Positions 1 through 64,000 of a DNA stretch of 64,000 nt are shown one piece after another. The stretch covers positions 160,001-224,000 of the forward strand of contig CAWCNJ010000008.1 of assembly GCA_963796955.1 (NCBI GenBank), read 5' to 3'. The stretch is from Endomicrobiales bacterium. GTDB taxonomy: Bacteria; Elusimicrobiota; Endomicrobiia; Endomicrobiales; JALOBY01. Below the pieces are notes generated by a model. That model was not told the DNA's origin. It saw only the letters and a program-made list of their open reading frames with translations, and made no database searches. The position numbers and the translations under genes are program-made. Every line of letters starts with the position of its first letter. Within the stretch, counting starts at the first letter, position 1.

Positions 1-153
1 ACTAAAGGGATACCCATAATAATCCTGACCGCGAAAGGCCAGATGAGAGATTTGTTCGGCATGGCAAGCAATGTTGCGGCATACGTCGAAAAACCCTTTG
101 ATCCTCAGATGCTGCGCCTTAAGATCAAAGAGATCGTAGCGAAAATGAGCTAA
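1..153 (+). CDS. Response regulator receiver (CheY-like) domain protein, 3' end only (runs off window start)
   Basis: Manual translation of frame 1 gives TKGIPIIILTAKGQ...AAYVEKPFDPQMLRLKIKEIV*, containing the receiver beta4 (IIILTA) and KPF motifs; not in ORF track. Confidence 0.85.
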   Translation, partial: TKGIPIIILTAKGQMRDLFGMASNVAAYVEKPFDPQMLRLKIKEIVAKMS

Positions 154-156
154 CTA

Positions 157-1623
157 ATGAACGATGAGATAATGGATTCGGCAACACCGCTGGAACAGAT
201 AATAGAGATACGCCGGCAAAAAGCGACCGCGTTGAAAGCCTCAGGGCGGGAATTGTACCCCGCACGGTTTCCATCCAACGGCGCGATCGGCACGATGCTT
301 GAAAAGTACCAGGAACTTGCTACCGGACAGGAAAGTACCGATGTGGTGCGCCTTGCGGGACGTATCGTGTCGCGCAGGGAAATGGGGAAAGCCTCATTTT
401 GTCATATTCAGGACGCGAGCGGCAAGATACAGATATATTTGAAAACCGGGAACGTGCCGGCCCCGCAGTATGCGGAGTTCAAGGACAATGTTGATATCGC
501 CGATTTTATCGGCGTGGAAGGAACGGTGTTCCGCACCCGCACCGGCGAGCTCAGCGTTCTGGCGGCTTCCTGGACCTTTCTCGGGAAATCGCTGCGGCCG
601 CTGCCTGAAAAGTGGCACGGCCTGAAGGATACGGAAACCAGATACCGTCAAAGGTACCTGGACCTGTTATCAAACCCTGATGTGAAAGATATCTTTGTAA
701 AACGAAGTATGATCATATCAACTATGCGACAGGAACTGCTGAACAGCGGATTCCTGGAAGTTGAAACTCCGATGATGCAGCCTATCGCCGGGGGCGCGAC
801 AGCAAGACCTTTTATTACTACTCACAACGCCCTGGGCATGCAGCTGTATCTGCGTATAGCTCCGGAGCTCTATTTGAAAAGGCTTGTTGCCGGCGGTATG
901 GAAAGAGTTTTCGAGATAGGTCGTAATTTCAGGAATGAAGGCATAGACCGTACGCACAACCCTGAATTTACCATGCTGGAGCTTTATCAGGCTTACGCGG
1001 ATTATAACGTAATGATGGATCTCTGCGAGAACCTGATAAAAAGCTGCGCTGGCAAACTTAATTTCGATATCAAGCCTTTCCGCAGGGCGACGATGTTCTC
1101 GCTGCTTGAAGAACATACGCACCAGGACGTCAAAAAGGCGTTTGTCGATAAAGCGGTTGTCTCTCTGTGCAAAAAAATGGGACTGCAGCTCGCGGATGAT
1201 ATTACGGAGAAAAAAGCGCTGGACCTGTTATTTGATAAATTCGTCGGGGATAAACTGATAGAACCGATCTTTGTCACAGAATTCCCGTCCGAATATTCAC
1301 CGCTGGCGAAACGCAAGGCCGATGATCCATTGATCGCCGAGCGCTTTGAACTCTACATCAACGGCCAGGAGATGGCGAACGCGTATTCCGAACAGAACGA
1401 TCCGCAAATACAGAAGCAGTGTTTTCAGGCCCAGATGGAAGAGAAGGCGAAAGGCGACGACGAAGCTCAACCATATGATGAAGATTATATCGTCGCCCTG
1501 GAGCACGGGCTGCCGCCGACCGGCGGGCTTGGCATCGGTATAGACCGGCTGGTCATGCTGTTGACGAACACCGACACGATCAGGGAAGTGATCTTGTTCC
1601 CGTTGATGAGGAACATTCAGTAG
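157..1623 (+). CDS. lysS: Lysine--tRNA ligase (class II)
   Basis: OB anticodon domain ([15 protein letters not shown]), [24 protein letters not shown], motif 2 FRNEG, motif 3 [11 protein letters not shown]. Confidence 0.98.
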
Positions 1624-1635
1624 CACGGAAGCCCT

Positions 1636-2847
1636 ATGTCTCTTGAATTATTTGTCGCACTCAGATATTTGAAAGCAAGAAGGAACGGCGTTTTCACACT
1701 GTTGACCACGTTGATAGCCGTCGGCGGTATAACGCTCGGCGTGGCGTCCTTGATAATAACTCTTTCGGTGATGAGCGGTTTTCACAGCGATATCCGCGAT
1801 AAGATACTGGGCTTGCAGCCTCACATCCTGATCGTCAAAGAGAACGGTGAACCCTTCACGGAATACGGGCAGGTTTCCGGGCGCCTGCTTAAAACACCCG
1901 GCACCGTCGCCGCAGCACCGTTCATTTACGGGCAGGCAATAGTACGCAGTAACGGAAGCACCCTTGGAACAGTCGTAAAAGGCATCGACTGGAACAAGGA
2001 GACCGGCCTGGTCAGCATCGGGAAAATGACGGTCGACCGCACCGTCGCTGACGGCGGTTTGAAGACGGGGGAAGTGCTGATCGGCAGCGAACTTGCCGGC
2101 AACCTTCGGGTACGCGCCGGCGATGACGTGGTACTGATGTTCCCGTCGCAGCTCTCTACGATACCGAAGATGGCGAAATTCAAGGTCCGTTCGCTGTTCC
2201 ATTCGGGCATGTACGAGTATGACGCCAATCTGTGCTATATAACCCTTACTGACGCGCAAAAGCTCTTTGATCTGCCCGCCGGCTCTGTTTCCGGCATCGG
2301 GCTAAAGCTCTCGGACTGGGATTCCTCGGCAATAATGGAAAAATATTTTCAACAAGTGTTGAAATATCCATACTGGGTCCGTTCCTGGCAGCGGATGAAC
2401 GGCAATCTCTTCGCCGCGCTGAAACTTGAAAAGATCATGATGTTCATTATACTCGGCCTGATCATACTGGTCGCTTCCTTCAACATCATCTCGAACCTGC
2501 TGCTGCTTTCAGTTGAAAAGGCGCGCGAGATCGGCATTATGTCCGCTGTCGGTATCCCGAGGGTCAGGATCGGCCTGGTGTTTTTCTGGGAAGGTGTAAT
2601 CACCGGCGGCACGGGAATAATCCTGGGTTTTATCTGCGGGATCAGCGCGGTGCTTGCCCTGGCGAAATATCAATTCATTAAGCTGCCGGCCGATGTGTAT
2701 TATATGGATCATTTGCCGGCAAAGATAGTGCCGTTTGACGTGGCAAGCGTCGCTGTGGCCGCGCTGTTCATTACCATCGTTGCCGCGATCTACCCGGCCT
2801 GGCAGGCCACCAGAATGAATCCGCTTGACGCGATACGGTACGGGTAA
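1636..2847 (+). CDS. lolC: Lipoprotein-releasing ABC transporter permease (LolC/E; single-gene LolF-like)
   Basis: N-term FVALRYL, GITLGVASLIITLSVMSGF, NLFAALKLEK, C-term IYPAWQATRMNP; adjacent to lolD. Confidence 0.9.
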   Translation: MSLELFVALRYLKARRNGVFTLLTTLIAVGGITLGVASLIITLSVMSGFHSDIRDKILGLQPHILIVKENGEPFTEYGQVSGRLLKTPGTVAAAPFIYGQAIVRSNGSTLGTVVKGIDWNKETGLVSIGKMTVDRTVADGGLKTGEVLIGSELAGNLRVRAGDDVVLMFPSQLSTIPKMAKFKVRSLFHSGMYEYDANLCYITLTDAQKLFDLPAGSVSGIGLKLSDWDSSAIMEKYFQQVLKYPYWVRSWQRMNGNLFAALKLEKIMMFIILGLIILVASFNIISNLLLLSVEKAREIGIMSAVGIPRVRIGLVFFWEGVITGGTGIILGFICGISAVLALAKYQFIKLPADVYYMDHLPAKIVPFDVASVAVAALFITIVAAIYPAWQATRMNPLDAIRYG

Positions 2848-2852
2848 CGAGC

Positions 2853-3521
2853 ATGAACGTTCGTTTTGAAAATATATTTAAAACCTATCAGCTGAGCAGT
2901 AGTGTGGAAGTGAAAGCCCTGAGAGGTGTTAACGCGACCATTGAGCAGGGTGAGGCGGTCGCGATAGTCGGCCCCTCGGGCGCGGGCAAAAGCACGCTGT
3001 TGCACCTGGCGGGGCTTATGGACCGGCCAACCGGCGGTGATGTGTTCCTTGATAATAAGAACGTGACAGCATATCCGGAAAAGCTTTCCTGTGATCTGCG
3101 GCGTGAACACATCGGCTTCATTTTTCAGATGCATTACCTGCTGCCCGAGTTCACCGTCCTTGAGAACGTGCTTATCCCGGTGTGGGATAAACGCCGTTCG
3201 ATCGTGAAGGATGCGCAGTCACTGTTGGATTCGCTCGGCTTGACGGAAAGGCTTCACCACCTGCCATCGGAACTTTCCGGCGGGGAACAACAGCGGGTTG
3301 CCATGGCGCGTGCGTTGATCAGCGGTCCTTCACTGGTGCTTGCTGATGAGCCGACCGGCAACCTGGACCGTGAGACGGGCGCGCTGGTAGAAGATCTGTT
3401 GCTGGCCGAATGCAAACGCAGGAACGCGACGTTGATAGTGGTAACGCACAATGCGGAGCTGGCGGCAAAAGCGGGCAGGATAATTTCGATGCGCGACGGG
3501 ATGATAGAAAATTTTGCTTGA
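2853..3521 (+). CDS. lolD: Lipoprotein-releasing ABC transporter ATPase
   Basis: Walker [10 protein letters not shown], LolD motif [32 protein letters not shown]. Confidence 0.9.
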
Positions 3522-3549
3522 GGCGATACTAAACGCACGAGGTACTAAA

Positions 3550-4428
3550 ATGAAGATATGGCTTGACGGGAATTTGGTTGATAAAGAAGACGCAAAAATA
3601 TCGGTATTCGACCACGGGCTGCTTTACGGCGACGGTGTGTTCGAAGGCATACGGGCGTATAACGGCAGGGTTTTCCGTCTGAGAGAACATCTTGACCGTC
3701 TCTACGCTTCTGCCCACGCGATCATGCTGGATCCGGGAATGAAAAAGAAGGATATGGAAGCCGCCGTAATAGAGACGCTGCGCGCTAACAAGCTGAAGGA
3801 CGCCTACATCCGCCTGGTCGTTACCCGCGGCTTCGGTGACCTTGGTCTTGACCCGCGGAAATGCCCGAAACCGACTATATTCATCATAGCGGACAAGATA
3901 AAGCTGTATCCCGAAGAGGTATACACCGACGGGCTTGAATTGATAACAGCCGCTACCAGGCGTACGATACCCGATTCCTTAAGCCCCTGCATAAAATCGT
4001 TGAACTATCTTAACAATATCATCGCGAAGATAGAATGCATACGCGCCAATGTTCCGGAAGCGATCATGCTTAACGCGCAGGGGCATGTTGCCGAATGTAC
4101 CGGCGATAATATATTCGTTTTGAAAGAGAACACGCTGATAACTCCGCCGACGTGGGAAGGGGCGCTTGACGGTATCACGCGCGGCGCGGTCATGGAACTG
4201 GCAAAGAACAAAATGAAGCTGCTGGTAAAGGAAGATGTTATAACCCAATACCATGTGTATAACGCTGATGAATGTTTTTTAACGGGCACCGCGGCTGAGG
4301 TAATACCGGTGGTCAAGGTTGACGGAAGGACAATTGCGGACGGGAAACCCGGGAAGATAACGTTAAAACTGGTCAAGGAATTCAGAGAGCTGACACGCCT
4401 GACCGGTGTTCCCATATACGAACGATGA
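3550..4428 (+). CDS. ilvE: Branched-chain amino acid aminotransferase (PLP class IV)
   Basis: DHGLLYGDGVFEGIRAY, IKSLNY (PLP lysine), FLTGTAAEV; start moved to ATG 3550 after GAGG. Confidence 0.95.
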   Translation: MKIWLDGNLVDKEDAKISVFDHGLLYGDGVFEGIRAYNGRVFRLREHLDRLYASAHAIMLDPGMKKKDMEAAVIETLRANKLKDAYIRLVVTRGFGDLGLDPRKCPKPTIFIIADKIKLYPEEVYTDGLELITAATRRTIPDSLSPCIKSLNYLNNIIAKIECIRANVPEAIMLNAQGHVAECTGDNIFVLKENTLITPPTWEGALDGITRGAVMELAKNKMKLLVKEDVITQYHVYNADECFLTGTAAEVIPVVKVDGRTIADGKPGKITLKLVKEFRELTRLTGVPIYER

Positions 4429-4465
4429 CACGGAAAGAAGCGCTTTTTGGAAGCAGGGAGGGATC

Positions 4466-6946
4466 ATGTCCAATAGATTTACTGAACGGGTGCAAAGAGT
4501 AATAATAATCGCCCAGGAAGAGGCAAAAAGACTTAACCACGATTACGTCGGTACGGAACACCTGCTTCTGGGACTGGTAGCGCTCGGCGAGGGTGTTGCG
4601 GCGAAAGTCTTCGCGAACCTCGGCGTAGACCTGCGACGTGTGCGGGCGGAAGTGGAAAAGCTGGTGGGGACCGGCGACAACGTGATGCTGCTGGGAGAGA
4701 TACCTTTCACGCCCCGGGCGAAAAAGGTGCTGGAGTTGGCCGTCGAAGAGGCGCAGTCCCTGAGCCAATCGTACGTCGGGACTGAACATCTGCTGCTCGG
4801 GCTTTTGAGAGAAGAAGAAGGCATAGCCGCCCGCGTGCTGGAAAACCTGGGTGTGCATATCAGCGAGGTCCGCGAAGAGATCGTCTCCATGATGTCCAAC
4901 GAGGATGAATCCGCGCCCGCCGGTGAAAAGAAGACAGGAAAATCAAAAACAAAAACACCGACACTCGACGAATTCGGCAGGGACCTTACGGCCCAGGCAC
5001 GCGAAAGCAAGCTGGACCCGGTCGTCGGCCGCGATGAAGAGATCGAACGGTTGATACAGATACTGTCGCGCCGCACCAAAAACAATCCGGTGCTGATCGG
5101 TGATCCTGGCGTTGGAAAAACCGCTATCGTGGAAGGCCTGGCGCAGCGGATCATATCGGGTGATACGCCGGAATTGCTGCATAATAAACGCGTTATGACC
5201 CTTGACCTGGCCGCAGTGGTAGCGGGAACAAAATACCGCGGAGAGTTCGAGCAGCGTTTAAAGACCATAATGGAAGAAGTTAAACACGCGAAGAACAGCG
5301 TTATATTGTTCATCGATGAACTGCACACCGTTATCGGCGCCGGTGCGGCGGAGGGTGCTATAGACGCTTCGAATATGCTTAAACCGGCGCTCGCGCGCGG
5401 CGAGCTGCAATGCATCGGCGCGACGACCCTGGACGAATACCGGAAACACATAGAACATGATGCCGCTCTTGAACGGCGTTTTCAGCCTATTGTCGTAGAA
5501 CCACCCACGGTAGAGCAGACGGTACAGATATTGCACGGTTTGAAGGAACGCTATGAGACGCATCACAAAGTGCATTATGACGACGGCAGCCTGCGCGCAG
5601 CCGCGGAACTTTCTGAGCGCTACATTACGGACCGTTATTTGCCCGATAAGGCCATAGACTTGATCGACGAAGCCGGTGCGCGCGCGCGTCTGCAGACATC
5701 CCAGCCGCCCGACTATATACTTGCCAGGGAAACAGAATTGCTCGCCGTAACGCAGGAGAAGGAATCGGCGATCTCCCGGCAGGAATATGAGAAAGCGGCA
5801 AAACTGCGCGACACCGAAAAAGAAATGCGCAAAACATTGGACGAAGAACGGAAAAAGTGGAAGGCGACCCGTGAAGAGAATTGGCCCAGCATCAACGCGG
5901 ACGACATCGCACAGCTTATCTCAAAGTGGACCCGCATACCGGTCACCCGGCTGACGGAAACGGAATCTGAAAAGCTGCTGCGCATGGAAGGCGAACTGCA
6001 TAAACGGGTCATTGGTCAGCATGAACCCATACTGGCCCTTTCCAAGGCGATACGGCGCAGCCGCACGGGAATGAAAGATCCGCGCAAGCCGATCGGTGGA
6101 TTTATTTTCCTGGGCCCGACCGGCGTTGGGAAGACCGAGCTCGCCCGGGCTCTGGCGGAATACATGTTCGGCAATGAAGAAGCCCTCATTCGCGTCGACA
6201 TGTCCGAATACATGGAAAAATTCTCGGTGTCGCGTCTGATCGGCGCGCCTCCGGGCTACGTCGGCTACGACGAAGGCGGACAGCTGGCCGAACAGGTGCG
6301 CCGTAAGCCCTATGCGGTGGTCTTGCTCGACGAGATCGAAAAAGCACATCCTGATGTTTTCAATATACTGCTCCAGATACTCGATGACGGTATCCTGACG
6401 GATAATCTGGGACATAAGGTAAACTTCAAGAATACGGTCATCATAATGACATCGAATGTGGGAGCGCGCCTGATATCCAAGGGGAAATCACTCGGGTTCC
6501 TGGTGCAGGAAGATGCCGCCTCAGATTATGAGAACATGAAAGAGACCGTTAACGGCGAACTGAGAAAAGTATTCAATCCGGAATTTCTCAATAGAGTCGA
6601 TGAGACGATCGTTTTTCACCCGCTCTCGCGCGAAGAAATGAAAGAGATACTGGACCTGATGATAGAACGCGGCAAGGGAAGGGTAGCCCAGCAGGGCTTT
6701 ACCCTTGAGATCGCCGACAATGTAAAGGAATTCCTGCTTGAGCACGGTTTCGATCCCGAGTACGGCGCGCGGCCGCTGGTGCGCACTATTCAGCATTACA
6801 TCGAAGACCCGCTGGTCGAGCACATTCTCGGGAAGCATCTGGTGCACGCGGCAGGAGAACCTCTTATCAAGGTGTTCGTGACCTTGAACACGGAAACTAA
6901 AAAGATAGAGTTTCAACCGGAAGAAAAGCCAAAAGTTGTTTCCTGA
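4466..6946 (+). CDS. clpC: ATP-dependent Clp protease ATPase subunit, ClpC type
   Basis: Two Clp_N repeats (GTEHLLLGL x2), AAA1 [11 protein letters not shown] coiled coil ([11 protein letters not shown]), AAA2 GPTGVGKT, ClpP-loop SLGF; ATG 4466 with GGGAGGG SD. Confidence 0.95.
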
Positions 6947-6948
6947 AA

Positions 6949-9900
6949 ATGCTGAAACGGATCTCCATAACGCTGGGCGCGCTTATTGTTATCACGGCAC
7001 TGGTATCTGTCTTTGCCTGGCGACTGCGTTTTGTGGAGGCTCCGGCTGAAAGTATAATGCGCAGGGTCCTGGGCATACCGGTAACTTTTGACCGTATTGA
7101 CTACCGCCTGTTCAACAGGATCACGCTGACGAATCTGACCCTCGGCACCAGCTTGAAATGCAACAGTATCACCGTCTATTTCAATCCCCTGCCGCTGTTA
7201 TTTGCACATGATAAACTGCGGGCGCTGGCAGCCATCGATATCGAAAGCCCGGACATTACCTGCGGACCTGAACTGAACGGGCTTATACAACGGGGCTCTG
7301 CGCCGGCAGGGGCGCATACTCCTGCGTTATCGATAACGTGTCATGATGGAACTCTCCGCTACAGCGGCATCGTTGTGTCAGGCCTTTCCGGTAAGATCTC
7401 CTCCGGTGAAAAAACCTCTGCAAAACTCAGGATGTATGCCGCCGGCAGGGCGATCAATGTATCGTTGTACAAAGAACGTCCCGACATGGTCAAAGCGATC
7501 GCCGAAGTTGTTTCGCGGGACCTGAACGCGAAAGTATTGGTTTCGATGCAGATCGGCGCGGACACGGCCGGCGGGACCTATGTTATTCCGCAATTCTCAT
7601 GGAAAACCTATCACATTGCCAACGCGAGCGGCACGTTCGTGTATGCGCCCGATAAATTAAACGTTACCCTCGAACATCCTGCGATAAATGCCCGGCTCTA
7701 CGGCATCAACTATTCCACATTCACGGTCAGCGGACACGCGGTGCTGGACGGTCTGGTCAGCGGTATGACCGGCAGCGCGGATGTTTTGATCAGTAAGGCA
7801 GGGGAGAAATATTCCGGCTTGTTAACCGCCGCCAACACGCGCTGGAGTTCCTCCCTGGTGTCCAGTTCAACGACGATCAAATTCAATAACAATCCCCAAA
7901 GCGGTGACTGGTATCTGGAGGCGCTGCTCGATCCGTCACAATACCGGATAAAGTGCTTTTTGAATAACTCCGGAGCGGTAAAGACCGTCTTTTATGGACC
8001 GCGAAGATCTTCGGGAGAGATCACGGGCGTTCTTTTCTCCTCAGCAACCAGCTTGAGCTTCAACTTTCCCGACTGGCCGGTGGCGAATATGCCTCTAGTG
8101 TCAGCGCTCTACCCGGACATCGAAGGTCACCTTCAATTGCGTGGCTCGTATACGCCTGAAAGAGCAGAGGCTTTTCTGAATGTCTATTCTCTTTCACAGC
8201 AGCGCTCAGAACCCGTATCCTGGTATGCGAACCTAACCAGCTCAAGCTCGGGTACCGTGGTCGCCGCGATGTCAAAATACAACGACTGGCAATGCAACGC
8301 CCGCCGTGACACTGGCGGTGGATGGGATATTAACGCGGTGTTCTCCAACGCGAAGCTTCCGCTGTACCTGCGTTTCTTCGATCAGACCCTGCGCCCTGAA
8401 GGCATACTGAGCGGCACCGCCTCATATTCAACGGCTTCAGGGAACGGCGAATGCAGGTTGTCGATAAAGGATTTCAAGAACGGCGGTTTTTTTGCGTCCG
8501 AGATAAGGGCAAAGGCTGCGATCGACAGCAACACCATCAGTATTAAAGAAGGAGCCGTTTTTTGCAAAGACGGTACGCTGACGGCAAGCGGTGTCATTGG
8601 ACGCTCAAAAGAGGCGCAAGAGGGCACGGTCTCTGTCATCGCGCATCATTTTCAGCTTGCCGATAACGTATCCTTCTCAGGGAATTTTACGTTGAACGGC
8701 GCTTTTGATCCGGACAAGGCGATTTACAGCGGCCGCATATCCGGTAATAACGTGGGCATAAACAATATCTCTGCTTTAAAATTGGATTCTCATTTCAGTT
8801 GTTCTTCGCGCGCACTGGCGATCGACTCTTTTACGCTCAGCCCGTATGCCAGGGGTAACGCGATCGTGAATTTTTCCAAACCCGTGAAAGTGGCCGGAAA
8901 GCTGACCGTCTCAAAATTCCCGCTGCAATCCCTGTACGGTCCCCTGAAAGGTCCGGTGAGCGGCGAATTGAACATTAACGGCTCGCCGGGCAGCTGGAGC
9001 GCCGATGTCGTTGCGCTGGCTCCGGCGTTGACCTATAAGAAAACGGTCTTCGCGGCGAATTTACATAGTCATGCGCGTGAAGGGCGGTTGTATCTTGACG
9101 CTTTGAGCCTTCAGTCCGGAAGGCAGTCGGCGCAACTAACCGGTTTGGTAATGCCGACAGTGAAGCTGACCGGCACTGTCTCAAATACCGAGGTTAAAAC
9201 TCTCGGTGCGCTCGTCGACGGGTTCCCTGAATCTGCGGGGGGGACGATCTCAGCGACGGTAGCCGTTACCGGTACGCTCGATGAGCCCGCAGTCCTGCTC
9301 TCGCTTGCCGGTAAGGATGTGTTCTATGATAAGCTTCACGCGACGAATGTTGCGGGTATCGCGGGCTACACCAGCGGCCTGATAACTATTTCGACCATAA
9401 CGGTACATATCGCTGACAGCGAATTTCTTGTTGTCGGCAGCACCATTGATCTGAAACAAAGCCTTTTTAATATTACGACGGTGGCTAAAAACACCCATGC
9501 GGGGCCGTTCGATCTGTTCGGTAAATTTCGCTGGGCCGGCGGCTGGAAAACGGATGACCATGGGAAACCGTCGGCAGCGGTTGTCGTCAGCGGCCGGGAT
9601 CTGTGGATAAACCAGTATTCGCTTCCGGCTGCCCAGATCGATATGCGCTACCGGGATGGGGCCGTGACTTTCGCGCCCATGTCGGGACAGCCTTTACAGG
9701 TTTCGGGTGTTCTTGATCTTAACGAGGCTCCTCAGATAACGTTGCGGAACTTTGTAATGACCCAGCCGGCGGACAATGCTACGTTAAGCGCCGCCGGTGA
9801 GGCGGGTCCGGGAAAATGGGACTTCACGATCAATGCAGTTAATATTCCTGCCGGCGCGACAGCGGATATGTTCAACTCGCCGGCCCAGATGGATGGCCTG

Positions 9901-11577
9901 ATAACCGGAACCGTCGTGGCTTCAGGAACGATGGCTTCACCGCAGCTGGAGAGCAGTCTCAACCTGGTCAACGGTTCCATAGCCGGCATCCCCTGCGACA
10001 ATTTCAACCTTCAGGTAAGTGTGCGCAGGGATACCGCGACCATAACCCGCGCACGCTGGGTCAAGGAGGGAATGTATACGGTCGTCGCCAACGGCTATAT
10101 GCCGTTCGCTCTTACTTCCGCTGCATATAAACGCGTGTATCGCAACCCGATGGATGTTACGATCTCCATTGAGGAAGGGTCGCTTGGGTTCCTCACTTCG
10201 GTTTTCAGCGATATCAAGTCTGCGAAGGGCTCGCTGCACAGCCAGCTGCGCCTGGCCGGCACCCTGCACCGCCCGGTAACGAACGGCTATGTGAAGATCG
10301 AGAACGGTGAGATAGAATCAAAAGATTATATAAGCCATATCTCGCAGCTTACGGCCAACTGTATATGGAGAAATAACCTTCTGACCTTCAGTAACTGTCA
10401 CGCCGCTATCGGCGGCGGTAATCTAGCCCTGGGCGGATCCGTAAAATTCGACGGCATCATCCCTGCTTTTTATGACCTGTCCTTAAAGACAACTGGAAAG
10501 AAGGGCATACCTCTTTCCATTCCGGAACTGCCCATACCATCACCTCTGATAAAAACGGGCATCATGTCTTCTCTTTCCAGGGGAGAACCCCAGATCGCGC
10601 TAAAGCTTTCCGGCCCGGCCGCGGCGCCGTCCCTCTCCGGCTACGCGCTGCTGGACAACACCAATTTTACCTTTCCGTCGCTCGCGCCCAGGTCGGACGG
10701 CGACAACCCGCTCTCTGCGTTGATAGATAATCTAAAATGGGACTTTGAATTCCGCTCCGGAAAGAATACCTGGTTCGAGAATGAGCTGGTCCATGTGAAT
10801 ATTCAGGGAGCGATCCATCTGGGCGGTGTCGGCCGTCACCCTGATGTGGACGGAAAAATTGAAACCACGAACGGAAGTATTACCTACCTGGGAACGGAAT
10901 TCAGTGTAAAGCACGCGTTGTTGGAGATCGTTAAGAACAATGTTGCTCTGGAGGGCCAGGCCGAGGCGGAAATGTCTAACTCTCAGACGAACCTGCCCGA
11001 TGTCATCGATGTTGATGTGAGCCTTGCTCCTCTGGACAAGATAGTCCCGCGATTTTCGTCCCGTAATGATCCTTCGATGACCCAGGCAAAAGCGCTTGGG
11101 CTGGTGGCCGGGGCCGACCCGGAAAAGATGGATAACACCGACCAGCAATACTATATGCGTTCGCAGTTCATACGTTTATTCGATTCCACGCTTGCCACAC
11201 CGCTGGCCAAGAACATTTTACGGCGCAGCGGGCTGGCGGATACTTTTCATGTCAGTTATCAGCCAAAAGCGAACGTGGTGACAGCCACCCCCGGCGCACC
11301 GACCTTATCCGAGCTGATGGTGGGCACCAAATATACCATGGGAAAGTATCTGACCGATAAAATGTTGTTCGGCTATTCGGTGGCATTTGACCAGATACAG
11401 AACAAACTTGACTTGCGGCACGCGCTGGAGCTGTCGTACCGCTGGACACCTAACCTGTACCTGAAGGGATTGTACGAACTGAACTCTGATGATAATGCAT
11501 CTCTTCCAGACCGCAGGGTCACGGTTGAACGTCAATGGCGGTTCGGTTTCGGCGGCGATGGAAAGAAGGGAAAATAA
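6949..11577 (+). CDS. tamB: TamB / AsmA-like translocation-assembly module protein
   Basis: N-terminal TM anchor, ~1500 aa beta-rich repeats (GTLDEPAV, GTLHRPVTNG), C-terminal TamB-like strands (MGKYLTDKMLFGYS...LSYRWTPNLYL); directly upstream of bamA. Confidence 0.8.
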   Translation: MLKRISITLGALIVITALVSVFAWRLRFVEAPAESIMRRVLGIPVTFDRIDYRLFNRITLTNLTLGTSLKCNSITVYFNPLPLLFAHDKLRALAAIDIESPDITCGPELNGLIQRGSAPAGAHTPALSITCHDGTLRYSGIVVSGLSGKISSGEKTSAKLRMYAAGRAINVSLYKERPDMVKAIAEVVSRDLNAKVLVSMQIGADTAGGTYVIPQFSWKTYHIANASGTFVYAPDKLNVTLEHPAINARLYGINYSTFTVSGHAVLDGLVSGMTGSADVLISKAGEKYSGLLTAANTRWSSSLVSSSTTIKFNNNPQSGDWYLEALLDPSQYRIKCFLNNSGAVKTVFYGPRRSSGEITGVLFSSATSLSFNFPDWPVANMPLVSALYPDIEGHLQLRGSYTPERAEAFLNVYSLSQQRSEPVSWYANLTSSSSGTVVAAMSKYNDWQCNARRDTGGGWDINAVFSNAKLPLYLRFFDQTLRPEGILSGTASYSTASGNGECRLSIKDFKNGGFFASEIRAKAAIDSNTISIKEGAVFCKDGTLTASGVIGRSKEAQEGTVSVIAHHFQLADNVSFSGNFTLNGAFDPDKAIYSGRISGNNVGINNISALKLDSHFSCSSRALAIDSFTLSPYARGNAIVNFSKPVKVAGKLTVSKFPLQSLYGPLKGPVSGELNINGSPGSWSADVVALAPALTYKKTVFAANLHSHAREGRLYLDALSLQSGRQSAQLTGLVMPTVKLTGTVSNTEVKTLGALVDGFPESAGGTISATVAVTGTLDEPAVLLSLAGKDVFYDKLHATNVAGIAGYTSGLITISTITVHIADSEFLVVGSTIDLKQSLFNITTVAKNTHAGPFDLFGKFRWAGGWKTDDHGKPSAAVVVSGRDLWINQYSLPAAQIDMRYRDGAVTFAPMSGQPLQVSGVLDLNEAPQITLRNFVMTQPADNATLSAAGEAGPGKWDFTINAVNIPAGATADMFNSPAQMDGLITGTVVASGTMASPQLESSLNLVNGSIAGIPCDNFNLQVSVRRDTATITRARWVKEGMYTVVANGYMPFALTSAAYKRVYRNPMDVTISIEEGSLGFLTSVFSDIKSAKGSLHSQLRLAGTLHRPVTNGYVKIENGEIESKDYISHISQLTANCIWRNNLLTFSNCHAAIGGGNLALGGSVKFDGIIPAFYDLSLKTTGKKGIPLSIPELPIPSPLIKTGIMSSLSRGEPQIALKLSGPAAAPSLSGYALLDNTNFTFPSLAPRSDGDNPLSALIDNLKWDFEFRSGKNTWFENELVHVNIQGAIHLGGVGRHPDVDGKIETTNGSITYLGTEFSVKHALLEIVKNNVALEGQAEAEMSNSQTNLPDVIDVDVSLAPLDKIVPRFSSRNDPSMTQAKALGLVAGADPEKMDNTDQQYYMRSQFIRLFDSTLATPLAKNILRRSGLADTFHVSYQPKANVVTATPGAPTLSELMVGTKYTMGKYLTDKMLFGYSVAFDQIQNKLDLRHALELSYRWTPNLYLKGLYELNSDDNASLPDRRVTVERQWRFGFGGDGKKGK

Positions 11578-11606
11578 TTGCCAGCAGGCGCCGTTTTTTG
11601 TATAAT
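11578..11606 (+). promoter_or_regulatory. Sigma70-type promoter for bamA-lpx operon
   Basis: TTGCCA (11578-83), 17 nt spacer, TATAAT (11601-06) in an AT-rich intergenic gap. Confidence 0.7.
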
Positions 11607-11700
11607 CAACAGGATAAAATATCATACTTGAAACTAATAATAGCATAGCACAGTCTAATAATCGATTGAATTTGCTATCACAAATTTTAGAGGGGCTCTA

Positions 11701-13947
11701 TTGAAAAAGATACTTTTAGCCGGAATACTTTTTTTCGCGTTGACACCGCTTTTTGCCGGTTCCGAAGACGGCCGTGCCATAAAATCCATAAACATAACCG
11801 GTACGATGAACGTCAAAGAAAAAACCGTCCGCTCGGCCTTGAAATCCAAGGTCGGAAAACCGTATTCTCAAGATAAAGTCAAAAACGATATACAGGACAT
11901 TTTGTCGCTGGGATATTTCGACGATGTACAGGTCGCCGTTGATACAGACTCCATGAGGGTCACCTATGCGGTAAAAGAGAAACCCTACATAACGAAAATA
12001 AGCGTCAAAGGTAACCAGAAATTCTCCCAGGGCCGCCTGAAGGACGAGTTCACGTTGAAGGAAAAAGACTATTATGATGTCGCGAAAATGGAAGAGTCAC
12101 GGTCCAAAGCGCTGACCCTGTACCTGGACAAAGGCTATGCTGACGCTAAGATAGATATTATCCCTACCACTGATGAAGCCACTAACCGGATGACCGTCAG
12201 CTTTCTGGTAAGCGAAGGGCATCAGATATTGATCGGTTCGGTTACCGTAAGCGGTGTGAAGTCGTTCAAAACAAAAAAAATCGCCGGCCTGATGAAAACT
12301 AAAAAAAAGAAAGTATACAAAGCTGATACGATCGGCGAAGACCGTAAGGCGATAGAAGAGTTCTATAAGAACAACGGCTTTACCGAGGCCTCGGTGGGTG
12401 AACCGATAATTACGTACAATGCTGAGCGCACTCAGATGTTCATTGAGATAGTAATCACTGAAGGAATAAAGTATCATATCGGCTCGATCGGGTTTTCCGG
12501 GAACGCTATCTACACCAGCGGCGAGCTGTCCCGTATCGTGTCTCTGAAAAAAGGCGAATTGTACAAGCAGGAACAATTTAACGAAAGCAAAGCGGCGCTC
12601 ATGGATCAATACTCGGACCGTGGATATCTCAGGGCGCAAATTGAACCTCAACTTCAGCCTGATAATGAAAAGGGCGAAATGAATATTATTTATAAGATCA
12701 CCGAAGGTCCGGTTGTGTACCTGGGACGGTTGTTCATAGACGGTCTTGAGTCCACTAAGGAGTTCGTGATACGCCGCGAAGTATTGCTGAAGGAGGGAGA
12801 TGTATTCAGTTCTTCAAAAGTAAAACGCAGTTTAGAAAAAATTTATAATCTTGGTTTTATAGATGCCGCTGAACCGGAGCTGCAGCCGACCGATAAACCG
12901 GACATCATGGATATGGTACTGAACGTTACCGAAGGCAAACCAGGTATGTTATCAGCGGGGGCAGGTTACTCATCCGTCAATGGAATGGTCGGCACGTTAC
13001 AGTTGTCTCACATGAATTTATTCGGACGGGCTGAAAAATTAAACCTTATGTGGGAATTCGGCGGGATCACGAACTACCAGATAAGCTGGACCGAACCGTG
13101 GTTCCTGAATAAACCAATGAGCCTCAGCGCCAGCGTTTTTGATACATTAACCGCCCGCGATTATGCTAATATCACTTCTGCCTATAACGAAACCCGCGTC
13201 GGTGGAAGCGTAACGATCGGGCCCCGCATATCCGACAATCTCGGTCTGCAGTTCGGCTATTCCTATGAAGAGATAGGCGTAAGCGTGCAGAACGTTTCGA
13301 TCTCATCGGTTGTGCCCAATTCTCTCGACATAACATCCAGTGTGTCCGGCCAGATAATATGGGATACGCGCGACAATGTGTTTGACCCGACGCGCGGCGA
13401 CAAGCAATCGCTCGGTGTGCAGCTGGCGGGCGGCCCTGTCGGCGGTTCCGTTAATTTTGTCAAACCGACGATAAAAAGCTCCTGGTTTTTTCCGACGTTC
13501 TGGAAGTTCGTGCTTTCCCTGAACGGAACTGCGGGCCTGGTGCAGAACTTCGGCAGTTCCGCTGATGTGCCGATATACGAGCGGTTCTACGTAGGCGGGG
13601 CCGACACTGTTCGCGGCTATAAATATCGAGGAGAGATCGGCAGCGACAACGGCGGGAAGGCGATGTCCTATTTTAACGCAGAATACAAGTTCCCTATAGC
13701 CCAGGAAAAGAATAAAACAATACTTGAAGGAGCCTTTTTTGCCGACATGGGCGGCGACTGGGACAATCCCGGTGATTTTACTATGCAGATCGGGCAGAGC
13801 AAAAATGATATGAAATCAGGCGTTGGCTTCGGGATAAGATTTACCACACCTGTCTTCCCGTTGAGACTTGACTGGGGATACGGCCTCAACCACAATCCGG
13901 GCGAAGAATTAAGCCAATTTTATTTCACGATAGGAAATGTATTCTAA
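11701..13947 (+). CDS. bamA: Outer membrane protein assembly factor BamA
   Basis: Signal peptide, five POTRA repeats, Omp85 barrel with FYVGGADTVRGY, C-terminal FYFTIGNVF; TTG start with AGAGGGG SD. Confidence 0.96.
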   Translation: MKKILLAGILFFALTPLFAGSEDGRAIKSINITGTMNVKEKTVRSALKSKVGKPYSQDKVKNDIQDILSLGYFDDVQVAVDTDSMRVTYAVKEKPYITKISVKGNQKFSQGRLKDEFTLKEKDYYDVAKMEESRSKALTLYLDKGYADAKIDIIPTTDEATNRMTVSFLVSEGHQILIGSVTVSGVKSFKTKKIAGLMKTKKKKVYKADTIGEDRKAIEEFYKNNGFTEASVGEPIITYNAERTQMFIEIVITEGIKYHIGSIGFSGNAIYTSGELSRIVSLKKGELYKQEQFNESKAALMDQYSDRGYLRAQIEPQLQPDNEKGEMNIIYKITEGPVVYLGRLFIDGLESTKEFVIRREVLLKEGDVFSSSKVKRSLEKIYNLGFIDAAEPELQPTDKPDIMDMVLNVTEGKPGMLSAGAGYSSVNGMVGTLQLSHMNLFGRAEKLNLMWEFGGITNYQISWTEPWFLNKPMSLSASVFDTLTARDYANITSAYNETRVGGSVTIGPRISDNLGLQFGYSYEEIGVSVQNVSISSVVPNSLDITSSVSGQIIWDTRDNVFDPTRGDKQSLGVQLAGGPVGGSVNFVKPTIKSSWFFPTFWKFVLSLNGTAGLVQNFGSSADVPIYERFYVGGADTVRGYKYRGEIGSDNGGKAMSYFNAEYKFPIAQEKNKTILEGAFFADMGGDWDNPGDFTMQIGQSKNDMKSGVGFGIRFTTPVFPLRLDWGYGLNHNPGEELSQFYFTIGNVF

Positions 13948-14853
13948 ATGAAACGAGTCCTTCTGTTCTTGCCGCTGCTTGCGGCCTGCCTCATGATGTT
14001 TTTGAATGCAGGCGCGGTTACTATTCAGCTGGACGGCTCTGCTCCGTCACAGCCGGGAAAAAACCCGGTCGTCTCGGGTTCGGCGGGCGTGGGGTATGTT
14101 GATATTGAAAAGGTCTTTAACGAGCATCCTCTTTGTAAGCGCAGCCACGAGGCATTCGATTCGGAGGCGGTTAAAAGAAAAGCGGAATTGAAACTGCTTG
14201 AAAATGAGATAACCGATCTGCAGAGGGTCATTGTTTCCAGTTCAACACAGCTGGATGTCCTCAGGTCAAACCTGGCCCTGCTGAACAAAGGGATCATGCC
14301 GGGTTCCGTTCAATCCTCTACATCAACGCCAATAGTCCAGGCGGCCCCGGTGCCCGGTCCCGTTCGTATTTTACCGGGCATGCTCCAGGCCGGCACAACC
14401 CAGGCGTCAGACGTTATACGATCAACCGGACCGGTTGCCGCTCAAACTATCGCGCCACAAGGCATTTCCTCAACCACCGCTTCAGGCATAGGTACATCTT
14501 CGTCTGGGTACGTTTCATCCTCCGAGAATCCTGCACCGGGCGCTGATCTTCGAACCATGACAGCAACGGTCATTGAAAGCATAAAACAGACGGAAGCGGA
14601 CATTGAGACAATGAAATCCGATGTCCTTAAGAAAAAAGCGAATATCGCGGAAAAATTCAAGCAGAATAAACAGGAGCTTTGCGACCTGGAAGCGCGGCAG
14701 ACCGACGAAGTATTACAGGACATCTATCATATAATCGAGAAGATCGCCAAGGAGCTGAACTTAACCGTGGTGCTTGACAGAAAAGATGTGCTGTACGGAC
14801 AGTCCTATCAGGATTTGACGGAAAAGGTGCTTGAACGCCTGCAAGGGCGATAA
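13948..14853 (+). CDS. skp: OmpH/Skp-family periplasmic chaperone with long Ser/Thr/Pro-rich insertion
   Basis: [11 protein letters not shown]-motif and C-terminal [15 protein letters not shown]...VLYG...[10 protein letters not shown]; position between bamA and lpxD. Confidence 0.8.
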
Positions 14854-14875
14854 TTTTTTAGCAAGGGACCGACCA

Positions 14876-15904
14876 ATGAACATGAAAGCATCCCAGATCG
14901 CAGAACTTGTCACAGGACGTCTGATAGGCGACCCTGATCTGGTTGTAACCGGCGCCGCAGGGTTGGATGAGGCCGGCCATTCAGATGTCTCTTTCGTTTT
15001 TAACCCAAAGTACGTGAAACATCTCTCAAAGAGCAAGGCGGGTGTTCTTTTGTTGGGTGAAGAAGTAGCAAATTGTAACGCTGTGCAGATCATCGTCAAA
15101 AATCCGCACCTTGCTTTCGCGCAGATCCTGACGATCCTGGAAAAAGAGATCCGGCCTTCTTTTGCCCCGGGTATCCACCCAAAGGCGGTGGTTGCCGGCG
15201 ACGCAAAAATAGCGAAGAACGTATATGTCGGTCCGGGCGTCGTTATAGAACCCGGTGTTTCCATCGGCGAGAACACCCATATAGGCGCAAACTCTTACAT
15301 CGGGCACTCTTCGCGCATCGGGAGCAATACCCGCATATATCCGAATGTCACTATCAGAGAAAATGTGAAGGTAGGCAATAACGTTATCATCCACCCGGGC
15401 ACGGTTTTGGGCTCGGACGGTTTTGGCTTTGTCCCGAGCCCCGCCGGACATTTTAAAGTGCCCCAGATCGGTTCAATTGAAATAGCCGATGACGTAGAGA
15501 TAGGCGCCAATGTTGCCATAGACAGAGCGACGACGGGAAAAACAAAGATCGGAAAAGGCACGAAGATAGACAACCTGGTGCAGATCGCGCACAACGTGAA
15601 GATCGGTGAGCATTGCTTTATAGTCGCACAGGTCGGCATAGCGGGCTCAACGGTGCTCGGAGATTTCGTTACCATCGCCGGGCAGGCGGGGGTATCAGGA
15701 CATTTGAAGATCGGCGACGGCGTGACCATTGCGGGTCAGGCGGCAGTGATAGGCGATGTGCCCGCGAAAGAGATCGTTTCCGGCTATCCGGCGCGTCCGC
15801 ACCGGGAAGCGATGAAAGTGTATGCGTTATCGCAAAAACTGCCTGAGCTTTTTGAAGAAGTAAAAGACATCAGGAATATGTTGCTTGAAATAAAGAACCC
15901 CTGA
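14876..15904 (+). CDS. lpxD: UDP-3-O-(3-hydroxyacyl)glucosamine N-acyltransferase
   Basis: Hexapeptide repeats, [29 protein letters not shown]; start ATG 14876. Confidence 0.96.
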
Positions 15905-15937
15905 AATATCGATCCAACGACACATGCAAGGAAAATA

Positions 15938-16783
15938 ATGGAACATCAAACCACTATACGCACGCAAAGCATCCTTTCAGGAATAGGGCTGCATACGGGG
16001 AACCTGAGTACCATCACTTTTAAACCGGCCGCCGAGAACACCGGCGTAGTATTTAAGCGCATAGACTTACCGGGCCAGCCGCTGGTACGCGCCGCCCTTG
16101 ACAACATTTCGGCGGTCGCGGTACGGGGCACCGTGATCGGTTCCGGAAATGAAAAGATCTATACTATCGAGCATATCATGGCGGTCCTTTTTGCTCTTGG
16201 GATCGACAATGTGGAGATCGATATCAATAATAATGAGCCGCCGGTGCTGGATGGCAGCGCGGTATCAATCGTCGATACGTTACTGAAAGCGGGTTTCACT
16301 GAACAGTCGGCCGTGCGCACGTATATGACGCTCAATGCACCCGTCATTTACGAAAGCGGAGAAACCAGAATGCTGGCAGAACCCTCCGATACGTTCACGA
16401 TAGACTGTACGGTCGGTTATAAACATCCGTTCTTAAAACATCAGCAGGCATCGTTCGTTATCTCGCAGGATACCTTCATACGGGAGTTGTCAAAAGCCCG
16501 CACTTTTTGTTTCGATTATGAGATAGAAGCGCTCCAGTCAAAAGGCCTTGCGAAAGGCGGTAATTTCGACAACGCGATCGTTATCGCACCGAACGGCATT
16601 CACAACCCCGATAAGACGCTGCGCTATCCCGATGAATTTGTCCGTCATAAAACCCTTGATCTGCTGGGAGATCTCTACCTTTTGGGCAGGCGTTTAAAGG
16701 CAAAGATAACCGCGGTTAAACCAGGACACAACCATAATGTTCAGTTCGCACGAGCTATCGCAAAATCCAACGGAGGGTTTTAA
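15938..16783 (+). CDS. lpxC: UDP-3-O-acyl-GlcNAc deacetylase
   Basis: GIGLHTG, TIEH, EPPVLDGSA, ARTF, HKTLDLLGD, GH zinc/catalytic motifs. Confidence 0.96.
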   Translation: MEHQTTIRTQSILSGIGLHTGNLSTITFKPAAENTGVVFKRIDLPGQPLVRAALDNISAVAVRGTVIGSGNEKIYTIEHIMAVLFALGIDNVEIDINNNEPPVLDGSAVSIVDTLLKAGFTEQSAVRTYMTLNAPVIYESGETRMLAEPSDTFTIDCTVGYKHPFLKHQQASFVISQDTFIRELSKARTFCFDYEIEALQSKGLAKGGNFDNAIVIAPNGIHNPDKTLRYPDEFVRHKTLDLLGDLYLLGRRLKAKITAVKPGHNHNVQFARAIAKSNGGF

Positions 16784-17271
16784 TGACTGAAACGGGCCAG
16801 ATACCTCAGATGCCGCAGATACCGCAGGGACAGTATTTTGATATCAATGCTATTAAAAAGATCATCCCTCACCGCTACCCGATGCTGTTGATCGACCGGG
16901 TTGTTATCGTTGAAGAACTAAAAAAAGCGATCGGGTATAAGTGCGTCAGCGGGAACGAAGAATATTTTAACGGACATTTCCCGGTGCAGCCGATCATGCC
17001 GGGGGTGTTGATCGTTGAAGCGATGGCGCAGACCGCCTGCGTGCTGTTCCTCTCAAAGCCTGAGAACCTGGGCAAACTCGCGGTTTTTATGGGTATCGAC
17101 GCGGTAAAATTCCGCAAACCCGTCACTCCGGGCGATGTGCTGGAGCTGCGTGTGGACGTTATCCGCGCGCGCGAGAAGGGCGGCAAGGTGCGCGGCGAAA
17201 CGTATGTCAACGGTCAATTGACGACCGAATGCGAATTCATGTTCGCGGTCATAGACAATAACACAAAATAA
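16783..17271 (+). CDS. fabZ: 3-hydroxyacyl-ACP dehydratase
   Basis: IPHRYPMLLIDRV, FNGHFPVQPIMPGVLIVEAMAQ, FRKPVTPGD. Confidence 0.97.
   Translation: MTETGQIPQMPQIPQGQYFDINAIKKIIPHRYPMLLIDRVVIVEELKKAIGYKCVSGNEEYFNGHFPVQPIMPGVLIVEAMAQTACVLFLSKPENLGKLAVFMGIDAVKFRKPVTPGDVLELRVDVIRAREKGGKVRGETYVNGQLTTECEFMFAVIDNNTK
16798..16827 (+). repeat. Short imperfect 9-nt tandem repeat in the fabZ N-terminus (QIP-QMP-QIP-Q)
   Basis: CAGATACCT CAGATGCCG CAGATACCG CAG read directly. Confidence 0.7.
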
Positions 17272-17286
17272 CTACCGGAGCATAGC

Positions 17287-18075
17287 ATGATACATCCCAC
17301 AGCGATCATACACCGCAGCGCCCGTCTTGATGCGACCGTTTCAGTCGGACCTTACGCGGTCATCGGCGAAAATGTAGTAATAGGTGAAGGCACGACTGTC
17401 GGCCCTCATGCGGTCATCGAGGCCGCGGATATAGGAAAGAATTGCCGTATATTCCCGCACGCCTCGGTCGGCCTGGCGCCGCAAGATCTGAAATATAATA
17501 ATGAACCGACTAGAATAGTTATCGGCGACCGCTGCACGGTCCGGGAATTCGTTACGCTTAACAGAGGAACCACCGCCACGGGCAAGACCGTTATCGGCAG
17601 CGACTGTCTTTTTATGGCCTACACCCACGTCGCGCACGACTGCGTGCTGGGCAACGGCATCATTATGGCAAATGCGGCCACCCTCGGCGGCCATGTCGAG
17701 GTGGGGGATTACGCGGTATTCGGCGGGATATCCGCCGTGCACCAGTTCACGAGGATAGGTCGTCTGGCGATGATCGCGGGCGGCGCTATGGTAAGCCAGG
17801 ATGTGATCCCGTTCGGGCAGGCGCATGACAACCGGGCGCGTCTGGTGGGCTTAAATCTTGTCGGCATGAAACGCCGCGGTTTTTCGCGCGATACGATCGA
17901 CGAGATAAAGCAGGCCTTCAAAACACTTTTTATGTCCAGCATACCCATCGGCGAAGCGATGGACCAGCTGGGGGCAAGCGGTCCCTCGGATGAAGTGAAG
18001 GAATTGATCGCGTTCATAGCTTCCTCAAAACGCGGCATCTGCCGGCCCGGCAACAAGGAAGATTCCGAAGAATGA
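17287..18075 (+). CDS. lpxA: Acyl-ACP--UDP-GlcNAc(3N) acyltransferase
   Basis: MIHPTAII, PQDLKY, IREFVT-like TVREFVTLNRGT, HVAHDC, GHVEV, VHQF, GLNLVGMKRRGF. Confidence 0.97.
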   Translation: MIHPTAIIHRSARLDATVSVGPYAVIGENVVIGEGTTVGPHAVIEAADIGKNCRIFPHASVGLAPQDLKYNNEPTRIVIGDRCTVREFVTLNRGTTATGKTVIGSDCLFMAYTHVAHDCVLGNGIIMANAATLGGHVEVGDYAVFGGISAVHQFTRIGRLAMIAGGAMVSQDVIPFGQAHDNRARLVGLNLVGMKRRGFSRDTIDEIKQAFKTLFMSSIPIGEAMDQLGASGPSDEVKELIAFIASSKRGICRPGNKEDSEE

Positions 18076-18872
18076 GCGTAATAGGCCTGATCGCCGGCAA
18101 TGGCCGGTTCCCATTCCTCGTCGCTGAAGAGATACGCAAAAGGGGCGATTCTGTCGCCCTTCTTGCGTTAAAGGAAGAGACCGATCCGGCCATTGAAAAA
18201 CTTGCCGACTCCTGCGCTTGGATATCTGTGGGACAATTTCAGAAGTTGATAGATTTTTTTCATTCAAAACAGGCCGGGACGGCGATCATGGCCGGGCAGG
18301 TCAAGCACGCCCGGCTATTCGACGGACTGGCCCTTGACTGGCGGGCGTTGAAGCTGCTCGGGAAGTTGGTCAATAAAAAGACCGACAGTATACTCGGTGC
18401 AGTCTGCTCTGAACTTGAAAAAGAGGGGATCAAACTGCTTCCCTCGCATCAATACCTTTCGCACCTGCTGCCCGAAAAAGGCATCCTGGCGGGACCGAAA
18501 CTTTCCAAAGAAGAAAAGGAGAACGTCGCGTTCGGGCATGAAACCGCTAAGGCGATAGCAGGGCTCGATATCGGCCAGACCGTGGTCGTTAAGGATATGT
18601 CGGTGATAGCCGTTGAAAGCATTGAAGGTACCGACGAGTGCATCCGTCGCGCGGCACAGTATGCGAAAGACGGTGTCATTGTCGCCAAAGTCGCGAAACC
18701 GAAACAAGATTTCAGATTTGATGTGCCTGTAATAGGCATGAACACTATCAACACACTTAAAGAATGCAGGGCGCGCGCTCTGGCGATAGAAGCGGGAGCC
18801 ACCCTGATGATCGGCAAACCGGAGCTGCTGGCCGCCGCCGAGGCCGCAAAGATCACCATAATCGCGCTATAG
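18072..18872 (+). CDS. lpxI: UDP-2,3-diacylglucosamine diphosphatase LpxI
   Basis: GLIAGNGRFP, DIGQTVVV, AVESIEGTD, KPKQDFRFDVPVIG; follows lpxA. Confidence 0.93.
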   Translation: MSVIGLIAGNGRFPFLVAEEIRKRGDSVALLALKEETDPAIEKLADSCAWISVGQFQKLIDFFHSKQAGTAIMAGQVKHARLFDGLALDWRALKLLGKLVNKKTDSILGAVCSELEKEGIKLLPSHQYLSHLLPEKGILAGPKLSKEEKENVAFGHETAKAIAGLDIGQTVVVKDMSVIAVESIEGTDECIRRAAQYAKDGVIVAKVAKPKQDFRFDVPVIGMNTINTLKECRARALAIEAGATLMIGKPELLAAAEAAKITIIAL

Positions 18873-18883
18873 AAGGAAACACC

Positions 18884-19978
18884 ATGCTTGGACTTGTTCA
18901 CCCGATCGTAGGAAGCGAAGAAAAGAAGGTGCTTAACGAGATCATTGATTCCCGCATGCTGGCAGCTGGAAAATATGTAACTGAGTTCGAGAATGTCTGC
19001 GCCCGGGCTTTTAACGCGAAACACTGCGTGGCAGTTTCGAACGGCACGACCGCACTGCACGCGGCGTTACTGGGCGCCGGTATCAAGACGGGGGATCAGG
19101 TGTTGACGACTGCGATGTCCTTCATCGCGACGGCCAACAGCATACTGTACTGTCAGGCAAAACCGGTTTTTGCCGACATAGATCCTGCAACGCTGAACAT
19201 CTCCCCGGAAGCTGCAGAAACGATCCTGAATAAAAATAAAAAAATAAAAGCGATACTGCTGGTACACCTGTTCGGCGTGCCGTGCGATATGGCGGCGTTC
19301 ATAAAACTTTCCAGAAAATATAAGGTCAAACTTATTGAAGACTGCGCCCAGGCCCACGGCGCTGCGTTCGAGGGGACCACCGTCGGGACCTTCGGCACAG
19401 CATCCGCATTCTCGTTCTATGCCACAAAGAATGTGATGTGCGGCGAAGGCGGGATCGTGCTTACCGCAAGCAGCGCCGTAGACAAGAATGTCCGCAGCAT
19501 CATCAACCACGGACGCAGCGAGCATTCGACCCATACCATTCTCGGTTATAATTACCGTCTGACGAACCTCGCCGCCGGTATCGGCATTGTGCAAATGGGA
19601 CACCTGCAGGAATGGAACGCTGCACGGCGCTCGAACGCGGCCTATCTGACGGAGCGTCTCCAGAAATTCTCTTTCTTAAAAACCCCGGTGATCCCCTCAA
19701 ATTGCACCCCGGTATTTCACCAGTACACCATCAGAGTCAAGCCCGGGGTCAGGGAACGGCTGATGAAGCATTTACATTCCAGCGGCGTAGGGTGCGGCAT
19801 ATATTATCCGGTACCGATGCATCTGCAGCCGTTGTATAAAAGAATGGGCTATAAAGCCGGACTGTGCCCGGTCGCCGAAAAAGCGGCTAAAGAGGTACTT
19901 TCTATCCCGGTGCATCCGGCACTGACAGCGTCAGACCTGAAACTCATCATCGATACATTCGCCTCCTTTAAGGCTTAA
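18884..19978 (+). CDS. gnnB: DegT/DnrJ/EryC1/StrS sugar aminotransferase, GnnB-like
   Basis: SNGTTALH, EDCAQAHG, FSFYATKN (PLP Lys), GEGG, GYNYR; ATG 18884 with AAGGA SD; family certain, GnnB assignment from position in the lpx operon. Confidence 0.8.
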   Translation: MLGLVHPIVGSEEKKVLNEIIDSRMLAAGKYVTEFENVCARAFNAKHCVAVSNGTTALHAALLGAGIKTGDQVLTTAMSFIATANSILYCQAKPVFADIDPATLNISPEAAETILNKNKKIKAILLVHLFGVPCDMAAFIKLSRKYKVKLIEDCAQAHGAAFEGTTVGTFGTASAFSFYATKNVMCGEGGIVLTASSAVDKNVRSIINHGRSEHSTHTILGYNYRLTNLAAGIGIVQMGHLQEWNAARRSNAAYLTERLQKFSFLKTPVIPSNCTPVFHQYTIRVKPGVRERLMKHLHSSGVGCGIYYPVPMHLQPLYKRMGYKAGLCPVAEKAAKEVLSIPVHPALTASDLKLIIDTFASFKA

Positions 19979-19979
19979 C

Positions 19980-20915
19980 ATGGAAAAACTCACTACGGCT
20001 GTCATCGGCGTCGGTTCACTGGGGCAGCACCACGCCAGGATACTGGCACAACATCCTGCTTCCTCCTTAGCAGCTGTGGTCGACAATGACCTGAAACGGG
20101 CTGAAAAGATCGCATTGGGTCTGCATGTGCCTGCCTATAAAGACCATCATGAGGTGATAGGGAAGGCGCGCCTTGCGGTAATAGCCGTCCCGACACCGTT
20201 CCATTTCTCAATCGCAAAAGATCTGATAGAAGCCGGTATACACGTTCTGGTGGAGAAGCCGTTCACGGAAACCGTCGAGCAGGCGAAAGAACTTATCGCG
20301 CTCGCCGAATCAAAGGGTGTCATACTGCAAGTCGGACTGATCGAGCGTTTCAACCCTGCTGTTATCAGCGCCCAGGAATATATCAACAAACCAAAATTCA
20401 TAGAGGTCAACAGGCTTGGGCCGTATGATCCGCGGACCAGCCACATCGGGGTCGTTATGGACCTTATGATACACGACATTGATATCGTATTATCACTGAT
20501 AGGGGAAAAAGTGGTCTCGGTAGAGGCTCACGGCGCCTCCATTTTGTCGGAGCACGAAGACATCGTTAAAGCACGGATAAAATTCGAGGGCGGTTGTGTC
20601 GCCGATATTTCAGCAAGCCGCGTCTCGCTGGAAAAATACCGCAAGATCAGATTATTCCAGGCCGATAGTTATATCTCCATTGACTACGCGGGAAAATCGC
20701 TGAAGGTGTACCGTAAGAAAAAACCCGTTGTAAAATCGTTATTAGACATCGAAGTGACCAGCCCAAAACTAAAGAACGACGAACAGCTCTTCCTGGAGTT
20801 GGACCATTTCATAACCTGTGTTATTGAAGGAAGAAAACCCGAGGTGACCGGCGAACACGGCCGGGACGCGCTGGAGCTGGCGCTTGAGATACTGAGGAAC
20901 CTGAATAATCAATGA
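19980..20915 (+). CDS. gnnA: Gfo/Idh/MocA NAD-dependent oxidoreductase, GnnA-like
   Basis: VIGVGSLG, HVLVEKP, ERFNPA, VVMDLMIHDID, ISASRVS; lies between lpxI/gnnB and lpxB. Confidence 0.8.
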   Translation: MEKLTTAVIGVGSLGQHHARILAQHPASSLAAVVDNDLKRAEKIALGLHVPAYKDHHEVIGKARLAVIAVPTPFHFSIAKDLIEAGIHVLVEKPFTETVEQAKELIALAESKGVILQVGLIERFNPAVISAQEYINKPKFIEVNRLGPYDPRTSHIGVVMDLMIHDIDIVLSLIGEKVVSVEAHGASILSEHEDIVKARIKFEGGCVADISASRVSLEKYRKIRLFQADSYISIDYAGKSLKVYRKKKPVVKSLLDIEVTSPKLKNDEQLFLELDHFITCVIEGRKPEVTGEHGRDALELALEILRNLNNQ

Positions 20916-21991
20916 ACCTTTTCATTTCCGCAGGCGATCACTCCGGCGATATCCATGCCGCGAACCTTATCAAGGCGGTCCGCGCGCGCGTCGGGACGGT
21001 GCTCGTTGAAGCGCTGGGCGGCGGGCAGTTAAAAGATGTCGCCGACAAGTTCGACGCGGATCTGGTGAGCCTTGGCGGTTTCGGGTTCTGGCAGCCGTTC
21101 AAACAATACTTTAAACTTAAAAAGATATTCAACGACTATATTGTCGAAGGTTGGAAAGAACACAGACCGGATGTTGTCGTGCTGGTCGATTATTATGGTT
21201 TTAATATCCATGTGGCCCGATACGCGAAAAAATGCGGGATCCCGGTTTATTATTTTGTCGGACCGCAGGTGTGGGCCAGCCGGCCCGGACGCATAGATCA
21301 GTTGAGGAAAACCGTAACAAAAATGTTGTTGATACTGCCTTTTGAGGAAAAAATATACCACAATGCAGGTGTGCCGGCCGTCTTCGTAGGCAACCCGATG
21401 ATAGATACGGTCCCGGAAGCCGTGACGCCGCCGGAACAGGGCACGCCCTATATAGGTTTATTCCCCGGCAGCAGACCCAATGTTCTTAAGCGCCATCTGC
21501 CCATCCTGCTTAACACAGCCCGGATACTTGAAAATTCAACCCACGCGCGCTTCGCCTTCTTCGCGTCAAAAAATACCGCCGATCTTTTTGCCGGTCTGCC
21601 CTACCCGGTAATAATCGAGGATAATTATAACGAACGCCGGAAACTTACCCTCGCGATCACCACGTCCGGCACGGTAAGCCTGGAAAATGCATTGCTGGGA
21701 ATACCGATGATCGTAATGTACCGGCTCTCATCATTTAATTTCGCGCTTGCCAAGCTGCTCGTTTCCATTCCTTTTATCGCGATGGCGAACATTCTAACCA
21801 ATAAACAACTGGTGCCCGAACTTATACAGGACAAGGCCAACCCGAAGGATATTTCCGCCGCAGCGCTGCGCTATTTGAACGACCACGCGTATTTCTCTGC
21901 GGTCAGGAGCGAACTTTTGACTATCCGAAAGGACTTGGGAGCTCCCGGCGTATACGCCCGGGCGGCACAGATCATACTGGAGAATACATGA
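20912..21991 (+). CDS. lpxB: Lipid-A-disaccharide synthase
   Basis: ISAGDHSGD, VDYYGFN, PQVWASR, LPFE, FPGSR, SGTVSLE, PELIQ. Confidence 0.95.
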   Translation: MNLFISAGDHSGDIHAANLIKAVRARVGTVLVEALGGGQLKDVADKFDADLVSLGGFGFWQPFKQYFKLKKIFNDYIVEGWKEHRPDVVVLVDYYGFNIHVARYAKKCGIPVYYFVGPQVWASRPGRIDQLRKTVTKMLLILPFEEKIYHNAGVPAVFVGNPMIDTVPEAVTPPEQGTPYIGLFPGSRPNVLKRHLPILLNTARILENSTHARFAFFASKNTADLFAGLPYPVIIEDNYNERRKLTLAITTSGTVSLENALLGIPMIVMYRLSSFNFALAKLLVSIPFIAMANILTNKQLVPELIQDKANPKDISAAALRYLNDHAYFSAVRSELLTIRKDLGAPGVYARAAQIILENT

Positions 21992-23703
21992 TATACAAGC
22001 GCTTGACCGGCTACATCGACGAACATATTGGACGCTTTTCCCTGGCCCTGATATGTATGATACTTTTTTCAGCCATAACCGGCGCCAGCATGTGGCTTAT
22101 CAAGGCGGTGATCGACAAGATATTCATCGCGCGCGACATGCATATGTTGTACCTGATAATTATCTTGATACCGTCGATGTACCTGTTTAAAGGCATAGCT
22201 GCCTACGGACAGAATTACCTTATGTTCTATATTTCGCAGAACATTATCCTCAAGATCCGCGGACAGCTGTTCGCCAAACTGATAACTCTTTCACACGATT
22301 TTTATGTGCGCAATTCCTCGGCTAAAATGATGGCCCGGGTGACGAACGATGTCACGCTGCTGCAGACGGCCCTTTTTCAGGTGCCGCCCGCGATCTTTCG
22401 TGACGGTTTCACCATCATCATTATGATCGGCGTGGTGTTCTTCCTTAACTGGAAATTCGCGACGATCACGCTGCTGATATTCCCGTTAGCCGCGTTGCCG
22501 CTGGTATCGTTCGCAAAAAAAATGCGCGCGGCCTCCCGCCAGGGCCAGCACCAGATCTCCGAGATCTACGCGGTATTGCAGGAAGCTATGACCGGCATCA
22601 GCGTTATCAAAACCTTCGTGCAGGAAAACAACGAGATAGAACGGTTCAAGACCGAGAACGACAAATACTATCACGCGATGCAGAAATTCATCAGGGTCGA
22701 CGCCCGGTCGAGCCCGATCATGGAATTTATGGGGGCGCTCGGTGTCTCGTTCATTATCTGGTACGGCGGAAGGGATGTGGTCAGCGGGGTCTGGACCGCA
22801 GGCTCGTTCTTCGCGTTCATGACGGCGGTATTCTCTATCTACCAGCCGCTCAAGAATTTCGCCAGCACTAATTCGATTTTGCAGCAGGCCATGTCCGGCG
22901 CTGAAAGGATATTCAGTCTTCTCGACGAAAAACCGTCTATCGTTAATGCTGATGGTGCGGTGACCCTGCCGCCTTTCAAAGATACTATCGCCTTTGAAAC
23001 TGTGACATTCTCATACCAGCCTGAAAGAGTTGTCCTTGAAAAATTCTCATTGACCGTCAAAGCAGGCGAAGCGATCGCACTGGTCGGCCCTTCGGGTTCC
23101 GGGAAAACCTCTATCGCCAACCTTATACTTCGCTTCTACGATCCTCAGGGCGGGAAAGTCACTATCGACGGACACGATATTCGCAGCGTCACGCTGGAAT
23201 CCCTGCGCGGACAGATAGGTGTCGTGACCCAGGATGTGATGCTGTTCAACGATACCATCGCGTATAATATTTCGTATGGTAACCGCAGCGCCGGTACGGA
23301 AGGAGTGATAGCGGCAGCTAAAGCCGCTAACGCCCACGAATTCATCTTGAGACTGCCGCACGGCTATGATACGGTTGTCGGCGAAAGAGGGGTCCGTTTG
23401 TCCGGCGGCGAACGCCAACGCCTGGCGATCGCGCGGGCCGTGCTTAAAAACCCGCCGATCTTGATACTGGACGAAGCGACCAGCGCCCTGGACGCGGAGT
23501 CTGAAAAACTGGTACAGGCGGCCATAGAACATCTTATGCAAGACCGTACGACCCTTATGATAGCTCACCGGCTTTCAACGATCAGGCGGGCAGACCGCAT
23601 CATCGTATTGGATAAAGGCGCTATCGTTGAAGAAGGAACGCACGAAGAACTGGTAAAGAACGAAGGTGTCTACTCGCATTTGCATAACCTGCAAATACTT
23701 TAG
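21988..23703 (+). CDS. msbA: Lipid A export ABC transporter, MsbA-like (TMD+NBD)
   Basis: Six-TM ABC membrane domain, GPSGSGKT, LSGGERQR, ILDEATSALD; follows lpxB. Confidence 0.88.
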   Translation: MIYKRLTGYIDEHIGRFSLALICMILFSAITGASMWLIKAVIDKIFIARDMHMLYLIIILIPSMYLFKGIAAYGQNYLMFYISQNIILKIRGQLFAKLITLSHDFYVRNSSAKMMARVTNDVTLLQTALFQVPPAIFRDGFTIIIMIGVVFFLNWKFATITLLIFPLAALPLVSFAKKMRAASRQGQHQISEIYAVLQEAMTGISVIKTFVQENNEIERFKTENDKYYHAMQKFIRVDARSSPIMEFMGALGVSFIIWYGGRDVVSGVWTAGSFFAFMTAVFSIYQPLKNFASTNSILQQAMSGAERIFSLLDEKPSIVNADGAVTLPPFKDTIAFETVTFSYQPERVVLEKFSLTVKAGEAIALVGPSGSGKTSIANLILRFYDPQGGKVTIDGHDIRSVTLESLRGQIGVVTQDVMLFNDTIAYNISYGNRSAGTEGVIAAAKAANAHEFILRLPHGYDTVVGERGVRLSGGERQRLAIARAVLKNPPILILDEATSALDAESEKLVQAAIEHLMQDRTTLMIAHRLSTIRRADRIIVLDKGAIVEEGTHEELVKNEGVYSHLHNLQIL

Positions 23704-23710
23704 GAGCTCC

Positions 23711-24700
23711 ATGAAACGATTTCTGTTAGCGGTATTGCTGATCTCAGCCCTTATAACAAATGTGTTAGCGCGCCCTCAATCTCCGTTGGCCTACAATGCG
23801 TTCGATGGTATTGCCCCGGGCGGACGGTCGCTTGGTATGGGGCTGGCAGCGGCCGCGGTGGGGAATGACCCTGCCGACATATACTTCAATCCGGCGGGCC
23901 TTGCGCTTCTTAAAGACGATAACGTTCTGGGTTTGTCATTTGAAGCGGCCCGTCAAAGCAGCTTGAGCACGGATCAGTTGTTCTCCAATGAGACATTAAA
24001 GAACACCAACCTGACGCTGATAAGCCTCTGTAACTCAAAAGGGGCTATTTCCTGGAGGCCGATGGCTTCGTACTCCGTCTCGACAACGACCGTTAACGGT
24101 GGTTTTTCCAGCACAGAAGTGCATGTAGACGAATTCACTCTTTCCGCAACACAAACGGATGATAAGATAACGAACGGGCTGAACCTGTCGTACCTTTACG
24201 GCCGGGTTGCCCAGGCCGGCATAGACAACGGCACACCGTCGGCGAATATCGCTGACGGCAACGGTTTCTCCCTGGGTTATGGACTATTGTATAATGTGTC
24301 ACCCATGTTCCGCCTGGGGATCGATGCCGATAACATCGCGGCCTTTATGTGGTGGGACGATTTTGAGACCCAGCAGCTGCCATTCGTATTACGCGCGGGT
24401 TTTGCGTACCAGATAAGCAAATTCGTGACCTTCGCCTACGATTTCGATAAAAGGTATTACCGGGATCCGGTTCCGGCCCTCACTCAGAACCATTTCGGGC
24501 TGGAACAGAACCTGGGCGATATATTAAAGATCCGGGTCGGCATCTACGGTCCCGATATGAACGACCTTGAGGTAACGCACTACACCGCGGGTCTTGGCTA
24601 TACGCAAAACAATCTCAATTTTGACCTCTCAGGCGAGAAATACCGTGTGGATTTTACCGATGTCTACCGTATCGTCCTGGGCTTATCAGTCCCATTATAA
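23711..24700 (+). CDS. Outer-membrane beta-barrel, PorV/PorQ/FadL-like (UPF0164-type N-terminal motif)
   Basis: Signal peptide; GGRSLGMGLAAAAVGNDPADIYFNPAGLA motif; alternating beta strands; ATG 23711 with AGGAG SD. Confidence 0.7.
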   Translation: MKRFLLAVLLISALITNVLARPQSPLAYNAFDGIAPGGRSLGMGLAAAAVGNDPADIYFNPAGLALLKDDNVLGLSFEAARQSSLSTDQLFSNETLKNTNLTLISLCNSKGAISWRPMASYSVSTTTVNGGFSSTEVHVDEFTLSATQTDDKITNGLNLSYLYGRVAQAGIDNGTPSANIADGNGFSLGYGLLYNVSPMFRLGIDADNIAAFMWWDDFETQQLPFVLRAGFAYQISKFVTFAYDFDKRYYRDPVPALTQNHFGLEQNLGDILKIRVGIYGPDMNDLEVTHYTAGLGYTQNNLNFDLSGEKYRVDFTDVYRIVLGLSVPL

Positions 24701-24715
24701 GCTGCCCGGCTTAAC

Positions 24716-24772
24716 AAAATAAAACTCTCGCCGGGCGCATATGCATATGCTGACCGGCGAGAGTTTTATTTT
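24716..24772. terminator. Bidirectional intrinsic terminator between convergent OMP gene and rpmB
   Basis: Perfect 19-bp inverted repeat AAAATAAAACTCTCGCCGG (24716-34) / CCGGCGAGAGTTTTATTTT (24754-72), with A/T tracts on both sides. Confidence 0.9.
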
Positions 24773-24786
24773 AAGAAAAAAGTAAA

Positions 24787-24975
24787 TTAAGCTTTCTGAA
24801 CTTTGTTCGATTTAAGGCAGGCAACGCAGACCAGCTTCTTCTTTGTTTTGCCTTCAACCTTGATACGGATATCCTGCAGATTCGGACGGAAAATTCTTTT
24901 TGTGCCGACGTGTGAATGGCTGACCGTATTTCCTGTTTTCGGCCCTTTGCCGCAGATAGTGCATTTGTAAGACAT
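24787..24975 (-). CDS. rpmB: 50S ribosomal protein L28 (zinc-ribbon form)
   Basis: CTICGKGPKTGNTVSHS...TKRIFRPNLQ...VCVACLKS; GGAGGT SD. Confidence 0.96.
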   Translation of the reverse strand: MSYKCTICGKGPKTGNTVSHSHVGTKRIFRPNLQDIRIKVEGKTKKKLVCVACLKSNKVQKA

Positions 24976-25011
24976 TGAGTTGTTACCTCCACTTGGATAT
25001 TACGAAACACA

Positions 25012-25040
25012 TTTATATCAAATTTAGAGGACAATATCAA
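25012..25040 (-). promoter_or_regulatory. Sigma70-type promoter for rpmB, overlapping the recG ribosome-binding region
   Basis: Minus strand TTGATA (25040-35), 17 nt spacer, TGa-TATAAA (25017-12). Confidence 0.6.
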
Positions 25041-25044
25041 ATTT

Positions 25045-27150
25045 ATGGAACAAAAGAACCTTGATCAATCGGTCCAATGCCTTAAGGGCATGGGGCCTGC
25101 AAAGGCTCAGATGCTTTCAAGGCTTGGCGTAACGAGCCTTCGGGAAATGCTGACACTATTTCCGCGCGAGTATGATGACCGGCGGCTGATACAACGGATT
25201 GGTACCGCGCCGGCCAATACCCGGGTTACGGTAAAGGGCAAAGTGGAGACGGCTGAGGTTATGGCTCTTTCTCCAACACTTAAAATTTTTAAGGTGGCGG
25301 TTTCGGACAGCTCCGGGATATGTTACGCGCAATTCTTCCGTCATGTAAACCCCTACCAGCGGTTTGATATTTTCGCTTCACTTAAAAGCAGCTTTGTCCC
25401 GGGCCAGTGGGTGATACTTAACGGTATCATGGAGTACCGGTTCAGGGAAAGACAATTATCAGTTGATGATCACGCCTTGCTTGCCTCCGCCGATGCCCCG
25501 CTTCCGGCCTCCTTTAACGGAATTATTCCAATATATCCTTTGACCGAGGGGATCTCGCAGAAGTTTTTGCGGGGCATGATGACAAAGGCTGTTTCAAGCT
25601 ACGCTAAAGAATGGCCGGAGCTGCTGCCTGAGACTATGTGTGAAGAACTTAAGCTGCCCGGCGCCGCAAAAGCGGTTCGCAGCATCCATTTTCCGGCCAG
25701 CTTTCAGGAGGCGGAAAGTGCCAGGAAGCGGCTGGCAGCCGATGAATTCTATCTTTTGGAAGCAGCTATGACGCTGGTAAGGGAACGCTCACAAAGACAA
25801 ACTAAACCGCGTTCCTATGAAGTGAAAAAGCATCTACTTGGGCAGTTCCGTGTAAAAATGGGATTTGAATTTACGCGCGCCCAGAAAAGATCCATCAACG
25901 AGATCTTCTGTGATATGCAAAAGACAGCCCCAATGAACCGTCTGCTTACAGGTGATGTAGGTTCGGGAAAAACCGTTGTTGCTCTCAGCGCGGCATTGCT
26001 TGCCATAGAGAACGGCTTCCAGGCCGCCCTTCTTGCGCCCACTGAAATACTTGCTTCACAGCACGCGGTCTCAATTTCAAACCTGCTTGAGGGATTGCCG
26101 GTGAACATCGCTCTGGTTACCGGCAATCTCTCAGCATCGGGGGCAGGCCGCGCGGCACTTCGCAAGGCGGTGGCTGATGGCTCAGCGCAGCTGGTTATCG
26201 GAACACACGCCCTGCTTGACGAAAACGTTTCTTTTAAAAACCTTGGCCTGGTTGTGATTGATGAACAACACCGGTTCGGTGTGCTTCAGCGGGCGGCGCT
26301 GCAGAAAAAAGCATCTATGCCGGATGTTCTTATAATGACGGCTACCCCCATACCGCGTTCTCTTGCGTTGACGCTGTACGGCGATCTTGATGTTTCGGTA
26401 ATTGATACACTGCCCCCCGGCAGGCTGCCTGTGATAACGAAACATGTTGCTGACCATGAAGCGTATTCATTTATCAAAAGTGAGATCGCTAAAAAGCATC
26501 AGGCGTTTATCGTTTATCCGCTGGTTGACAGCACCGATTCTTCCGAGATGAAAGCGGCCGCAAGCGAGGCGGCGAATTTGTCGAAGACAATTTTTTTCGG
26601 TCTGCATGTTGGCTTGCTGCACGGCCAGATGAAAGCCGCCGATAAGGACGCGGTAATGAAAGGTTTCAGGGACGGCACCTTTGACATACTGATAGCGACA
26701 ACGGTAATAGAGGTCGGCATAGATGTGCCGAACGCAACGGTAATGATGATAGAGCACTGCGAACGCTTCGGCCTTGCGACCCTGCATCAGCTTCGTGGCC
26801 GTGTGGGAAGGGGAAAGTCTCAATCGTATTGTCTTCTGGCCGGACAGCCTTCCACGGAGCAGGCAAAGAGGCGTATCGATGTTATGCTTTCGACAACGGA
26901 TGGCTTCAAGATAGCACAGGAAGATCTGGTCCTAAGAGGACCCGGGGAATTCTTCGGCACGGCACAGCACGGAATGCCTGAACTTAAAGCGGGAAATATC
27001 ATAACCGATTTGGATTTGATCAAGACCGCGAAAGAAGCTGCTGAAAAAACTCTGAGCACCGACCATACTCTTGCGTTAAGCGAAAACAGGCAGCTGCGTG
27101 ACGAACTGACGCGCGTTTTTGGCGGAAAGATATCACTGGCAACAATATAA
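25045..27150 (+). CDS. recG: ATP-dependent DNA helicase RecG
   Basis: Wedge domain, GDVGSGKT, LAPTEILA, DEQHRFG, MTATPIPR, QLRGRVGR, TRG motif DGFKIAQEDLVLRGPG. Confidence 0.97.
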   Translation: MEQKNLDQSVQCLKGMGPAKAQMLSRLGVTSLREMLTLFPREYDDRRLIQRIGTAPANTRVTVKGKVETAEVMALSPTLKIFKVAVSDSSGICYAQFFRHVNPYQRFDIFASLKSSFVPGQWVILNGIMEYRFRERQLSVDDHALLASADAPLPASFNGIIPIYPLTEGISQKFLRGMMTKAVSSYAKEWPELLPETMCEELKLPGAAKAVRSIHFPASFQEAESARKRLAADEFYLLEAAMTLVRERSQRQTKPRSYEVKKHLLGQFRVKMGFEFTRAQKRSINEIFCDMQKTAPMNRLLTGDVGSGKTVVALSAALLAIENGFQAALLAPTEILASQHAVSISNLLEGLPVNIALVTGNLSASGAGRAALRKAVADGSAQLVIGTHALLDENVSFKNLGLVVIDEQHRFGVLQRAALQKKASMPDVLIMTATPIPRSLALTLYGDLDVSVIDTLPPGRLPVITKHVADHEAYSFIKSEIAKKHQAFIVYPLVDSTDSSEMKAAASEAANLSKTIFFGLHVGLLHGQMKAADKDAVMKGFRDGTFDILIATTVIEVGIDVPNATVMMIEHCERFGLATLHQLRGRVGRGKSQSYCLLAGQPSTEQAKRRIDVMLSTTDGFKIAQEDLVLRGPGEFFGTAQHGMPELKAGNIITDLDLIKTAKEAAEKTLSTDHTLALSENRQLRDELTRVFGGKISLATI

Positions 27151-27186
27151 ACTCCTTGAAATTTCATATTGAACTTGCAAAAAATA

Positions 27187-27215
27187 TTGACAAAATAAGG
27201 TAAATGTCCTATAAG
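27187..27215 (+). promoter_or_regulatory. Sigma70-type promoter for coaD-pilB-pilT-pilC
   Basis: TTGACA (27187-92), 17 nt spacer, TATAAG (27210-15). Confidence 0.65.
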
Positions 27216-27223
27216 GTATATAA

Positions 27224-27727
27224 ATGAAAGGGCCTGTCGCTGTTTATCCCGGAAGTTTTGATCCGCTCACCAATGGGCACCTGGACATAATTGTCAGGGC
27301 TACCCGCCTTTTTCCAAAAGTCATTGTAGCCGTAACCGATAATGCCAACAAAAATCCTACGTTCTCAGTGGACCAGCGCCTCAGCATGATACAGAGCGCA
27401 ACGTCCGGCCTTAAGTCCGTACGCATAGAGCGGTTTTCCGGCCTGCTGGTGCACTACCTTATAAAAACGAATGCTTCAGTGATCATCCGCGGCCTGCGGG
27501 CGGTCTCTGATTTCGAATATGAGTTCCAGATGGCGTTGATGAACCGGCGTCTAGATAAGATCGCGGAAACGGTATTCCTGATGCCCGACGAATCGTATAC
27601 GTATCTTTCATCCCGTATGGTCAAAGAAGTCTACCGCCTCGGCGGAGACGTCCGAGGGCTGGTGCCGGTACATGTCGAAAAATACCTGCGTGAGAAATTC
27701 CGCGTAAAGAACAGGGAGAGCCTTTGA
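27224..27727 (+). CDS. coaD: Pantetheine-phosphate adenylyltransferase
   Basis: YPGSFDPLTNGHLDI, RGLRAVSDFEYE, SSRMVKE. Confidence 0.97.
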   Translation: MKGPVAVYPGSFDPLTNGHLDIIVRATRLFPKVIVAVTDNANKNPTFSVDQRLSMIQSATSGLKSVRIERFSGLLVHYLIKTNASVIIRGLRAVSDFEYEFQMALMNRRLDKIAETVFLMPDESYTYLSSRMVKEVYRLGGDVRGLVPVHVEKYLREKFRVKNRESL

Positions 27728-29358
27728 GCCTTGCCGGCCTTAAGAAACGACTGGGGGATATTCTTGTCGAGGTCGGTATCATCACCTCCGAACAGCTGAG
27801 CGACGCCCTGGAGATACAAAAACGCACCGGCGGGAAACTGGGCGCCATACTCTCGCAGATGGGCGCCATCAACGAAGAGGTCATGCTCGCCTTTCTCGGT
27901 AAACAGTGCGGCGTCTCCTATATTTCTCTTTCCGAATACGGCGTTATACCCCAGGAAGTCATACATACCGTGCCCAAAAGCATCGTGCGGCGTCAAAACC
28001 TGATACCGGTTCGTATCAACGGACAGATCGTGACCGTGGCGATGGCCGACCCCTTCAATATTTTCGCGATCGATGATATCAAACTCACCACGGGACTGGA
28101 CGTGCAGGTGGTGATCGCTCTTGACGACGACATTAAGAAAGCCATCGATACCTATTACGCGGTATTTTACGAATGCGATGAATTATCCGGCAAGGAAATG
28201 CTTCCCGATGAAGACATTGTCAATTATGTGCTCTCGCCGGGTGTAAAAGCCGGCTCTTCTGCCGTGTACATTGAACCGCAGGAAGAAACCCTGCGCATCC
28301 GCTACCGGACCAACGGTATGCTGGAGCAGCAGTCACCCATCCCCCGCTCTTATTACTCTTCATTATCCTCGAAATTAAAATCGCTCGCCGGGCTCTCCGC
28401 GGCGGCACCCGGTACGGCCTGTAAAGGTTTTTTCAAACTGACGGTATCCGGTATCGAAACCACGATCCATATCTCTTTCCTGCCGACCATCGCGGGGGAC
28501 CGCATCGTTCTTAAGCTTTCCCGGGACAATGAAGCGCTCCGCGACCTCAATCAGATGGGCTTTGAGCCGGAGACTGTCTCGGTATTCATTAAGAACCTGG
28601 AAAAGGCCAATGGGATGATCGTTATCACCGGCCCCAACGACTCGGGGAAAACCAGCACTCTGTATGCGGCCATTCATTACCTTAACCACCCCGACTGCAA
28701 TATCATGACGATAGAAGAACGTATCGAATCGCTGATACCCGGGGTAAACCAGATACAAACGGAGCCGGAAAAAGCATTAACGGCGGCCGGTATCTTACGT
28801 TCTTTGAAGGTTCAGGACCCGGATGTGCTGATGATCGAAGAGCTCTCCGATCCGGAATGCGCGGCCGCGGCCATATCGGCAAGCCTGACGGACAAACTGG
28901 TTTTAACGGCGCTGCCAACCTCAACCATAAATGAAACCTTAACCCAATTCTATTACCTCGGCGTGGACCCGGCGGTGGCTTCCCAGGGCATTTCAATGAT
29001 CGTCAACCAGCGCCTTATACGGACCTTGTGCCCAAAATGCAAGGAAGCATACGAAATACCCGGCTACAACCTCATTTCTGTCGGGGTTCAGGAAGAACTT
29101 CCGGAAAAAATGAAGTTGTTCAAACCGAAAGGCTGTCCTTTTTGCCACCACAGCGGCTACAGCGGCCGCACCGCCGTGCATGAACTGTATGAATTCGATA
29201 AGGAATTGCGCAGGTCTATCGCCGAAAATCCACACAAACTGGATAGTGAAAGATTTTTCACCAAGCACCGGATCCTTTCCCTGCACGAGGCCGTGTGGCG
29301 CAAAGTGAAATACGGTGTTGCCGATGTTGAAGAGTTGTTAAAGATCACCAGGAACTAG
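27724..29358 (+). CDS. pilB: PilB/GspE-family ATPase with N-terminal MshEN domain and degenerate catalytic motifs
   Basis: RLGDILVEVGIITSEQLSDALEIQ (MshEN), VAMADP, Walker A GPNDSGKT, tetracysteine CPKC...CPFC; sits in the pilB slot before pilT-pilC. Confidence 0.85.
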   Translation: MSLAGLKKRLGDILVEVGIITSEQLSDALEIQKRTGGKLGAILSQMGAINEEVMLAFLGKQCGVSYISLSEYGVIPQEVIHTVPKSIVRRQNLIPVRINGQIVTVAMADPFNIFAIDDIKLTTGLDVQVVIALDDDIKKAIDTYYAVFYECDELSGKEMLPDEDIVNYVLSPGVKAGSSAVYIEPQEETLRIRYRTNGMLEQQSPIPRSYYSSLSSKLKSLAGLSAAAPGTACKGFFKLTVSGIETTIHISFLPTIAGDRIVLKLSRDNEALRDLNQMGFEPETVSVFIKNLEKANGMIVITGPNDSGKTSTLYAAIHYLNHPDCNIMTIEERIESLIPGVNQIQTEPEKALTAAGILRSLKVQDPDVLMIEELSDPECAAAAISASLTDKLVLTALPTSTINETLTQFYYLGVDPAVASQGISMIVNQRLIRTLCPKCKEAYEIPGYNLISVGVQEELPEKMKLFKPKGCPFCHHSGYSGRTAVHELYEFDKELRRSIAENPHKLDSERFFTKHRILSLHEAVWRKVKYGVADVEELLKITRN

Positions 29359-29366
29359 GAGAATAT

Positions 29367-30434
29367 ATGCTTAATATGCAGGATCTGTTGATGCAAATGG
29401 GTGAAAAAAAAGCCTCCGATATGCATATCACAGCGGGGTTGCCGCCGATGCTGCGTATCGACGGGGAAATGGTACAGACCCAATTTGAGAAACTGACCCC
29501 GGACGTCTGTCAGCGGTTGATCTATTCCCTGCTGACGGACTCTCAAAAAGAAAAATTCGAGGCAACGAGCGAACTGGACCTTTCTTTCGGCATTAAGGGT
29601 GTAGGGCGCGTACGTATGAATGTTTTCCGGCAGCGCGGTTCGGTAGGCGCGGCCCTGCGCTCCATTCCGCAGCGTATCCTGACCTTTGAGGAATTGCATC
29701 TGCCGCCGGTCGTTTTCGATCTGATGAAAATGCAAAAGGGACTGATACTGGTTACCGGCGCGACCGGTTCCGGAAAATCCACGACACTGGCCTCCATGAT
29801 AGATTATCTCAATGAACACCGCACCTCACACATCCTGACGATAGAAGACCCGATCGAGTACGTGCATTTGCACAAACAATCCATCGTCAACCAGCGCGAG
29901 ATCGGTACGGATACCAGTACGTTCCCGGTCGCCCTTAAATATGTGCTGCGCCAGGATCCGGATGTGGTGCTGGTGGGAGAAATGCGCGACCTTGAAACGA
30001 TCTCTGCCGCCTTGACGATCGCTGAGACCGGGCACCTTGTTTTCGCGACGCTGCATACGACGGATGCCGCCTCTTCCATCAACCGCATTATTGACGTATT
30101 CCCGCCGCATCAGCAGGCCCAGATACGGGCGCAGGTCTCCTTCGTGCTGCAAGCTGTTTTCGCCCAGCAGCTGATACCGCAGGCGTCCGGATCGGGGAGA
30201 GTACTGGCCTGCGAAGTCATGGTCGTGAACTCCGCGATACGCAATCTTATACGTGACATGAAGGTGGAACAAATATACCTCGCGATGCAGACCGGCGGCA
30301 AATACGGCATGCAGACCATGAACCAGTCCCTGTATGACCTGTACAACAAAAGAGAGATAACTTACCAGACGGCCCTGGATAACAGTGCCGATCAGGATGA
30401 CTTGAAACGTGTTCTGGCGAAGATAGGCGTGTAA
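29367..30434 (+). CDS. pilT: Type IV pilus retraction ATPase
   Basis: ASDMH, GATGSGKST, TIEDPIE, LRQDPDVVLVGEMRD, TGHLVFATLHT, AIRNLIR, GMQT. Confidence 0.96.
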   Translation: MLNMQDLLMQMGEKKASDMHITAGLPPMLRIDGEMVQTQFEKLTPDVCQRLIYSLLTDSQKEKFEATSELDLSFGIKGVGRVRMNVFRQRGSVGAALRSIPQRILTFEELHLPPVVFDLMKMQKGLILVTGATGSGKSTTLASMIDYLNEHRTSHILTIEDPIEYVHLHKQSIVNQREIGTDTSTFPVALKYVLRQDPDVVLVGEMRDLETISAALTIAETGHLVFATLHTTDAASSINRIIDVFPPHQQAQIRAQVSFVLQAVFAQQLIPQASGSGRVLACEVMVVNSAIRNLIRDMKVEQIYLAMQTGGKYGMQTMNQSLYDLYNKREITYQTALDNSADQDDLKRVLAKIGV

Positions 30435-30449
30435 CGGAGGTCGACGACG

Positions 30450-31673
30450 ATGGCGAATTTTACTTACAAAGCCCGTAATACTGCCGGCGGAGAGTTGGTG
30501 GGCAGTATAGAAGCACAGGACCAGCGCGTCGCCATTGACCGCCTGCGGGCACAAAAACTTATCGTTCTTGAGATAGCTGAAGAGCAGTCGAACGCGTTCA
30601 TTACCTTTGTCAAAAAGATCAATCCCTTTAAACCTTCCGTCGGTTCAAAAGAGCTGGTCGTTTTTTCACGGCAGCTGGCGACGCTGGTTTCCGCGGGCGT
30701 ACCGATCGTGCAGGGCCTGGGTATCCTGGTGGACCAGGCCGACAGTTTGGTCTTTAAGAGCGTTATTCAGACTATCCGCGCCGATATAGAACAGGGTATA
30801 TCTATTACCGAGGCCATGAAAAAACATCCGGTAGCCTTTTCAGAGCTGTATGTGTCCATGATCAAGGCGGGCGAAATGGGCGGTATCCTGGATACGATAC
30901 TTGAAAGACTTTCGTCCTACCTGGAAGCCGCGGAAGAGCTGAAGGGCAAGGTTCAGGGGGCAATGGTCTATCCGGGTGTTATTTCCCTGGTGGCCGGCTC
31001 AATTACCCTGTTCCTTCTTATTTTTGTCATACCCACGTTCCAGACGATCTTTGCCAGTTTTGGCGCGACACTGCCGCTGCCAACGCGTGTTCTGATAGGT
31101 ATCTCTGTCTTTCTTCGAAAAGGTCTACTTGGTGTGATCGCGGCGCCGATCCTGTTGTTTTGGGCCTTTAAACAATACCGGAGCACCGCCAGAGGGCATT
31201 ATGTACTGGACGCGATCGCCCTGAAACTGCCGCTGTTCGGCATGCTGCTTAAAAAGGTCGCGGTCGCGAAATTCAGCCGCACGTTCAGTACCCTTATCAA
31301 ATCAGGGGTACCTATTCTTCAGGCGCTGGACACGGTGGGAAAAACGTCCGGCAACAAGGTCGTTGAACAGGCGATAAGCTCTGCCAAGGACTCTATCCGC
31401 GAAGGCGAGCGCATGGCGGCGCCGCTGAAGAAGACCGGTGTATTCCCTCCGATGGTGATACAGATGATCGCCATCGGTGAAGAAACGGGCAATCTGGACA
31501 CTATGTTAAACAAAATAGCTGATTTTTATGATCAGGAAGTGGACGTAAGCGTTAAAGCGCTCACCAGTATGATAGAACCGCTTATAATGGTCGCCATGGG
31601 CGTGGTGGTCGGCGCGATAGTACTGGCGATGTTCCTGCCGATGTTCGAGATGAGCCAACTGGCGAGCAAATAA
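30450..31673 (+). CDS. pilC: Type IV pilus platform protein (PilC/GspF)
   Basis: Two T2SSF domains: FSRQLATLVSAGVP, GEMGGIL, AMVYP, GEETGNLD, MIEP. Confidence 0.95.
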   Translation: MANFTYKARNTAGGELVGSIEAQDQRVAIDRLRAQKLIVLEIAEEQSNAFITFVKKINPFKPSVGSKELVVFSRQLATLVSAGVPIVQGLGILVDQADSLVFKSVIQTIRADIEQGISITEAMKKHPVAFSELYVSMIKAGEMGGILDTILERLSSYLEAAEELKGKVQGAMVYPGVISLVAGSITLFLLIFVIPTFQTIFASFGATLPLPTRVLIGISVFLRKGLLGVIAAPILLFWAFKQYRSTARGHYVLDAIALKLPLFGMLLKKVAVAKFSRTFSTLIKSGVPILQALDTVGKTSGNKVVEQAISSAKDSIREGERMAAPLKKTGVFPPMVIQMIAIGEETGNLDTMLNKIADFYDQEVDVSVKALTSMIEPLIMVAMGVVVGAIVLAMFLPMFEMSQLASK

Positions 31674-31682
31674 CGGTTTACC

Positions 31683-31711
31683 TTGACTAATAGCGGACCC
31701 TGTGCTACACT
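31683..31711 (+). promoter_or_regulatory. Sigma70-type promoter for the major pilin
   Basis: TTGACT (31683-88), 17 nt spacer, TGc-TACACT (31706-11); strong SD AAGGAGGTGA at 31756-65. Confidence 0.7.
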
Positions 31712-31771
31712 TATATTGGGAAAATTGGAATAAATACAAAGGCTCTTATGCCTGAAAGGAGGTGAAAAAAC

Positions 31772-32227
31772 ATGAAAACGAACAAAGGCTTTACACTGAT
31801 CGAGTTGATGATCGTGGTCGCTATTATCGGTATTCTTTCCGCAATCGCAATACCGAAATTCGCCGACCTCATCCGTAAATCAAACGAAGGCGCCACGAAA
31901 GGCAACCTCGGTGCGGTGCGCAGCGCCCTGTCCATTTATTACGGTGAACAGGACGGCAAGTACCCGGCAGCGGGAGCAACCCTTGGCACGACACTTACCA
32001 TGGATAACGGCAAGTATCTCAAGGATATGCCAACCGTTTATTGCGCCGGATACACAGATAAAAATGCGAACGTAACGGTTCGCACGGCGACGGCAGCCAC
32101 TCAGAACACCGGCACGTGGGCATACCAGGATGCATTGCCTACTTCAACCGCTCAAAAACAGTGGGGTGATTTCTGGGTTGACATGAACAACACAGATTCA
32201 AAAGGCACCAACTGGGACGCGTATTAA
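31772..32227 (+). CDS. pilA: Type IVa major pilin
   Basis: Class III signal MKTNKG|FTLIELMIVVAIIGIL with E5 and P22; own promoter, strong SD and terminator are consistent with the major subunit. Confidence 0.9.
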   Translation: MKTNKGFTLIELMIVVAIIGILSAIAIPKFADLIRKSNEGATKGNLGAVRSALSIYYGEQDGKYPAAGATLGTTLTMDNGKYLKDMPTVYCAGYTDKNANVTVRTATAATQNTGTWAYQDALPTSTAQKQWGDFWVDMNNTDSKGTNWDAY

Positions 32228-32246
32228 TTTAGCGGTCCAGACAAAT

Positions 32247-32282
32247 ATAAGAACCCTTCCGTTTGCGCGGAAGGGTTCTTAT
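32247..32282 (+). terminator. Intrinsic terminator after pilA
   Basis: 15-bp perfect stem ATAAGAACCCTTCCG / CGGAAGGGTTCTTAT with 6-nt loop. Confidence 0.85.
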
Positions 32283-32298
32283 TTGATATCATAATAAT

Positions 32299-33069
32299 AT
32301 GTTATTAATACTTGTGTTCTCTTTTTTTTCAGGCCTATGTTTTGGAAGCTTCGCAAATGTTTGCATCTACCGGCTTCAGAGAGATGAATCAATTGTCTTC
32401 CCCGGTTCGCATTGTCCCAAATGCAACGCGCCAATATTCTGGTACCACAACATTCCGATACTCAGTTTTCTTTTTCTGAGAGGCGCGTGCTCCTCCTGCA
32501 AAATGCCGATCTCATGGCGATATCCTTCGGTCGAGCTGCTGACCGGGTTTACTTTTGCCATAACCGTCCGCCAGTTTTGGCCCTCGCCATTTACCTACTT
32601 CGTTTTAGCTTTTGTGTTCATACTTATCGTTATAAGCGGCATTGATTTTGATACCCAGCTTATTCCCGATATTCTTTCGTATGGCCTTGCGGTGATCGGG
32701 CTGGCTGCCGCCCCTTCGAATTATCTGCTTGGCACAGGTATTGGGCACCGCATGATCTTCGCAAGTATCGGTGCTCTGTCAGGCGCCGGACTGCTGATAG
32801 CTGTCGCCTTTATCGGCGAAAAAATATTTAAGAAAGAGGCAATGGGCGGGGGGGATATAAAGCTTATGCTTGGGATAGGGGCATTTGTCGGCCCCGGGGG
32901 GCTGCTTCAGACAATATTCCTTGCCTCTCTGGCAGGAAGTGTCGCTGGCATCTGGCTTATCATCAGCGGCAGGATGAAACGCGGCCAATATCTTCCTTTC
33001 GGCCCCTGCCTTGCGTTAGGTGCATTTCTTACGCTTCTTCTGCCGGATCTGACCAAATTCGTGAACTAA
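32299..33069 (+). CDS. pilD: Prepilin peptidase/N-methyltransferase
   Basis: GSFANVCIYRL, SHCPKC...CSSC, IDFD, MGGGDIKL, LPFGPCL. Confidence 0.95.
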   Translation: MLLILVFSFFSGLCFGSFANVCIYRLQRDESIVFPGSHCPKCNAPIFWYHNIPILSFLFLRGACSSCKMPISWRYPSVELLTGFTFAITVRQFWPSPFTYFVLAFVFILIVISGIDFDTQLIPDILSYGLAVIGLAAAPSNYLLGTGIGHRMIFASIGALSGAGLLIAVAFIGEKIFKKEAMGGGDIKLMLGIGAFVGPGGLLQTIFLASLAGSVAGIWLIISGRMKRGQYLPFGPCLALGAFLTLLLPDLTKFVN

Positions 33070-33076
33070 AAAACCA

Positions 33077-33105
33077 TTGACAAATATACATAAATCAGTT
33101 ATATT
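33077..33105 (+). promoter_or_regulatory. Sigma70-type promoter for pilMNOPQ
   Basis: TTGACA (33077-82), 17 nt spacer, TATATT (33100-05). Confidence 0.7.
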
Positions 33106-33115
33106 TTAAAGCGAA

Positions 33116-34240
33116 ATGGCGTTATCAATCGGTTCCCTTAAGCTGCCCGACCTCCCCTTCCTTAAACCAAAGGATTGTTTTGCCGTTGACATCGGCTCAT
33201 CTTCCTTAAAAGTGGCATATTTACGTCCCAGCGGCAGCCGTTTCACCCTCCTGAAATATGGCGTATTGCCGATATCGGAAAATGCGGCAGACATTGCTCC
33301 CGCTGACAGAAGATCGGTATCAACCACCCGCCTGGGCGAGTTCCTCGCACGTGAAAAAATACTTACAAAGAACGTTGTCAGTTCCGTGAGCGGCAATCAG
33401 GTTATCGTCCGTTATGTACGCTTTCCCAAGCTTGGGCGCGAAGAACTGATGAAAACGATCCAGTTCGAAGCGGAGCCGTACATCCCGTTCGACATACGGG
33501 ACGTATTCCTGAGCTTCCACATAATCGGTGATATCGTCGAAGAAGGCCAGAAGAAGATGGAGACGATACTGGTCGCGTCAAAAAAAGATGTGGTGCAGTC
33601 CAAACTGGATATTTTGAACGACCTCAACCTTCGCCCGATCGTCGTTGATCTGGACGCGTTCGCGATCAAGAACGCCTACGAGCTTTCCATCGATCCTACC
33701 GTCCCCGAGACAGTTATGCTCATAAACATCGGGGCATCTACGACCAATATTTGCATTGTTGAGAACAATGTTCCACGCGTGGTGCGCGATGTTTTTATCG
33801 CGGGCAACGCATACTCAAAGGCCATACAAAGGGCGGCAGGCTGCGATTATAAGACAGCCGAAGACCTGAAAGCACGGTACAGTCTGCTGGTGACCGCCGA
33901 AGAAAAAGAACGAACGCTGGCTGAAAACCATAAGGAAGCCCTGCAGATATCGAATGCGATAACGCCGGTTACGAAAGAATTGCTCGGAGAGATCCAGCGT
34001 TCGCTGGATTTTTTCATCTCTCAAAACACGGAGCGCAGCGTCAACCGGGTATTGCTGTGCGGCGGCGGAGCTATGCTGAAGAACCTGGACCAGTATCTGC
34101 ACACCGAACTGCGCATCCCTGTTGAAATATTCAATCCGGCAGCGAAGCTTTTGGGCGGAGAATCTGTCCCAGAAAACATCGCGTCCCAATTGGCGGCCGT
34201 GATCGGCCTGGCTGCCAGACGGGAAAACGACATAAAATAA
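33116..34240 (+). CDS. pilM: Type IV pilus assembly protein PilM (actin-like)
   Basis: VDIGSSSLK, EAEPYIPF, INIGASTT, EIQRSLDFF, LCGGGA, AVIGLA. Confidence 0.93.
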   Translation: MALSIGSLKLPDLPFLKPKDCFAVDIGSSSLKVAYLRPSGSRFTLLKYGVLPISENAADIAPADRRSVSTTRLGEFLAREKILTKNVVSSVSGNQVIVRYVRFPKLGREELMKTIQFEAEPYIPFDIRDVFLSFHIIGDIVEEGQKKMETILVASKKDVVQSKLDILNDLNLRPIVVDLDAFAIKNAYELSIDPTVPETVMLINIGASTTNICIVENNVPRVVRDVFIAGNAYSKAIQRAAGCDYKTAEDLKARYSLLVTAEEKERTLAENHKEALQISNAITPVTKELLGEIQRSLDFFISQNTERSVNRVLLCGGGAMLKNLDQYLHTELRIPVEIFNPAAKLLGGESVPENIASQLAAVIGLAARRENDIK

Positions 34241-34241
34241 C

Positions 34242-34805
34242 ATGATCAAAATTAACCTCCTGCCATCTGAATCGATAAAAAAAGAGGAACGTAAGGAAAT
34301 ATTCGCATTGGCCTGCGTTATTGTTGTTATTTGCGTCGGGTTGGGCGGCGTTCATTACACAATGAAGCTTGCCTCTTACGCCAAGCTTAAACAACGCTCA
34401 GAGAAAACGCAGCAGGAGTTAGGCAAATACGAAAATATCGTCAAGCAGGTTGAAGCGCTCCAGGCCACTAAGAACGTTCTTGAGTCAAAAAAGACCGTCA
34501 TTAACACATTGATGACCAGAAGGCTCGTGTATGCTCGGTTCATGGAAGCGATCGTTGACATGCTGCCGGGCAATGTGTGGTTCAAGTCCCTGACAACAAA
34601 ATATGACGGGATCGATAAGCTGGCGTGTTCTCTTTCAGCCGAAGCCAGTGATAATTATGCGATAGCCGATACGATCACGGCCATGGCGGCATCGCCTGCC
34701 TTTTCGGGCGTCGAGTTGGGAGCGATAAACAGCCATTCGGGCCCAAAACAATCTTCGTCATTTACACTGACCTTTTCATATCAGGAAAAAAAGAAAAATG
34801 GATAA
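34242..34805 (+). CDS. pilN: Type IV pilus assembly protein PilN
   Basis: N-terminal INLLP motif, TM segment, coiled coil, LPGNVWF. Confidence 0.9.
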   Translation: MIKINLLPSESIKKEERKEIFALACVIVVICVGLGGVHYTMKLASYAKLKQRSEKTQQELGKYENIVKQVEALQATKNVLESKKTVINTLMTRRLVYARFMEAIVDMLPGNVWFKSLTTKYDGIDKLACSLSAEASDNYAIADTITAMAASPAFSGVELGAINSHSGPKQSSSFTLTFSYQEKKKNG

Positions 34806-35343
34806 GAAAACTCAGCAGAACCTTGCCGCTCTTATTATAGGATTCATTCTGGCGATTTTCTTTTATTATAAATTCATGATCGTTCCGCTGGACAAAAAGT
34901 ATTCCTCGGCCCTGGACGAACTTAAAGGTTCTCAAGCCAGGCTGTCTGACATGAAACACAGAGCACTTGAATTACCGAAACTGCAGGGGGAAATGAAGTT
35001 GCTGGAAAGCGAGGTCACCGACCTTGAAAAACGTCTTCCCAAAGACAGGGAGATACCCGGACTGCTGCGCACAATTACAAAAACCGGACAGCATTTCAGG
35101 CTCACCATCGTATCGATCTCTCCCGCCGCACAGACGACCGGCTCCAACTACAATGAGATCCCTTTCCAGATTTCCGCACAAGGGACGTATCATAATCTGG
35201 CAAGCTTTTTTGCAGAGATCGGCCAGGACCCCAGGATACTGAGCGTTAAAGACGTGAATTATAACGCTTCGGCACCGACAAAAGACAACCCCAATACCGT
35301 CAACGCCACGTTCACTCTTGTCGCGTATACATTTAAAGGATGA
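34798..35343 (+). CDS. pilO: Type IV pilus assembly protein PilO
   Basis: TM plus coiled coil, LPKDREIPGLL, GTYHNLASFF; position in pilMNOPQ. Confidence 0.9.
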   Translation: MDKKTQQNLAALIIGFILAIFFYYKFMIVPLDKKYSSALDELKGSQARLSDMKHRALELPKLQGEMKLLESEVTDLEKRLPKDREIPGLLRTITKTGQHFRLTIVSISPAAQTTGSNYNEIPFQISAQGTYHNLASFFAEIGQDPRILSVKDVNYNASAPTKDNPNTVNATFTLVAYTFKG

Positions 35344-35344
35344 T

Positions 35345-35806
35345 ATGACCCGGAAATATTATTTAATGATCGTTCCTCTTATATGTTTTTTTTCGGCGTG
35401 CGGACGGGATCCGGATGTTACTGATACCTACTATTCGCCCAAAGCCAATTCAGCAGCCGCCGCAACACCTGCAACAAAGAAAGAAGACGATGTATATGTG
35501 TATAAAGGCGGCCAGAAACCGGACCCTTTCGTACCTCAAAACACGGAAGCGCCCGTGGCCGCGGCAGGCGAGATCACTATTCCGAACCTTTCAAGTTTAT
35601 CGCTTAAAGGCATCTTTTCGCTTGGTAAACAAAGAACGGCCCTCATAGCGGGAACCGGAACGACCTATATACTTAAAGACAGCCGTCTTTACGATAGCCG
35701 TCAGCGTCTGATCAAAGGGATCTCGGGAGCCATTAAAGAAAATTCCGTGATCCTTATTGCACAGGATAAGACGATGAGAGAACTTAAATTACATGATAAA
35801 GAATAG
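35345..35806 (+). CDS. pilP: PilP-like lipoprotein
   Basis: Lipobox FSAC, DPF motif (KPDPFVP), LSLKGI...ALI; lies between pilO and pilQ. Confidence 0.75.
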   Translation: MTRKYYLMIVPLICFFSACGRDPDVTDTYYSPKANSAAAATPATKKEDDVYVYKGGQKPDPFVPQNTEAPVAAAGEITIPNLSSLSLKGIFSLGKQRTALIAGTGTTYILKDSRLYDSRQRLIKGISGAIKENSVILIAQDKTMRELKLHDKE

Positions 35807-35828
35807 ATTTTCAGGAGGCACATCCAAC

Positions 35829-37889
35829 ATGAGAAAAGTGATCATTTCCCTGGTGCTATGCGTCGTGGCAGCTGTGTCGATACGTGCGGCGGAATTCGTT
35901 ACTCTTGATAAGACCAGCGTGCAGGGCAATGATGTGGTCATGACTCTTTCCGGAACATCGAAATATCATGCGTTCAAAATAGCGAACCCTCCCCGGCTGG
36001 TGGTAGAGTTCACGAACACGGAACACAACGTAAAGAATCACGAGTTGGCGATCAACGGTGATCTGATAAAACGGGTCCGCAGCGGACAATTTCAAAATGA
36101 GCCGGTGAAGATCGCGCGGGTCGTTATAGATCTTAAACGGGCTTCCGAATATCAGGTAAAAAATAACGGCAACATCGTCACTGTTTCCTTTGGTAGTGAG
36201 ACGGCCGCTAAAGTCGCGGAAGAAAAGAGCACGGAAAAAGCGCCTGCCCCAACCCCAAAAAAGAAAACGATACCGGCAAAGGTAGCCGCTGCGCCGGTAG
36301 CGCCTCCGGCAGCTCCTCCTGCAACTACCCCGGCGACGACGCCCACAGCAGCGGTCCCCTCAACGACGGAGAAAAATGCTAAGGCCGCTGAGCCTGCAGC
36401 ACCGGCACCCGTGCCATCTGCCGCAAAGATAGAGACAGAACCACCGGTACAGGAAGTAGTCGCAAAACCTCTGGAAGAAGAAACGACCGCCCCGCAGGCA
36501 AAGGGGGCTCAGGATGAAGCGGTTACCGCGACCGTAATGCCGGGAACCGTGAAATCGGAAGTTCAGGTGGAACAGCCAAAACCCGTTGCAACACATTCAA
36601 AGACCGCGGCACCCGCCTCTACCAGGTCTGATACCGGTGTACGGCTGCCCACGATGCCGGTCAGTATAGATTTTCAGGATGCGGACATTAGAGATGTGCT
36701 GCGAGTACTGGCAATGAAAAGCGGCGTTAATATTATCTATGGTCCTGATGTTGAAGGCAATATTACGATCAAACTTGACAATGTCCCTTTCAATAAAGCA
36801 TTCGACACCATACTAACCTTGAAGGGCCTGGTCAGCCAGGAGCAAAGTTCCAACATCCTGCGCATTGCGACCCCTAAAAAGATCTCCGACGAAAGATCTG
36901 AAGCGGTAACGTTCACCAAGATATTTCCGTTAAATTACGCCAAGGCGGAAGAAGTAAAAGGGAACCTTGATTCTGTCAGGCAGGCGGAAGGCAGAAAAGG
37001 CAATATTGCGGTCGACTCCAGAACTAACAGCCTCATTATTACTGACACACCCGAAGGTCTTGATAATTGTCTTAAGATCATATCGGATTTGGACAAAAAA
37101 CCGCAACAGGTTTGTATTGAGGCGCGTATCGTGGAAATGGTCGTAAGCAATACGGATGATCTGGGTATACAATGGCAATACGCAAAGGAAACCCCGGGAA
37201 ACCCGACGACGACAGTCGGATTAACTAATGGAGTCGGCGCTGCCGCGGTAACGAACGGGTTTAACGGGTCTAATCAATCCCCTGTGACGGCAGCGGGCGG
37301 CGGCACCGGCGTAACACTGGGAGCCGCGCCTGTTAACGGCGCAATAGGGGCATTCTCTTTCGGCGTCTTCAAAAGCGGAGAGTTCGCTCTGAGCGCAACA
37401 TTGAACGCGCTGGCTCAGCGGGGACTTTCACGAATTTTATCCGCTCCAAAGATCACCACAATCAACAATCAGCAGGCGCGTATTTTAGTCGGTCAAAAGA
37501 TCCCGTATACAACGACCACGGTTTCTCAGGCCGGCTCAACACAACAGACCCAATTCCTTGATGTCGGGGTAAAAATGACCGTTATACCAACGATCAATGC
37601 GGACAAACGCATCACGCTCTACGTGAAACCGGAAGTATCCCTGTACGTGAGAGCGGATGCCGCCGGTCCCGTGATCGGATCGCGTGAGGCGGAAACAACA
37701 GTGCTGGTCAATAACGGCGATACCGTCGTGATCGGCGGCTTAATAACCGATCAGGACATCAAGAACGGTACCTCAGTGCCTCTGCTGGGCGACATTCCTA
37801 TTATTGGACATCTTTTCAGAAGGGACTTTAAGAGTAAAGACCGCACCGAACTGCTGGTATTCATCACACCCAGAATACTTGAAAATTAA
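35829..37889 (+). CDS. pilQ: Type IV pilus secretin with AMIN domain and long Pro/Ala/Thr linker
   Basis: AMIN (NPPRLVVEF...ARVVIDL), STN (SIDFQDADIRDVL), N3 (LNYAKAEE...DSRTNSLII), secretin C (VPLLGDIPIIGHLFR...ELLVFITPRI); AGGAGG SD. Confidence 0.95.
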   Translation: MRKVIISLVLCVVAAVSIRAAEFVTLDKTSVQGNDVVMTLSGTSKYHAFKIANPPRLVVEFTNTEHNVKNHELAINGDLIKRVRSGQFQNEPVKIARVVIDLKRASEYQVKNNGNIVTVSFGSETAAKVAEEKSTEKAPAPTPKKKTIPAKVAAAPVAPPAAPPATTPATTPTAAVPSTTEKNAKAAEPAAPAPVPSAAKIETEPPVQEVVAKPLEEETTAPQAKGAQDEAVTATVMPGTVKSEVQVEQPKPVATHSKTAAPASTRSDTGVRLPTMPVSIDFQDADIRDVLRVLAMKSGVNIIYGPDVEGNITIKLDNVPFNKAFDTILTLKGLVSQEQSSNILRIATPKKISDERSEAVTFTKIFPLNYAKAEEVKGNLDSVRQAEGRKGNIAVDSRTNSLIITDTPEGLDNCLKIISDLDKKPQQVCIEARIVEMVVSNTDDLGIQWQYAKETPGNPTTTVGLTNGVGAAAVTNGFNGSNQSPVTAAGGGTGVTLGAAPVNGAIGAFSFGVFKSGEFALSATLNALAQRGLSRILSAPKITTINNQQARILVGQKIPYTTTTVSQAGSTQQTQFLDVGVKMTVIPTINADKRITLYVKPEVSLYVRADAAGPVIGSREAETTVLVNNGDTVVIGGLITDQDIKNGTSVPLLGDIPIIGHLFRRDFKSKDRTELLVFITPRILEN

Positions 37890-37901
37890 CCGTCCGGATT
37901 C

Positions 37902-37937
37902 AAAAACCCATAACGATGTACCGTTGTGGGTTTTTTT
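37902..37937 (+). terminator. Intrinsic terminator after pilQ
   Basis: AAAAACCCATAACG / CGTTGTGGGTTTTT stem (one G:U pair) ending in T7. Confidence 0.8.
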
Positions 37938-37957
37938 ATTGTCGGGAAAACCATAAC

Positions 37958-39559
37958 ATGAAAAGAATCCGTATATTTTTCGCAGATCACTGGCTCGAGG
38001 CCGGCTTAGGGCTTGTTCTAGCTCTGGCGCCGGTACTGCGCTTTTCATGGGATCTTTGGGCTCAAACGATCCTGCACTGTGTTGCACTGCTCCTGCTGGC
38101 GGTATTCCTGCTGTTGTACCGGCCCTCCTTATCGTTTTTTTCATTAAGCATTGCCGGCTTCTTCGCGGCAGCGCTTGCGACCATGTTCATGTCCTCTAAC
38201 AGAGCGGTGACACGGAACGAGTTGATGGTCCTCTTCGATGCTCTCGTTTTTTGCTGGCTGTTCGCCCAACTGCCAGAAGGCAAGAAACGGGCGCTGCTTC
38301 GTATCCCCTGTCTGGCAGGGGTATGGCTTTCTGTAATACTTTTATACTATTTCGTTCAATCCCCACTTCATTACTTTTCATACAGTAATTTACAGACAGA
38401 AGCGATCGTAAATTTGAATGTCATAGCAGGATATCTGCTGCTTGCGCTGGGAACCTCTTTTATATTCATTGAGCCGGATGACAATCGTTCATTGATCATG
38501 CCCGTTATACTGGCCGCGGGTATCGTATTCACCGGATCGCGCGGGGCATTGCTTGCGGGAGGCGCTGAGACGGCGATATTTTTTGCCCTTGACCGCAAAT
38601 CGCGTGGAAGATCTTTCTTGTCCGGTCTGTTGATCGTGATCCTGCTGTTGGTTTTGATAACGCTGAACAAAACAAGAGCTCATACGCCCATATCATTTTT
38701 CATTACCGACAGGCTTGACTGGTGGCGCACCGCACTGAGCGCCTTCCTTGCGAGCCCATTGTTAGGGCATGGGTGGGGCGGTTTCGGAGGATTCTCCTCT
38801 GTATATAAAATACGTCCCGGACTTAATTCGCTGTATTGCCACAATTTGATACTGCAGGTGGCGGCTGAGTCGGGATTAGCGGGCCTTGCCGCGATCTCGG
38901 TCTTTTTATTCGCCGCTTTTTCCCGAACGTTGAGGCGCTTATTGAGCGGACAGCGGATAATGCTGCCGGTATTATTGGCGCTCACCGGTTTCCTGGCCCA
39001 GAATCTTTTTGATTACAGCTTTTATATACCTGGTGTCATGATACTATTTTTTGTTTTGTGCGCCTTCTCCTGTCAGGCTTCATCTCAACGGCGTCCGCTG
39101 AACGTTACCGCCCTGATAGTAACAATAGCGGTTGTGGCCGGTGTTATCGTGCTCGCGGTACAGCCGTTGCGTGCAAGCCGGAACTACCAGCATGCCACAT
39201 ACCTTTTCAAAGCTGGACACGAAACGGAGGCCGACCGTTTTCTCGCTACCGCGACAAGGCTGGACCCCCTTGATCCGCAGATATACGCCGCCCGCGCGGA
39301 AATAGCTTTCAGTGTTTACACACGCACCAAAGACGATAGTTTTATCGCACAAGCCGTCGACTACCAAAAGAAGGCCGTCGAATTGTTCGACACAGACGCC
39401 TCTCTCTGGGGAGACCTTGCCTGGCTGATGACTGTCAGGGGTGATGAGCAGGGGGCGCTCTCGGCGGTGTCCCAGGCCATAAAGCTTGATCGTTTTAATG
39501 AAAGGTACAAGGGTATTCAGAGGGCTATTATTGCGGGTCACCCGGATGAGGATCTATGA
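37958..39559 (+). CDS. O-antigen ligase-like (Wzy_C) protein with C-terminal TPRs; candidate protein O-oligosaccharyltransferase
   Basis: Multi-TM; FTGSRGA, DRLDWW...PLLGHGWGGF, HNLILQVAAESG; TPR-like helices (ATRLDPLDP, AIKLDRFN). Confidence 0.8.
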   Translation: MKRIRIFFADHWLEAGLGLVLALAPVLRFSWDLWAQTILHCVALLLLAVFLLLYRPSLSFFSLSIAGFFAAALATMFMSSNRAVTRNELMVLFDALVFCWLFAQLPEGKKRALLRIPCLAGVWLSVILLYYFVQSPLHYFSYSNLQTEAIVNLNVIAGYLLLALGTSFIFIEPDDNRSLIMPVILAAGIVFTGSRGALLAGGAETAIFFALDRKSRGRSFLSGLLIVILLLVLITLNKTRAHTPISFFITDRLDWWRTALSAFLASPLLGHGWGGFGGFSSVYKIRPGLNSLYCHNLILQVAAESGLAGLAAISVFLFAAFSRTLRRLLSGQRIMLPVLLALTGFLAQNLFDYSFYIPGVMILFFVLCAFSCQASSQRRPLNVTALIVTIAVVAGVIVLAVQPLRASRNYQHATYLFKAGHETEADRFLATATRLDPLDPQIYAARAEIAFSVYTRTKDDSFIAQAVDYQKKAVELFDTDASLWGDLAWLMTVRGDEQGALSAVSQAIKLDRFNERYKGIQRAIIAGHPDEDL

Positions 39560-41484
39560 GATCGCACGAACGGCTGCACCCTCTCATGGTTTTATTCTTT
39601 GCGGTCTCCTGCCTGTTCCTGCCCCAAATAGTGACCGGCAAAAGCTATTTTATCCGGGACGTCACCTATATTTTCCAGCCGTGGAGAGCTCTTGCCGCTC
39701 AGGCACTGCAGGCCGGCCAGTTCCCTTTGTGGAACCACCAGGTATATTGCGGCATGCCTTTCGCCGGGAACTGGCAGTCGGCGGTGTTCTATCCTTTTTC
39801 CATTCTTTTCCACCTGCTGCCTTTTTCGTCGGCGCTTCCGCTTTTTCAAGCATCGCAAATGTTCCTTGCGGGTTTTTTCGCCTTTTTGTTTTTCCGGCAT
39901 ATCGGTTTGAACAAATTCGCTTCGGGCACGGGGATGGCGGTTTTTGCCTTCGGCGGTTACCTGTTCATGCACTTGGAATTTTTGAGCCACTCAGGCGCGA
40001 CGACGTGGCTCTTCGCGCTTTTGCTGCTTTCTTCCACCTGGTGGGCCCTTGCGTTCGCATCGGCGCTGTGCCTGCTTGCAGGACATCCGGTCTCTATTCT
40101 GTGTCTCGCGGTTGGGGGGTGCTTTGTTTTCACCGCTAAAAAATCAACGATCATTGAAAGGGCCGGGTTCTTCACACTGGCAATGATGGTCTCTCTGCTC
40201 ATCGCAGCCGTTCAGGTGCTGCCTGTGCTCGATCTGGCTCAGCATAGTGCGCGGGTTATCGCAGGCCTGCTCAGGCCGGATGCAGTGGCGTACGCACTAA
40301 CCCTGCGCGGATTGGCGACCATTATCTCACCCTACTTACAAGATTCAAGCGTACCCCGGGTTTTCGGCGAAATGTTTTCGTGGGCTGACACGGTTACCAT
40401 AGGAGTTATAGGGTCGATACTTTCTATTTTAGGCGTTGTTTACGGATCCAGCCGAAAAGGCCGCAATGCGAAACCGGTCATTCTATTCGCGCTCGTTCTT
40501 ACAACCGCAGGAATTATATTAGGTATGGGCCGGGCAACACCTGTTTTTCCGTTGCTGAACGCATCTATGCCGGGAATAAATTTGTTGCGCTACCCCTCTC
40601 AGTATTTCCTGTTAGCCTGCACCGGCCTGGCAATTCTTGCCGGCATCGGTGCCGCCGCCATGCGGGCGGGGGCAGCCGTGATGCTGCTGGTAACCTGCGA
40701 GCTACTGCTTTCTTTTTGCATGTTCCAACCCATGACGGATAGCGATTACTTCAGGAACAAATCACAGTCAGCTGCGTTTTTACAGGCCCGGACAGGTTAC
40801 GATAGATACATCCTGAGCCCGGGGACACAATCAAATCATGAGATGAAATTTTTATCAGATACAGCTCAAACATGGCAACAGCGCCGCTCGTATTTGACTG
40901 GGCTCAGCAGTATACCGTATCGATTACACAATGCGTATGGTATGGGGGAACCGCTGGTCCCGGCAAACGTCGAAAGACTTGTTGATCTTGCCTATACCGC
41001 TCAAACCCCGCAGGCCGCATGCGGTGTTTACCGGACCCTGGGCGTAAAATATCTGGTCTGTCGACAGCCGCTGACCGATGACACCGGGTATACTCTGCTG
41101 AATGATCACGAACCCTGGATGTATGAACTGAACGAAACTGAGGGTATCGAGGCCCTGGAGCCGGCGGATTCGGCCAGGCTCACGCTCAGGAATGAGAGTT
41201 TTACCGGTGTTGCCTATGACTTTACGGCGATCGCTCCTGCGCTCGTTACGGTGCGCATCCCGGCTCTGCCCGGCTGGCAGTTGTACATTTCCGGCACACG
41301 CAGGCCGTTGGAGATCACCGGCGACAATTTTATGCGTTTCGCGGTCTTCCCCGGCATAACAAAAGCCTGGCTGCGCTATGAACCGGCCTCGTTCGCGCTT
41401 GGTTTATGGATAACACTTTTTACGATCCTTACGCTGTGCGCCATGGCTTTCAGGCAGCTCAGAAAGGGGGATATCCCTGCGTAA
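39556..41484 (+). CDS. YfhO-like GT-C membrane glycosyltransferase
   Basis: RD...P, FPLWNHQVYCGMPFAGNWQSAVFYP, LRYPSQY, C-terminal PGW...YEP+TM. Confidence 0.75.
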   Translation: MRSHERLHPLMVLFFAVSCLFLPQIVTGKSYFIRDVTYIFQPWRALAAQALQAGQFPLWNHQVYCGMPFAGNWQSAVFYPFSILFHLLPFSSALPLFQASQMFLAGFFAFLFFRHIGLNKFASGTGMAVFAFGGYLFMHLEFLSHSGATTWLFALLLLSSTWWALAFASALCLLAGHPVSILCLAVGGCFVFTAKKSTIIERAGFFTLAMMVSLLIAAVQVLPVLDLAQHSARVIAGLLRPDAVAYALTLRGLATIISPYLQDSSVPRVFGEMFSWADTVTIGVIGSILSILGVVYGSSRKGRNAKPVILFALVLTTAGIILGMGRATPVFPLLNASMPGINLLRYPSQYFLLACTGLAILAGIGAAAMRAGAAVMLLVTCELLLSFCMFQPMTDSDYFRNKSQSAAFLQARTGYDRYILSPGTQSNHEMKFLSDTAQTWQQRRSYLTGLSSIPYRLHNAYGMGEPLVPANVERLVDLAYTAQTPQAACGVYRTLGVKYLVCRQPLTDDTGYTLLNDHEPWMYELNETEGIEALEPADSARLTLRNESFTGVAYDFTAIAPALVTVRIPALPGWQLYISGTRRPLEITGDNFMRFAVFPGITKAWLRYEPASFALGLWITLFTILTLCAMAFRQLRKGDIPA

Positions 41485-43486
41485 ATTCCTGATCCTGTTA
41501 ACCGGCCTGGTCGTGATCTTGCTGGCGCCCGCTCTCTTTCACCCTTCGTTGGTCATCGGCAATTACGGGGATCTTTTCCTGCATTATTACCCGTTAAAAC
41601 ATCTGGTCGCCGAACATATTATCACGGGCAGCATGCCCTTGTGGAACCCGTACATTTTTGCCGGTCAGCCGCTTCTCGCAAACCCGCAATCGGCAGTGTT
41701 CTATCCAATCACTATTCTCTTCAATTTTCTGCCGCTGCACTACGCCTTCACTGTTTTTTTCGCTCTGCATATGTGGCTGGCGGGCTTTTTCTGCTGGTTG
41801 ACACTCCGGTCTCTCCGGTGTTCTAACGGTGCTGCCGCCGCCGGTTCCATCGCGTTTGCGTTCTCGTCCTTTATGCTCTATAAGATCCCTGCGGGTCATC
41901 CCGTCGCGCTTTCCGGATTCGCCTGGCTGGCCGCTGCATTGCTGGCGGTGGAAGCGCTGAACGACATGGTCAGCGACACATGGGAAGGCGTGCATATTCT
42001 GCCGGTCTCATTCGCCTCATTAGTGTTCGCGGCGATATTCCTTTCGGGGCATTTGCAGCCGGTGGCCTCTTCCGTGGTTGTCGTAGTATTGCATCTGACG
42101 TGGCGCAGATTTGCTTACTGGAAGGAATTATCGATCGCCGTTCTTGCTTCGATGTTTATGTGCTGTTGCCAGTTACTGCCGACCCTTGAGCTTTCCCGTG
42201 TCGCCGAGAAGGGAAACTGGCCGCAATTAGTTAAAAGCTATTCCCTTGCCCCCCGTAATCTGATCAATATTTTGTTCCCGGATTTTTTTGGCAACATCCG
42301 CAGCGGAAGTTATATGTACCCGGATAAACCTTCATTTTTCTTTGAGTTACACGGCCTGTATTGCGGGGTTATTACCGCGCTGCTGGCGCTGACAGGCTTT
42401 TGGCGTACGGCACGTGCGCGGCGGCTTTTTCCGGCACTGCTCATAACGGCGGCCGTCTTTCTTTCGCTGGGGTTCTATAACCCTGTCTACAAGTATTTGT
42501 ATACTGTGCTGCCGGGCCTTGATTTTCTGAGGGTCCCGGCGCGTTTCTGGGTGGTAGCATTGCTCGGCATCGTTCTTCTGGCGGCAGCAGGATGGGATCG
42601 CTCGCTTAAGGAAGCCGCCGGCTCATACAAGATCCTTGTCATAGTATTACTTTCGGCTGAACTCCTTGGCTGGGGGCACCGGTTCATTTTCGCCGACCAC
42701 AGCGGAAAATATCGCAAACAAAGCGATCTCACCGTGCAAACCGGCCCGCGGTACCGCATTTTCACCGGTCCGGACATCCCGGCAGATCGTTCAATGGTGT
42801 ATCACCATTATAATCTGAACGGCTATGAGGCGGTCTTCCTCAGCAATTTCATCAGGTATCTGGGCGAACATCAACAGCATGTTTTCAATACTACCGGCAT
42901 TGAACAGCTTGATCTGGCCGATCCGCTGAACGCATCTTTTTGCGTTAAGTACGCGATACAGCCTTCGCCGTCCGGCAGTAACGAGATACTTGAACAGGCA
43001 AACATTTTGCCTCGTATATTTATAGCGAAAACCATCAAGCCTTTCGACGTAGAAGACCGTTTTGAAATTCCCGTGTATCTTCGCTCCTCCCGGCTGAGAG
43101 CGGATCAGGAGATCGCGGTCAGCGGGGTTCCCGCCGGTTTCCCGCCGGATGCGGGCTCATGGCAGGTACATTCATTTTCTGCTCAGAGCTGCTTATTGTC
43201 CGTAGAATTGGATCTTTCAAAACCCGCGGCCCTCGTTATTGCCGACACCTATTATCCGGGATGGCGCGCCTGGGCGGCCGGCACGCACTATCCGGTGAGA
43301 CAGGCCAATATGGCGTTACGGTGCGTTTTTTTACCCGCGGGTAGTTACAACAACGGTGATAAATTGCTATTATATTATCTGCCCCCGACCCATCAACTCG
43401 GCGTTATCGTTTCATTATTGTTTTTGCTGGCGTTGCTCGCAACAACTTTCGTGCTATTGAAAAGGAGAAACACCGCATTGCTATGA
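41477..43486 (+). CDS. YfhO-like GT-C membrane glycosyltransferase (probable CTG start; ORF track start 41513)
   Basis: GD...YP, MPLWNPYIFAGQPLLANPQSAVFYP, LRVPARF, DTYYPGW, YLP+TM. Confidence 0.75.
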   Translation: MRKFLILLTGLVVILLAPALFHPSLVIGNYGDLFLHYYPLKHLVAEHIITGSMPLWNPYIFAGQPLLANPQSAVFYPITILFNFLPLHYAFTVFFALHMWLAGFFCWLTLRSLRCSNGAAAAGSIAFAFSSFMLYKIPAGHPVALSGFAWLAAALLAVEALNDMVSDTWEGVHILPVSFASLVFAAIFLSGHLQPVASSVVVVVLHLTWRRFAYWKELSIAVLASMFMCCCQLLPTLELSRVAEKGNWPQLVKSYSLAPRNLINILFPDFFGNIRSGSYMYPDKPSFFFELHGLYCGVITALLALTGFWRTARARRLFPALLITAAVFLSLGFYNPVYKYLYTVLPGLDFLRVPARFWVVALLGIVLLAAAGWDRSLKEAAGSYKILVIVLLSAELLGWGHRFIFADHSGKYRKQSDLTVQTGPRYRIFTGPDIPADRSMVYHHYNLNGYEAVFLSNFIRYLGEHQQHVFNTTGIEQLDLADPLNASFCVKYAIQPSPSGSNEILEQANILPRIFIAKTIKPFDVEDRFEIPVYLRSSRLRADQEIAVSGVPAGFPPDAGSWQVHSFSAQSCLLSVELDLSKPAALVIADTYYPGWRAWAAGTHYPVRQANMALRCVFLPAGSYNNGDKLLLYYLPPTHQLGVIVSLLFLLALLATTFVLLKRRNTALL

Positions 43487-44463
43487 AAAAAAAGAATATC
43501 CAGTTGGCAGTCGGGCTGCTTATCGGCGGCATATTTATGTATATGACGCTGCGGCAGGTTGATTTCCACAATGTGGCGCATTACATTTCTCAGGCGAACT
43601 GGGGCTGGGCCGTCGCCGGCGCGTTTGTGTATTGTTCCGCCTTTCTGCTGCGCGCGGTCCGCTGGCAGCATCTTCTGGAACCGATCAAACCGATCGAGTT
43701 CAAAAAGTCCTTCGCGTACCTGATACTCGGTTATTTCATGAACAACGTGCTGCCCCTCAGGATGGGCGAGTTCCTGAGAGCCTTTTTTACCGGGACCAAG
43801 CTGGGTATCTCGCGCACCGGTGTTTTCGCGACCATCGTCGTTGAGCGCATTTTTGACGGCGTTGCCTATATCTGCCTGTTCCTGCTGACGGTGCTCATAC
43901 TGCCGTTCCCTCAATGGGCGCGCGGCTCGCTGATCGGCGGCTCGATATTGTTTTTCGGTGTGCTTACGATCCTGATATTGTTATCTCATCATCAGGAAAA
44001 GGTGATGAAACTGTACGCGTACATACCGGTACCCGCAAAAATAAAACCCCGCTTAGAGAAGATACTGAATAATTTTATTACCGGACTTTCGATACTCACC
44101 GACTGGAAAATGCTTTTGTTGGTGATAGTTGTTTCCATAGCCGTCTGGGCGATAGAAGGAACAGTGTTCTATATGTTCAGTCACGCCTTCCACTTAACCC
44201 TGAGTATCTTTCAGTGTTTTTTAGTTATGATCGTTATCGGCCTGGGCTGTATGCTGCCGCCGGCGCCGGGTTTCGTCGGGACCGTCGAATTCCTGGGCGT
44301 TACCTCTCTCTCCTTCATGGGAATTAACAAGAACCAGGCATTCGGATACATACTGGTGCTCCATTTCACACAGCTGCTTGCTATCTCGGTGCTGGGCGTG
44401 CGCACTTTGATAGTTGAAAAGATATCTTTTGGTTCGCTGCTGCAGGCGGGCAGCCAGGAGTAG
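43483..44463 (+). CDS. LPG_synthase_TM / UPF0104 flippase-like membrane protein
   Basis: RAVRW, GYFMNNVLPLRMGE, VVERIFD, PPAPGFVGTVE. Confidence 0.85.
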   Translation: MKKKNIQLAVGLLIGGIFMYMTLRQVDFHNVAHYISQANWGWAVAGAFVYCSAFLLRAVRWQHLLEPIKPIEFKKSFAYLILGYFMNNVLPLRMGEFLRAFFTGTKLGISRTGVFATIVVERIFDGVAYICLFLLTVLILPFPQWARGSLIGGSILFFGVLTILILLSHHQEKVMKLYAYIPVPAKIKPRLEKILNNFITGLSILTDWKMLLLVIVVSIAVWAIEGTVFYMFSHAFHLTLSIFQCFLVMIVIGLGCMLPPAPGFVGTVEFLGVTSLSFMGINKNQAFGYILVLHFTQLLAISVLGVRTLIVEKISFGSLLQAGSQE

Positions 44464-44464
44464 C

Positions 44465-45622
44465 ATGCAAAAAAAACAGGCAGTCGTTATGCTTTCGGGC
44501 CGTTTTTATCCGGTGTACGGCGGCGCGGAGCAGCAATGCCTGCGGCTCTCGAAAGAACTCATTAGATCCGGCCATGAAGCACTGGTACTTACCCCTTCCC
44601 TGCCCAACACCGCCCGCTCCGAGATCCTGGAATCCGTACCTGTGCACCGCGTCGGCCTGAAGGTACCCGGCCTTTTGGGTTCGCTTGCGTATGTGGTCTC
44701 CGGACTGCTTTGGCTGGTACGCAACAAAGATCGCTACACTGTCATTCACGCCCATCTGGCTTCTTCAACCGCTGTCCTCGCGGCCATAGCCTCATATATC
44801 ACCGGCAAACCGGCTATCGTTAAATTTGCCGGCGGGCGTGCAACAGGTGATATAGCAACCTCTTGCGCGACCTGGTATGGCACGCTCAAACTCAAGTTCC
44901 TTTCACGATATATTTCCGCCTTTGTCTGTCCAAATAAAGAGATCTTCCAGGAATTGACACGACATGGTTTTCCGGCCCAACGCATTTCAATAATCCCGAA
45001 CGGAATAGACACGAACGAGTATGGCCCCATCAGTACGGAAGAACGTCTAGCGTTCCGCAGGGAACTCTCTTTAGGCAATGCCGCATTTGTCACGGTTTTT
45101 GTCGGTAGGCTTGAGGCAGGTAAGGGAGTGGAGCAGCTTATTGATGCGTGGAAGCTTTTCAACAAGCCTGAAGCCGTGCTGTTGATCGTAGGCACGGGAA
45201 GTCGTAAGGAACAGCTTAAGGAAAGGGCGGGGGGAACATCCGGCATAACATTCGCCGGCTGGACGCAGCGCACGACCGCGTATCTGTCTGCGGCCGATTG
45301 TTTTGTCCTGCCTTCCTTCGGAGAAGGACTGCCGAATTCTCTTATCGAAGCTATGTCGCGGGGCATTGCGTGTATCGGCAGCGACATCGGGGGAATAAAC
45401 GAATTGTTAACTGACAAGGCCAACGGACTTCTGGTGAAACCAGGGGATGTTGCGGCTCTGGCGGAAGCTATTGCGGTCATTGAAAAAGACCCCGCGTACG
45501 CCTTAAAGCTCGGCGCTGCGGCGCGCGAGTACGTCTGTGCACATCTTTCTATCGGTATTATCGCGGGGAAATATCTGGAACTGTACAACGGGGTTTGCGG
45601 ACAACGAGGGACAACGGCTTAA
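44465..45622 (+). CDS. Glycosyltransferase family 4
   Basis: GGAE, IPNGID, FVGRL...KG, EGLPNSLIEA (EX7E). Confidence 0.9.
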   Translation: MQKKQAVVMLSGRFYPVYGGAEQQCLRLSKELIRSGHEALVLTPSLPNTARSEILESVPVHRVGLKVPGLLGSLAYVVSGLLWLVRNKDRYTVIHAHLASSTAVLAAIASYITGKPAIVKFAGGRATGDIATSCATWYGTLKLKFLSRYISAFVCPNKEIFQELTRHGFPAQRISIIPNGIDTNEYGPISTEERLAFRRELSLGNAAFVTVFVGRLEAGKGVEQLIDAWKLFNKPEAVLLIVGTGSRKEQLKERAGGTSGITFAGWTQRTTAYLSAADCFVLPSFGEGLPNSLIEAMSRGIACIGSDIGGINELLTDKANGLLVKPGDVAALAEAIAVIEKDPAYALKLGAAAREYVCAHLSIGIIAGKYLELYNGVCGQRGTTA

Positions 45623-46707
45623 CGCAGGATATCCTGATACTCACGTACCATCTGCCCGACATCAAACTTTTGCAGCACATTTTCATACGCATTTCGCGAC
45701 AGTTCCTGTGCAAGAGCTGTGTCTGCTAATATTCTCATTATCCCGGCGCCTACCGCCTCTTTTGTAAACTCCTTAATAAGCAACCCGGTTTTTCCGTCGA
45801 TAACGATCTCCCTTGTCCCGCCCGGACAATCAACCGCTACCACAGGAACTTTGCAGGCCATTGCTTCCGGTATGACCAGAGGCAGCCCCTCATATATAGA
45901 GGTCATCGCAAAAACCTTCGCCTGCTGAACCCAGGGGAACGGGTTATCCATAAAACCGGTGATCGTCATTCTTACGCTGCGTTCCGCGGCATAGCGTTCA
46001 AGTTCTTTACGATCAGGGCCGTCTCCCACCAAGACAAGAGGGATGTCCAGGCCTTTGTTTTGCCGTATATATGCCACGGAATCTATCAACAGGCTAAAAT
46101 TCTTCTGCTTTTGCAATCTGCCGCAGGATACAATGTAGTCTTTAAGAGGCACCTGATACTCGTCCGCCTTTTTAGCCACCCAGCGCACATCACTGCTGTT
46201 ATAAATTACTTTTATTTGTTCTTCCGTCAGACCAAACTCACTTATCAATCCGTCTTTAACTGCCTTGGATACGGCGATCACCGACTTAGCTTTTGGATAC
46301 AGCATGCGCATAATGAACTTGCGAAGCCGGTGGAAAGAATGCAACTCTACATGTTCGTTCGTGATGACCTGCTCGCAGATAATGGTTTCCTGTTTTGTGA
46401 ACATCCCGGCGGCAAGGGCTATCGTATTCATGCCCCACATGACGGCCAATACCATATCAGGTTTAACGCGCCTGATCAGGGACACCAGCTTGAAAAAAAG
46501 GAATAGCGAGGCGGGGCGAAGGGGGGTACGGATAGCATGAACAGGGATATCGGCAGCGATCAGCCCCGACGCGCTGTCCGCAGGATCAACAACGCATAGG
46601 ACCGGCTCAAAACGTTCACGGTCCAGGTTATTAAGGATATAGCGTATCGTCCGCTCGGCCCCGCCGCCGGAAATACAGTAGGTGAAAAACAATACTTTCT
46701 TTTTCAT
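45619..46707 (-). CDS. Glycosyltransferase family 4
   Basis: GGAER, CGRLQKQKN, EGLPLVIPEAM, DCPGG; ATG 46707 overlaps the upstream TGA. Confidence 0.9.
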   Translation of the reverse strand: MKKKVLFFTYCISGGGAERTIRYILNNLDRERFEPVLCVVDPADSASGLIAADIPVHAIRTPLRPASLFLFFKLVSLIRRVKPDMVLAVMWGMNTIALAAGMFTKQETIICEQVITNEHVELHSFHRLRKFIMRMLYPKAKSVIAVSKAVKDGLISEFGLTEEQIKVIYNSSDVRWVAKKADEYQVPLKDYIVSCGRLQKQKNFSLLIDSVAYIRQNKGLDIPLVLVGDGPDRKELERYAAERSVRMTITGFMDNPFPWVQQAKVFAMTSIYEGLPLVIPEAMACKVPVVAVDCPGGTREIVIDGKTGLLIKEFTKEAVGAGIMRILADTALAQELSRNAYENVLQKFDVGQMVREYQDILR

Positions 46708-47390
46708 TTCACTTTCTTTTGCACCACAAAAACAATGCATTCACCCGACCCGTGCGAACCCAGCCTGTTAAGAACACTTTTCAAGAACTCTATCGTCTTT
46801 CCTTTCCAGCTCAGGGTCGCATAATTGACCAGTTTCCTCGCATAGATCTTTAAGATATTGAAATGAGTTGAGAGGGTTCGCTGCAGTCCCGGCATATCGA
46901 AACTTTGAAGATGGCCCCAGCGGTGGAATGTGCATGCGCAGTGCGGGCAGACGGCTTGCTGTTCCGCCAACACCTCATTTGCAGGGACCGTTCCGATAAG
47001 TAATCCGTCTTTTGCCAGAACCCTGTCTATTTCCTGAAGGGTCTGGGTGAACGTCTCACTATCTAAGTGCTCGAATACCTCAGTTGCAACAACCGCGCCG
47101 AACATACCGTCGCTGAACGGCATTTTTTGTGAAAAGCCGACGACAGCTTTATCACCCATGGACAAACGGTCCCGTAAAGCTGCGATGCTTGCCTCGCCCG
47201 GATCAAGGGAATATATATCCACCCCGTTTTCTATGCATATAGCTTCCAGCAGGCCCGTACCGGCGCCGATATTCAGTACTTTTGAACCTTTCGGTAAAAG
47301 GGAAAACATGTGCCGCTGCCGGGCCATGGTCGTCGCAAATATCTCCGGCATCTCTGTTTGATAATATTCCCAGATATTTTTATGTTCCAT
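46704..47390 (-). CDS. Class I SAM-dependent methyltransferase
   Basis: VLNIGAGTG, MPFSDG, EVFEHL, RVLAKDG, CPHC. Confidence 0.85.
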   Translation of the reverse strand: MEHKNIWEYYQTEMPEIFATTMARQRHMFSLLPKGSKVLNIGAGTGLLEAICIENGVDIYSLDPGEASIAALRDRLSMGDKAVVGFSQKMPFSDGMFGAVVATEVFEHLDSETFTQTLQEIDRVLAKDGLLIGTVPANEVLAEQQAVCPHCACTFHRWGHLQSFDMPGLQRTLSTHFNILKIYARKLVNYATLSWKGKTIEFLKSVLNRLGSHGSGECIVFVVQKKVK

Positions 47391-48346
47391 TATGCCTCAG
47401 CAGCTGCACGCGGTGTTTTTCGCGCTATTATTTCCATCGAATCAAGGGTGTTGATATACAGGAATTTCTGCCCCAAATTCATCTTCGTTATCACCTTGTT
47501 CAGCAAGCCGCAGAGCGTTTTATTATAGTTGACCAGCCTGCTCAGCCAGTAGCCGTAGGTGAATATCCTGCCGAAGGATTTTACGAAGACCACTTCGAAA
47601 CCGGCGTCGTTGAGAAGTTTTTTCAGTGTCTCGGGAGTAAAATAATACAAGTGGGCGGCCCTGAGGCCCCACCATTTCCTGCCCAGCAACCGGGCGGAGA
47701 GACTATTCATGTTCGGGGTAACCATATAGACGATCCCGTCGTCCTTTAATATCTGGTGCACTTCCTTCAGTATTTCCTTCGGGTCCATCACGTGCTCTAT
47801 AAAATCTATCATGGTGATCACGTCAAAGGAGGCGCTCGCATAGTTCTTTTCATTCACACTGCAGCAGTCCACCGGCAGTTTTAAATTTTTGTTGGCATAC
47901 TCGACTGCCCACTTGGAAAGTTCAACGCCGGCCACATCGAAATTCAGCCGCGCCGCGTTCAGAAAGTAGCCGGTCGCGCAGCCGATATCCAGCAGCTTGC
48001 CGGATTTTTTGAATTTCTTGATCTTATCAAGGCAGAAGATAGCATTGATGCTGCGGCTGGAATCTTCTTCGCCGTATTCACGGTCCACGACCTGGCTGTA
48101 GGCCTGGTATATCTTATCCATCCTGGGGCGCGGGTTCGTGTAGACCAGGCCGCAACTGCTGCATTGCACTATCTGACCGTAGTTACCGTAACAATCCACT
48201 GAGGCCAGGTAATGGGACAGATCGATATCATCAACCTTGCCCGGGGCGCGAAACTTGATCGTGTAATCATTTTTACCGCACAAGTTGCAGCAGGTAGCCT
48301 CAGGGGAACTCACTATTTGCTTTTTTGTAGTTTCGTCATTGTTCAT
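47390..48346 (-). CDS. Class I SAM-dependent methyltransferase with N-terminal zinc-ribbon
   Basis: CNLCG...CSSCGLVYTNPRP, LLDIGCATG, DFIEH, HLYYF. Confidence 0.88.
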   Translation of the reverse strand: MNNDETTKKQIVSSPEATCCNLCGKNDYTIKFRAPGKVDDIDLSHYLASVDCYGNYGQIVQCSSCGLVYTNPRPRMDKIYQAYSQVVDREYGEEDSSRSINAIFCLDKIKKFKKSGKLLDIGCATGYFLNAARLNFDVAGVELSKWAVEYANKNLKLPVDCCSVNEKNYASASFDVITMIDFIEHVMDPKEILKEVHQILKDDGIVYMVTPNMNSLSARLLGRKWWGLRAAHLYYFTPETLKKLLNDAGFEVVFVKSFGRIFTYGYWLSRLVNYNKTLCGLLNKVITKMNLGQKFLYINTLDSMEIIARKTPRAAAEA

Positions 48347-49926
48347 TTTACGGTCCCTTTGTTGAAGTACTGTCTTAAAAAACCGGTCACATCGTTCATT
48401 TCCCGAAGGCCGGCGGCTTTTGCTAGAATAAAATAAATTATCGTCCCGGCCGCAGCTGATACAAAGATCCCGGCCAGCCGGTTGATGACAGGATTAATTA
48501 CTATGGTCAGGTTATGTAAGGCACTATACGCGTATTTCACCCCTGCCGCGGCGATAGCGGATATAAAAATAATGATCAGGATCTTATTGAAGGTTTCCCG
48601 GTAATTTATACCCAGTCCGTTTATCTCCAGCGACTTGATGAAGAGCACGGCGGAGATCAACATGACCACGGATGTGGACAGGGCGATACCCGCCACGGGG
48701 ACCGGCATAAGTTTAATGAACAGCAGGTTTAAAACAACATTACTGAGCACGCCCATCGCGATGATCCTGAAAAGCACCTTGACGTTGTTCAACGCCATCA
48801 GTACTTTGCCGAAAATAAGCACGATCGTGTAAAAGAACAACTGAAAGGAATAGCACATCAGTAATATCGCCGTCAGGTGAACGGCCTCCGGGCCAAAACT
48901 GCCTCTTTTGAACAACACTGTTATGAGAGGTTCGGCCAGGATAATGCATAAAAAGGTCAAAGGTATGAAGATAAGGGCCGTCGTATTTATGCTTCGGGCG
49001 ATAGATGCTTTAAGTTCGTCAAACGAACTGCGCGCGATCTGTTGTGAAAAATAAGGAAAAATAGCCGAAGCGATGGAGGTGGAGAACAACGCTATCGGTA
49101 CCTGTATAAGTTTGTCCGCGTAGCCAAGGGAAGCGATGCTTCCCGGGGATAAGTACGATGCCATGACCCTGTCGACAACGGTATTCAGTTGTATCGCGAT
49201 CAATGTCAGCAGCAGCATTCCCGCCGGGTAGAGCTGTTCCAGCAGTCCCGACGACCGGTAGTCAAAATTCCACTTAAATCTATAACCCGTCGCCGTGACC
49301 AGACTGCTGAGCAGGACCAACTGCAAAATGAGCCCTCCCAACATGCCGGCGGCCAGCGTTTGCACGCCGAACTTATTGGAGAAAAGGCCTACCACAAAAA
49401 TGATCGACACCGTTACCAGTATTTGTGAAAAGTTCGCAAGTACAAAACGTTCGTGTGAATTATAAATGCCGGTATAGATACCTACCAGACCGAGGGGGAT
49501 TATCGTAAAGCTCAGAACACGCAGGGCCTTGGTCGCCAGCACGGACGTGCCGGGCGGAAGACCGTGAAAGAACAAGGCGATTATGAACGGCGCGAGGCTG
49601 AAGATCAACAGCGAGGAGACCGACAATATAATGAACGCGAAGGTTAACGTCGCAGATGCGAGAGCGTCCGCCGACTGCGGATCTTGCAGCTTTTTCTTTA
49701 TGAAAACAGGTACGAAGATAGTGGCGAAGGTGGAGGTAAGAATGACCGCCGTGAAGTTGGGGATAACCAGCGCCGCGTAAAACGCGTCCATACCCGAAGA
49801 TATGCCGAATTTCGACGCCACTATGATCTCTTTCAAAAGGCTGAGCACAAGCCCGATGATGCTGGAGAAGATCAACACGGTCGTAGCCGATGCTATTTTG
49901 CGGTTCGTGCTCAAAAAATACCTCAT
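48343..49926 (-). CDS. murJ: MurJ/MviN-family (MOP) flippase, divergent
   Basis: IVASKFG...DAFYAA..IPN, QLNTVVDR, LGYADKL..VP, VLFKRGSF; about 14 TM segments. Confidence 0.75.
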   Translation of the reverse strand: MRYFLSTNRKIASATTVLIFSSIIGLVLSLLKEIIVASKFGISSGMDAFYAALVIPNFTAVILTSTFATIFVPVFIKKKLQDPQSADALASATLTFAFIILSVSSLLIFSLAPFIIALFFHGLPPGTSVLATKALRVLSFTIIPLGLVGIYTGIYNSHERFVLANFSQILVTVSIIFVVGLFSNKFGVQTLAAGMLGGLILQLVLLSSLVTATGYRFKWNFDYRSSGLLEQLYPAGMLLLTLIAIQLNTVVDRVMASYLSPGSIASLGYADKLIQVPIALFSTSIASAIFPYFSQQIARSSFDELKASIARSINTTALIFIPLTFLCIILAEPLITVLFKRGSFGPEAVHLTAILLMCYSFQLFFYTIVLIFGKVLMALNNVKVLFRIIAMGVLSNVVLNLLFIKLMPVPVAGIALSTSVVMLISAVLFIKSLEINGLGINYRETFNKILIIIFISAIAAAGVKYAYSALHNLTIVINPVINRLAGIFVSAAAGTIIYFILAKAAGLREMNDVTGFLRQYFNKGTVK

Positions 49927-49948
49927 ATGGTCAAGTATAATACGGCTA

Positions 49949-49977
49949 ATTATACTAATTTAGCTTCGTTTTTACAA
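49949..49977 (-). promoter_or_regulatory. Sigma70-type promoter for the minus-strand murJ-like cassette
   Basis: Minus strand TTGTAA (49977-72), 17 nt spacer, TATAAT (49954-49). Confidence 0.65.
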
Positions 49978-50002
49978 TTTGTCGCGGCGTATTTAAAGTT
50001 AA

Positions 50003-50031
50003 TTGATAATTGAATAAATACATGGTATAAT
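50003..50031 (+). promoter_or_regulatory. Sigma70-type promoter for the 50-64 kb operon
   Basis: TTGATA (50003-08), 17 nt spacer, TGg-TATAAT (50026-31). Confidence 0.75.
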
Positions 50032-50045
50032 TAACGAGTTTCATT

Positions 50046-51785
50046 ATGAAAGAACTATCAGGTATCACTACTATTTTAATCGTGATCGGGGCCATGTTGT
50101 TCGCTGGTTCAATATGTTTTATTGGCCAACCTGCGGGATTGCCGTCCCAGCGGCAAACGGAACTGGTATTTGGATCACCGGAAACCCTCAAGCAGCTCAC
50201 ACCCGTGCTTATTCAGTTACGGAATAAAGTCTACGAATCGTACAAAAACTCTTCTCTGATCAAAAAAAATTTTATACCGGGCAGTGAGCTGGTCCGGCTA
50301 TCGCTCAAAGGTGAGACTATCCTTGTTCCTGAAATTAAACTGCACGCAATGCGCTCCGCGCTGACCCAATCGCGTTATCCTGACGAACCGACCGTTATGG
50401 CGGCGTTGTCCAGGATAAATCCTAAACACGGACAATTCAATCCGCATTTTACACCGTACGGAGGGGTTTTGTTATACAGCTGCGGGGCGGCGATAATGGT
50501 CGCCTCGACCGCGGGCATACTGCGCGTTACCTCCGACATATCGTTTTATTTCGATCATCCGGCGGATCTGCAAAAATTATTCATAGTGCCGAAAGTGTGG
50601 GCCGCGCTTATAGGGCTGTTCGCCATCCCATTTATTCTGCTGCTTGGGAAGAACGCGTTCGGCGAGACTACCGGAGTACTTGCCGCGCTCTTTCTTGCTG
50701 TGACGCCGGCCTTCGGCGTAGAGGCGCATTGTTTGAAACCCTACTTGATCTTCCTGCCCTTCATGATACTGTCAATGTTCTTCGCTCTGCGTTCTCTCAA
50801 GGTGGCTAAACTCAGCAACTCCGTATACGCAGGTCTGTTCGCGGGGCTCAGCGCCGGCGCGCTTTTGTTAAGCGGCACCGTGATATTTGCGTTGATAGCT
50901 GCAACTTTCTTTAAACTGAGAGATGGTACAGCGGCTGAAAAACGCAGTGCGTTATCCGGCCTGTGCTGGGGGCTCTGTGCCGCGGTCGCAGCCTTTTTGA
51001 TCACGAACCCTTTTTACCTGCTGTCTTTTCACGATTTCGTCGCCGAAATGGCCGTAAACTCAAAGGAAGTCGGCTATTCCTTCTCCCTGTATAACGTAAT
51101 AACCCAGTCGTGGTGGGGACTACAGAAGACGCTCGGTCTGGCCCTTTATTTGCTTGTTGTGCCGGGCATGTTGTACGCCCTGGTTCGCCGTACCAGGGAA
51201 GACATGGTGCTTATCTCGGTACTGGTACCTTATTATATCTACGATCTTATCACGCTTTTCGTCAATCCGCATTACGATATGCCGATGGTGCCGGTCCTTC
51301 TTGTGCTGGCCGCGCGCGCGCTGTCGGCGGCGTATGATCGTCTTAAGCCCCGTTTCGTCGTTTCTGTCGCCGGTTCACTGCTCATAGCGGTTTCAGCAGC
51401 CAACTGCATTTATTATGCGACGGTCTTTGAACGGACGAATGATCTTTATTATAGAGCAGGCGAATGGATAAATACCACTATTGCAGAACAGTCAAGTATT
51501 TCGGCGGACGCCTATCCATACTTTTCAAGTCCCTCAGGCTACCCGCCGTTCCAGTTGCTGAATTATCAGATAAATACAAACGAATCTCCGGATTATTATC
51601 TGGTCATACGGCAAAAGAGTCCCTTTTCTAAACCAACCGCCCTTAACGCCGGTTATCAGCTGCTCCAACGTTTTGAATTATCGCCTGTTCCTCTTGACAG
51701 GTTGTTCTCGAACAACCTTGCTTATTTCGTCGGGCAGCCCATAGAGATCTACAAAAAACCGGAAAAGACCAATGCCAACAACTAG
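50046..51785 (+). CDS. GT-C membrane glycosyltransferase (GT39/ArnT/PMT-like), long type
   Basis: YPDE acidic motif, NPHFTPYG, many TMs, ITNPF, AGEWIN C-terminal domain. Confidence 0.7.
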   Translation: MKELSGITTILIVIGAMLFAGSICFIGQPAGLPSQRQTELVFGSPETLKQLTPVLIQLRNKVYESYKNSSLIKKNFIPGSELVRLSLKGETILVPEIKLHAMRSALTQSRYPDEPTVMAALSRINPKHGQFNPHFTPYGGVLLYSCGAAIMVASTAGILRVTSDISFYFDHPADLQKLFIVPKVWAALIGLFAIPFILLLGKNAFGETTGVLAALFLAVTPAFGVEAHCLKPYLIFLPFMILSMFFALRSLKVAKLSNSVYAGLFAGLSAGALLLSGTVIFALIAATFFKLRDGTAAEKRSALSGLCWGLCAAVAAFLITNPFYLLSFHDFVAEMAVNSKEVGYSFSLYNVITQSWWGLQKTLGLALYLLVVPGMLYALVRRTREDMVLISVLVPYYIYDLITLFVNPHYDMPMVPVLLVLAARALSAAYDRLKPRFVVSVAGSLLIAVSAANCIYYATVFERTNDLYYRAGEWINTTIAEQSSISADAYPYFSSPSGYPPFQLLNYQINTNESPDYYLVIRQKSPFSKPTALNAGYQLLQRFELSPVPLDRLFSNNLAYFVGQPIEIYKKPEKTNANN

Positions 51786-51795
51786 AAATACAAAA

Positions 51796-53001
51796 ATGTA
51801 TATTCTGCTTTTCCTGCTTGCGCTTACGATCCGAGTGGTATATCTTGTCGGCTTCCACGGTTTGAATAACATCCCTGACTCGGATTCGCCGGAATATCAC
51901 GCCTATGCCGTTAATATCGCCGAGCACGGCACCTATACTGACGGGGTCTGGACGGTTTTTCGCGCACCCGGCTACCCTGCCTTCATGGCCGGTGTCATTA
52001 AATTATTCGGCGATTCTTACGCGAATATCCAATTGGTGCAGACACTACTAAGCGCGTGCATACCACTTCTGGTATTCCGTATCGCGCTTTTGGTCGGTGG
52101 GGGAGAGGCGGCCGCCCTCACCGCGGCGACGATAGCCTGCGCCCAATTCGGACTGGTTAGCGAACCATCGCATATAATCAGCGAGGCTACCTTTACGTTT
52201 CTTTATACCGCCATACTTCTGTTCACCCTTAAATCCCCCGGCTCTACCGTTAATGCGGCTTTGACAGGACTCGCGATAGCCCTTGCCTGGCTGACACGCC
52301 CCGTCGCGTTCACACTGATCCCGTTCATTTCTCTCTGGTTAATACTGAAATGCGGATTCAAGGACGGAGCAAAAAAGATCATCGTCATGACCCTGGTGAT
52401 AGTCGCGGTCATGATGCCGTGGTGGATCAGGAACTACCGGCTGCATCACACATTCATTCCCTCGGCGATGCAAACCGGCTACGTGCTGTATCAGACCAAC
52501 GATCCGCACTATGATATGTCGAAGTACAACTTTATGCCTGAGATACAACGGGACAACGCGTTCAGACGGGATGCGCTACTTTACGTAAAAAGTCATCCTG
52601 TGTGGGATCATATAAAAATGAAGTTCAAGGGTGTTCTCTATTTCTTTTACCCGTTCCTGCCGGCGTACGATATATTCTATATGCTGCTGGTTCCCTTTTG
52701 TCTGATAGGCCTTTATTTCGCCTTAACCAGGAAGGCCATCGATCAGTGGATCCTTTTAACGATGTTCATGTACCTGCCGGTCATATTCGTCTTTAACGAC
52801 GCGACCCGCTACCGCCATTCCATGATGCCTGCCTACATAATTATTTCGGTCATAGGCTTGTTTGAATGGCGCTCGATGTTCGCAATTCGAAAATGGCAGG
52901 GTTATGTTTTCGGCGGCTGGATAAGCCTTAATATCCTGATCCTGGCTTGTGCTCCGTTACTCAGGACTCAGCTGAAATTATTATTCAAGGCGGGGTTATA
53001 A
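51796..53001 (+). CDS. GT-C membrane glycosyltransferase (GT39/ArnT-like), short type
   Basis: DSPEYHAYAVNI, RAPGYPAF, ISEA, LTRP, PWWIRNY, RYRH; start 51796 or 51772. Confidence 0.75.
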   Translation: MYILLFLLALTIRVVYLVGFHGLNNIPDSDSPEYHAYAVNIAEHGTYTDGVWTVFRAPGYPAFMAGVIKLFGDSYANIQLVQTLLSACIPLLVFRIALLVGGGEAAALTAATIACAQFGLVSEPSHIISEATFTFLYTAILLFTLKSPGSTVNAALTGLAIALAWLTRPVAFTLIPFISLWLILKCGFKDGAKKIIVMTLVIVAVMMPWWIRNYRLHHTFIPSAMQTGYVLYQTNDPHYDMSKYNFMPEIQRDNAFRRDALLYVKSHPVWDHIKMKFKGVLYFFYPFLPAYDIFYMLLVPFCLIGLYFALTRKAIDQWILLTMFMYLPVIFVFNDATRYRHSMMPAYIIISVIGLFEWRSMFAIRKWQGYVFGGWISLNILILACAPLLRTQLKLLFKAGL

Positions 53002-53729
53002 TGTGGCAAGATAAAAAGGTTTCCGTTGTTTTTCCGACCTATAACGAAAAAGATTCTATCCGTGCGGCCATAACCGACTTTCTTTCGTTCGGCTTTGTCG
53101 ACGAAGTGGTGGTGGTCAATAATAACGCGGCGGCTGGCACTGACGATGAAGTAAAAAAAACACCCGCGAGAATAGTCTACGAGCCGCGTCAGGGCTTCGG
53201 CTCCGCCATACAAAAAGGCCTTCGAGAGGCGACAGGCGACATTATCATTATCAGCGAGCCTGACGGCACCTTCTCAGGTAAAGATGTGATCAAGCTGCTT
53301 GCCTATGCCGATGATTTCGACATCGTGCTTGGCACACGGACTACCAAAGAGCTTATCTGGGCGGGCGCGTACATGAACTGGCCGCTGCGCATGGGCAACG
53401 TGCTGGTTGCAAAAATGCTTGAATTCCTCTTCAACACCACACAAATGTCCGACGTCGGCTGCACGATGCGCCTTATCCGCAGGGACGCCGTCGAGCGATT
53501 GCTTCCCAAGTTCAAGGTGACACTGTCGTGCTTTAACCCCGAAATGGTGATGCTGGCCAGGCTCAATGGATTCTCTTTTATAGAGATACCTGTCAATTAC
53601 AGGAAAAGAATAGGCAAATCCATGGGAACAAAGAATATTTTCAACGCTATTTTGCTTGGTCTTCAGATGATAGCGCTTATCCTTCGTGTCAGAATATTCT
53701 CACTTTTTAAAATGGATGGTTCTTATTGA
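53001..53729 (+). CDS. GT2 polyprenyl-phosphate glycosyltransferase (DPM1/GtrB-like)
   Basis: VVFPTYNE, VVNNN, GFGSA, EPDGT, VLGTR, EIPVNYRKRIGKS. Confidence 0.85.
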   Translation: MWQDKKVSVVFPTYNEKDSIRAAITDFLSFGFVDEVVVVNNNAAAGTDDEVKKTPARIVYEPRQGFGSAIQKGLREATGDIIIISEPDGTFSGKDVIKLLAYADDFDIVLGTRTTKELIWAGAYMNWPLRMGNVLVAKMLEFLFNTTQMSDVGCTMRLIRRDAVERLLPKFKVTLSCFNPEMVMLARLNGFSFIEIPVNYRKRIGKSMGTKNIFNAILLGLQMIALILRVRIFSLFKMDGSY

Positions 53730-53766
53730 TGCAGAGACAGGCCACCTACGGAAAGGACAGTAAGCA

Positions 53767-55685
53767 ATGTGCGGTATAGCCGGCATTTACCACTACGGCT
53801 CGTCTGCCCCTGTTGAGAAACAACAGCTTCAGCGTATGTGCGATCAGATGATCCACCGGGGGCCGGACGACGAAGGCTGTTTTGTAACTGAAGACAGGCG
53901 CGCCGGTATCGCTATGCGCCGGCTTTCAATTATCGACGTTGCGGGCGGTCACCAGCCGATCTTTAATGAAGACGAGACTATCGGCGTGGTGCTTAACGGC
54001 GAAATATATAATTTTCAGGAACTGCGCTCGCTGCTTAAGGAACGGCACACATTCTCCACCGACCACTCCGACACAGAAGTTATCGTTCATCTGTACGAGG
54101 AATACGGCGAGCGTTGTGTAGACCATTTGCGCGGCATGTTCGCCTTTGCGGTGCTGGACAAACGTAAAAACATGATATTCCTTGCCAAAGACCGTGTGGG
54201 GAAGAAACCGCTCTACTATACTCAGTACAACGGCGCCTTCATATTCGGTTCAGAAATAAAGTGCCTGCTGCAGTATCTGCCGTTCACGCCGGAGGTACGG
54301 CGCGACGCGATAGATCTCTTTCTGACCTACCAATACATACCCTCTCCCGTCACGATCTTCAAGGATATTTATTCTATGATGCCCGCGCAGACCGTCACCT
54401 GCGCGAAAGACGGCAGCCTGAGCGCGCATATCTACTGGGACCTTTCGTTCAAAGAAAAAACCGCTCTGTCGTTCAAAGATGCCTGCGTCCAAACGAAACA
54501 ACTGCTTGACGAAGCGACCCGCCTGCGCATGATATCCGATGTTCCGCTGGGCGCATTTCTGTCCGGTGGTCACGACTCAAGCATTATCGTGGGGCTCATG
54601 AGCCGCCATTCAGCCAAGCCAGTGAAGACCTTCTGTATCGGTTTTGAAGAGGAAGAGTTCTCTGAGCTGCGCTACGCAAGGATAGTGGCGAAGCATTACG
54701 GTACGGATCACCGGGAATTCATATTGAAGTCTAATTTCATCGACATTATCCCGAAGCTCGCGTGGCACTACGGCCAGCCGTTCGCGGATTCTTCAGCGCT
54801 TCCTTCCTACCTCGTATCTCACGAAACAAGAAAACATGTCACGGTCGCCTTGAACGGCGACGGGGGGACGAATCCTTCGGCGGTTATCTACGCTATAAAG
54901 CGATGAAAGGGTCGCTCTATTTCGGCTGGCCCTTCCGACTGATAGGAAGCAGGCTAACGGGCGCGCTGGCAAACCTGATACCCCATACTGAGACGATGGG
55001 CGGGAAAAATAAATTCCGTTACATGCACCGCCTTGTCTCAACCCTCAGCGAACCGCCGGTAGAGCGGAATATCAACTGGCACGCGGTCTTTCCGACCAAG
55101 ATGCGGGCATCCCTCTATTCCGACGATATGAAACGAAGCCTGGTAAAAGACAGCTACGATTACCTGAGAGACATCTTCCGGAACGCTCCGGCAGACACCA
55201 TTATGGACCGTACCTTTTATACGGACATCAAGGCCTACCTGCCTGAATGCCTGCTGGTCAAGATGGATATAGCCTCGATGGCGAATTCACTGGAAGCCCG
55301 TAGCCCCTTTCTTGACCATAAGGTCATGGAATTCGCCGCCTCCCTGCCGGATAATTGGAAAGTGCACGGGCTCACGACAAAGTACATACTGAAACAGACG
55401 TTCAACAAGGACCTGCCCAAAGAGATCGTCAACCGCAGCAAAATGGGTTTCGGCATACCCCTGGGGAAGTGGTTCCGCACCGACTGGCAGCGGTATTTCA
55501 GGGAGACGGTGTTGTCGGAGAAAGCGCTCTCGCGGGGATATTTTGACCGTAACGCCCTTAAGCAGCTTTGCGAAGACCACTTCGAGGGAAGGCGCGACAA
55601 CGGGTACCGCATGTGGGCGTTGCTCATGCTTGAATTATGGCATCAACAATTTATAGATCAAAACACCGGGAGCTCTCATGCTTGA
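53767..55685 (+). pseudogene. asnB: Asparagine synthase-family glutamine amidotransferase, split by one frameshift (may be an assembly error)
   Basis: MCGI, HRGPDD, RRLSIID, LSGGHDSS; motif GDGG|DESFGGY broken at G6 run 54862-67; second frame has LLVKMDIASMANSLEARSPFLD, KMGF. Confidence 0.85.
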
Positions 55686-57086
55686 CCTGCTGCTGATAAA
55701 CATCGATTATTACGAAGACATTTTCAAAAATTCCAGGGTCCGTTCCGCTATTTCCAGCGGCGCGACGCCCCTGGGGTTGGCATGCCTTGCGGGCGCGGCG
55801 CGCGCGAAAGGCTTTTCTGTAGTGATACTTGACCTGAACACCGAGATCAACCCCGAACAGGCTCTTACAGCAATACTGACACAACAAACACCGCGCTTTG
55901 CCGGCATTACCTCGACAACGCCTCTGATCATCAGAGCTTACGCTATCGCGAAGAAGATCAAAGAGATATCTCCGTTAACGAAAGTCCTTGCGGGAGGCCC
56001 GCACCCGACAGCCCTGCCCGAAGAAGTCCTTAGGGAAAGCGTCATTGACGGTGTGGTCTCGCGGCGAGGGGGATGCGGTTTTGCCCATGATCCTGGCGGA
56101 GGGTCTGCAACCGTCCGTCCCGAATTTATATTTCAAGCAACCTTCCGGGAACATTTATAAACCGGAGAATATCTGCGAGACCATTCCCGACGTGAATGTC
56201 CTTCCCGTGCCTGCCTATGATCTTTTTGATATACGGCGCTATTCCCAGCCCAGGATATCCAGCCGCAAGGCGCCGGTGGCGTATCTTGAAACCTCCCGCG
56301 GCTGTTTTGGGCGCTGCATCTTCTGTAACAAAAACATCCACGGGTATGTTATGCGCATGAAAACGCCCGAACGCGTTATCAGCGAGTTTGAATACGTACT
56401 TTCGCTGGGTTTCAGGGAAGTACATATCATTGACGACATTTTCACGGCGGACCTGAAACGGGCGCAGCGCATCTGCGAACTGATTATAGAAAAGGGTCTC
56501 TCTCTTCCCTGGTATCCCAGGGGGCGGCATCCGCGTTGACCGGGTCACGCCTGAACTGCTGGCCATCATGAAGCGGGCGGGTTGCTACCGCATTCCCTTC
56601 GGGATCGAATCGGGCAGCCCGGCGGTGCTGAAGCGGATACAGAAAGGCATTACGATAGAACAGGCGCGCAAGGCGGTGCGGATGGCCAGGGAGGCGGGCC
56701 TTGAGACCGAATCCTACTTCATGATCGGTCTGCCGGGGGAGACCGAGGAAGACCTGAAACTTTCAACGCAAGCTGCCATAGATATCGACGCTGATTACGC
56801 GAAGTTTGCCATAACGGTCCCGCTGCCCGGCACCCAGATGTTCACGCAAATGGAAGCGAACGGCCAGATCCTGACCAGGGACTGGACCAAGTACAATTTT
56901 TCAACTAACCCCAGGGAGCTGTATAACCACGACAACCTTTCATGGGAAGCCATAGGCACATACGAAACCAAAATGTACCGGGCCTTTTATTTCAGGCCGT
57001 CGTACGTCCTGAGAACACTGTTGCGGACCATACGTAACGGAACGTTGTTCGCGCATATTAAGGCATTCTTTTCAACAAGGTGGTAA
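55678..57086 (+). pseudogene. B12-binding radical SAM enzyme, split by two frameshifts (may be assembly errors)
   Basis: PLGLACLA, GGPHPT, RGEGD, SRGCFGRCIFC (CxxxCxxC), IDDIFT, GIESG, FMIGLPGET; shifts near 56059 and 56520-24. Confidence 0.85.
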
Positions 57087-57088
57087 CA

Positions 57089-57946
57089 ATGATCAGCGTG
57101 ATCGTACCGGTTTACAACGAGGAAAAAGCCATTGCCGCATCGCTGGATAAGCTGCGCAAGGCGCTGGATTCATTCGCTCCCGGCAGTGAGATAATCGTCG
57201 TGGATGACGGTTCTACCGATAATTCCCTTACCATGGTCCGCGGCCTTACCATACCCGCGATGTCGGTAATAGAACATCCGGAAAACATCGGTTACGGTAA
57301 ATCCCTGCTGGACGGTATCCTCACAGCCAAAAATGAATGTATCGCCATCATTGACGCGGACGGCTCTTACCCCGCCGAGGCGCTTAAAAATTTATTTTCT
57401 TTCTACCCCCGTTTCGACATGATCGTGGGTGCCCGTCAGGGTTTTGAGTACCGTAAAGGCTTTTTCAAACGGCCGGCGAGACTGATGTTCAAGTCTCTGG
57501 CCAAATACGCGACCGGTCGCAATATCCCGGATGTCAACTCCGGTCTGCGGATTTTCAAAAAGAGCCTCGTGCTTGAGAACAGAAAAATGCTGTGCACCGG
57601 TTTTTCATTTACGACCACGATCACTCTTTTGTTCATGCTGAACAATCACTATGTGAAATATGTTCCCGTTGAATACCACAAGCGGGAAGGAAAATCCAAA
57701 GTAAACCATTTCCGCGACACCCTGCGCGCGGGCCAGATCATCGTGCAGACGATCGCGAACTTCAACGCGATAAAGCTGTTCCTTCTGCTTGCCAACATTT
57801 CGGCCTGTTGCGGTATCATCGCGGAAACCTTGAACGTGCTATTCTTACATTCTTACTTCGTCACCGTGTTCTCTGCTTTTATGCTGGCCGCCTACATTCC
57901 GATCTTTGCGCTGGGTCTAACAACGGATGCGATCACTAAGCGTTAG
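57089..57946 (+). CDS. GT2 polyprenyl-phosphate glycosyltransferase with C-terminal TMs
   Basis: VIVPVYNEE, VDDGSTD, GYGKSL, IDADGSY, DVNSGLR, REGKSK. Confidence 0.88.
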   Translation: MISVIVPVYNEEKAIAASLDKLRKALDSFAPGSEIIVVDDGSTDNSLTMVRGLTIPAMSVIEHPENIGYGKSLLDGILTAKNECIAIIDADGSYPAEALKNLFSFYPRFDMIVGARQGFEYRKGFFKRPARLMFKSLAKYATGRNIPDVNSGLRIFKKSLVLENRKMLCTGFSFTTTITLLFMLNNHYVKYVPVEYHKREGKSKVNHFRDTLRAGQIIVQTIANFNAIKLFLLLANISACCGIIAETLNVLFLHSYFVTVFSAFMLAAYIPIFALGLTTDAITKR

Positions 57947-57966
57947 CCTACAAGGATAAAAGTAAT

Positions 57967-59589
57967 ATGAAAAATCTTTCCAGACCGGCACTGTACTCGC
58001 TGTTAGCGATACTGATCCTCGGCATTGCCATACGGGTGTGGGGCATCAACTTCGGCCTTCCCACGACCACGGGAACTCTTACCACCTATCATCCCGACGA
58101 ATCAGTGCATATGTACTCTTTCGAGAGAATGCACCCGGCGCAGTGGGATTTTTACCCCGGCGAAACTCTCAATTGGGGCTCATTTCACTTCTACCTGCAA
58201 GGCGCTCTTTCCGAGGCGGCAAAACTGGCCGGATTCGTCCATTTAGGGAATCGCGTTTATCTATTAAGCCATCTGTCCGACGCCGATAAACTGTATTTGA
58301 TCGGCAGGGGAATATCGGTCGTTTTCGGGACCGGTGCGATAGTGATGATGTTCCTGCTGGCGCTGGAATTTACAGACACCGCCACCGCCCTGATCGCCGC
58401 TTTCATCTGGGCCTTTGCACCGACACCGGTCGTGTCCTCATTGTATGCCAAACCTGACGGGGTTATGTCGTTTTGGCTTGTTACGACGCTTTATTTTGCC
58501 GCCCGCCTCTACCGCACCGGTAGCTGGAGAGATTACCTGTTCGCCGGGGCGGCAATTGGCGTGACCGCCGCCTCAAAATACAACGGCTCCGTCGCCGGCG
58601 CCTTTGTCGTGCTGGCCTGGGCGGCGCGCGCACTTGATGAGCATACCATTACCGATGATCTGAAAAAATTAGCCGCCTGCCTTGCCCTGGTGCCCGTTGT
58701 TTTCATTATTATCAACCCGTACGTACTGATACGCTTCAGCGATTTTTATACTATTGCATCTTTAACGATATCGATCAAATCCAGGATAACTCAAAATTAT
58801 TTTACCGGGCTCAACGACTATGTGATATTCAATCTTCCCATATCACTGAGCGCCCCCATCGTGCTGTTAGCGATTTCGAGTATGGTCTTCACCTTTTTAC
58901 AGAAACCTTCCCGGCTTGAAGCCGCGGCGATCATATTTACCGTCGCTTACATCGCCAGATTTGGTCCTCCCTCGGAGCAATGCAGCGCCTACACCTTACC
59001 CGTTGTTCCGTTCTTCGTCCTTTTCGCCGCCACCGGTATACAGTTCCTGCGGCGAACCCGTATCGGGGCGGCCATCGCCGCATTGACGGTCGTTTATCTG
59101 GTCTCATACAGTTTCTCGTATAAGACCCTGTTTCAGCGGCCGGACACCCGTGAACAGGCAAGCGCCTGGATAGCGCAGCACATAGCTCCCGGCTCGACTA
59201 TCGGCATGTCAAAAAGCGATTCATGGACGCCTCCTATCATTAAATCCCCTGATTCTTCCTATACCGTCATAACAGGCAGCTCGCCGCAGTCTGCGCTGCC
59301 GACGGCAATACTCAACCTAAATGACAAATTGCCGAAATGCGAATATGTCGTTGTTGCCGACAATGAATACTCTTTTTGTTTAAGCCATCCCAAAGAATAC
59401 ATAGAGCAGTTGTCGGTCTTTAAAACGATCTTCGGTCCGCAATGGAAAGAGGTCGCGCATTTTGAAAAAGAAATAAATTTTTTCGGTATCCCGTTTTACA
59501 ACAAGTACGCGACGGCCGATTGGCTGTTCCCAAATCCGAAGATATTCATTATGCAGCGCGCGGGGAGTACGCCTGAACATGAAAAATAG
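57967..59589 (+). CDS. GT-C membrane glycosyltransferase (GT39/ArnT/PMT-like), long type
   Basis: WGINFGLP...YHPDE, AKPD, ASKYNG, INPY, DTREQASAWI. Confidence 0.75.
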   Translation: MKNLSRPALYSLLAILILGIAIRVWGINFGLPTTTGTLTTYHPDESVHMYSFERMHPAQWDFYPGETLNWGSFHFYLQGALSEAAKLAGFVHLGNRVYLLSHLSDADKLYLIGRGISVVFGTGAIVMMFLLALEFTDTATALIAAFIWAFAPTPVVSSLYAKPDGVMSFWLVTTLYFAARLYRTGSWRDYLFAGAAIGVTAASKYNGSVAGAFVVLAWAARALDEHTITDDLKKLAACLALVPVVFIIINPYVLIRFSDFYTIASLTISIKSRITQNYFTGLNDYVIFNLPISLSAPIVLLAISSMVFTFLQKPSRLEAAAIIFTVAYIARFGPPSEQCSAYTLPVVPFFVLFAATGIQFLRRTRIGAAIAALTVVYLVSYSFSYKTLFQRPDTREQASAWIAQHIAPGSTIGMSKSDSWTPPIIKSPDSSYTVITGSSPQSALPTAILNLNDKLPKCEYVVVADNEYSFCLSHPKEYIEQLSVFKTIFGPQWKEVAHFEKEINFFGIPFYNKYATADWLFPNPKIFIMQRAGSTPEHEK

Positions 59590-60775
59590 ACGGTACATTA
59601 TAGCCGGTATTTTCGTGCTCGCCCTGTTTCTCAGGATCGGGCTTTTGTTCGTGTATCACGGAGGCGGCGTCGCCGAGCAGCAGGACGCCCGGGATTACAC
59701 CGCCATCGCGCATAACCTTATTGAGGGGAACGGTTTTACCGGCCTGAACGGAGAACCGACACAGATCAGGCCGCCCGGCTATCCCGTGTTTCTTGCCGCA
59801 GTCTACTCCGCGTTCGGCGAAAGCACAACCGCCGTTAAGATCGTTCAAGACATTCTTTCTGCGCTTACTGTTCTTCTGATCTTACTGCTGACCATTCGTC
59901 TCTTCGGCCCCGGGATAGGCGTTTTAGCCGGAGTACTTATAGCCTGTTATCCTCCGTTCATCATTTACAGCAACATTGCGCTGAGCGAAACGTTGTTTAC
60001 ATTCCTGCTGGCCGCTTTCGCGCTGCAGCTGCAAAAAGCTTACACCGGATCTACAATAAAAGCATGGGTACTACTTGGTATTATACAGGGACTACAAACC
60101 CTGGTAAGGCCCACGACATTGCTTTTGCCGGCAGCGGTTTTTTTGCTCATAGCGCTTGTTGAGAACAAAAAACGTTTTCTCAAAGGGTTTTTGATATTTT
60201 TCATCATAAGTTATTCGATCGTTTCCATCTGGACGGTGCGGAACTGGCGTGAATTTCACTCCTTTATACCGGTAAGCGCGACAGGGGGATATGGGCTGTG
60301 GTTCTCAACCCTTGACAACGCGCTGATCGGAGAAAAGGTGGCAGAACCTGATTTTCTGGCACAGTACCCACAGCTGAACGGACTTGCGCGCTATCGGCAG
60401 GATGCCTTCTTAAAAGAGCGGGCTAAAGAATACATACACTCGCACAAGCGGGAGTTCGCGCGAAAAATGGCGCGCAACCTTATGTTCCTGTTCACACAAC
60501 CCGTCGGAAAAGTAGTTATGGCCAGATCCCATCCGTTCATCGCCGGGGTGCTGCAAGCTGCCCAGTACATTTTTCTGGCGGGTTGCTGTCTGGGCATAAT
60601 TATATCGATACGATCATACGCGGCGACCATGGTTCCATTGCTGCTCCTAGTGTATATGACCGTTCTGCATTGCGTCGTTATACCCCTGCCGAGGTATCGT
60701 TTGCCATTCGAACCGTTCATGTTGCTTTTTGTGGCGGTAGGCATCAACTATTTTTACAAGAAAGGGGTGCTATGA
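59579..60775 (+). CDS. GT-C membrane glycosyltransferase (GT39/ArnT-like), short type
   Basis: DARDYTAIAHNL, RPPGYPVF, LSETL, LVRP, WTVRN, RYRLP. Confidence 0.78.
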   Translation: MKNRRYIIAGIFVLALFLRIGLLFVYHGGGVAEQQDARDYTAIAHNLIEGNGFTGLNGEPTQIRPPGYPVFLAAVYSAFGESTTAVKIVQDILSALTVLLILLLTIRLFGPGIGVLAGVLIACYPPFIIYSNIALSETLFTFLLAAFALQLQKAYTGSTIKAWVLLGIIQGLQTLVRPTTLLLPAAVFLLIALVENKKRFLKGFLIFFIISYSIVSIWTVRNWREFHSFIPVSATGGYGLWFSTLDNALIGEKVAEPDFLAQYPQLNGLARYRQDAFLKERAKEYIHSHKREFARKMARNLMFLFTQPVGKVVMARSHPFIAGVLQAAQYIFLAGCCLGIIISIRSYAATMVPLLLLVYMTVLHCVVIPLPRYRLPFEPFMLLFVAVGINYFYKKGVL

Positions 60776-61549
60776 CCAACAACTGGCGCTGGCAGTGGGA
60801 CAGGTTTTTTGACGATGCCGGTTTCGTCGATCAGGACCTGGCATTGTTCAAGCAATGGATCTACCCGAACACGATGGAAACATTCCGCGGGAAAACCGTG
60901 CTCGACTGCGGCTGCGGGCGGGGACAGCACATGGCATTTGTCGCCGTTCGCGCAACATGTCACAGGGCTGGACCTTAACACCGCTTCCGTGGCGAAGCGT
61001 TACATAACCAACCCTAACGTAGACACGATCGAAGGCGATCTCTCGACGATCACCCTGCCGCACCGATACGACATTGTTCACGCGATCGGCGTCCTGCAGC
61101 ATACCGACGATCCACCCAGGTCGTTCAATAATATAAAAAAACTGCTTAACCCCGGAGGGAGGCTCATCATATGGGTCTATTCCTACGAGGGCAATTTTTT
61201 AAACCGTATCCTTCTGGAACCGCTGAACCGGTACGTTGTCAGACACATTAACCGAAACATCCTGCTGGCGCTCGCGTGGTTAATGACCATTTTAATGTAT
61301 CTGCCGATCTTTACCATCTACCTGCTGCCGCTGCGCTTCCTTCCGTTCTACGACTATTTCAATAACTTCAGACATCTGACGCTGAAGCGGAATGTCCTGA
61401 ACGTTTTCGACAAACTTAACGCACCGCAAACTCATTTTATAAAACACGGCACAGTTGAACAGTGGTTCGATCCCGCAGAATTCACTGATACACATATAAG
61501 CTCCTACGTCGGCGTCAGCTGGCGCGCTTCCGGCACCTACAAGGGATAA
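60772..61549 (+). pseudogene. Class I SAM-dependent methyltransferase, split by one frameshift (may be an assembly error)
   Basis: MTNNWRWQW...VLDCGCGRG in one frame; PFAQHVTGLDL...GVLQH...LNPGG in the next; junction near 60943-46. Confidence 0.8.
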
Positions 61550-61552
61550 CCA

Positions 61553-62749
61553 ATGAAGATCAGTCAGATGAAGTTCCTTGATAAATACGCGGGCTACTTC
61601 GCATTGCGTATTATGACCGTTATGGGCAGGGTGCTCTTGCCGCGTGCCGCGAAAGAAAACGACCCGAAAACGTTTAAAAAAATATTGCTCATAAAATTTT
61701 GGGGTATGGGCAGCATACTGCTTTTGTCGCCAACGGTCAAGGAAATACGCAGACAGCTGCCGGCATCCAGATTGATCATGCTTTCGACGTCAAGGAACAG
61801 GGAAATATGCGAGTCGATCGGATTATTCGATGAGATACTGCTGCTTGAAGTCGATAAGGGATGGTTCACGTTCGCGAGAAGCCTCGGTGCTATCATTTAC
61901 AAACTCGCCCTGGCCCGGTATGACATGGTCATAGACTTTGAGTTCTTTACCCGGTTTTCGGCAATGATAACGTTCTTCACCTTCGCACGGCTGCGCATTG
62001 GTTACCACGCCTGGGAATCGTGGCGGGGGGATATTCACAATATTAAAGTGCCTTTCAACCGGTACTGGCACGTTATGGATAATTTTTTCAATCTGACGAA
62101 TTATTTCCTGCAGCCGGTCACCGCTGAATTGAGCATGGCAAAACCTTTTATTCCAGATTCGGACAAGGCGTATGTAGATTCCCTCCTGGCTGACCGTAAA
62201 ATAACGGACAAGATCATTTCGTTACATGTTAATGCCAGCGACCTGGTGATAGAACGCCGCTGGCCGTACGAGAATTTTATTTCTCTCAGTAAACGACTCT
62301 TGGACAGGTATCCTGATATTTCTCTTGCTTTTATCGGTTCAGAACCTGAAAAGGGATCTGTCAGCAAAATTATTTCAGCGATCGATAACGAACGGGCGGT
62401 AGATCTGGTCCCAAAACTTTCACTCAGGCAGCTTGCGTATCTTTTACAAAGATCGATCCTGGTGATAGCCAACGACAGCGGACCACTGCACCTGGCTGAA
62501 GCGATGGGAACGCCGACAGTCTCTTTTTTCGGTCCAGAAACACCTGTTATGTACGGGCCGAAAGGGACCGCTAATACCGTGCTTTTCCATAACATTGATT
62601 GCAGTCCCTGTATAAACGTTCATGACCGTAAGTCTGTGCACTGCAGATTTGAAAAACCGCGCTGCATAACCATGATCGGTATCGAGGAAGCCTTGAACGC
62701 GGTGCAACACAGGCTTTCCTCGGCGCTGAAAAGCGGTACGCCGTCATGA
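61553..62749 (+). CDS. Glycosyltransferase family 9 (ADP-heptose heptosyltransferase-like)
   Basis: ILLIKFWGMGS, RRWP, IANDSGPLHLAEAMGTPTVSFFGPE, CSPC. Confidence 0.88.
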   Translation: MKISQMKFLDKYAGYFALRIMTVMGRVLLPRAAKENDPKTFKKILLIKFWGMGSILLLSPTVKEIRRQLPASRLIMLSTSRNREICESIGLFDEILLLEVDKGWFTFARSLGAIIYKLALARYDMVIDFEFFTRFSAMITFFTFARLRIGYHAWESWRGDIHNIKVPFNRYWHVMDNFFNLTNYFLQPVTAELSMAKPFIPDSDKAYVDSLLADRKITDKIISLHVNASDLVIERRWPYENFISLSKRLLDRYPDISLAFIGSEPEKGSVSKIISAIDNERAVDLVPKLSLRQLAYLLQRSILVIANDSGPLHLAEAMGTPTVSFFGPETPVMYGPKGTANTVLFHNIDCSPCINVHDRKSVHCRFEKPRCITMIGIEEALNAVQHRLSSALKSGTPS

Positions 62750-64000
62750 AGAAAGTATTGTTATTGAACCCGCCGGGCAGACAACTGTATATCCGTGATT
62801 ATTATTGCAGCAAAGTTTCCCAGGCGAACTATATCCACCATCCTATCGATCTGATAGTTCTTTCGGGGATACTGGACAAACATTTTGAGTTATCTGTCAT
62901 AGATGCTATCGCCGGTGAAATGTCGGTAGAGAACACACTTGACACGGTCATGGCTATACGGCCCGAAGCCATTATAATGCTCATGGGGTCGGTAAGCCTT
63001 ACCGAGGACACCGCCTTTCTTCAGCGTTTGAGACAGCTGGAACCCGGAGCCGACATCATCTGTACCGGCGATATATTCCGGGAAAATGCGCCGAAATATT
63101 TGCAGGCAATGCCGCAGATAGATGCCGCACTGCTTGATTTCACGAGCCCTGAGATAATTGATCATTTGCAGGGTACGCTTCAGTCCGCTTCGTCCATCCT
63201 TTCCCGTGCCGGCGGATCTACGTTAACCGGCGCTCCGGACGCCCGGAAAGAATTCCTGTCCGGTATTCCCAGGCACGACCTGTTCGGCAGATATAACTAC
63301 CGCCATCCCTTTGTGCGTTCTAAACGGTTCGCCACAACGATCATAGATTTCGGCTGCCCCTTCCAATGCAGCTTTTGCATCATGAAAACCCTGCCGTACC
63401 GCACGCGTCCGGTTGAATCCGTCATCAGTGAATTTAAGTTCATCAAAACGCTCGGCATAAGCGAAGTATTGTTCGACACGCAGACCTTCGGGGCCAACAA
63501 ACTGCATGCCAGTGAATTATGCAGACGCATGATAGAAGAGGATCTTAAGATCGGCTGGACTTGTTTTTCGCGCGTTGACCTTACGACGCCGGAAATACTG
63601 GACGTTATGAAGCGCGCAGGATGCCACACGGTAATGTACGGCGTTGAGTCCGGCTCTGAGCATATACTTGAGCACTACCATAAGGGATATACTACTGAAC
63701 AAGTCCACACCGCTATAGACCATGCCAGTTCTATAGGCCTGGAGACCGTTGGTACATTTATTCTTGGCTTGCCCGAGGAAAGTAAAGACACTATGGAGGA
63801 AACACTGGCTACGCTTCGCCGTATCAAACTTGATTTCGCTTCCTTTAACGTGGCGGTGCCGCGCGCGGGAACTCAGTTAAGGAAAGAAGCTATCGAGCTT
63901 GGGTTCATAACTGAAGACTTTAATGAGATGGACCAGTCCGGCACGAACGTTGCCATGCCGACAAAAACCCTTTCCCGCGATGACATCAAATGGTTCAGAC
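62746..64000 (+). CDS. B12-binding radical SAM enzyme, 3' end runs off window
   Basis: Manual translation: MKKVLLLNPPG...YIHHPIDL...GCPFQCSFC...SRVD...GVESG...FILGLPEE; open to the window end, so absent from the ORF track. Confidence 0.88.
   Translation, partial: MKKVLLLNPPGRQLYIRDYYCSKVSQANYIHHPIDLIVLSGILDKHFELSVIDAIAGEMSVENTLDTVMAIRPEAIIMLMGSVSLTEDTAFLQRLRQLEPGADIICTGDIFRENAPKYLQAMPQIDAALLDFTSPEIIDHLQGTLQSASSILSRAGGSTLTGAPDARKEFLSGIPRHDLFGRYNYRHPFVRSKRFATTIIDFGCPFQCSFCIMKTLPYRTRPVESVISEFKFIKTLGISEVLFDTQTFGANKLHASELCRRMIEEDLKIGWTCFSRVDLTTPEILDVMKRAGCHTVMYGVESGSEHILEHYHKGYTTEQVHTAIDHASSIGLETVGTFILGLPEESKDTMEETLATLRRIKLDFASFNVAVPRAGTQLRKEAIELGFITEDFNEMDQSGTNVAMPTKTLSRDDIKWFR

Follow-up and report, generated by a model that had tools for sequence, protein, structure and literature searches.

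The pilB gene of the T4aP operon analysed here (pilB*, product PilB*) is, as read from its sequence, a PilB by descent and not an active PilB by the defining catalytic features. Our preferred explanation, which we consider probable, is that PilB* acts as a c-di-GMP-sensing pseudo-motor on a pilus driven by another protein, PilB2. Operon pilB is usually treated as the indispensable extension motor. The window, i.e., the whole stretch of 64,000 nucleotides that was analysed, is G000:C8:160001-224000, G000 being the source genome; genome designations and family names (f10, f12 and so on) are handles.

The pilB* gene, its operon and its catalytic residues

The gene is an intact ORF of 544 aa whose TTG start overlaps the coaD stop and whose end lies 8 bases before the start of pilT. 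A preliminary description of this DNA had called the T4aP locus otherwise complete and had found the Asp box, Walker B and His box retained in the neighbouring PilT. Both points hold: the operon reads pilB-pilT-pilC-pilA-pilD-pilMNO(P)Q, with pilP named by position only since the lipoprotein at that place had no family match in the profile search, and the motifs of pilT are intact.

27224..27727, + strand: coaD-like gene, fixed upstream marker of the slot (PF01467, synteny)
27724..29358, + strand: pilB*, cognate operon PilB, read here as a pseudo-ATPase (Pfam T2SSE and MshEN)
29367..30434, + strand: pilT, canonical retraction ATPase (TIGR01420, 496.9 bits, over cut-off)
30450..31673, + strand: pilC, platform protein (PF00482 twice)
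31772..32227, + strand: pilA-like major pilin (N-methyl motif)
32299..33069, + strand: pilD, prepilin peptidase (PF06750 and PF01478)
33116..35343, + strand: pilM, pilN and pilO (TIGR01175, PF05137, PF04350)
35318..37889, + strand: pilP-position lipoprotein and pilQ secretin (pilQ TIGR02515, over cut-off)

PilB* occupies the same slot and falls in the same clade as canonical Elusimicrobiota PilB (SH-aLRT 99 for the slot clade), on a long branch (0.87). The N1D-N2D-CTD fold of PilB/GspE with its Zn tetracysteine was recognised by profile, model and alignment, the predicted model having a pLDDT of 86 and a TM of 0.90 to the 5tsh core. The TIGR02538 score of 378.8 bits lies below the curated cut-off of 675.65, while the canonical orthologue at L036 reaches 711.2. 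A foreign origin was rejected, GC and GC3 being in line with those of the neighbours, as was a frameshift or assembly artefact, the same substitutions occurring in L052 and L053. The promoter and terminator scan gave counts at shuffle level (16 vs 13.5; 20 vs 16.9). Upstream of recG-coaD-pilB*, positions 6949-24700 of the window hold a TamB-like gene (1542 aa), a BamA-like gene, msbA and genes that, from their motifs, we take to be lipid A genes; a 344-aa outer-membrane-like protein of this region had no Pfam match. The region 3' of pilQ (37916-44463) encodes a Wzy_C/TPR protein as well as large membrane proteins, of which one weakly resembles YfhO.

Within pilB*, residues were numbered as in G. 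metallireducens PilB, mapped through alignment to 5tsg/6olj, and their roles (arginine fingers, Mg-binding, catalytic Glu, open interface) were taken from passages of PMC5424180 on that protein.

27748..27906, + strand: MshEN tandem c-di-GMP motif, residues 9-61 of PilB* (NF053729, 69 bits, cut-off 38)
27910..28161, + strand: second N1D subdomain, residues 63-146, presumed PilM-docking part (PF05157 match 63-146)
28468..28515, + strand: lost arginine fingers, R271 to H249 and R286 to K264 (alignments)
28630..28653, + strand: Walker A GPNDSGKT, lysine kept (K331 = K309), T327 replaced by N305 (alignment)
28726..28842, + strand: kept E335 (E357, Mg) and E373 (E395, catalytic) in an altered Asp box/Walker B (alignment)
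28888..28917, + strand: lost His box, H413 to K391 and H420 to P398 (alignment)
29020..29145, + strand: kept R433 (R455, open-interface contact) and Zn cysteines C436/C439/C471/C474 (alignment)

The substitutions quoted in the preliminary description (ASDIH to SSAVY, RRxPQDGR to APGTACKGF, TIEDP to TIEER, LRQDPD..GEIRD to KVQDPD..EELSD, TGH to TDK and TLH to ALP) are all present, and the corresponding motifs are intact in the three paralogues and the two PilT proteins that G000 encodes. They are not due to chance, each of 12 key residues being kept in 80/80 canonical homologues among the 120 best listed. The Zn tetracysteine is kept, as had been stated. That account was right on the motifs it quoted as replaced, but it understated what is retained, since the Walker A lysine, the Asp-box E357 and the catalytic E395 all have their equivalents in PilB*, which additionally keeps those of D398, E400 and T411. 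It also missed the most telling losses, the two arginine fingers of active PilB/GspE, which are absent from PilB* together with the His box; and Walker A, described as kept, retains its lysine but not the equivalent of T327. By alignment, the residues lost first are those for gamma-phosphate sensing and for closing of the subunit interface, and the open-interface contact is kept. From the published packing-unit description, in the passages available, the arginine fingers appear to serve the site of their own chain, therefore a neighbouring subunit would not rescue their loss. Some hydrolysis by PilB* may be possible because K309, E335 and E373 are kept.

The sensor part is better preserved. 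The tandem 24-residue motifs with a 5-residue spacer that characterise MshEN, as defined for V. cholerae MshE in passages of PMC5013675, are present, and 12/14 signature residues equal those of V. cholerae MshE. An exact match to the consensus had been claimed; this is true of the first half, whereas the second carries the conservative changes R38K and L54M. Docking to PilM by the second N1D subdomain is presumed from passages of a review. The RxRxDG hairpin gave no clear marker of oligomerisation, the D31K passages of PMC6858323 being ambiguous. G000 can presumably make c-di-GMP, because it encodes four intact GG(D/E)EF domains.

Conservation, repeated inactivation and deletion

An orthologue of pilB* is carried by 12/104 genomes of the order (Endomicrobiales), always between coaD and pilT or pilC. 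All 12 copies, from 8 families, are free of internal stops and frameshifts and all are degenerate. Compared with its two nearest relatives, to which it is 75-77% identical, pilB* has a pN of 0.145-0.153 and a pS of 0.77-0.78; as dS is saturated, pN/pS is given as a bound only, at most ~0.2. By its pN (0.14-0.15), the dead core is no less constrained than recG (0.196) or coaD (0.129), and less constrained than pilT (0.03-0.06). Given a low pN/pS and 12/12 copies that are degenerate without being broken, the state of pilB* is, by these comparisons, not a recent decay. Hence the suggestions that the ORF is under purifying selection and that related genomes carry likewise degenerate orthologues were borne out, and the opposite picture, canonical close relatives beside one decaying copy, is not what was found.

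Among the 120 best homologues listed (query included), 1-9 of 14 motif residues are kept in 40 and 13-14 of 14 in 80. Since the labels degenerate and canonical were set by this motif count, there is some circularity in the figures for the residues concerned; the labelling took no account of R271, T327, T411, R455 or the MshEN residues. In this set, the 40 degenerate copies keep T327 in 0, H420 in 3, T411 in 8, R286 in 12, R271 in 14, E395 in 26, E357 in 27, K331 in 33 and R455 in 40 cases, each of these residues being found in 80/80 canonical copies. One degenerate copy in 40, P0076, has all five family-invariant residues and lacks T327 and the His box. The 40 copies, full-length at 541-564 aa, group in a single clade (support 1.0) nested among canonical relatives, and this grouping was recovered from N1D columns alone (96/93).

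The domains have not fared alike. Of the positions invariant in canonical relatives, those kept number 16/16 in N1D, 11/43 in N2D and 26/78 in the CTD core. Among the 12 copies of the order, identity is 73% in the c-di-GMP motif, 64% in the rest of N1D, 30% in N2D and 42% in the core, against 61, 62, 69 and 77% for the same regions in 11 canonical outgroup copies; PilT identity across the 12 pilB* genomes is 80%. The motif of dead copies is thus conserved as well as or better than in active relatives, and their N1D has gained newly conserved positions. As judged from these identities, selection in pilB* favours the sensor part.

The preliminary description had treated the case as a one-off, which proved too narrow, the pattern being repeated phylum-wide. 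The slot was read in 76 genomes outside the order (72 author-picked of 148 with a match, plus four of f26 without one): 61 were canonical, 11 degenerate and in 4 the gene was absent. Of the 11, G305 was omitted from the tree: its locus L179 (G305:C26) is near-identical to the f12 locus of G144, yet the genome belongs to f24, and the contig is probably misbinned. An N1D-only tree was built from 23 dead and 44 canonical rows, with near-duplicates and most tandem f11 copies omitted and with one of the dead rows, L069, being a metagenome contig. It needs 4 changes, at least 3 of which are forced by strong branches. A single origin of all dead copies was rejected, one clade having a p-AU of 0.0002. 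W525 is common to the dead copies of f12, L069 and Endomicrobiales. All 23 dead copies keep the motif core and the four Zn cysteines, and T327, R286 and H420 are kept in 1, 2 and 1 of them, respectively. On this tree, operon pilB was inactivated at least three separate times in the phylum, with MshEN kept each time.

In six genomes, pilB* is deleted although the operon and PilB2 are retained. In G002 (95% complete) and G008 (99%), coaD runs directly into pilT and the downstream pilus genes are intact; in four f26 loci (L187-L190), pilB is absent from the slot between coaD and pilT. The series seen thus runs from canonical to degenerate, to eroded copies of 495-511 aa, and to deletion. Judged from these six deletions, the function of pilB* is dispensable. 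In f26, a phosphate acetyl/butyryl transferase gene, confirmed by Pfam for two of the four loci, takes the place of pilB in the slot. Other arrangements were seen: two tandem pilB genes in the slot of L168 and L219 (f11), the second with H413 changed to Q; a dead pilB followed directly by pilC, in an operon devoid of pilT, in L200 (G371); a strongly degenerate 506-aa PilB-like gene outside the operon and lacking the c-di-GMP motif at L192:4177-5697 (G251:C28); and, in Omnitrophota (L038:4541-8370), pilT, an MshEN protein of 149 aa that stands alone, and a tandem pair of pilB genes.

PilB2 and the other canonical paralogues

Searching G000 for further canonical pilB genes, a check that the preliminary description had proposed, yielded three canonical paralogues from separate old clades.

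G000:C8:552190-553950 (L002): PilB2, orphan canonical paralogue with the full catalytic set
G000:C8:551122-552177 (L002): GAF/HD-GYP-type phosphodiesterase gene after pilB2 (motif reads GFP)
G000:C8:124641-133136 (L001): another complete pilus locus (pilB-pilT-pilC-pilin-pilM...secretin), in which PilC, PilM and secretin are separate from those of the pilB* operon
G000:C4:74114-75847 (L003): third canonical PilB/GspE, an orphan adjoining a DUF3307 gene and signalling genes

The RLG and Q that mark the c-di-GMP motif are absent from PilB2, and its Asp box reads ENPVE, the D-to-N change being fixed. Its NF053534 (TfpB) score of 427.8 bits is below the cut-off of 850. In the PilB of the L001 locus, YLG replaces RLG, and this is the sole locus type found in f10; the L003 protein lacks the first MshEN subdomain.

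In the order, PilB2 occurs in 14/104 genomes, the 12 with pilB* plus G002 and G008, and the same 14 carry the operon; searching the other 90 revealed neither PilB2 nor pilB*, nor a close pilC. PilB2 is present in 22/22 dead-copy genomes and 6/6 deletion genomes, and in G144, G156, G188, G336 and G011 (completeness 96, 97, 89, 96 and 60%) no full canonical PilB/GspE other than PilB2 was found. From this co-occurrence, the deletions and the sole-canonical genomes, we infer that PilB2 serves the machine of the operon. The two further canonical paralogues in G000 count against this reading, as does the incompleteness of the genomes in which PilB2 stands alone. Across the phylum, PilB2 is found in 176/401 genomes, mostly beside an active operon PilB (slot N1D matches occur in 160/401); therefore, the possession of two motors is ancestral and the co-occurrence with dead copies is not specific. 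PilB2 identity is 80% where the operon gene is dead vs 59% in the outgroup, and that of PilT 80% vs 69%; a tighter constraint on PilB2 in the former genomes is suggestive only, the outgroup being a mixed set. A complex prediction of the PilB* and PilB2 cores scored 0.02, which speaks neither for nor against a contact.

The pair of pilB2 and the GAF/HD-GYP-type gene is conserved across the phylum. The phosphodiesterase orthologue is present in 10/12 pilB* genomes, pilB2 running off the contig in the other two, and it was not found in 3/6 dead-copy f25 genomes. It is missing from G002 and G008, where a malic-enzyme gene adjoins pilB2. That pilB* and the phosphodiesterase gene are generally lost together, as in 2/2 cases in the order, was rejected because this fails in f26, where 5/6 keep the gene. 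In G003:C1 (L148), pilB2 is split into overlapping frames of 194 and 405 aa, by an assembly error or a real break.

Explanations and comparison with known systems

According to the explanation that we prefer, the original extension ATPase of the operon would have been converted in place into a c-di-GMP-sensing pseudo-motor, and the pilus would be extended in trans by the old orphan PilB2. The sequence shows that PilB* has lost its gamma-phosphate-sensing and interface-closing residues, and that it keeps the sensor, the fold, the Zn site and the open-interface arginine. Comparison among genomes shows that PilB* is conserved yet dispensable; PilB2 would be the motor that remains. PilB* would bind c-di-GMP and probably still nucleotide, with little or no productive hydrolysis. 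A sensor and a docking domain on a fold that has no cycle would fit a regulator occupying the motor socket, for which, in passages of a review, extension and retraction motors are described as competing. The steps of which we are least sure are that ligand-bound PilB* might dock via N1D in the PilM/PilC socket, that, unable to cycle, it might shut out PilT and PilB2 like a parking brake, and that this brake might hold pili for adhesion at high c-di-GMP. This brake form takes about half of the weight that we give to the pseudo-motor explanation, the rest going to priming or delivering PilB2, or to signalling at the socket. More broadly, Elusimicrobiota might repeatedly have split the motor into a sensor-only operon pseudo-motor and a sensor-less motor in trans, with the pseudo-motor as a c-di-GMP-gated PilM/PilC plug locking the pilus against PilT and PilB2. 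We regard this generalisation as possible and rather doubtful; were the plug reading true, the motor would have a third state in addition to those of extension and retraction.

PilB* could instead be a c-di-GMP receptor off the pilus machine, signalling elsewhere, e.g., to surface-glycan genes 3' of pilQ, and found in the operon by history. This would agree with the concentration of selection on N1D and its new conserved positions, with the barely recognisable core of the f12 copies, with the Wzy_C/TPR and YfhO-like genes 3' of the operon, and with the precedent of M. xanthus, in which passages of a review have nucleotide-free PilB signalling for exopolysaccharide. Nevertheless, all dead-copy loci retrieved have the gene adjoining pilT or pilC, R455 is kept in 40/40 degenerate copies among the 120 best listed and no other partner was found, so that we hold such a role to be unlikely. 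The full series from canonical to degenerate, to 495-511 aa and to deletion in six genomes, together with the long branch of the window copy (0.87), would also suit a slow loss of a redundant gene after takeover by PilB2, in which pilB* is functionless and only folding cost restrains it. We consider this quite unlikely given the lack of stops and frameshifts in 12/12 genomes of 8 families, the 541-564 aa of the 40 full-length copies and the c-di-GMP motif being kept as well as or better than in active relatives; a core pN of 0.14-0.15, lower than the 0.196 of recG at saturated pS, largely refutes it. An active or slow extension motor of altered chemistry, with K/H replacing the arginine fingers, is very unlikely. 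K309, E335 and E373 are kept in PilB*, L052 and L053, K331 in 33/40 and E395 in 26/40 degenerate copies (120 best listed), and the predicted fold is intact, but the replacements differ among orthologues (E395 to D, N, K, V or G; R286 to Q, K, H, D or E), only 2/23 dead copies retain R286 and only 1/23 H420, and the gene is deleted in piliation-complete operons. The non-canonical extension motor offered in the preliminary description is likewise not supported, as orthologues lose different catalytic residues, erode further, or are deleted with the operon intact. The interpretation given there is otherwise borne out in part, and PilB* might act as a decoy, a brake or an activator.

The pseudo-motor explanation can be set beside several known systems. 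PilB* is like V. cholerae MshE, M. xanthus PilB, C. perfringens PilB2 and G. metallireducens PilB in domain order, Zn site, fold, c-di-GMP motif and slot before pilT-pilC (passages of PMC5013675, PMC11656802, PMC5424180). Unlike those MshEN ATPases, which are described there as active motors with the sensor in cis, PilB* has neither the arginine fingers nor the His box, and the motor seems to be a separate sensor-less gene. The pairing of an operon pilB with a phylogenetically distinct orphan paralogue recalls A. baylyi PilB and TfpB (passages of PMC8213720, PMC11656802), and the former source notes, in the part available, one species with the orphan motor only, like the six deletion genomes here. 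However, either motor alone extends pili in A. baylyi (PMC8213720, in part), whereas here the operon copy is degenerate and PilB2 is not TfpB. In the FimX-PilZ-PilB system of Xanthomonas and Pseudomonas and with the inhibitors CpiA and Aqs1, a degenerate accessory likewise senses for a non-binding motor (passages of PMC11656802, PMC8213720); the accessory there is a GGDEF-EAL or small helical protein, while here it would be a dead copy of the motor itself. Lastly, G. sulfurreducens GSU0435 ('mshE') is also a PilB-like gene directly upstream of a pilT, pilT3; passages of PMC5065972 call it a putative ATPase and say nothing of lost motifs. It is, however, additional to an intact pilB-pilT4-pilC operon, while in the present case the dead gene is the cognate one.

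No degenerate cognate PilB and none of these Elusimicrobiota proteins is described in the portions available of the open-access literature, including PMC10333796, though such proteins might figure in the MshEN tables of PMC5013675 or among the data of PMC6668835. The present analysis bears on how the operon gene was converted in place, on how often this happened, and on the orphan motor. A 2024 review (PMC11656802, in part) raises as an open question the role of N1D and c-di-GMP beyond catalysis, as well as two PilB paralogues on one machine. The active, dead, eroded and deleted copies form a natural separation-of-function series for the role of N1D and c-di-GMP binding apart from catalysis. 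Motor assignment by synteny or Pfam match can mislead, and the dead copies go under the database names PilB or ATPase.
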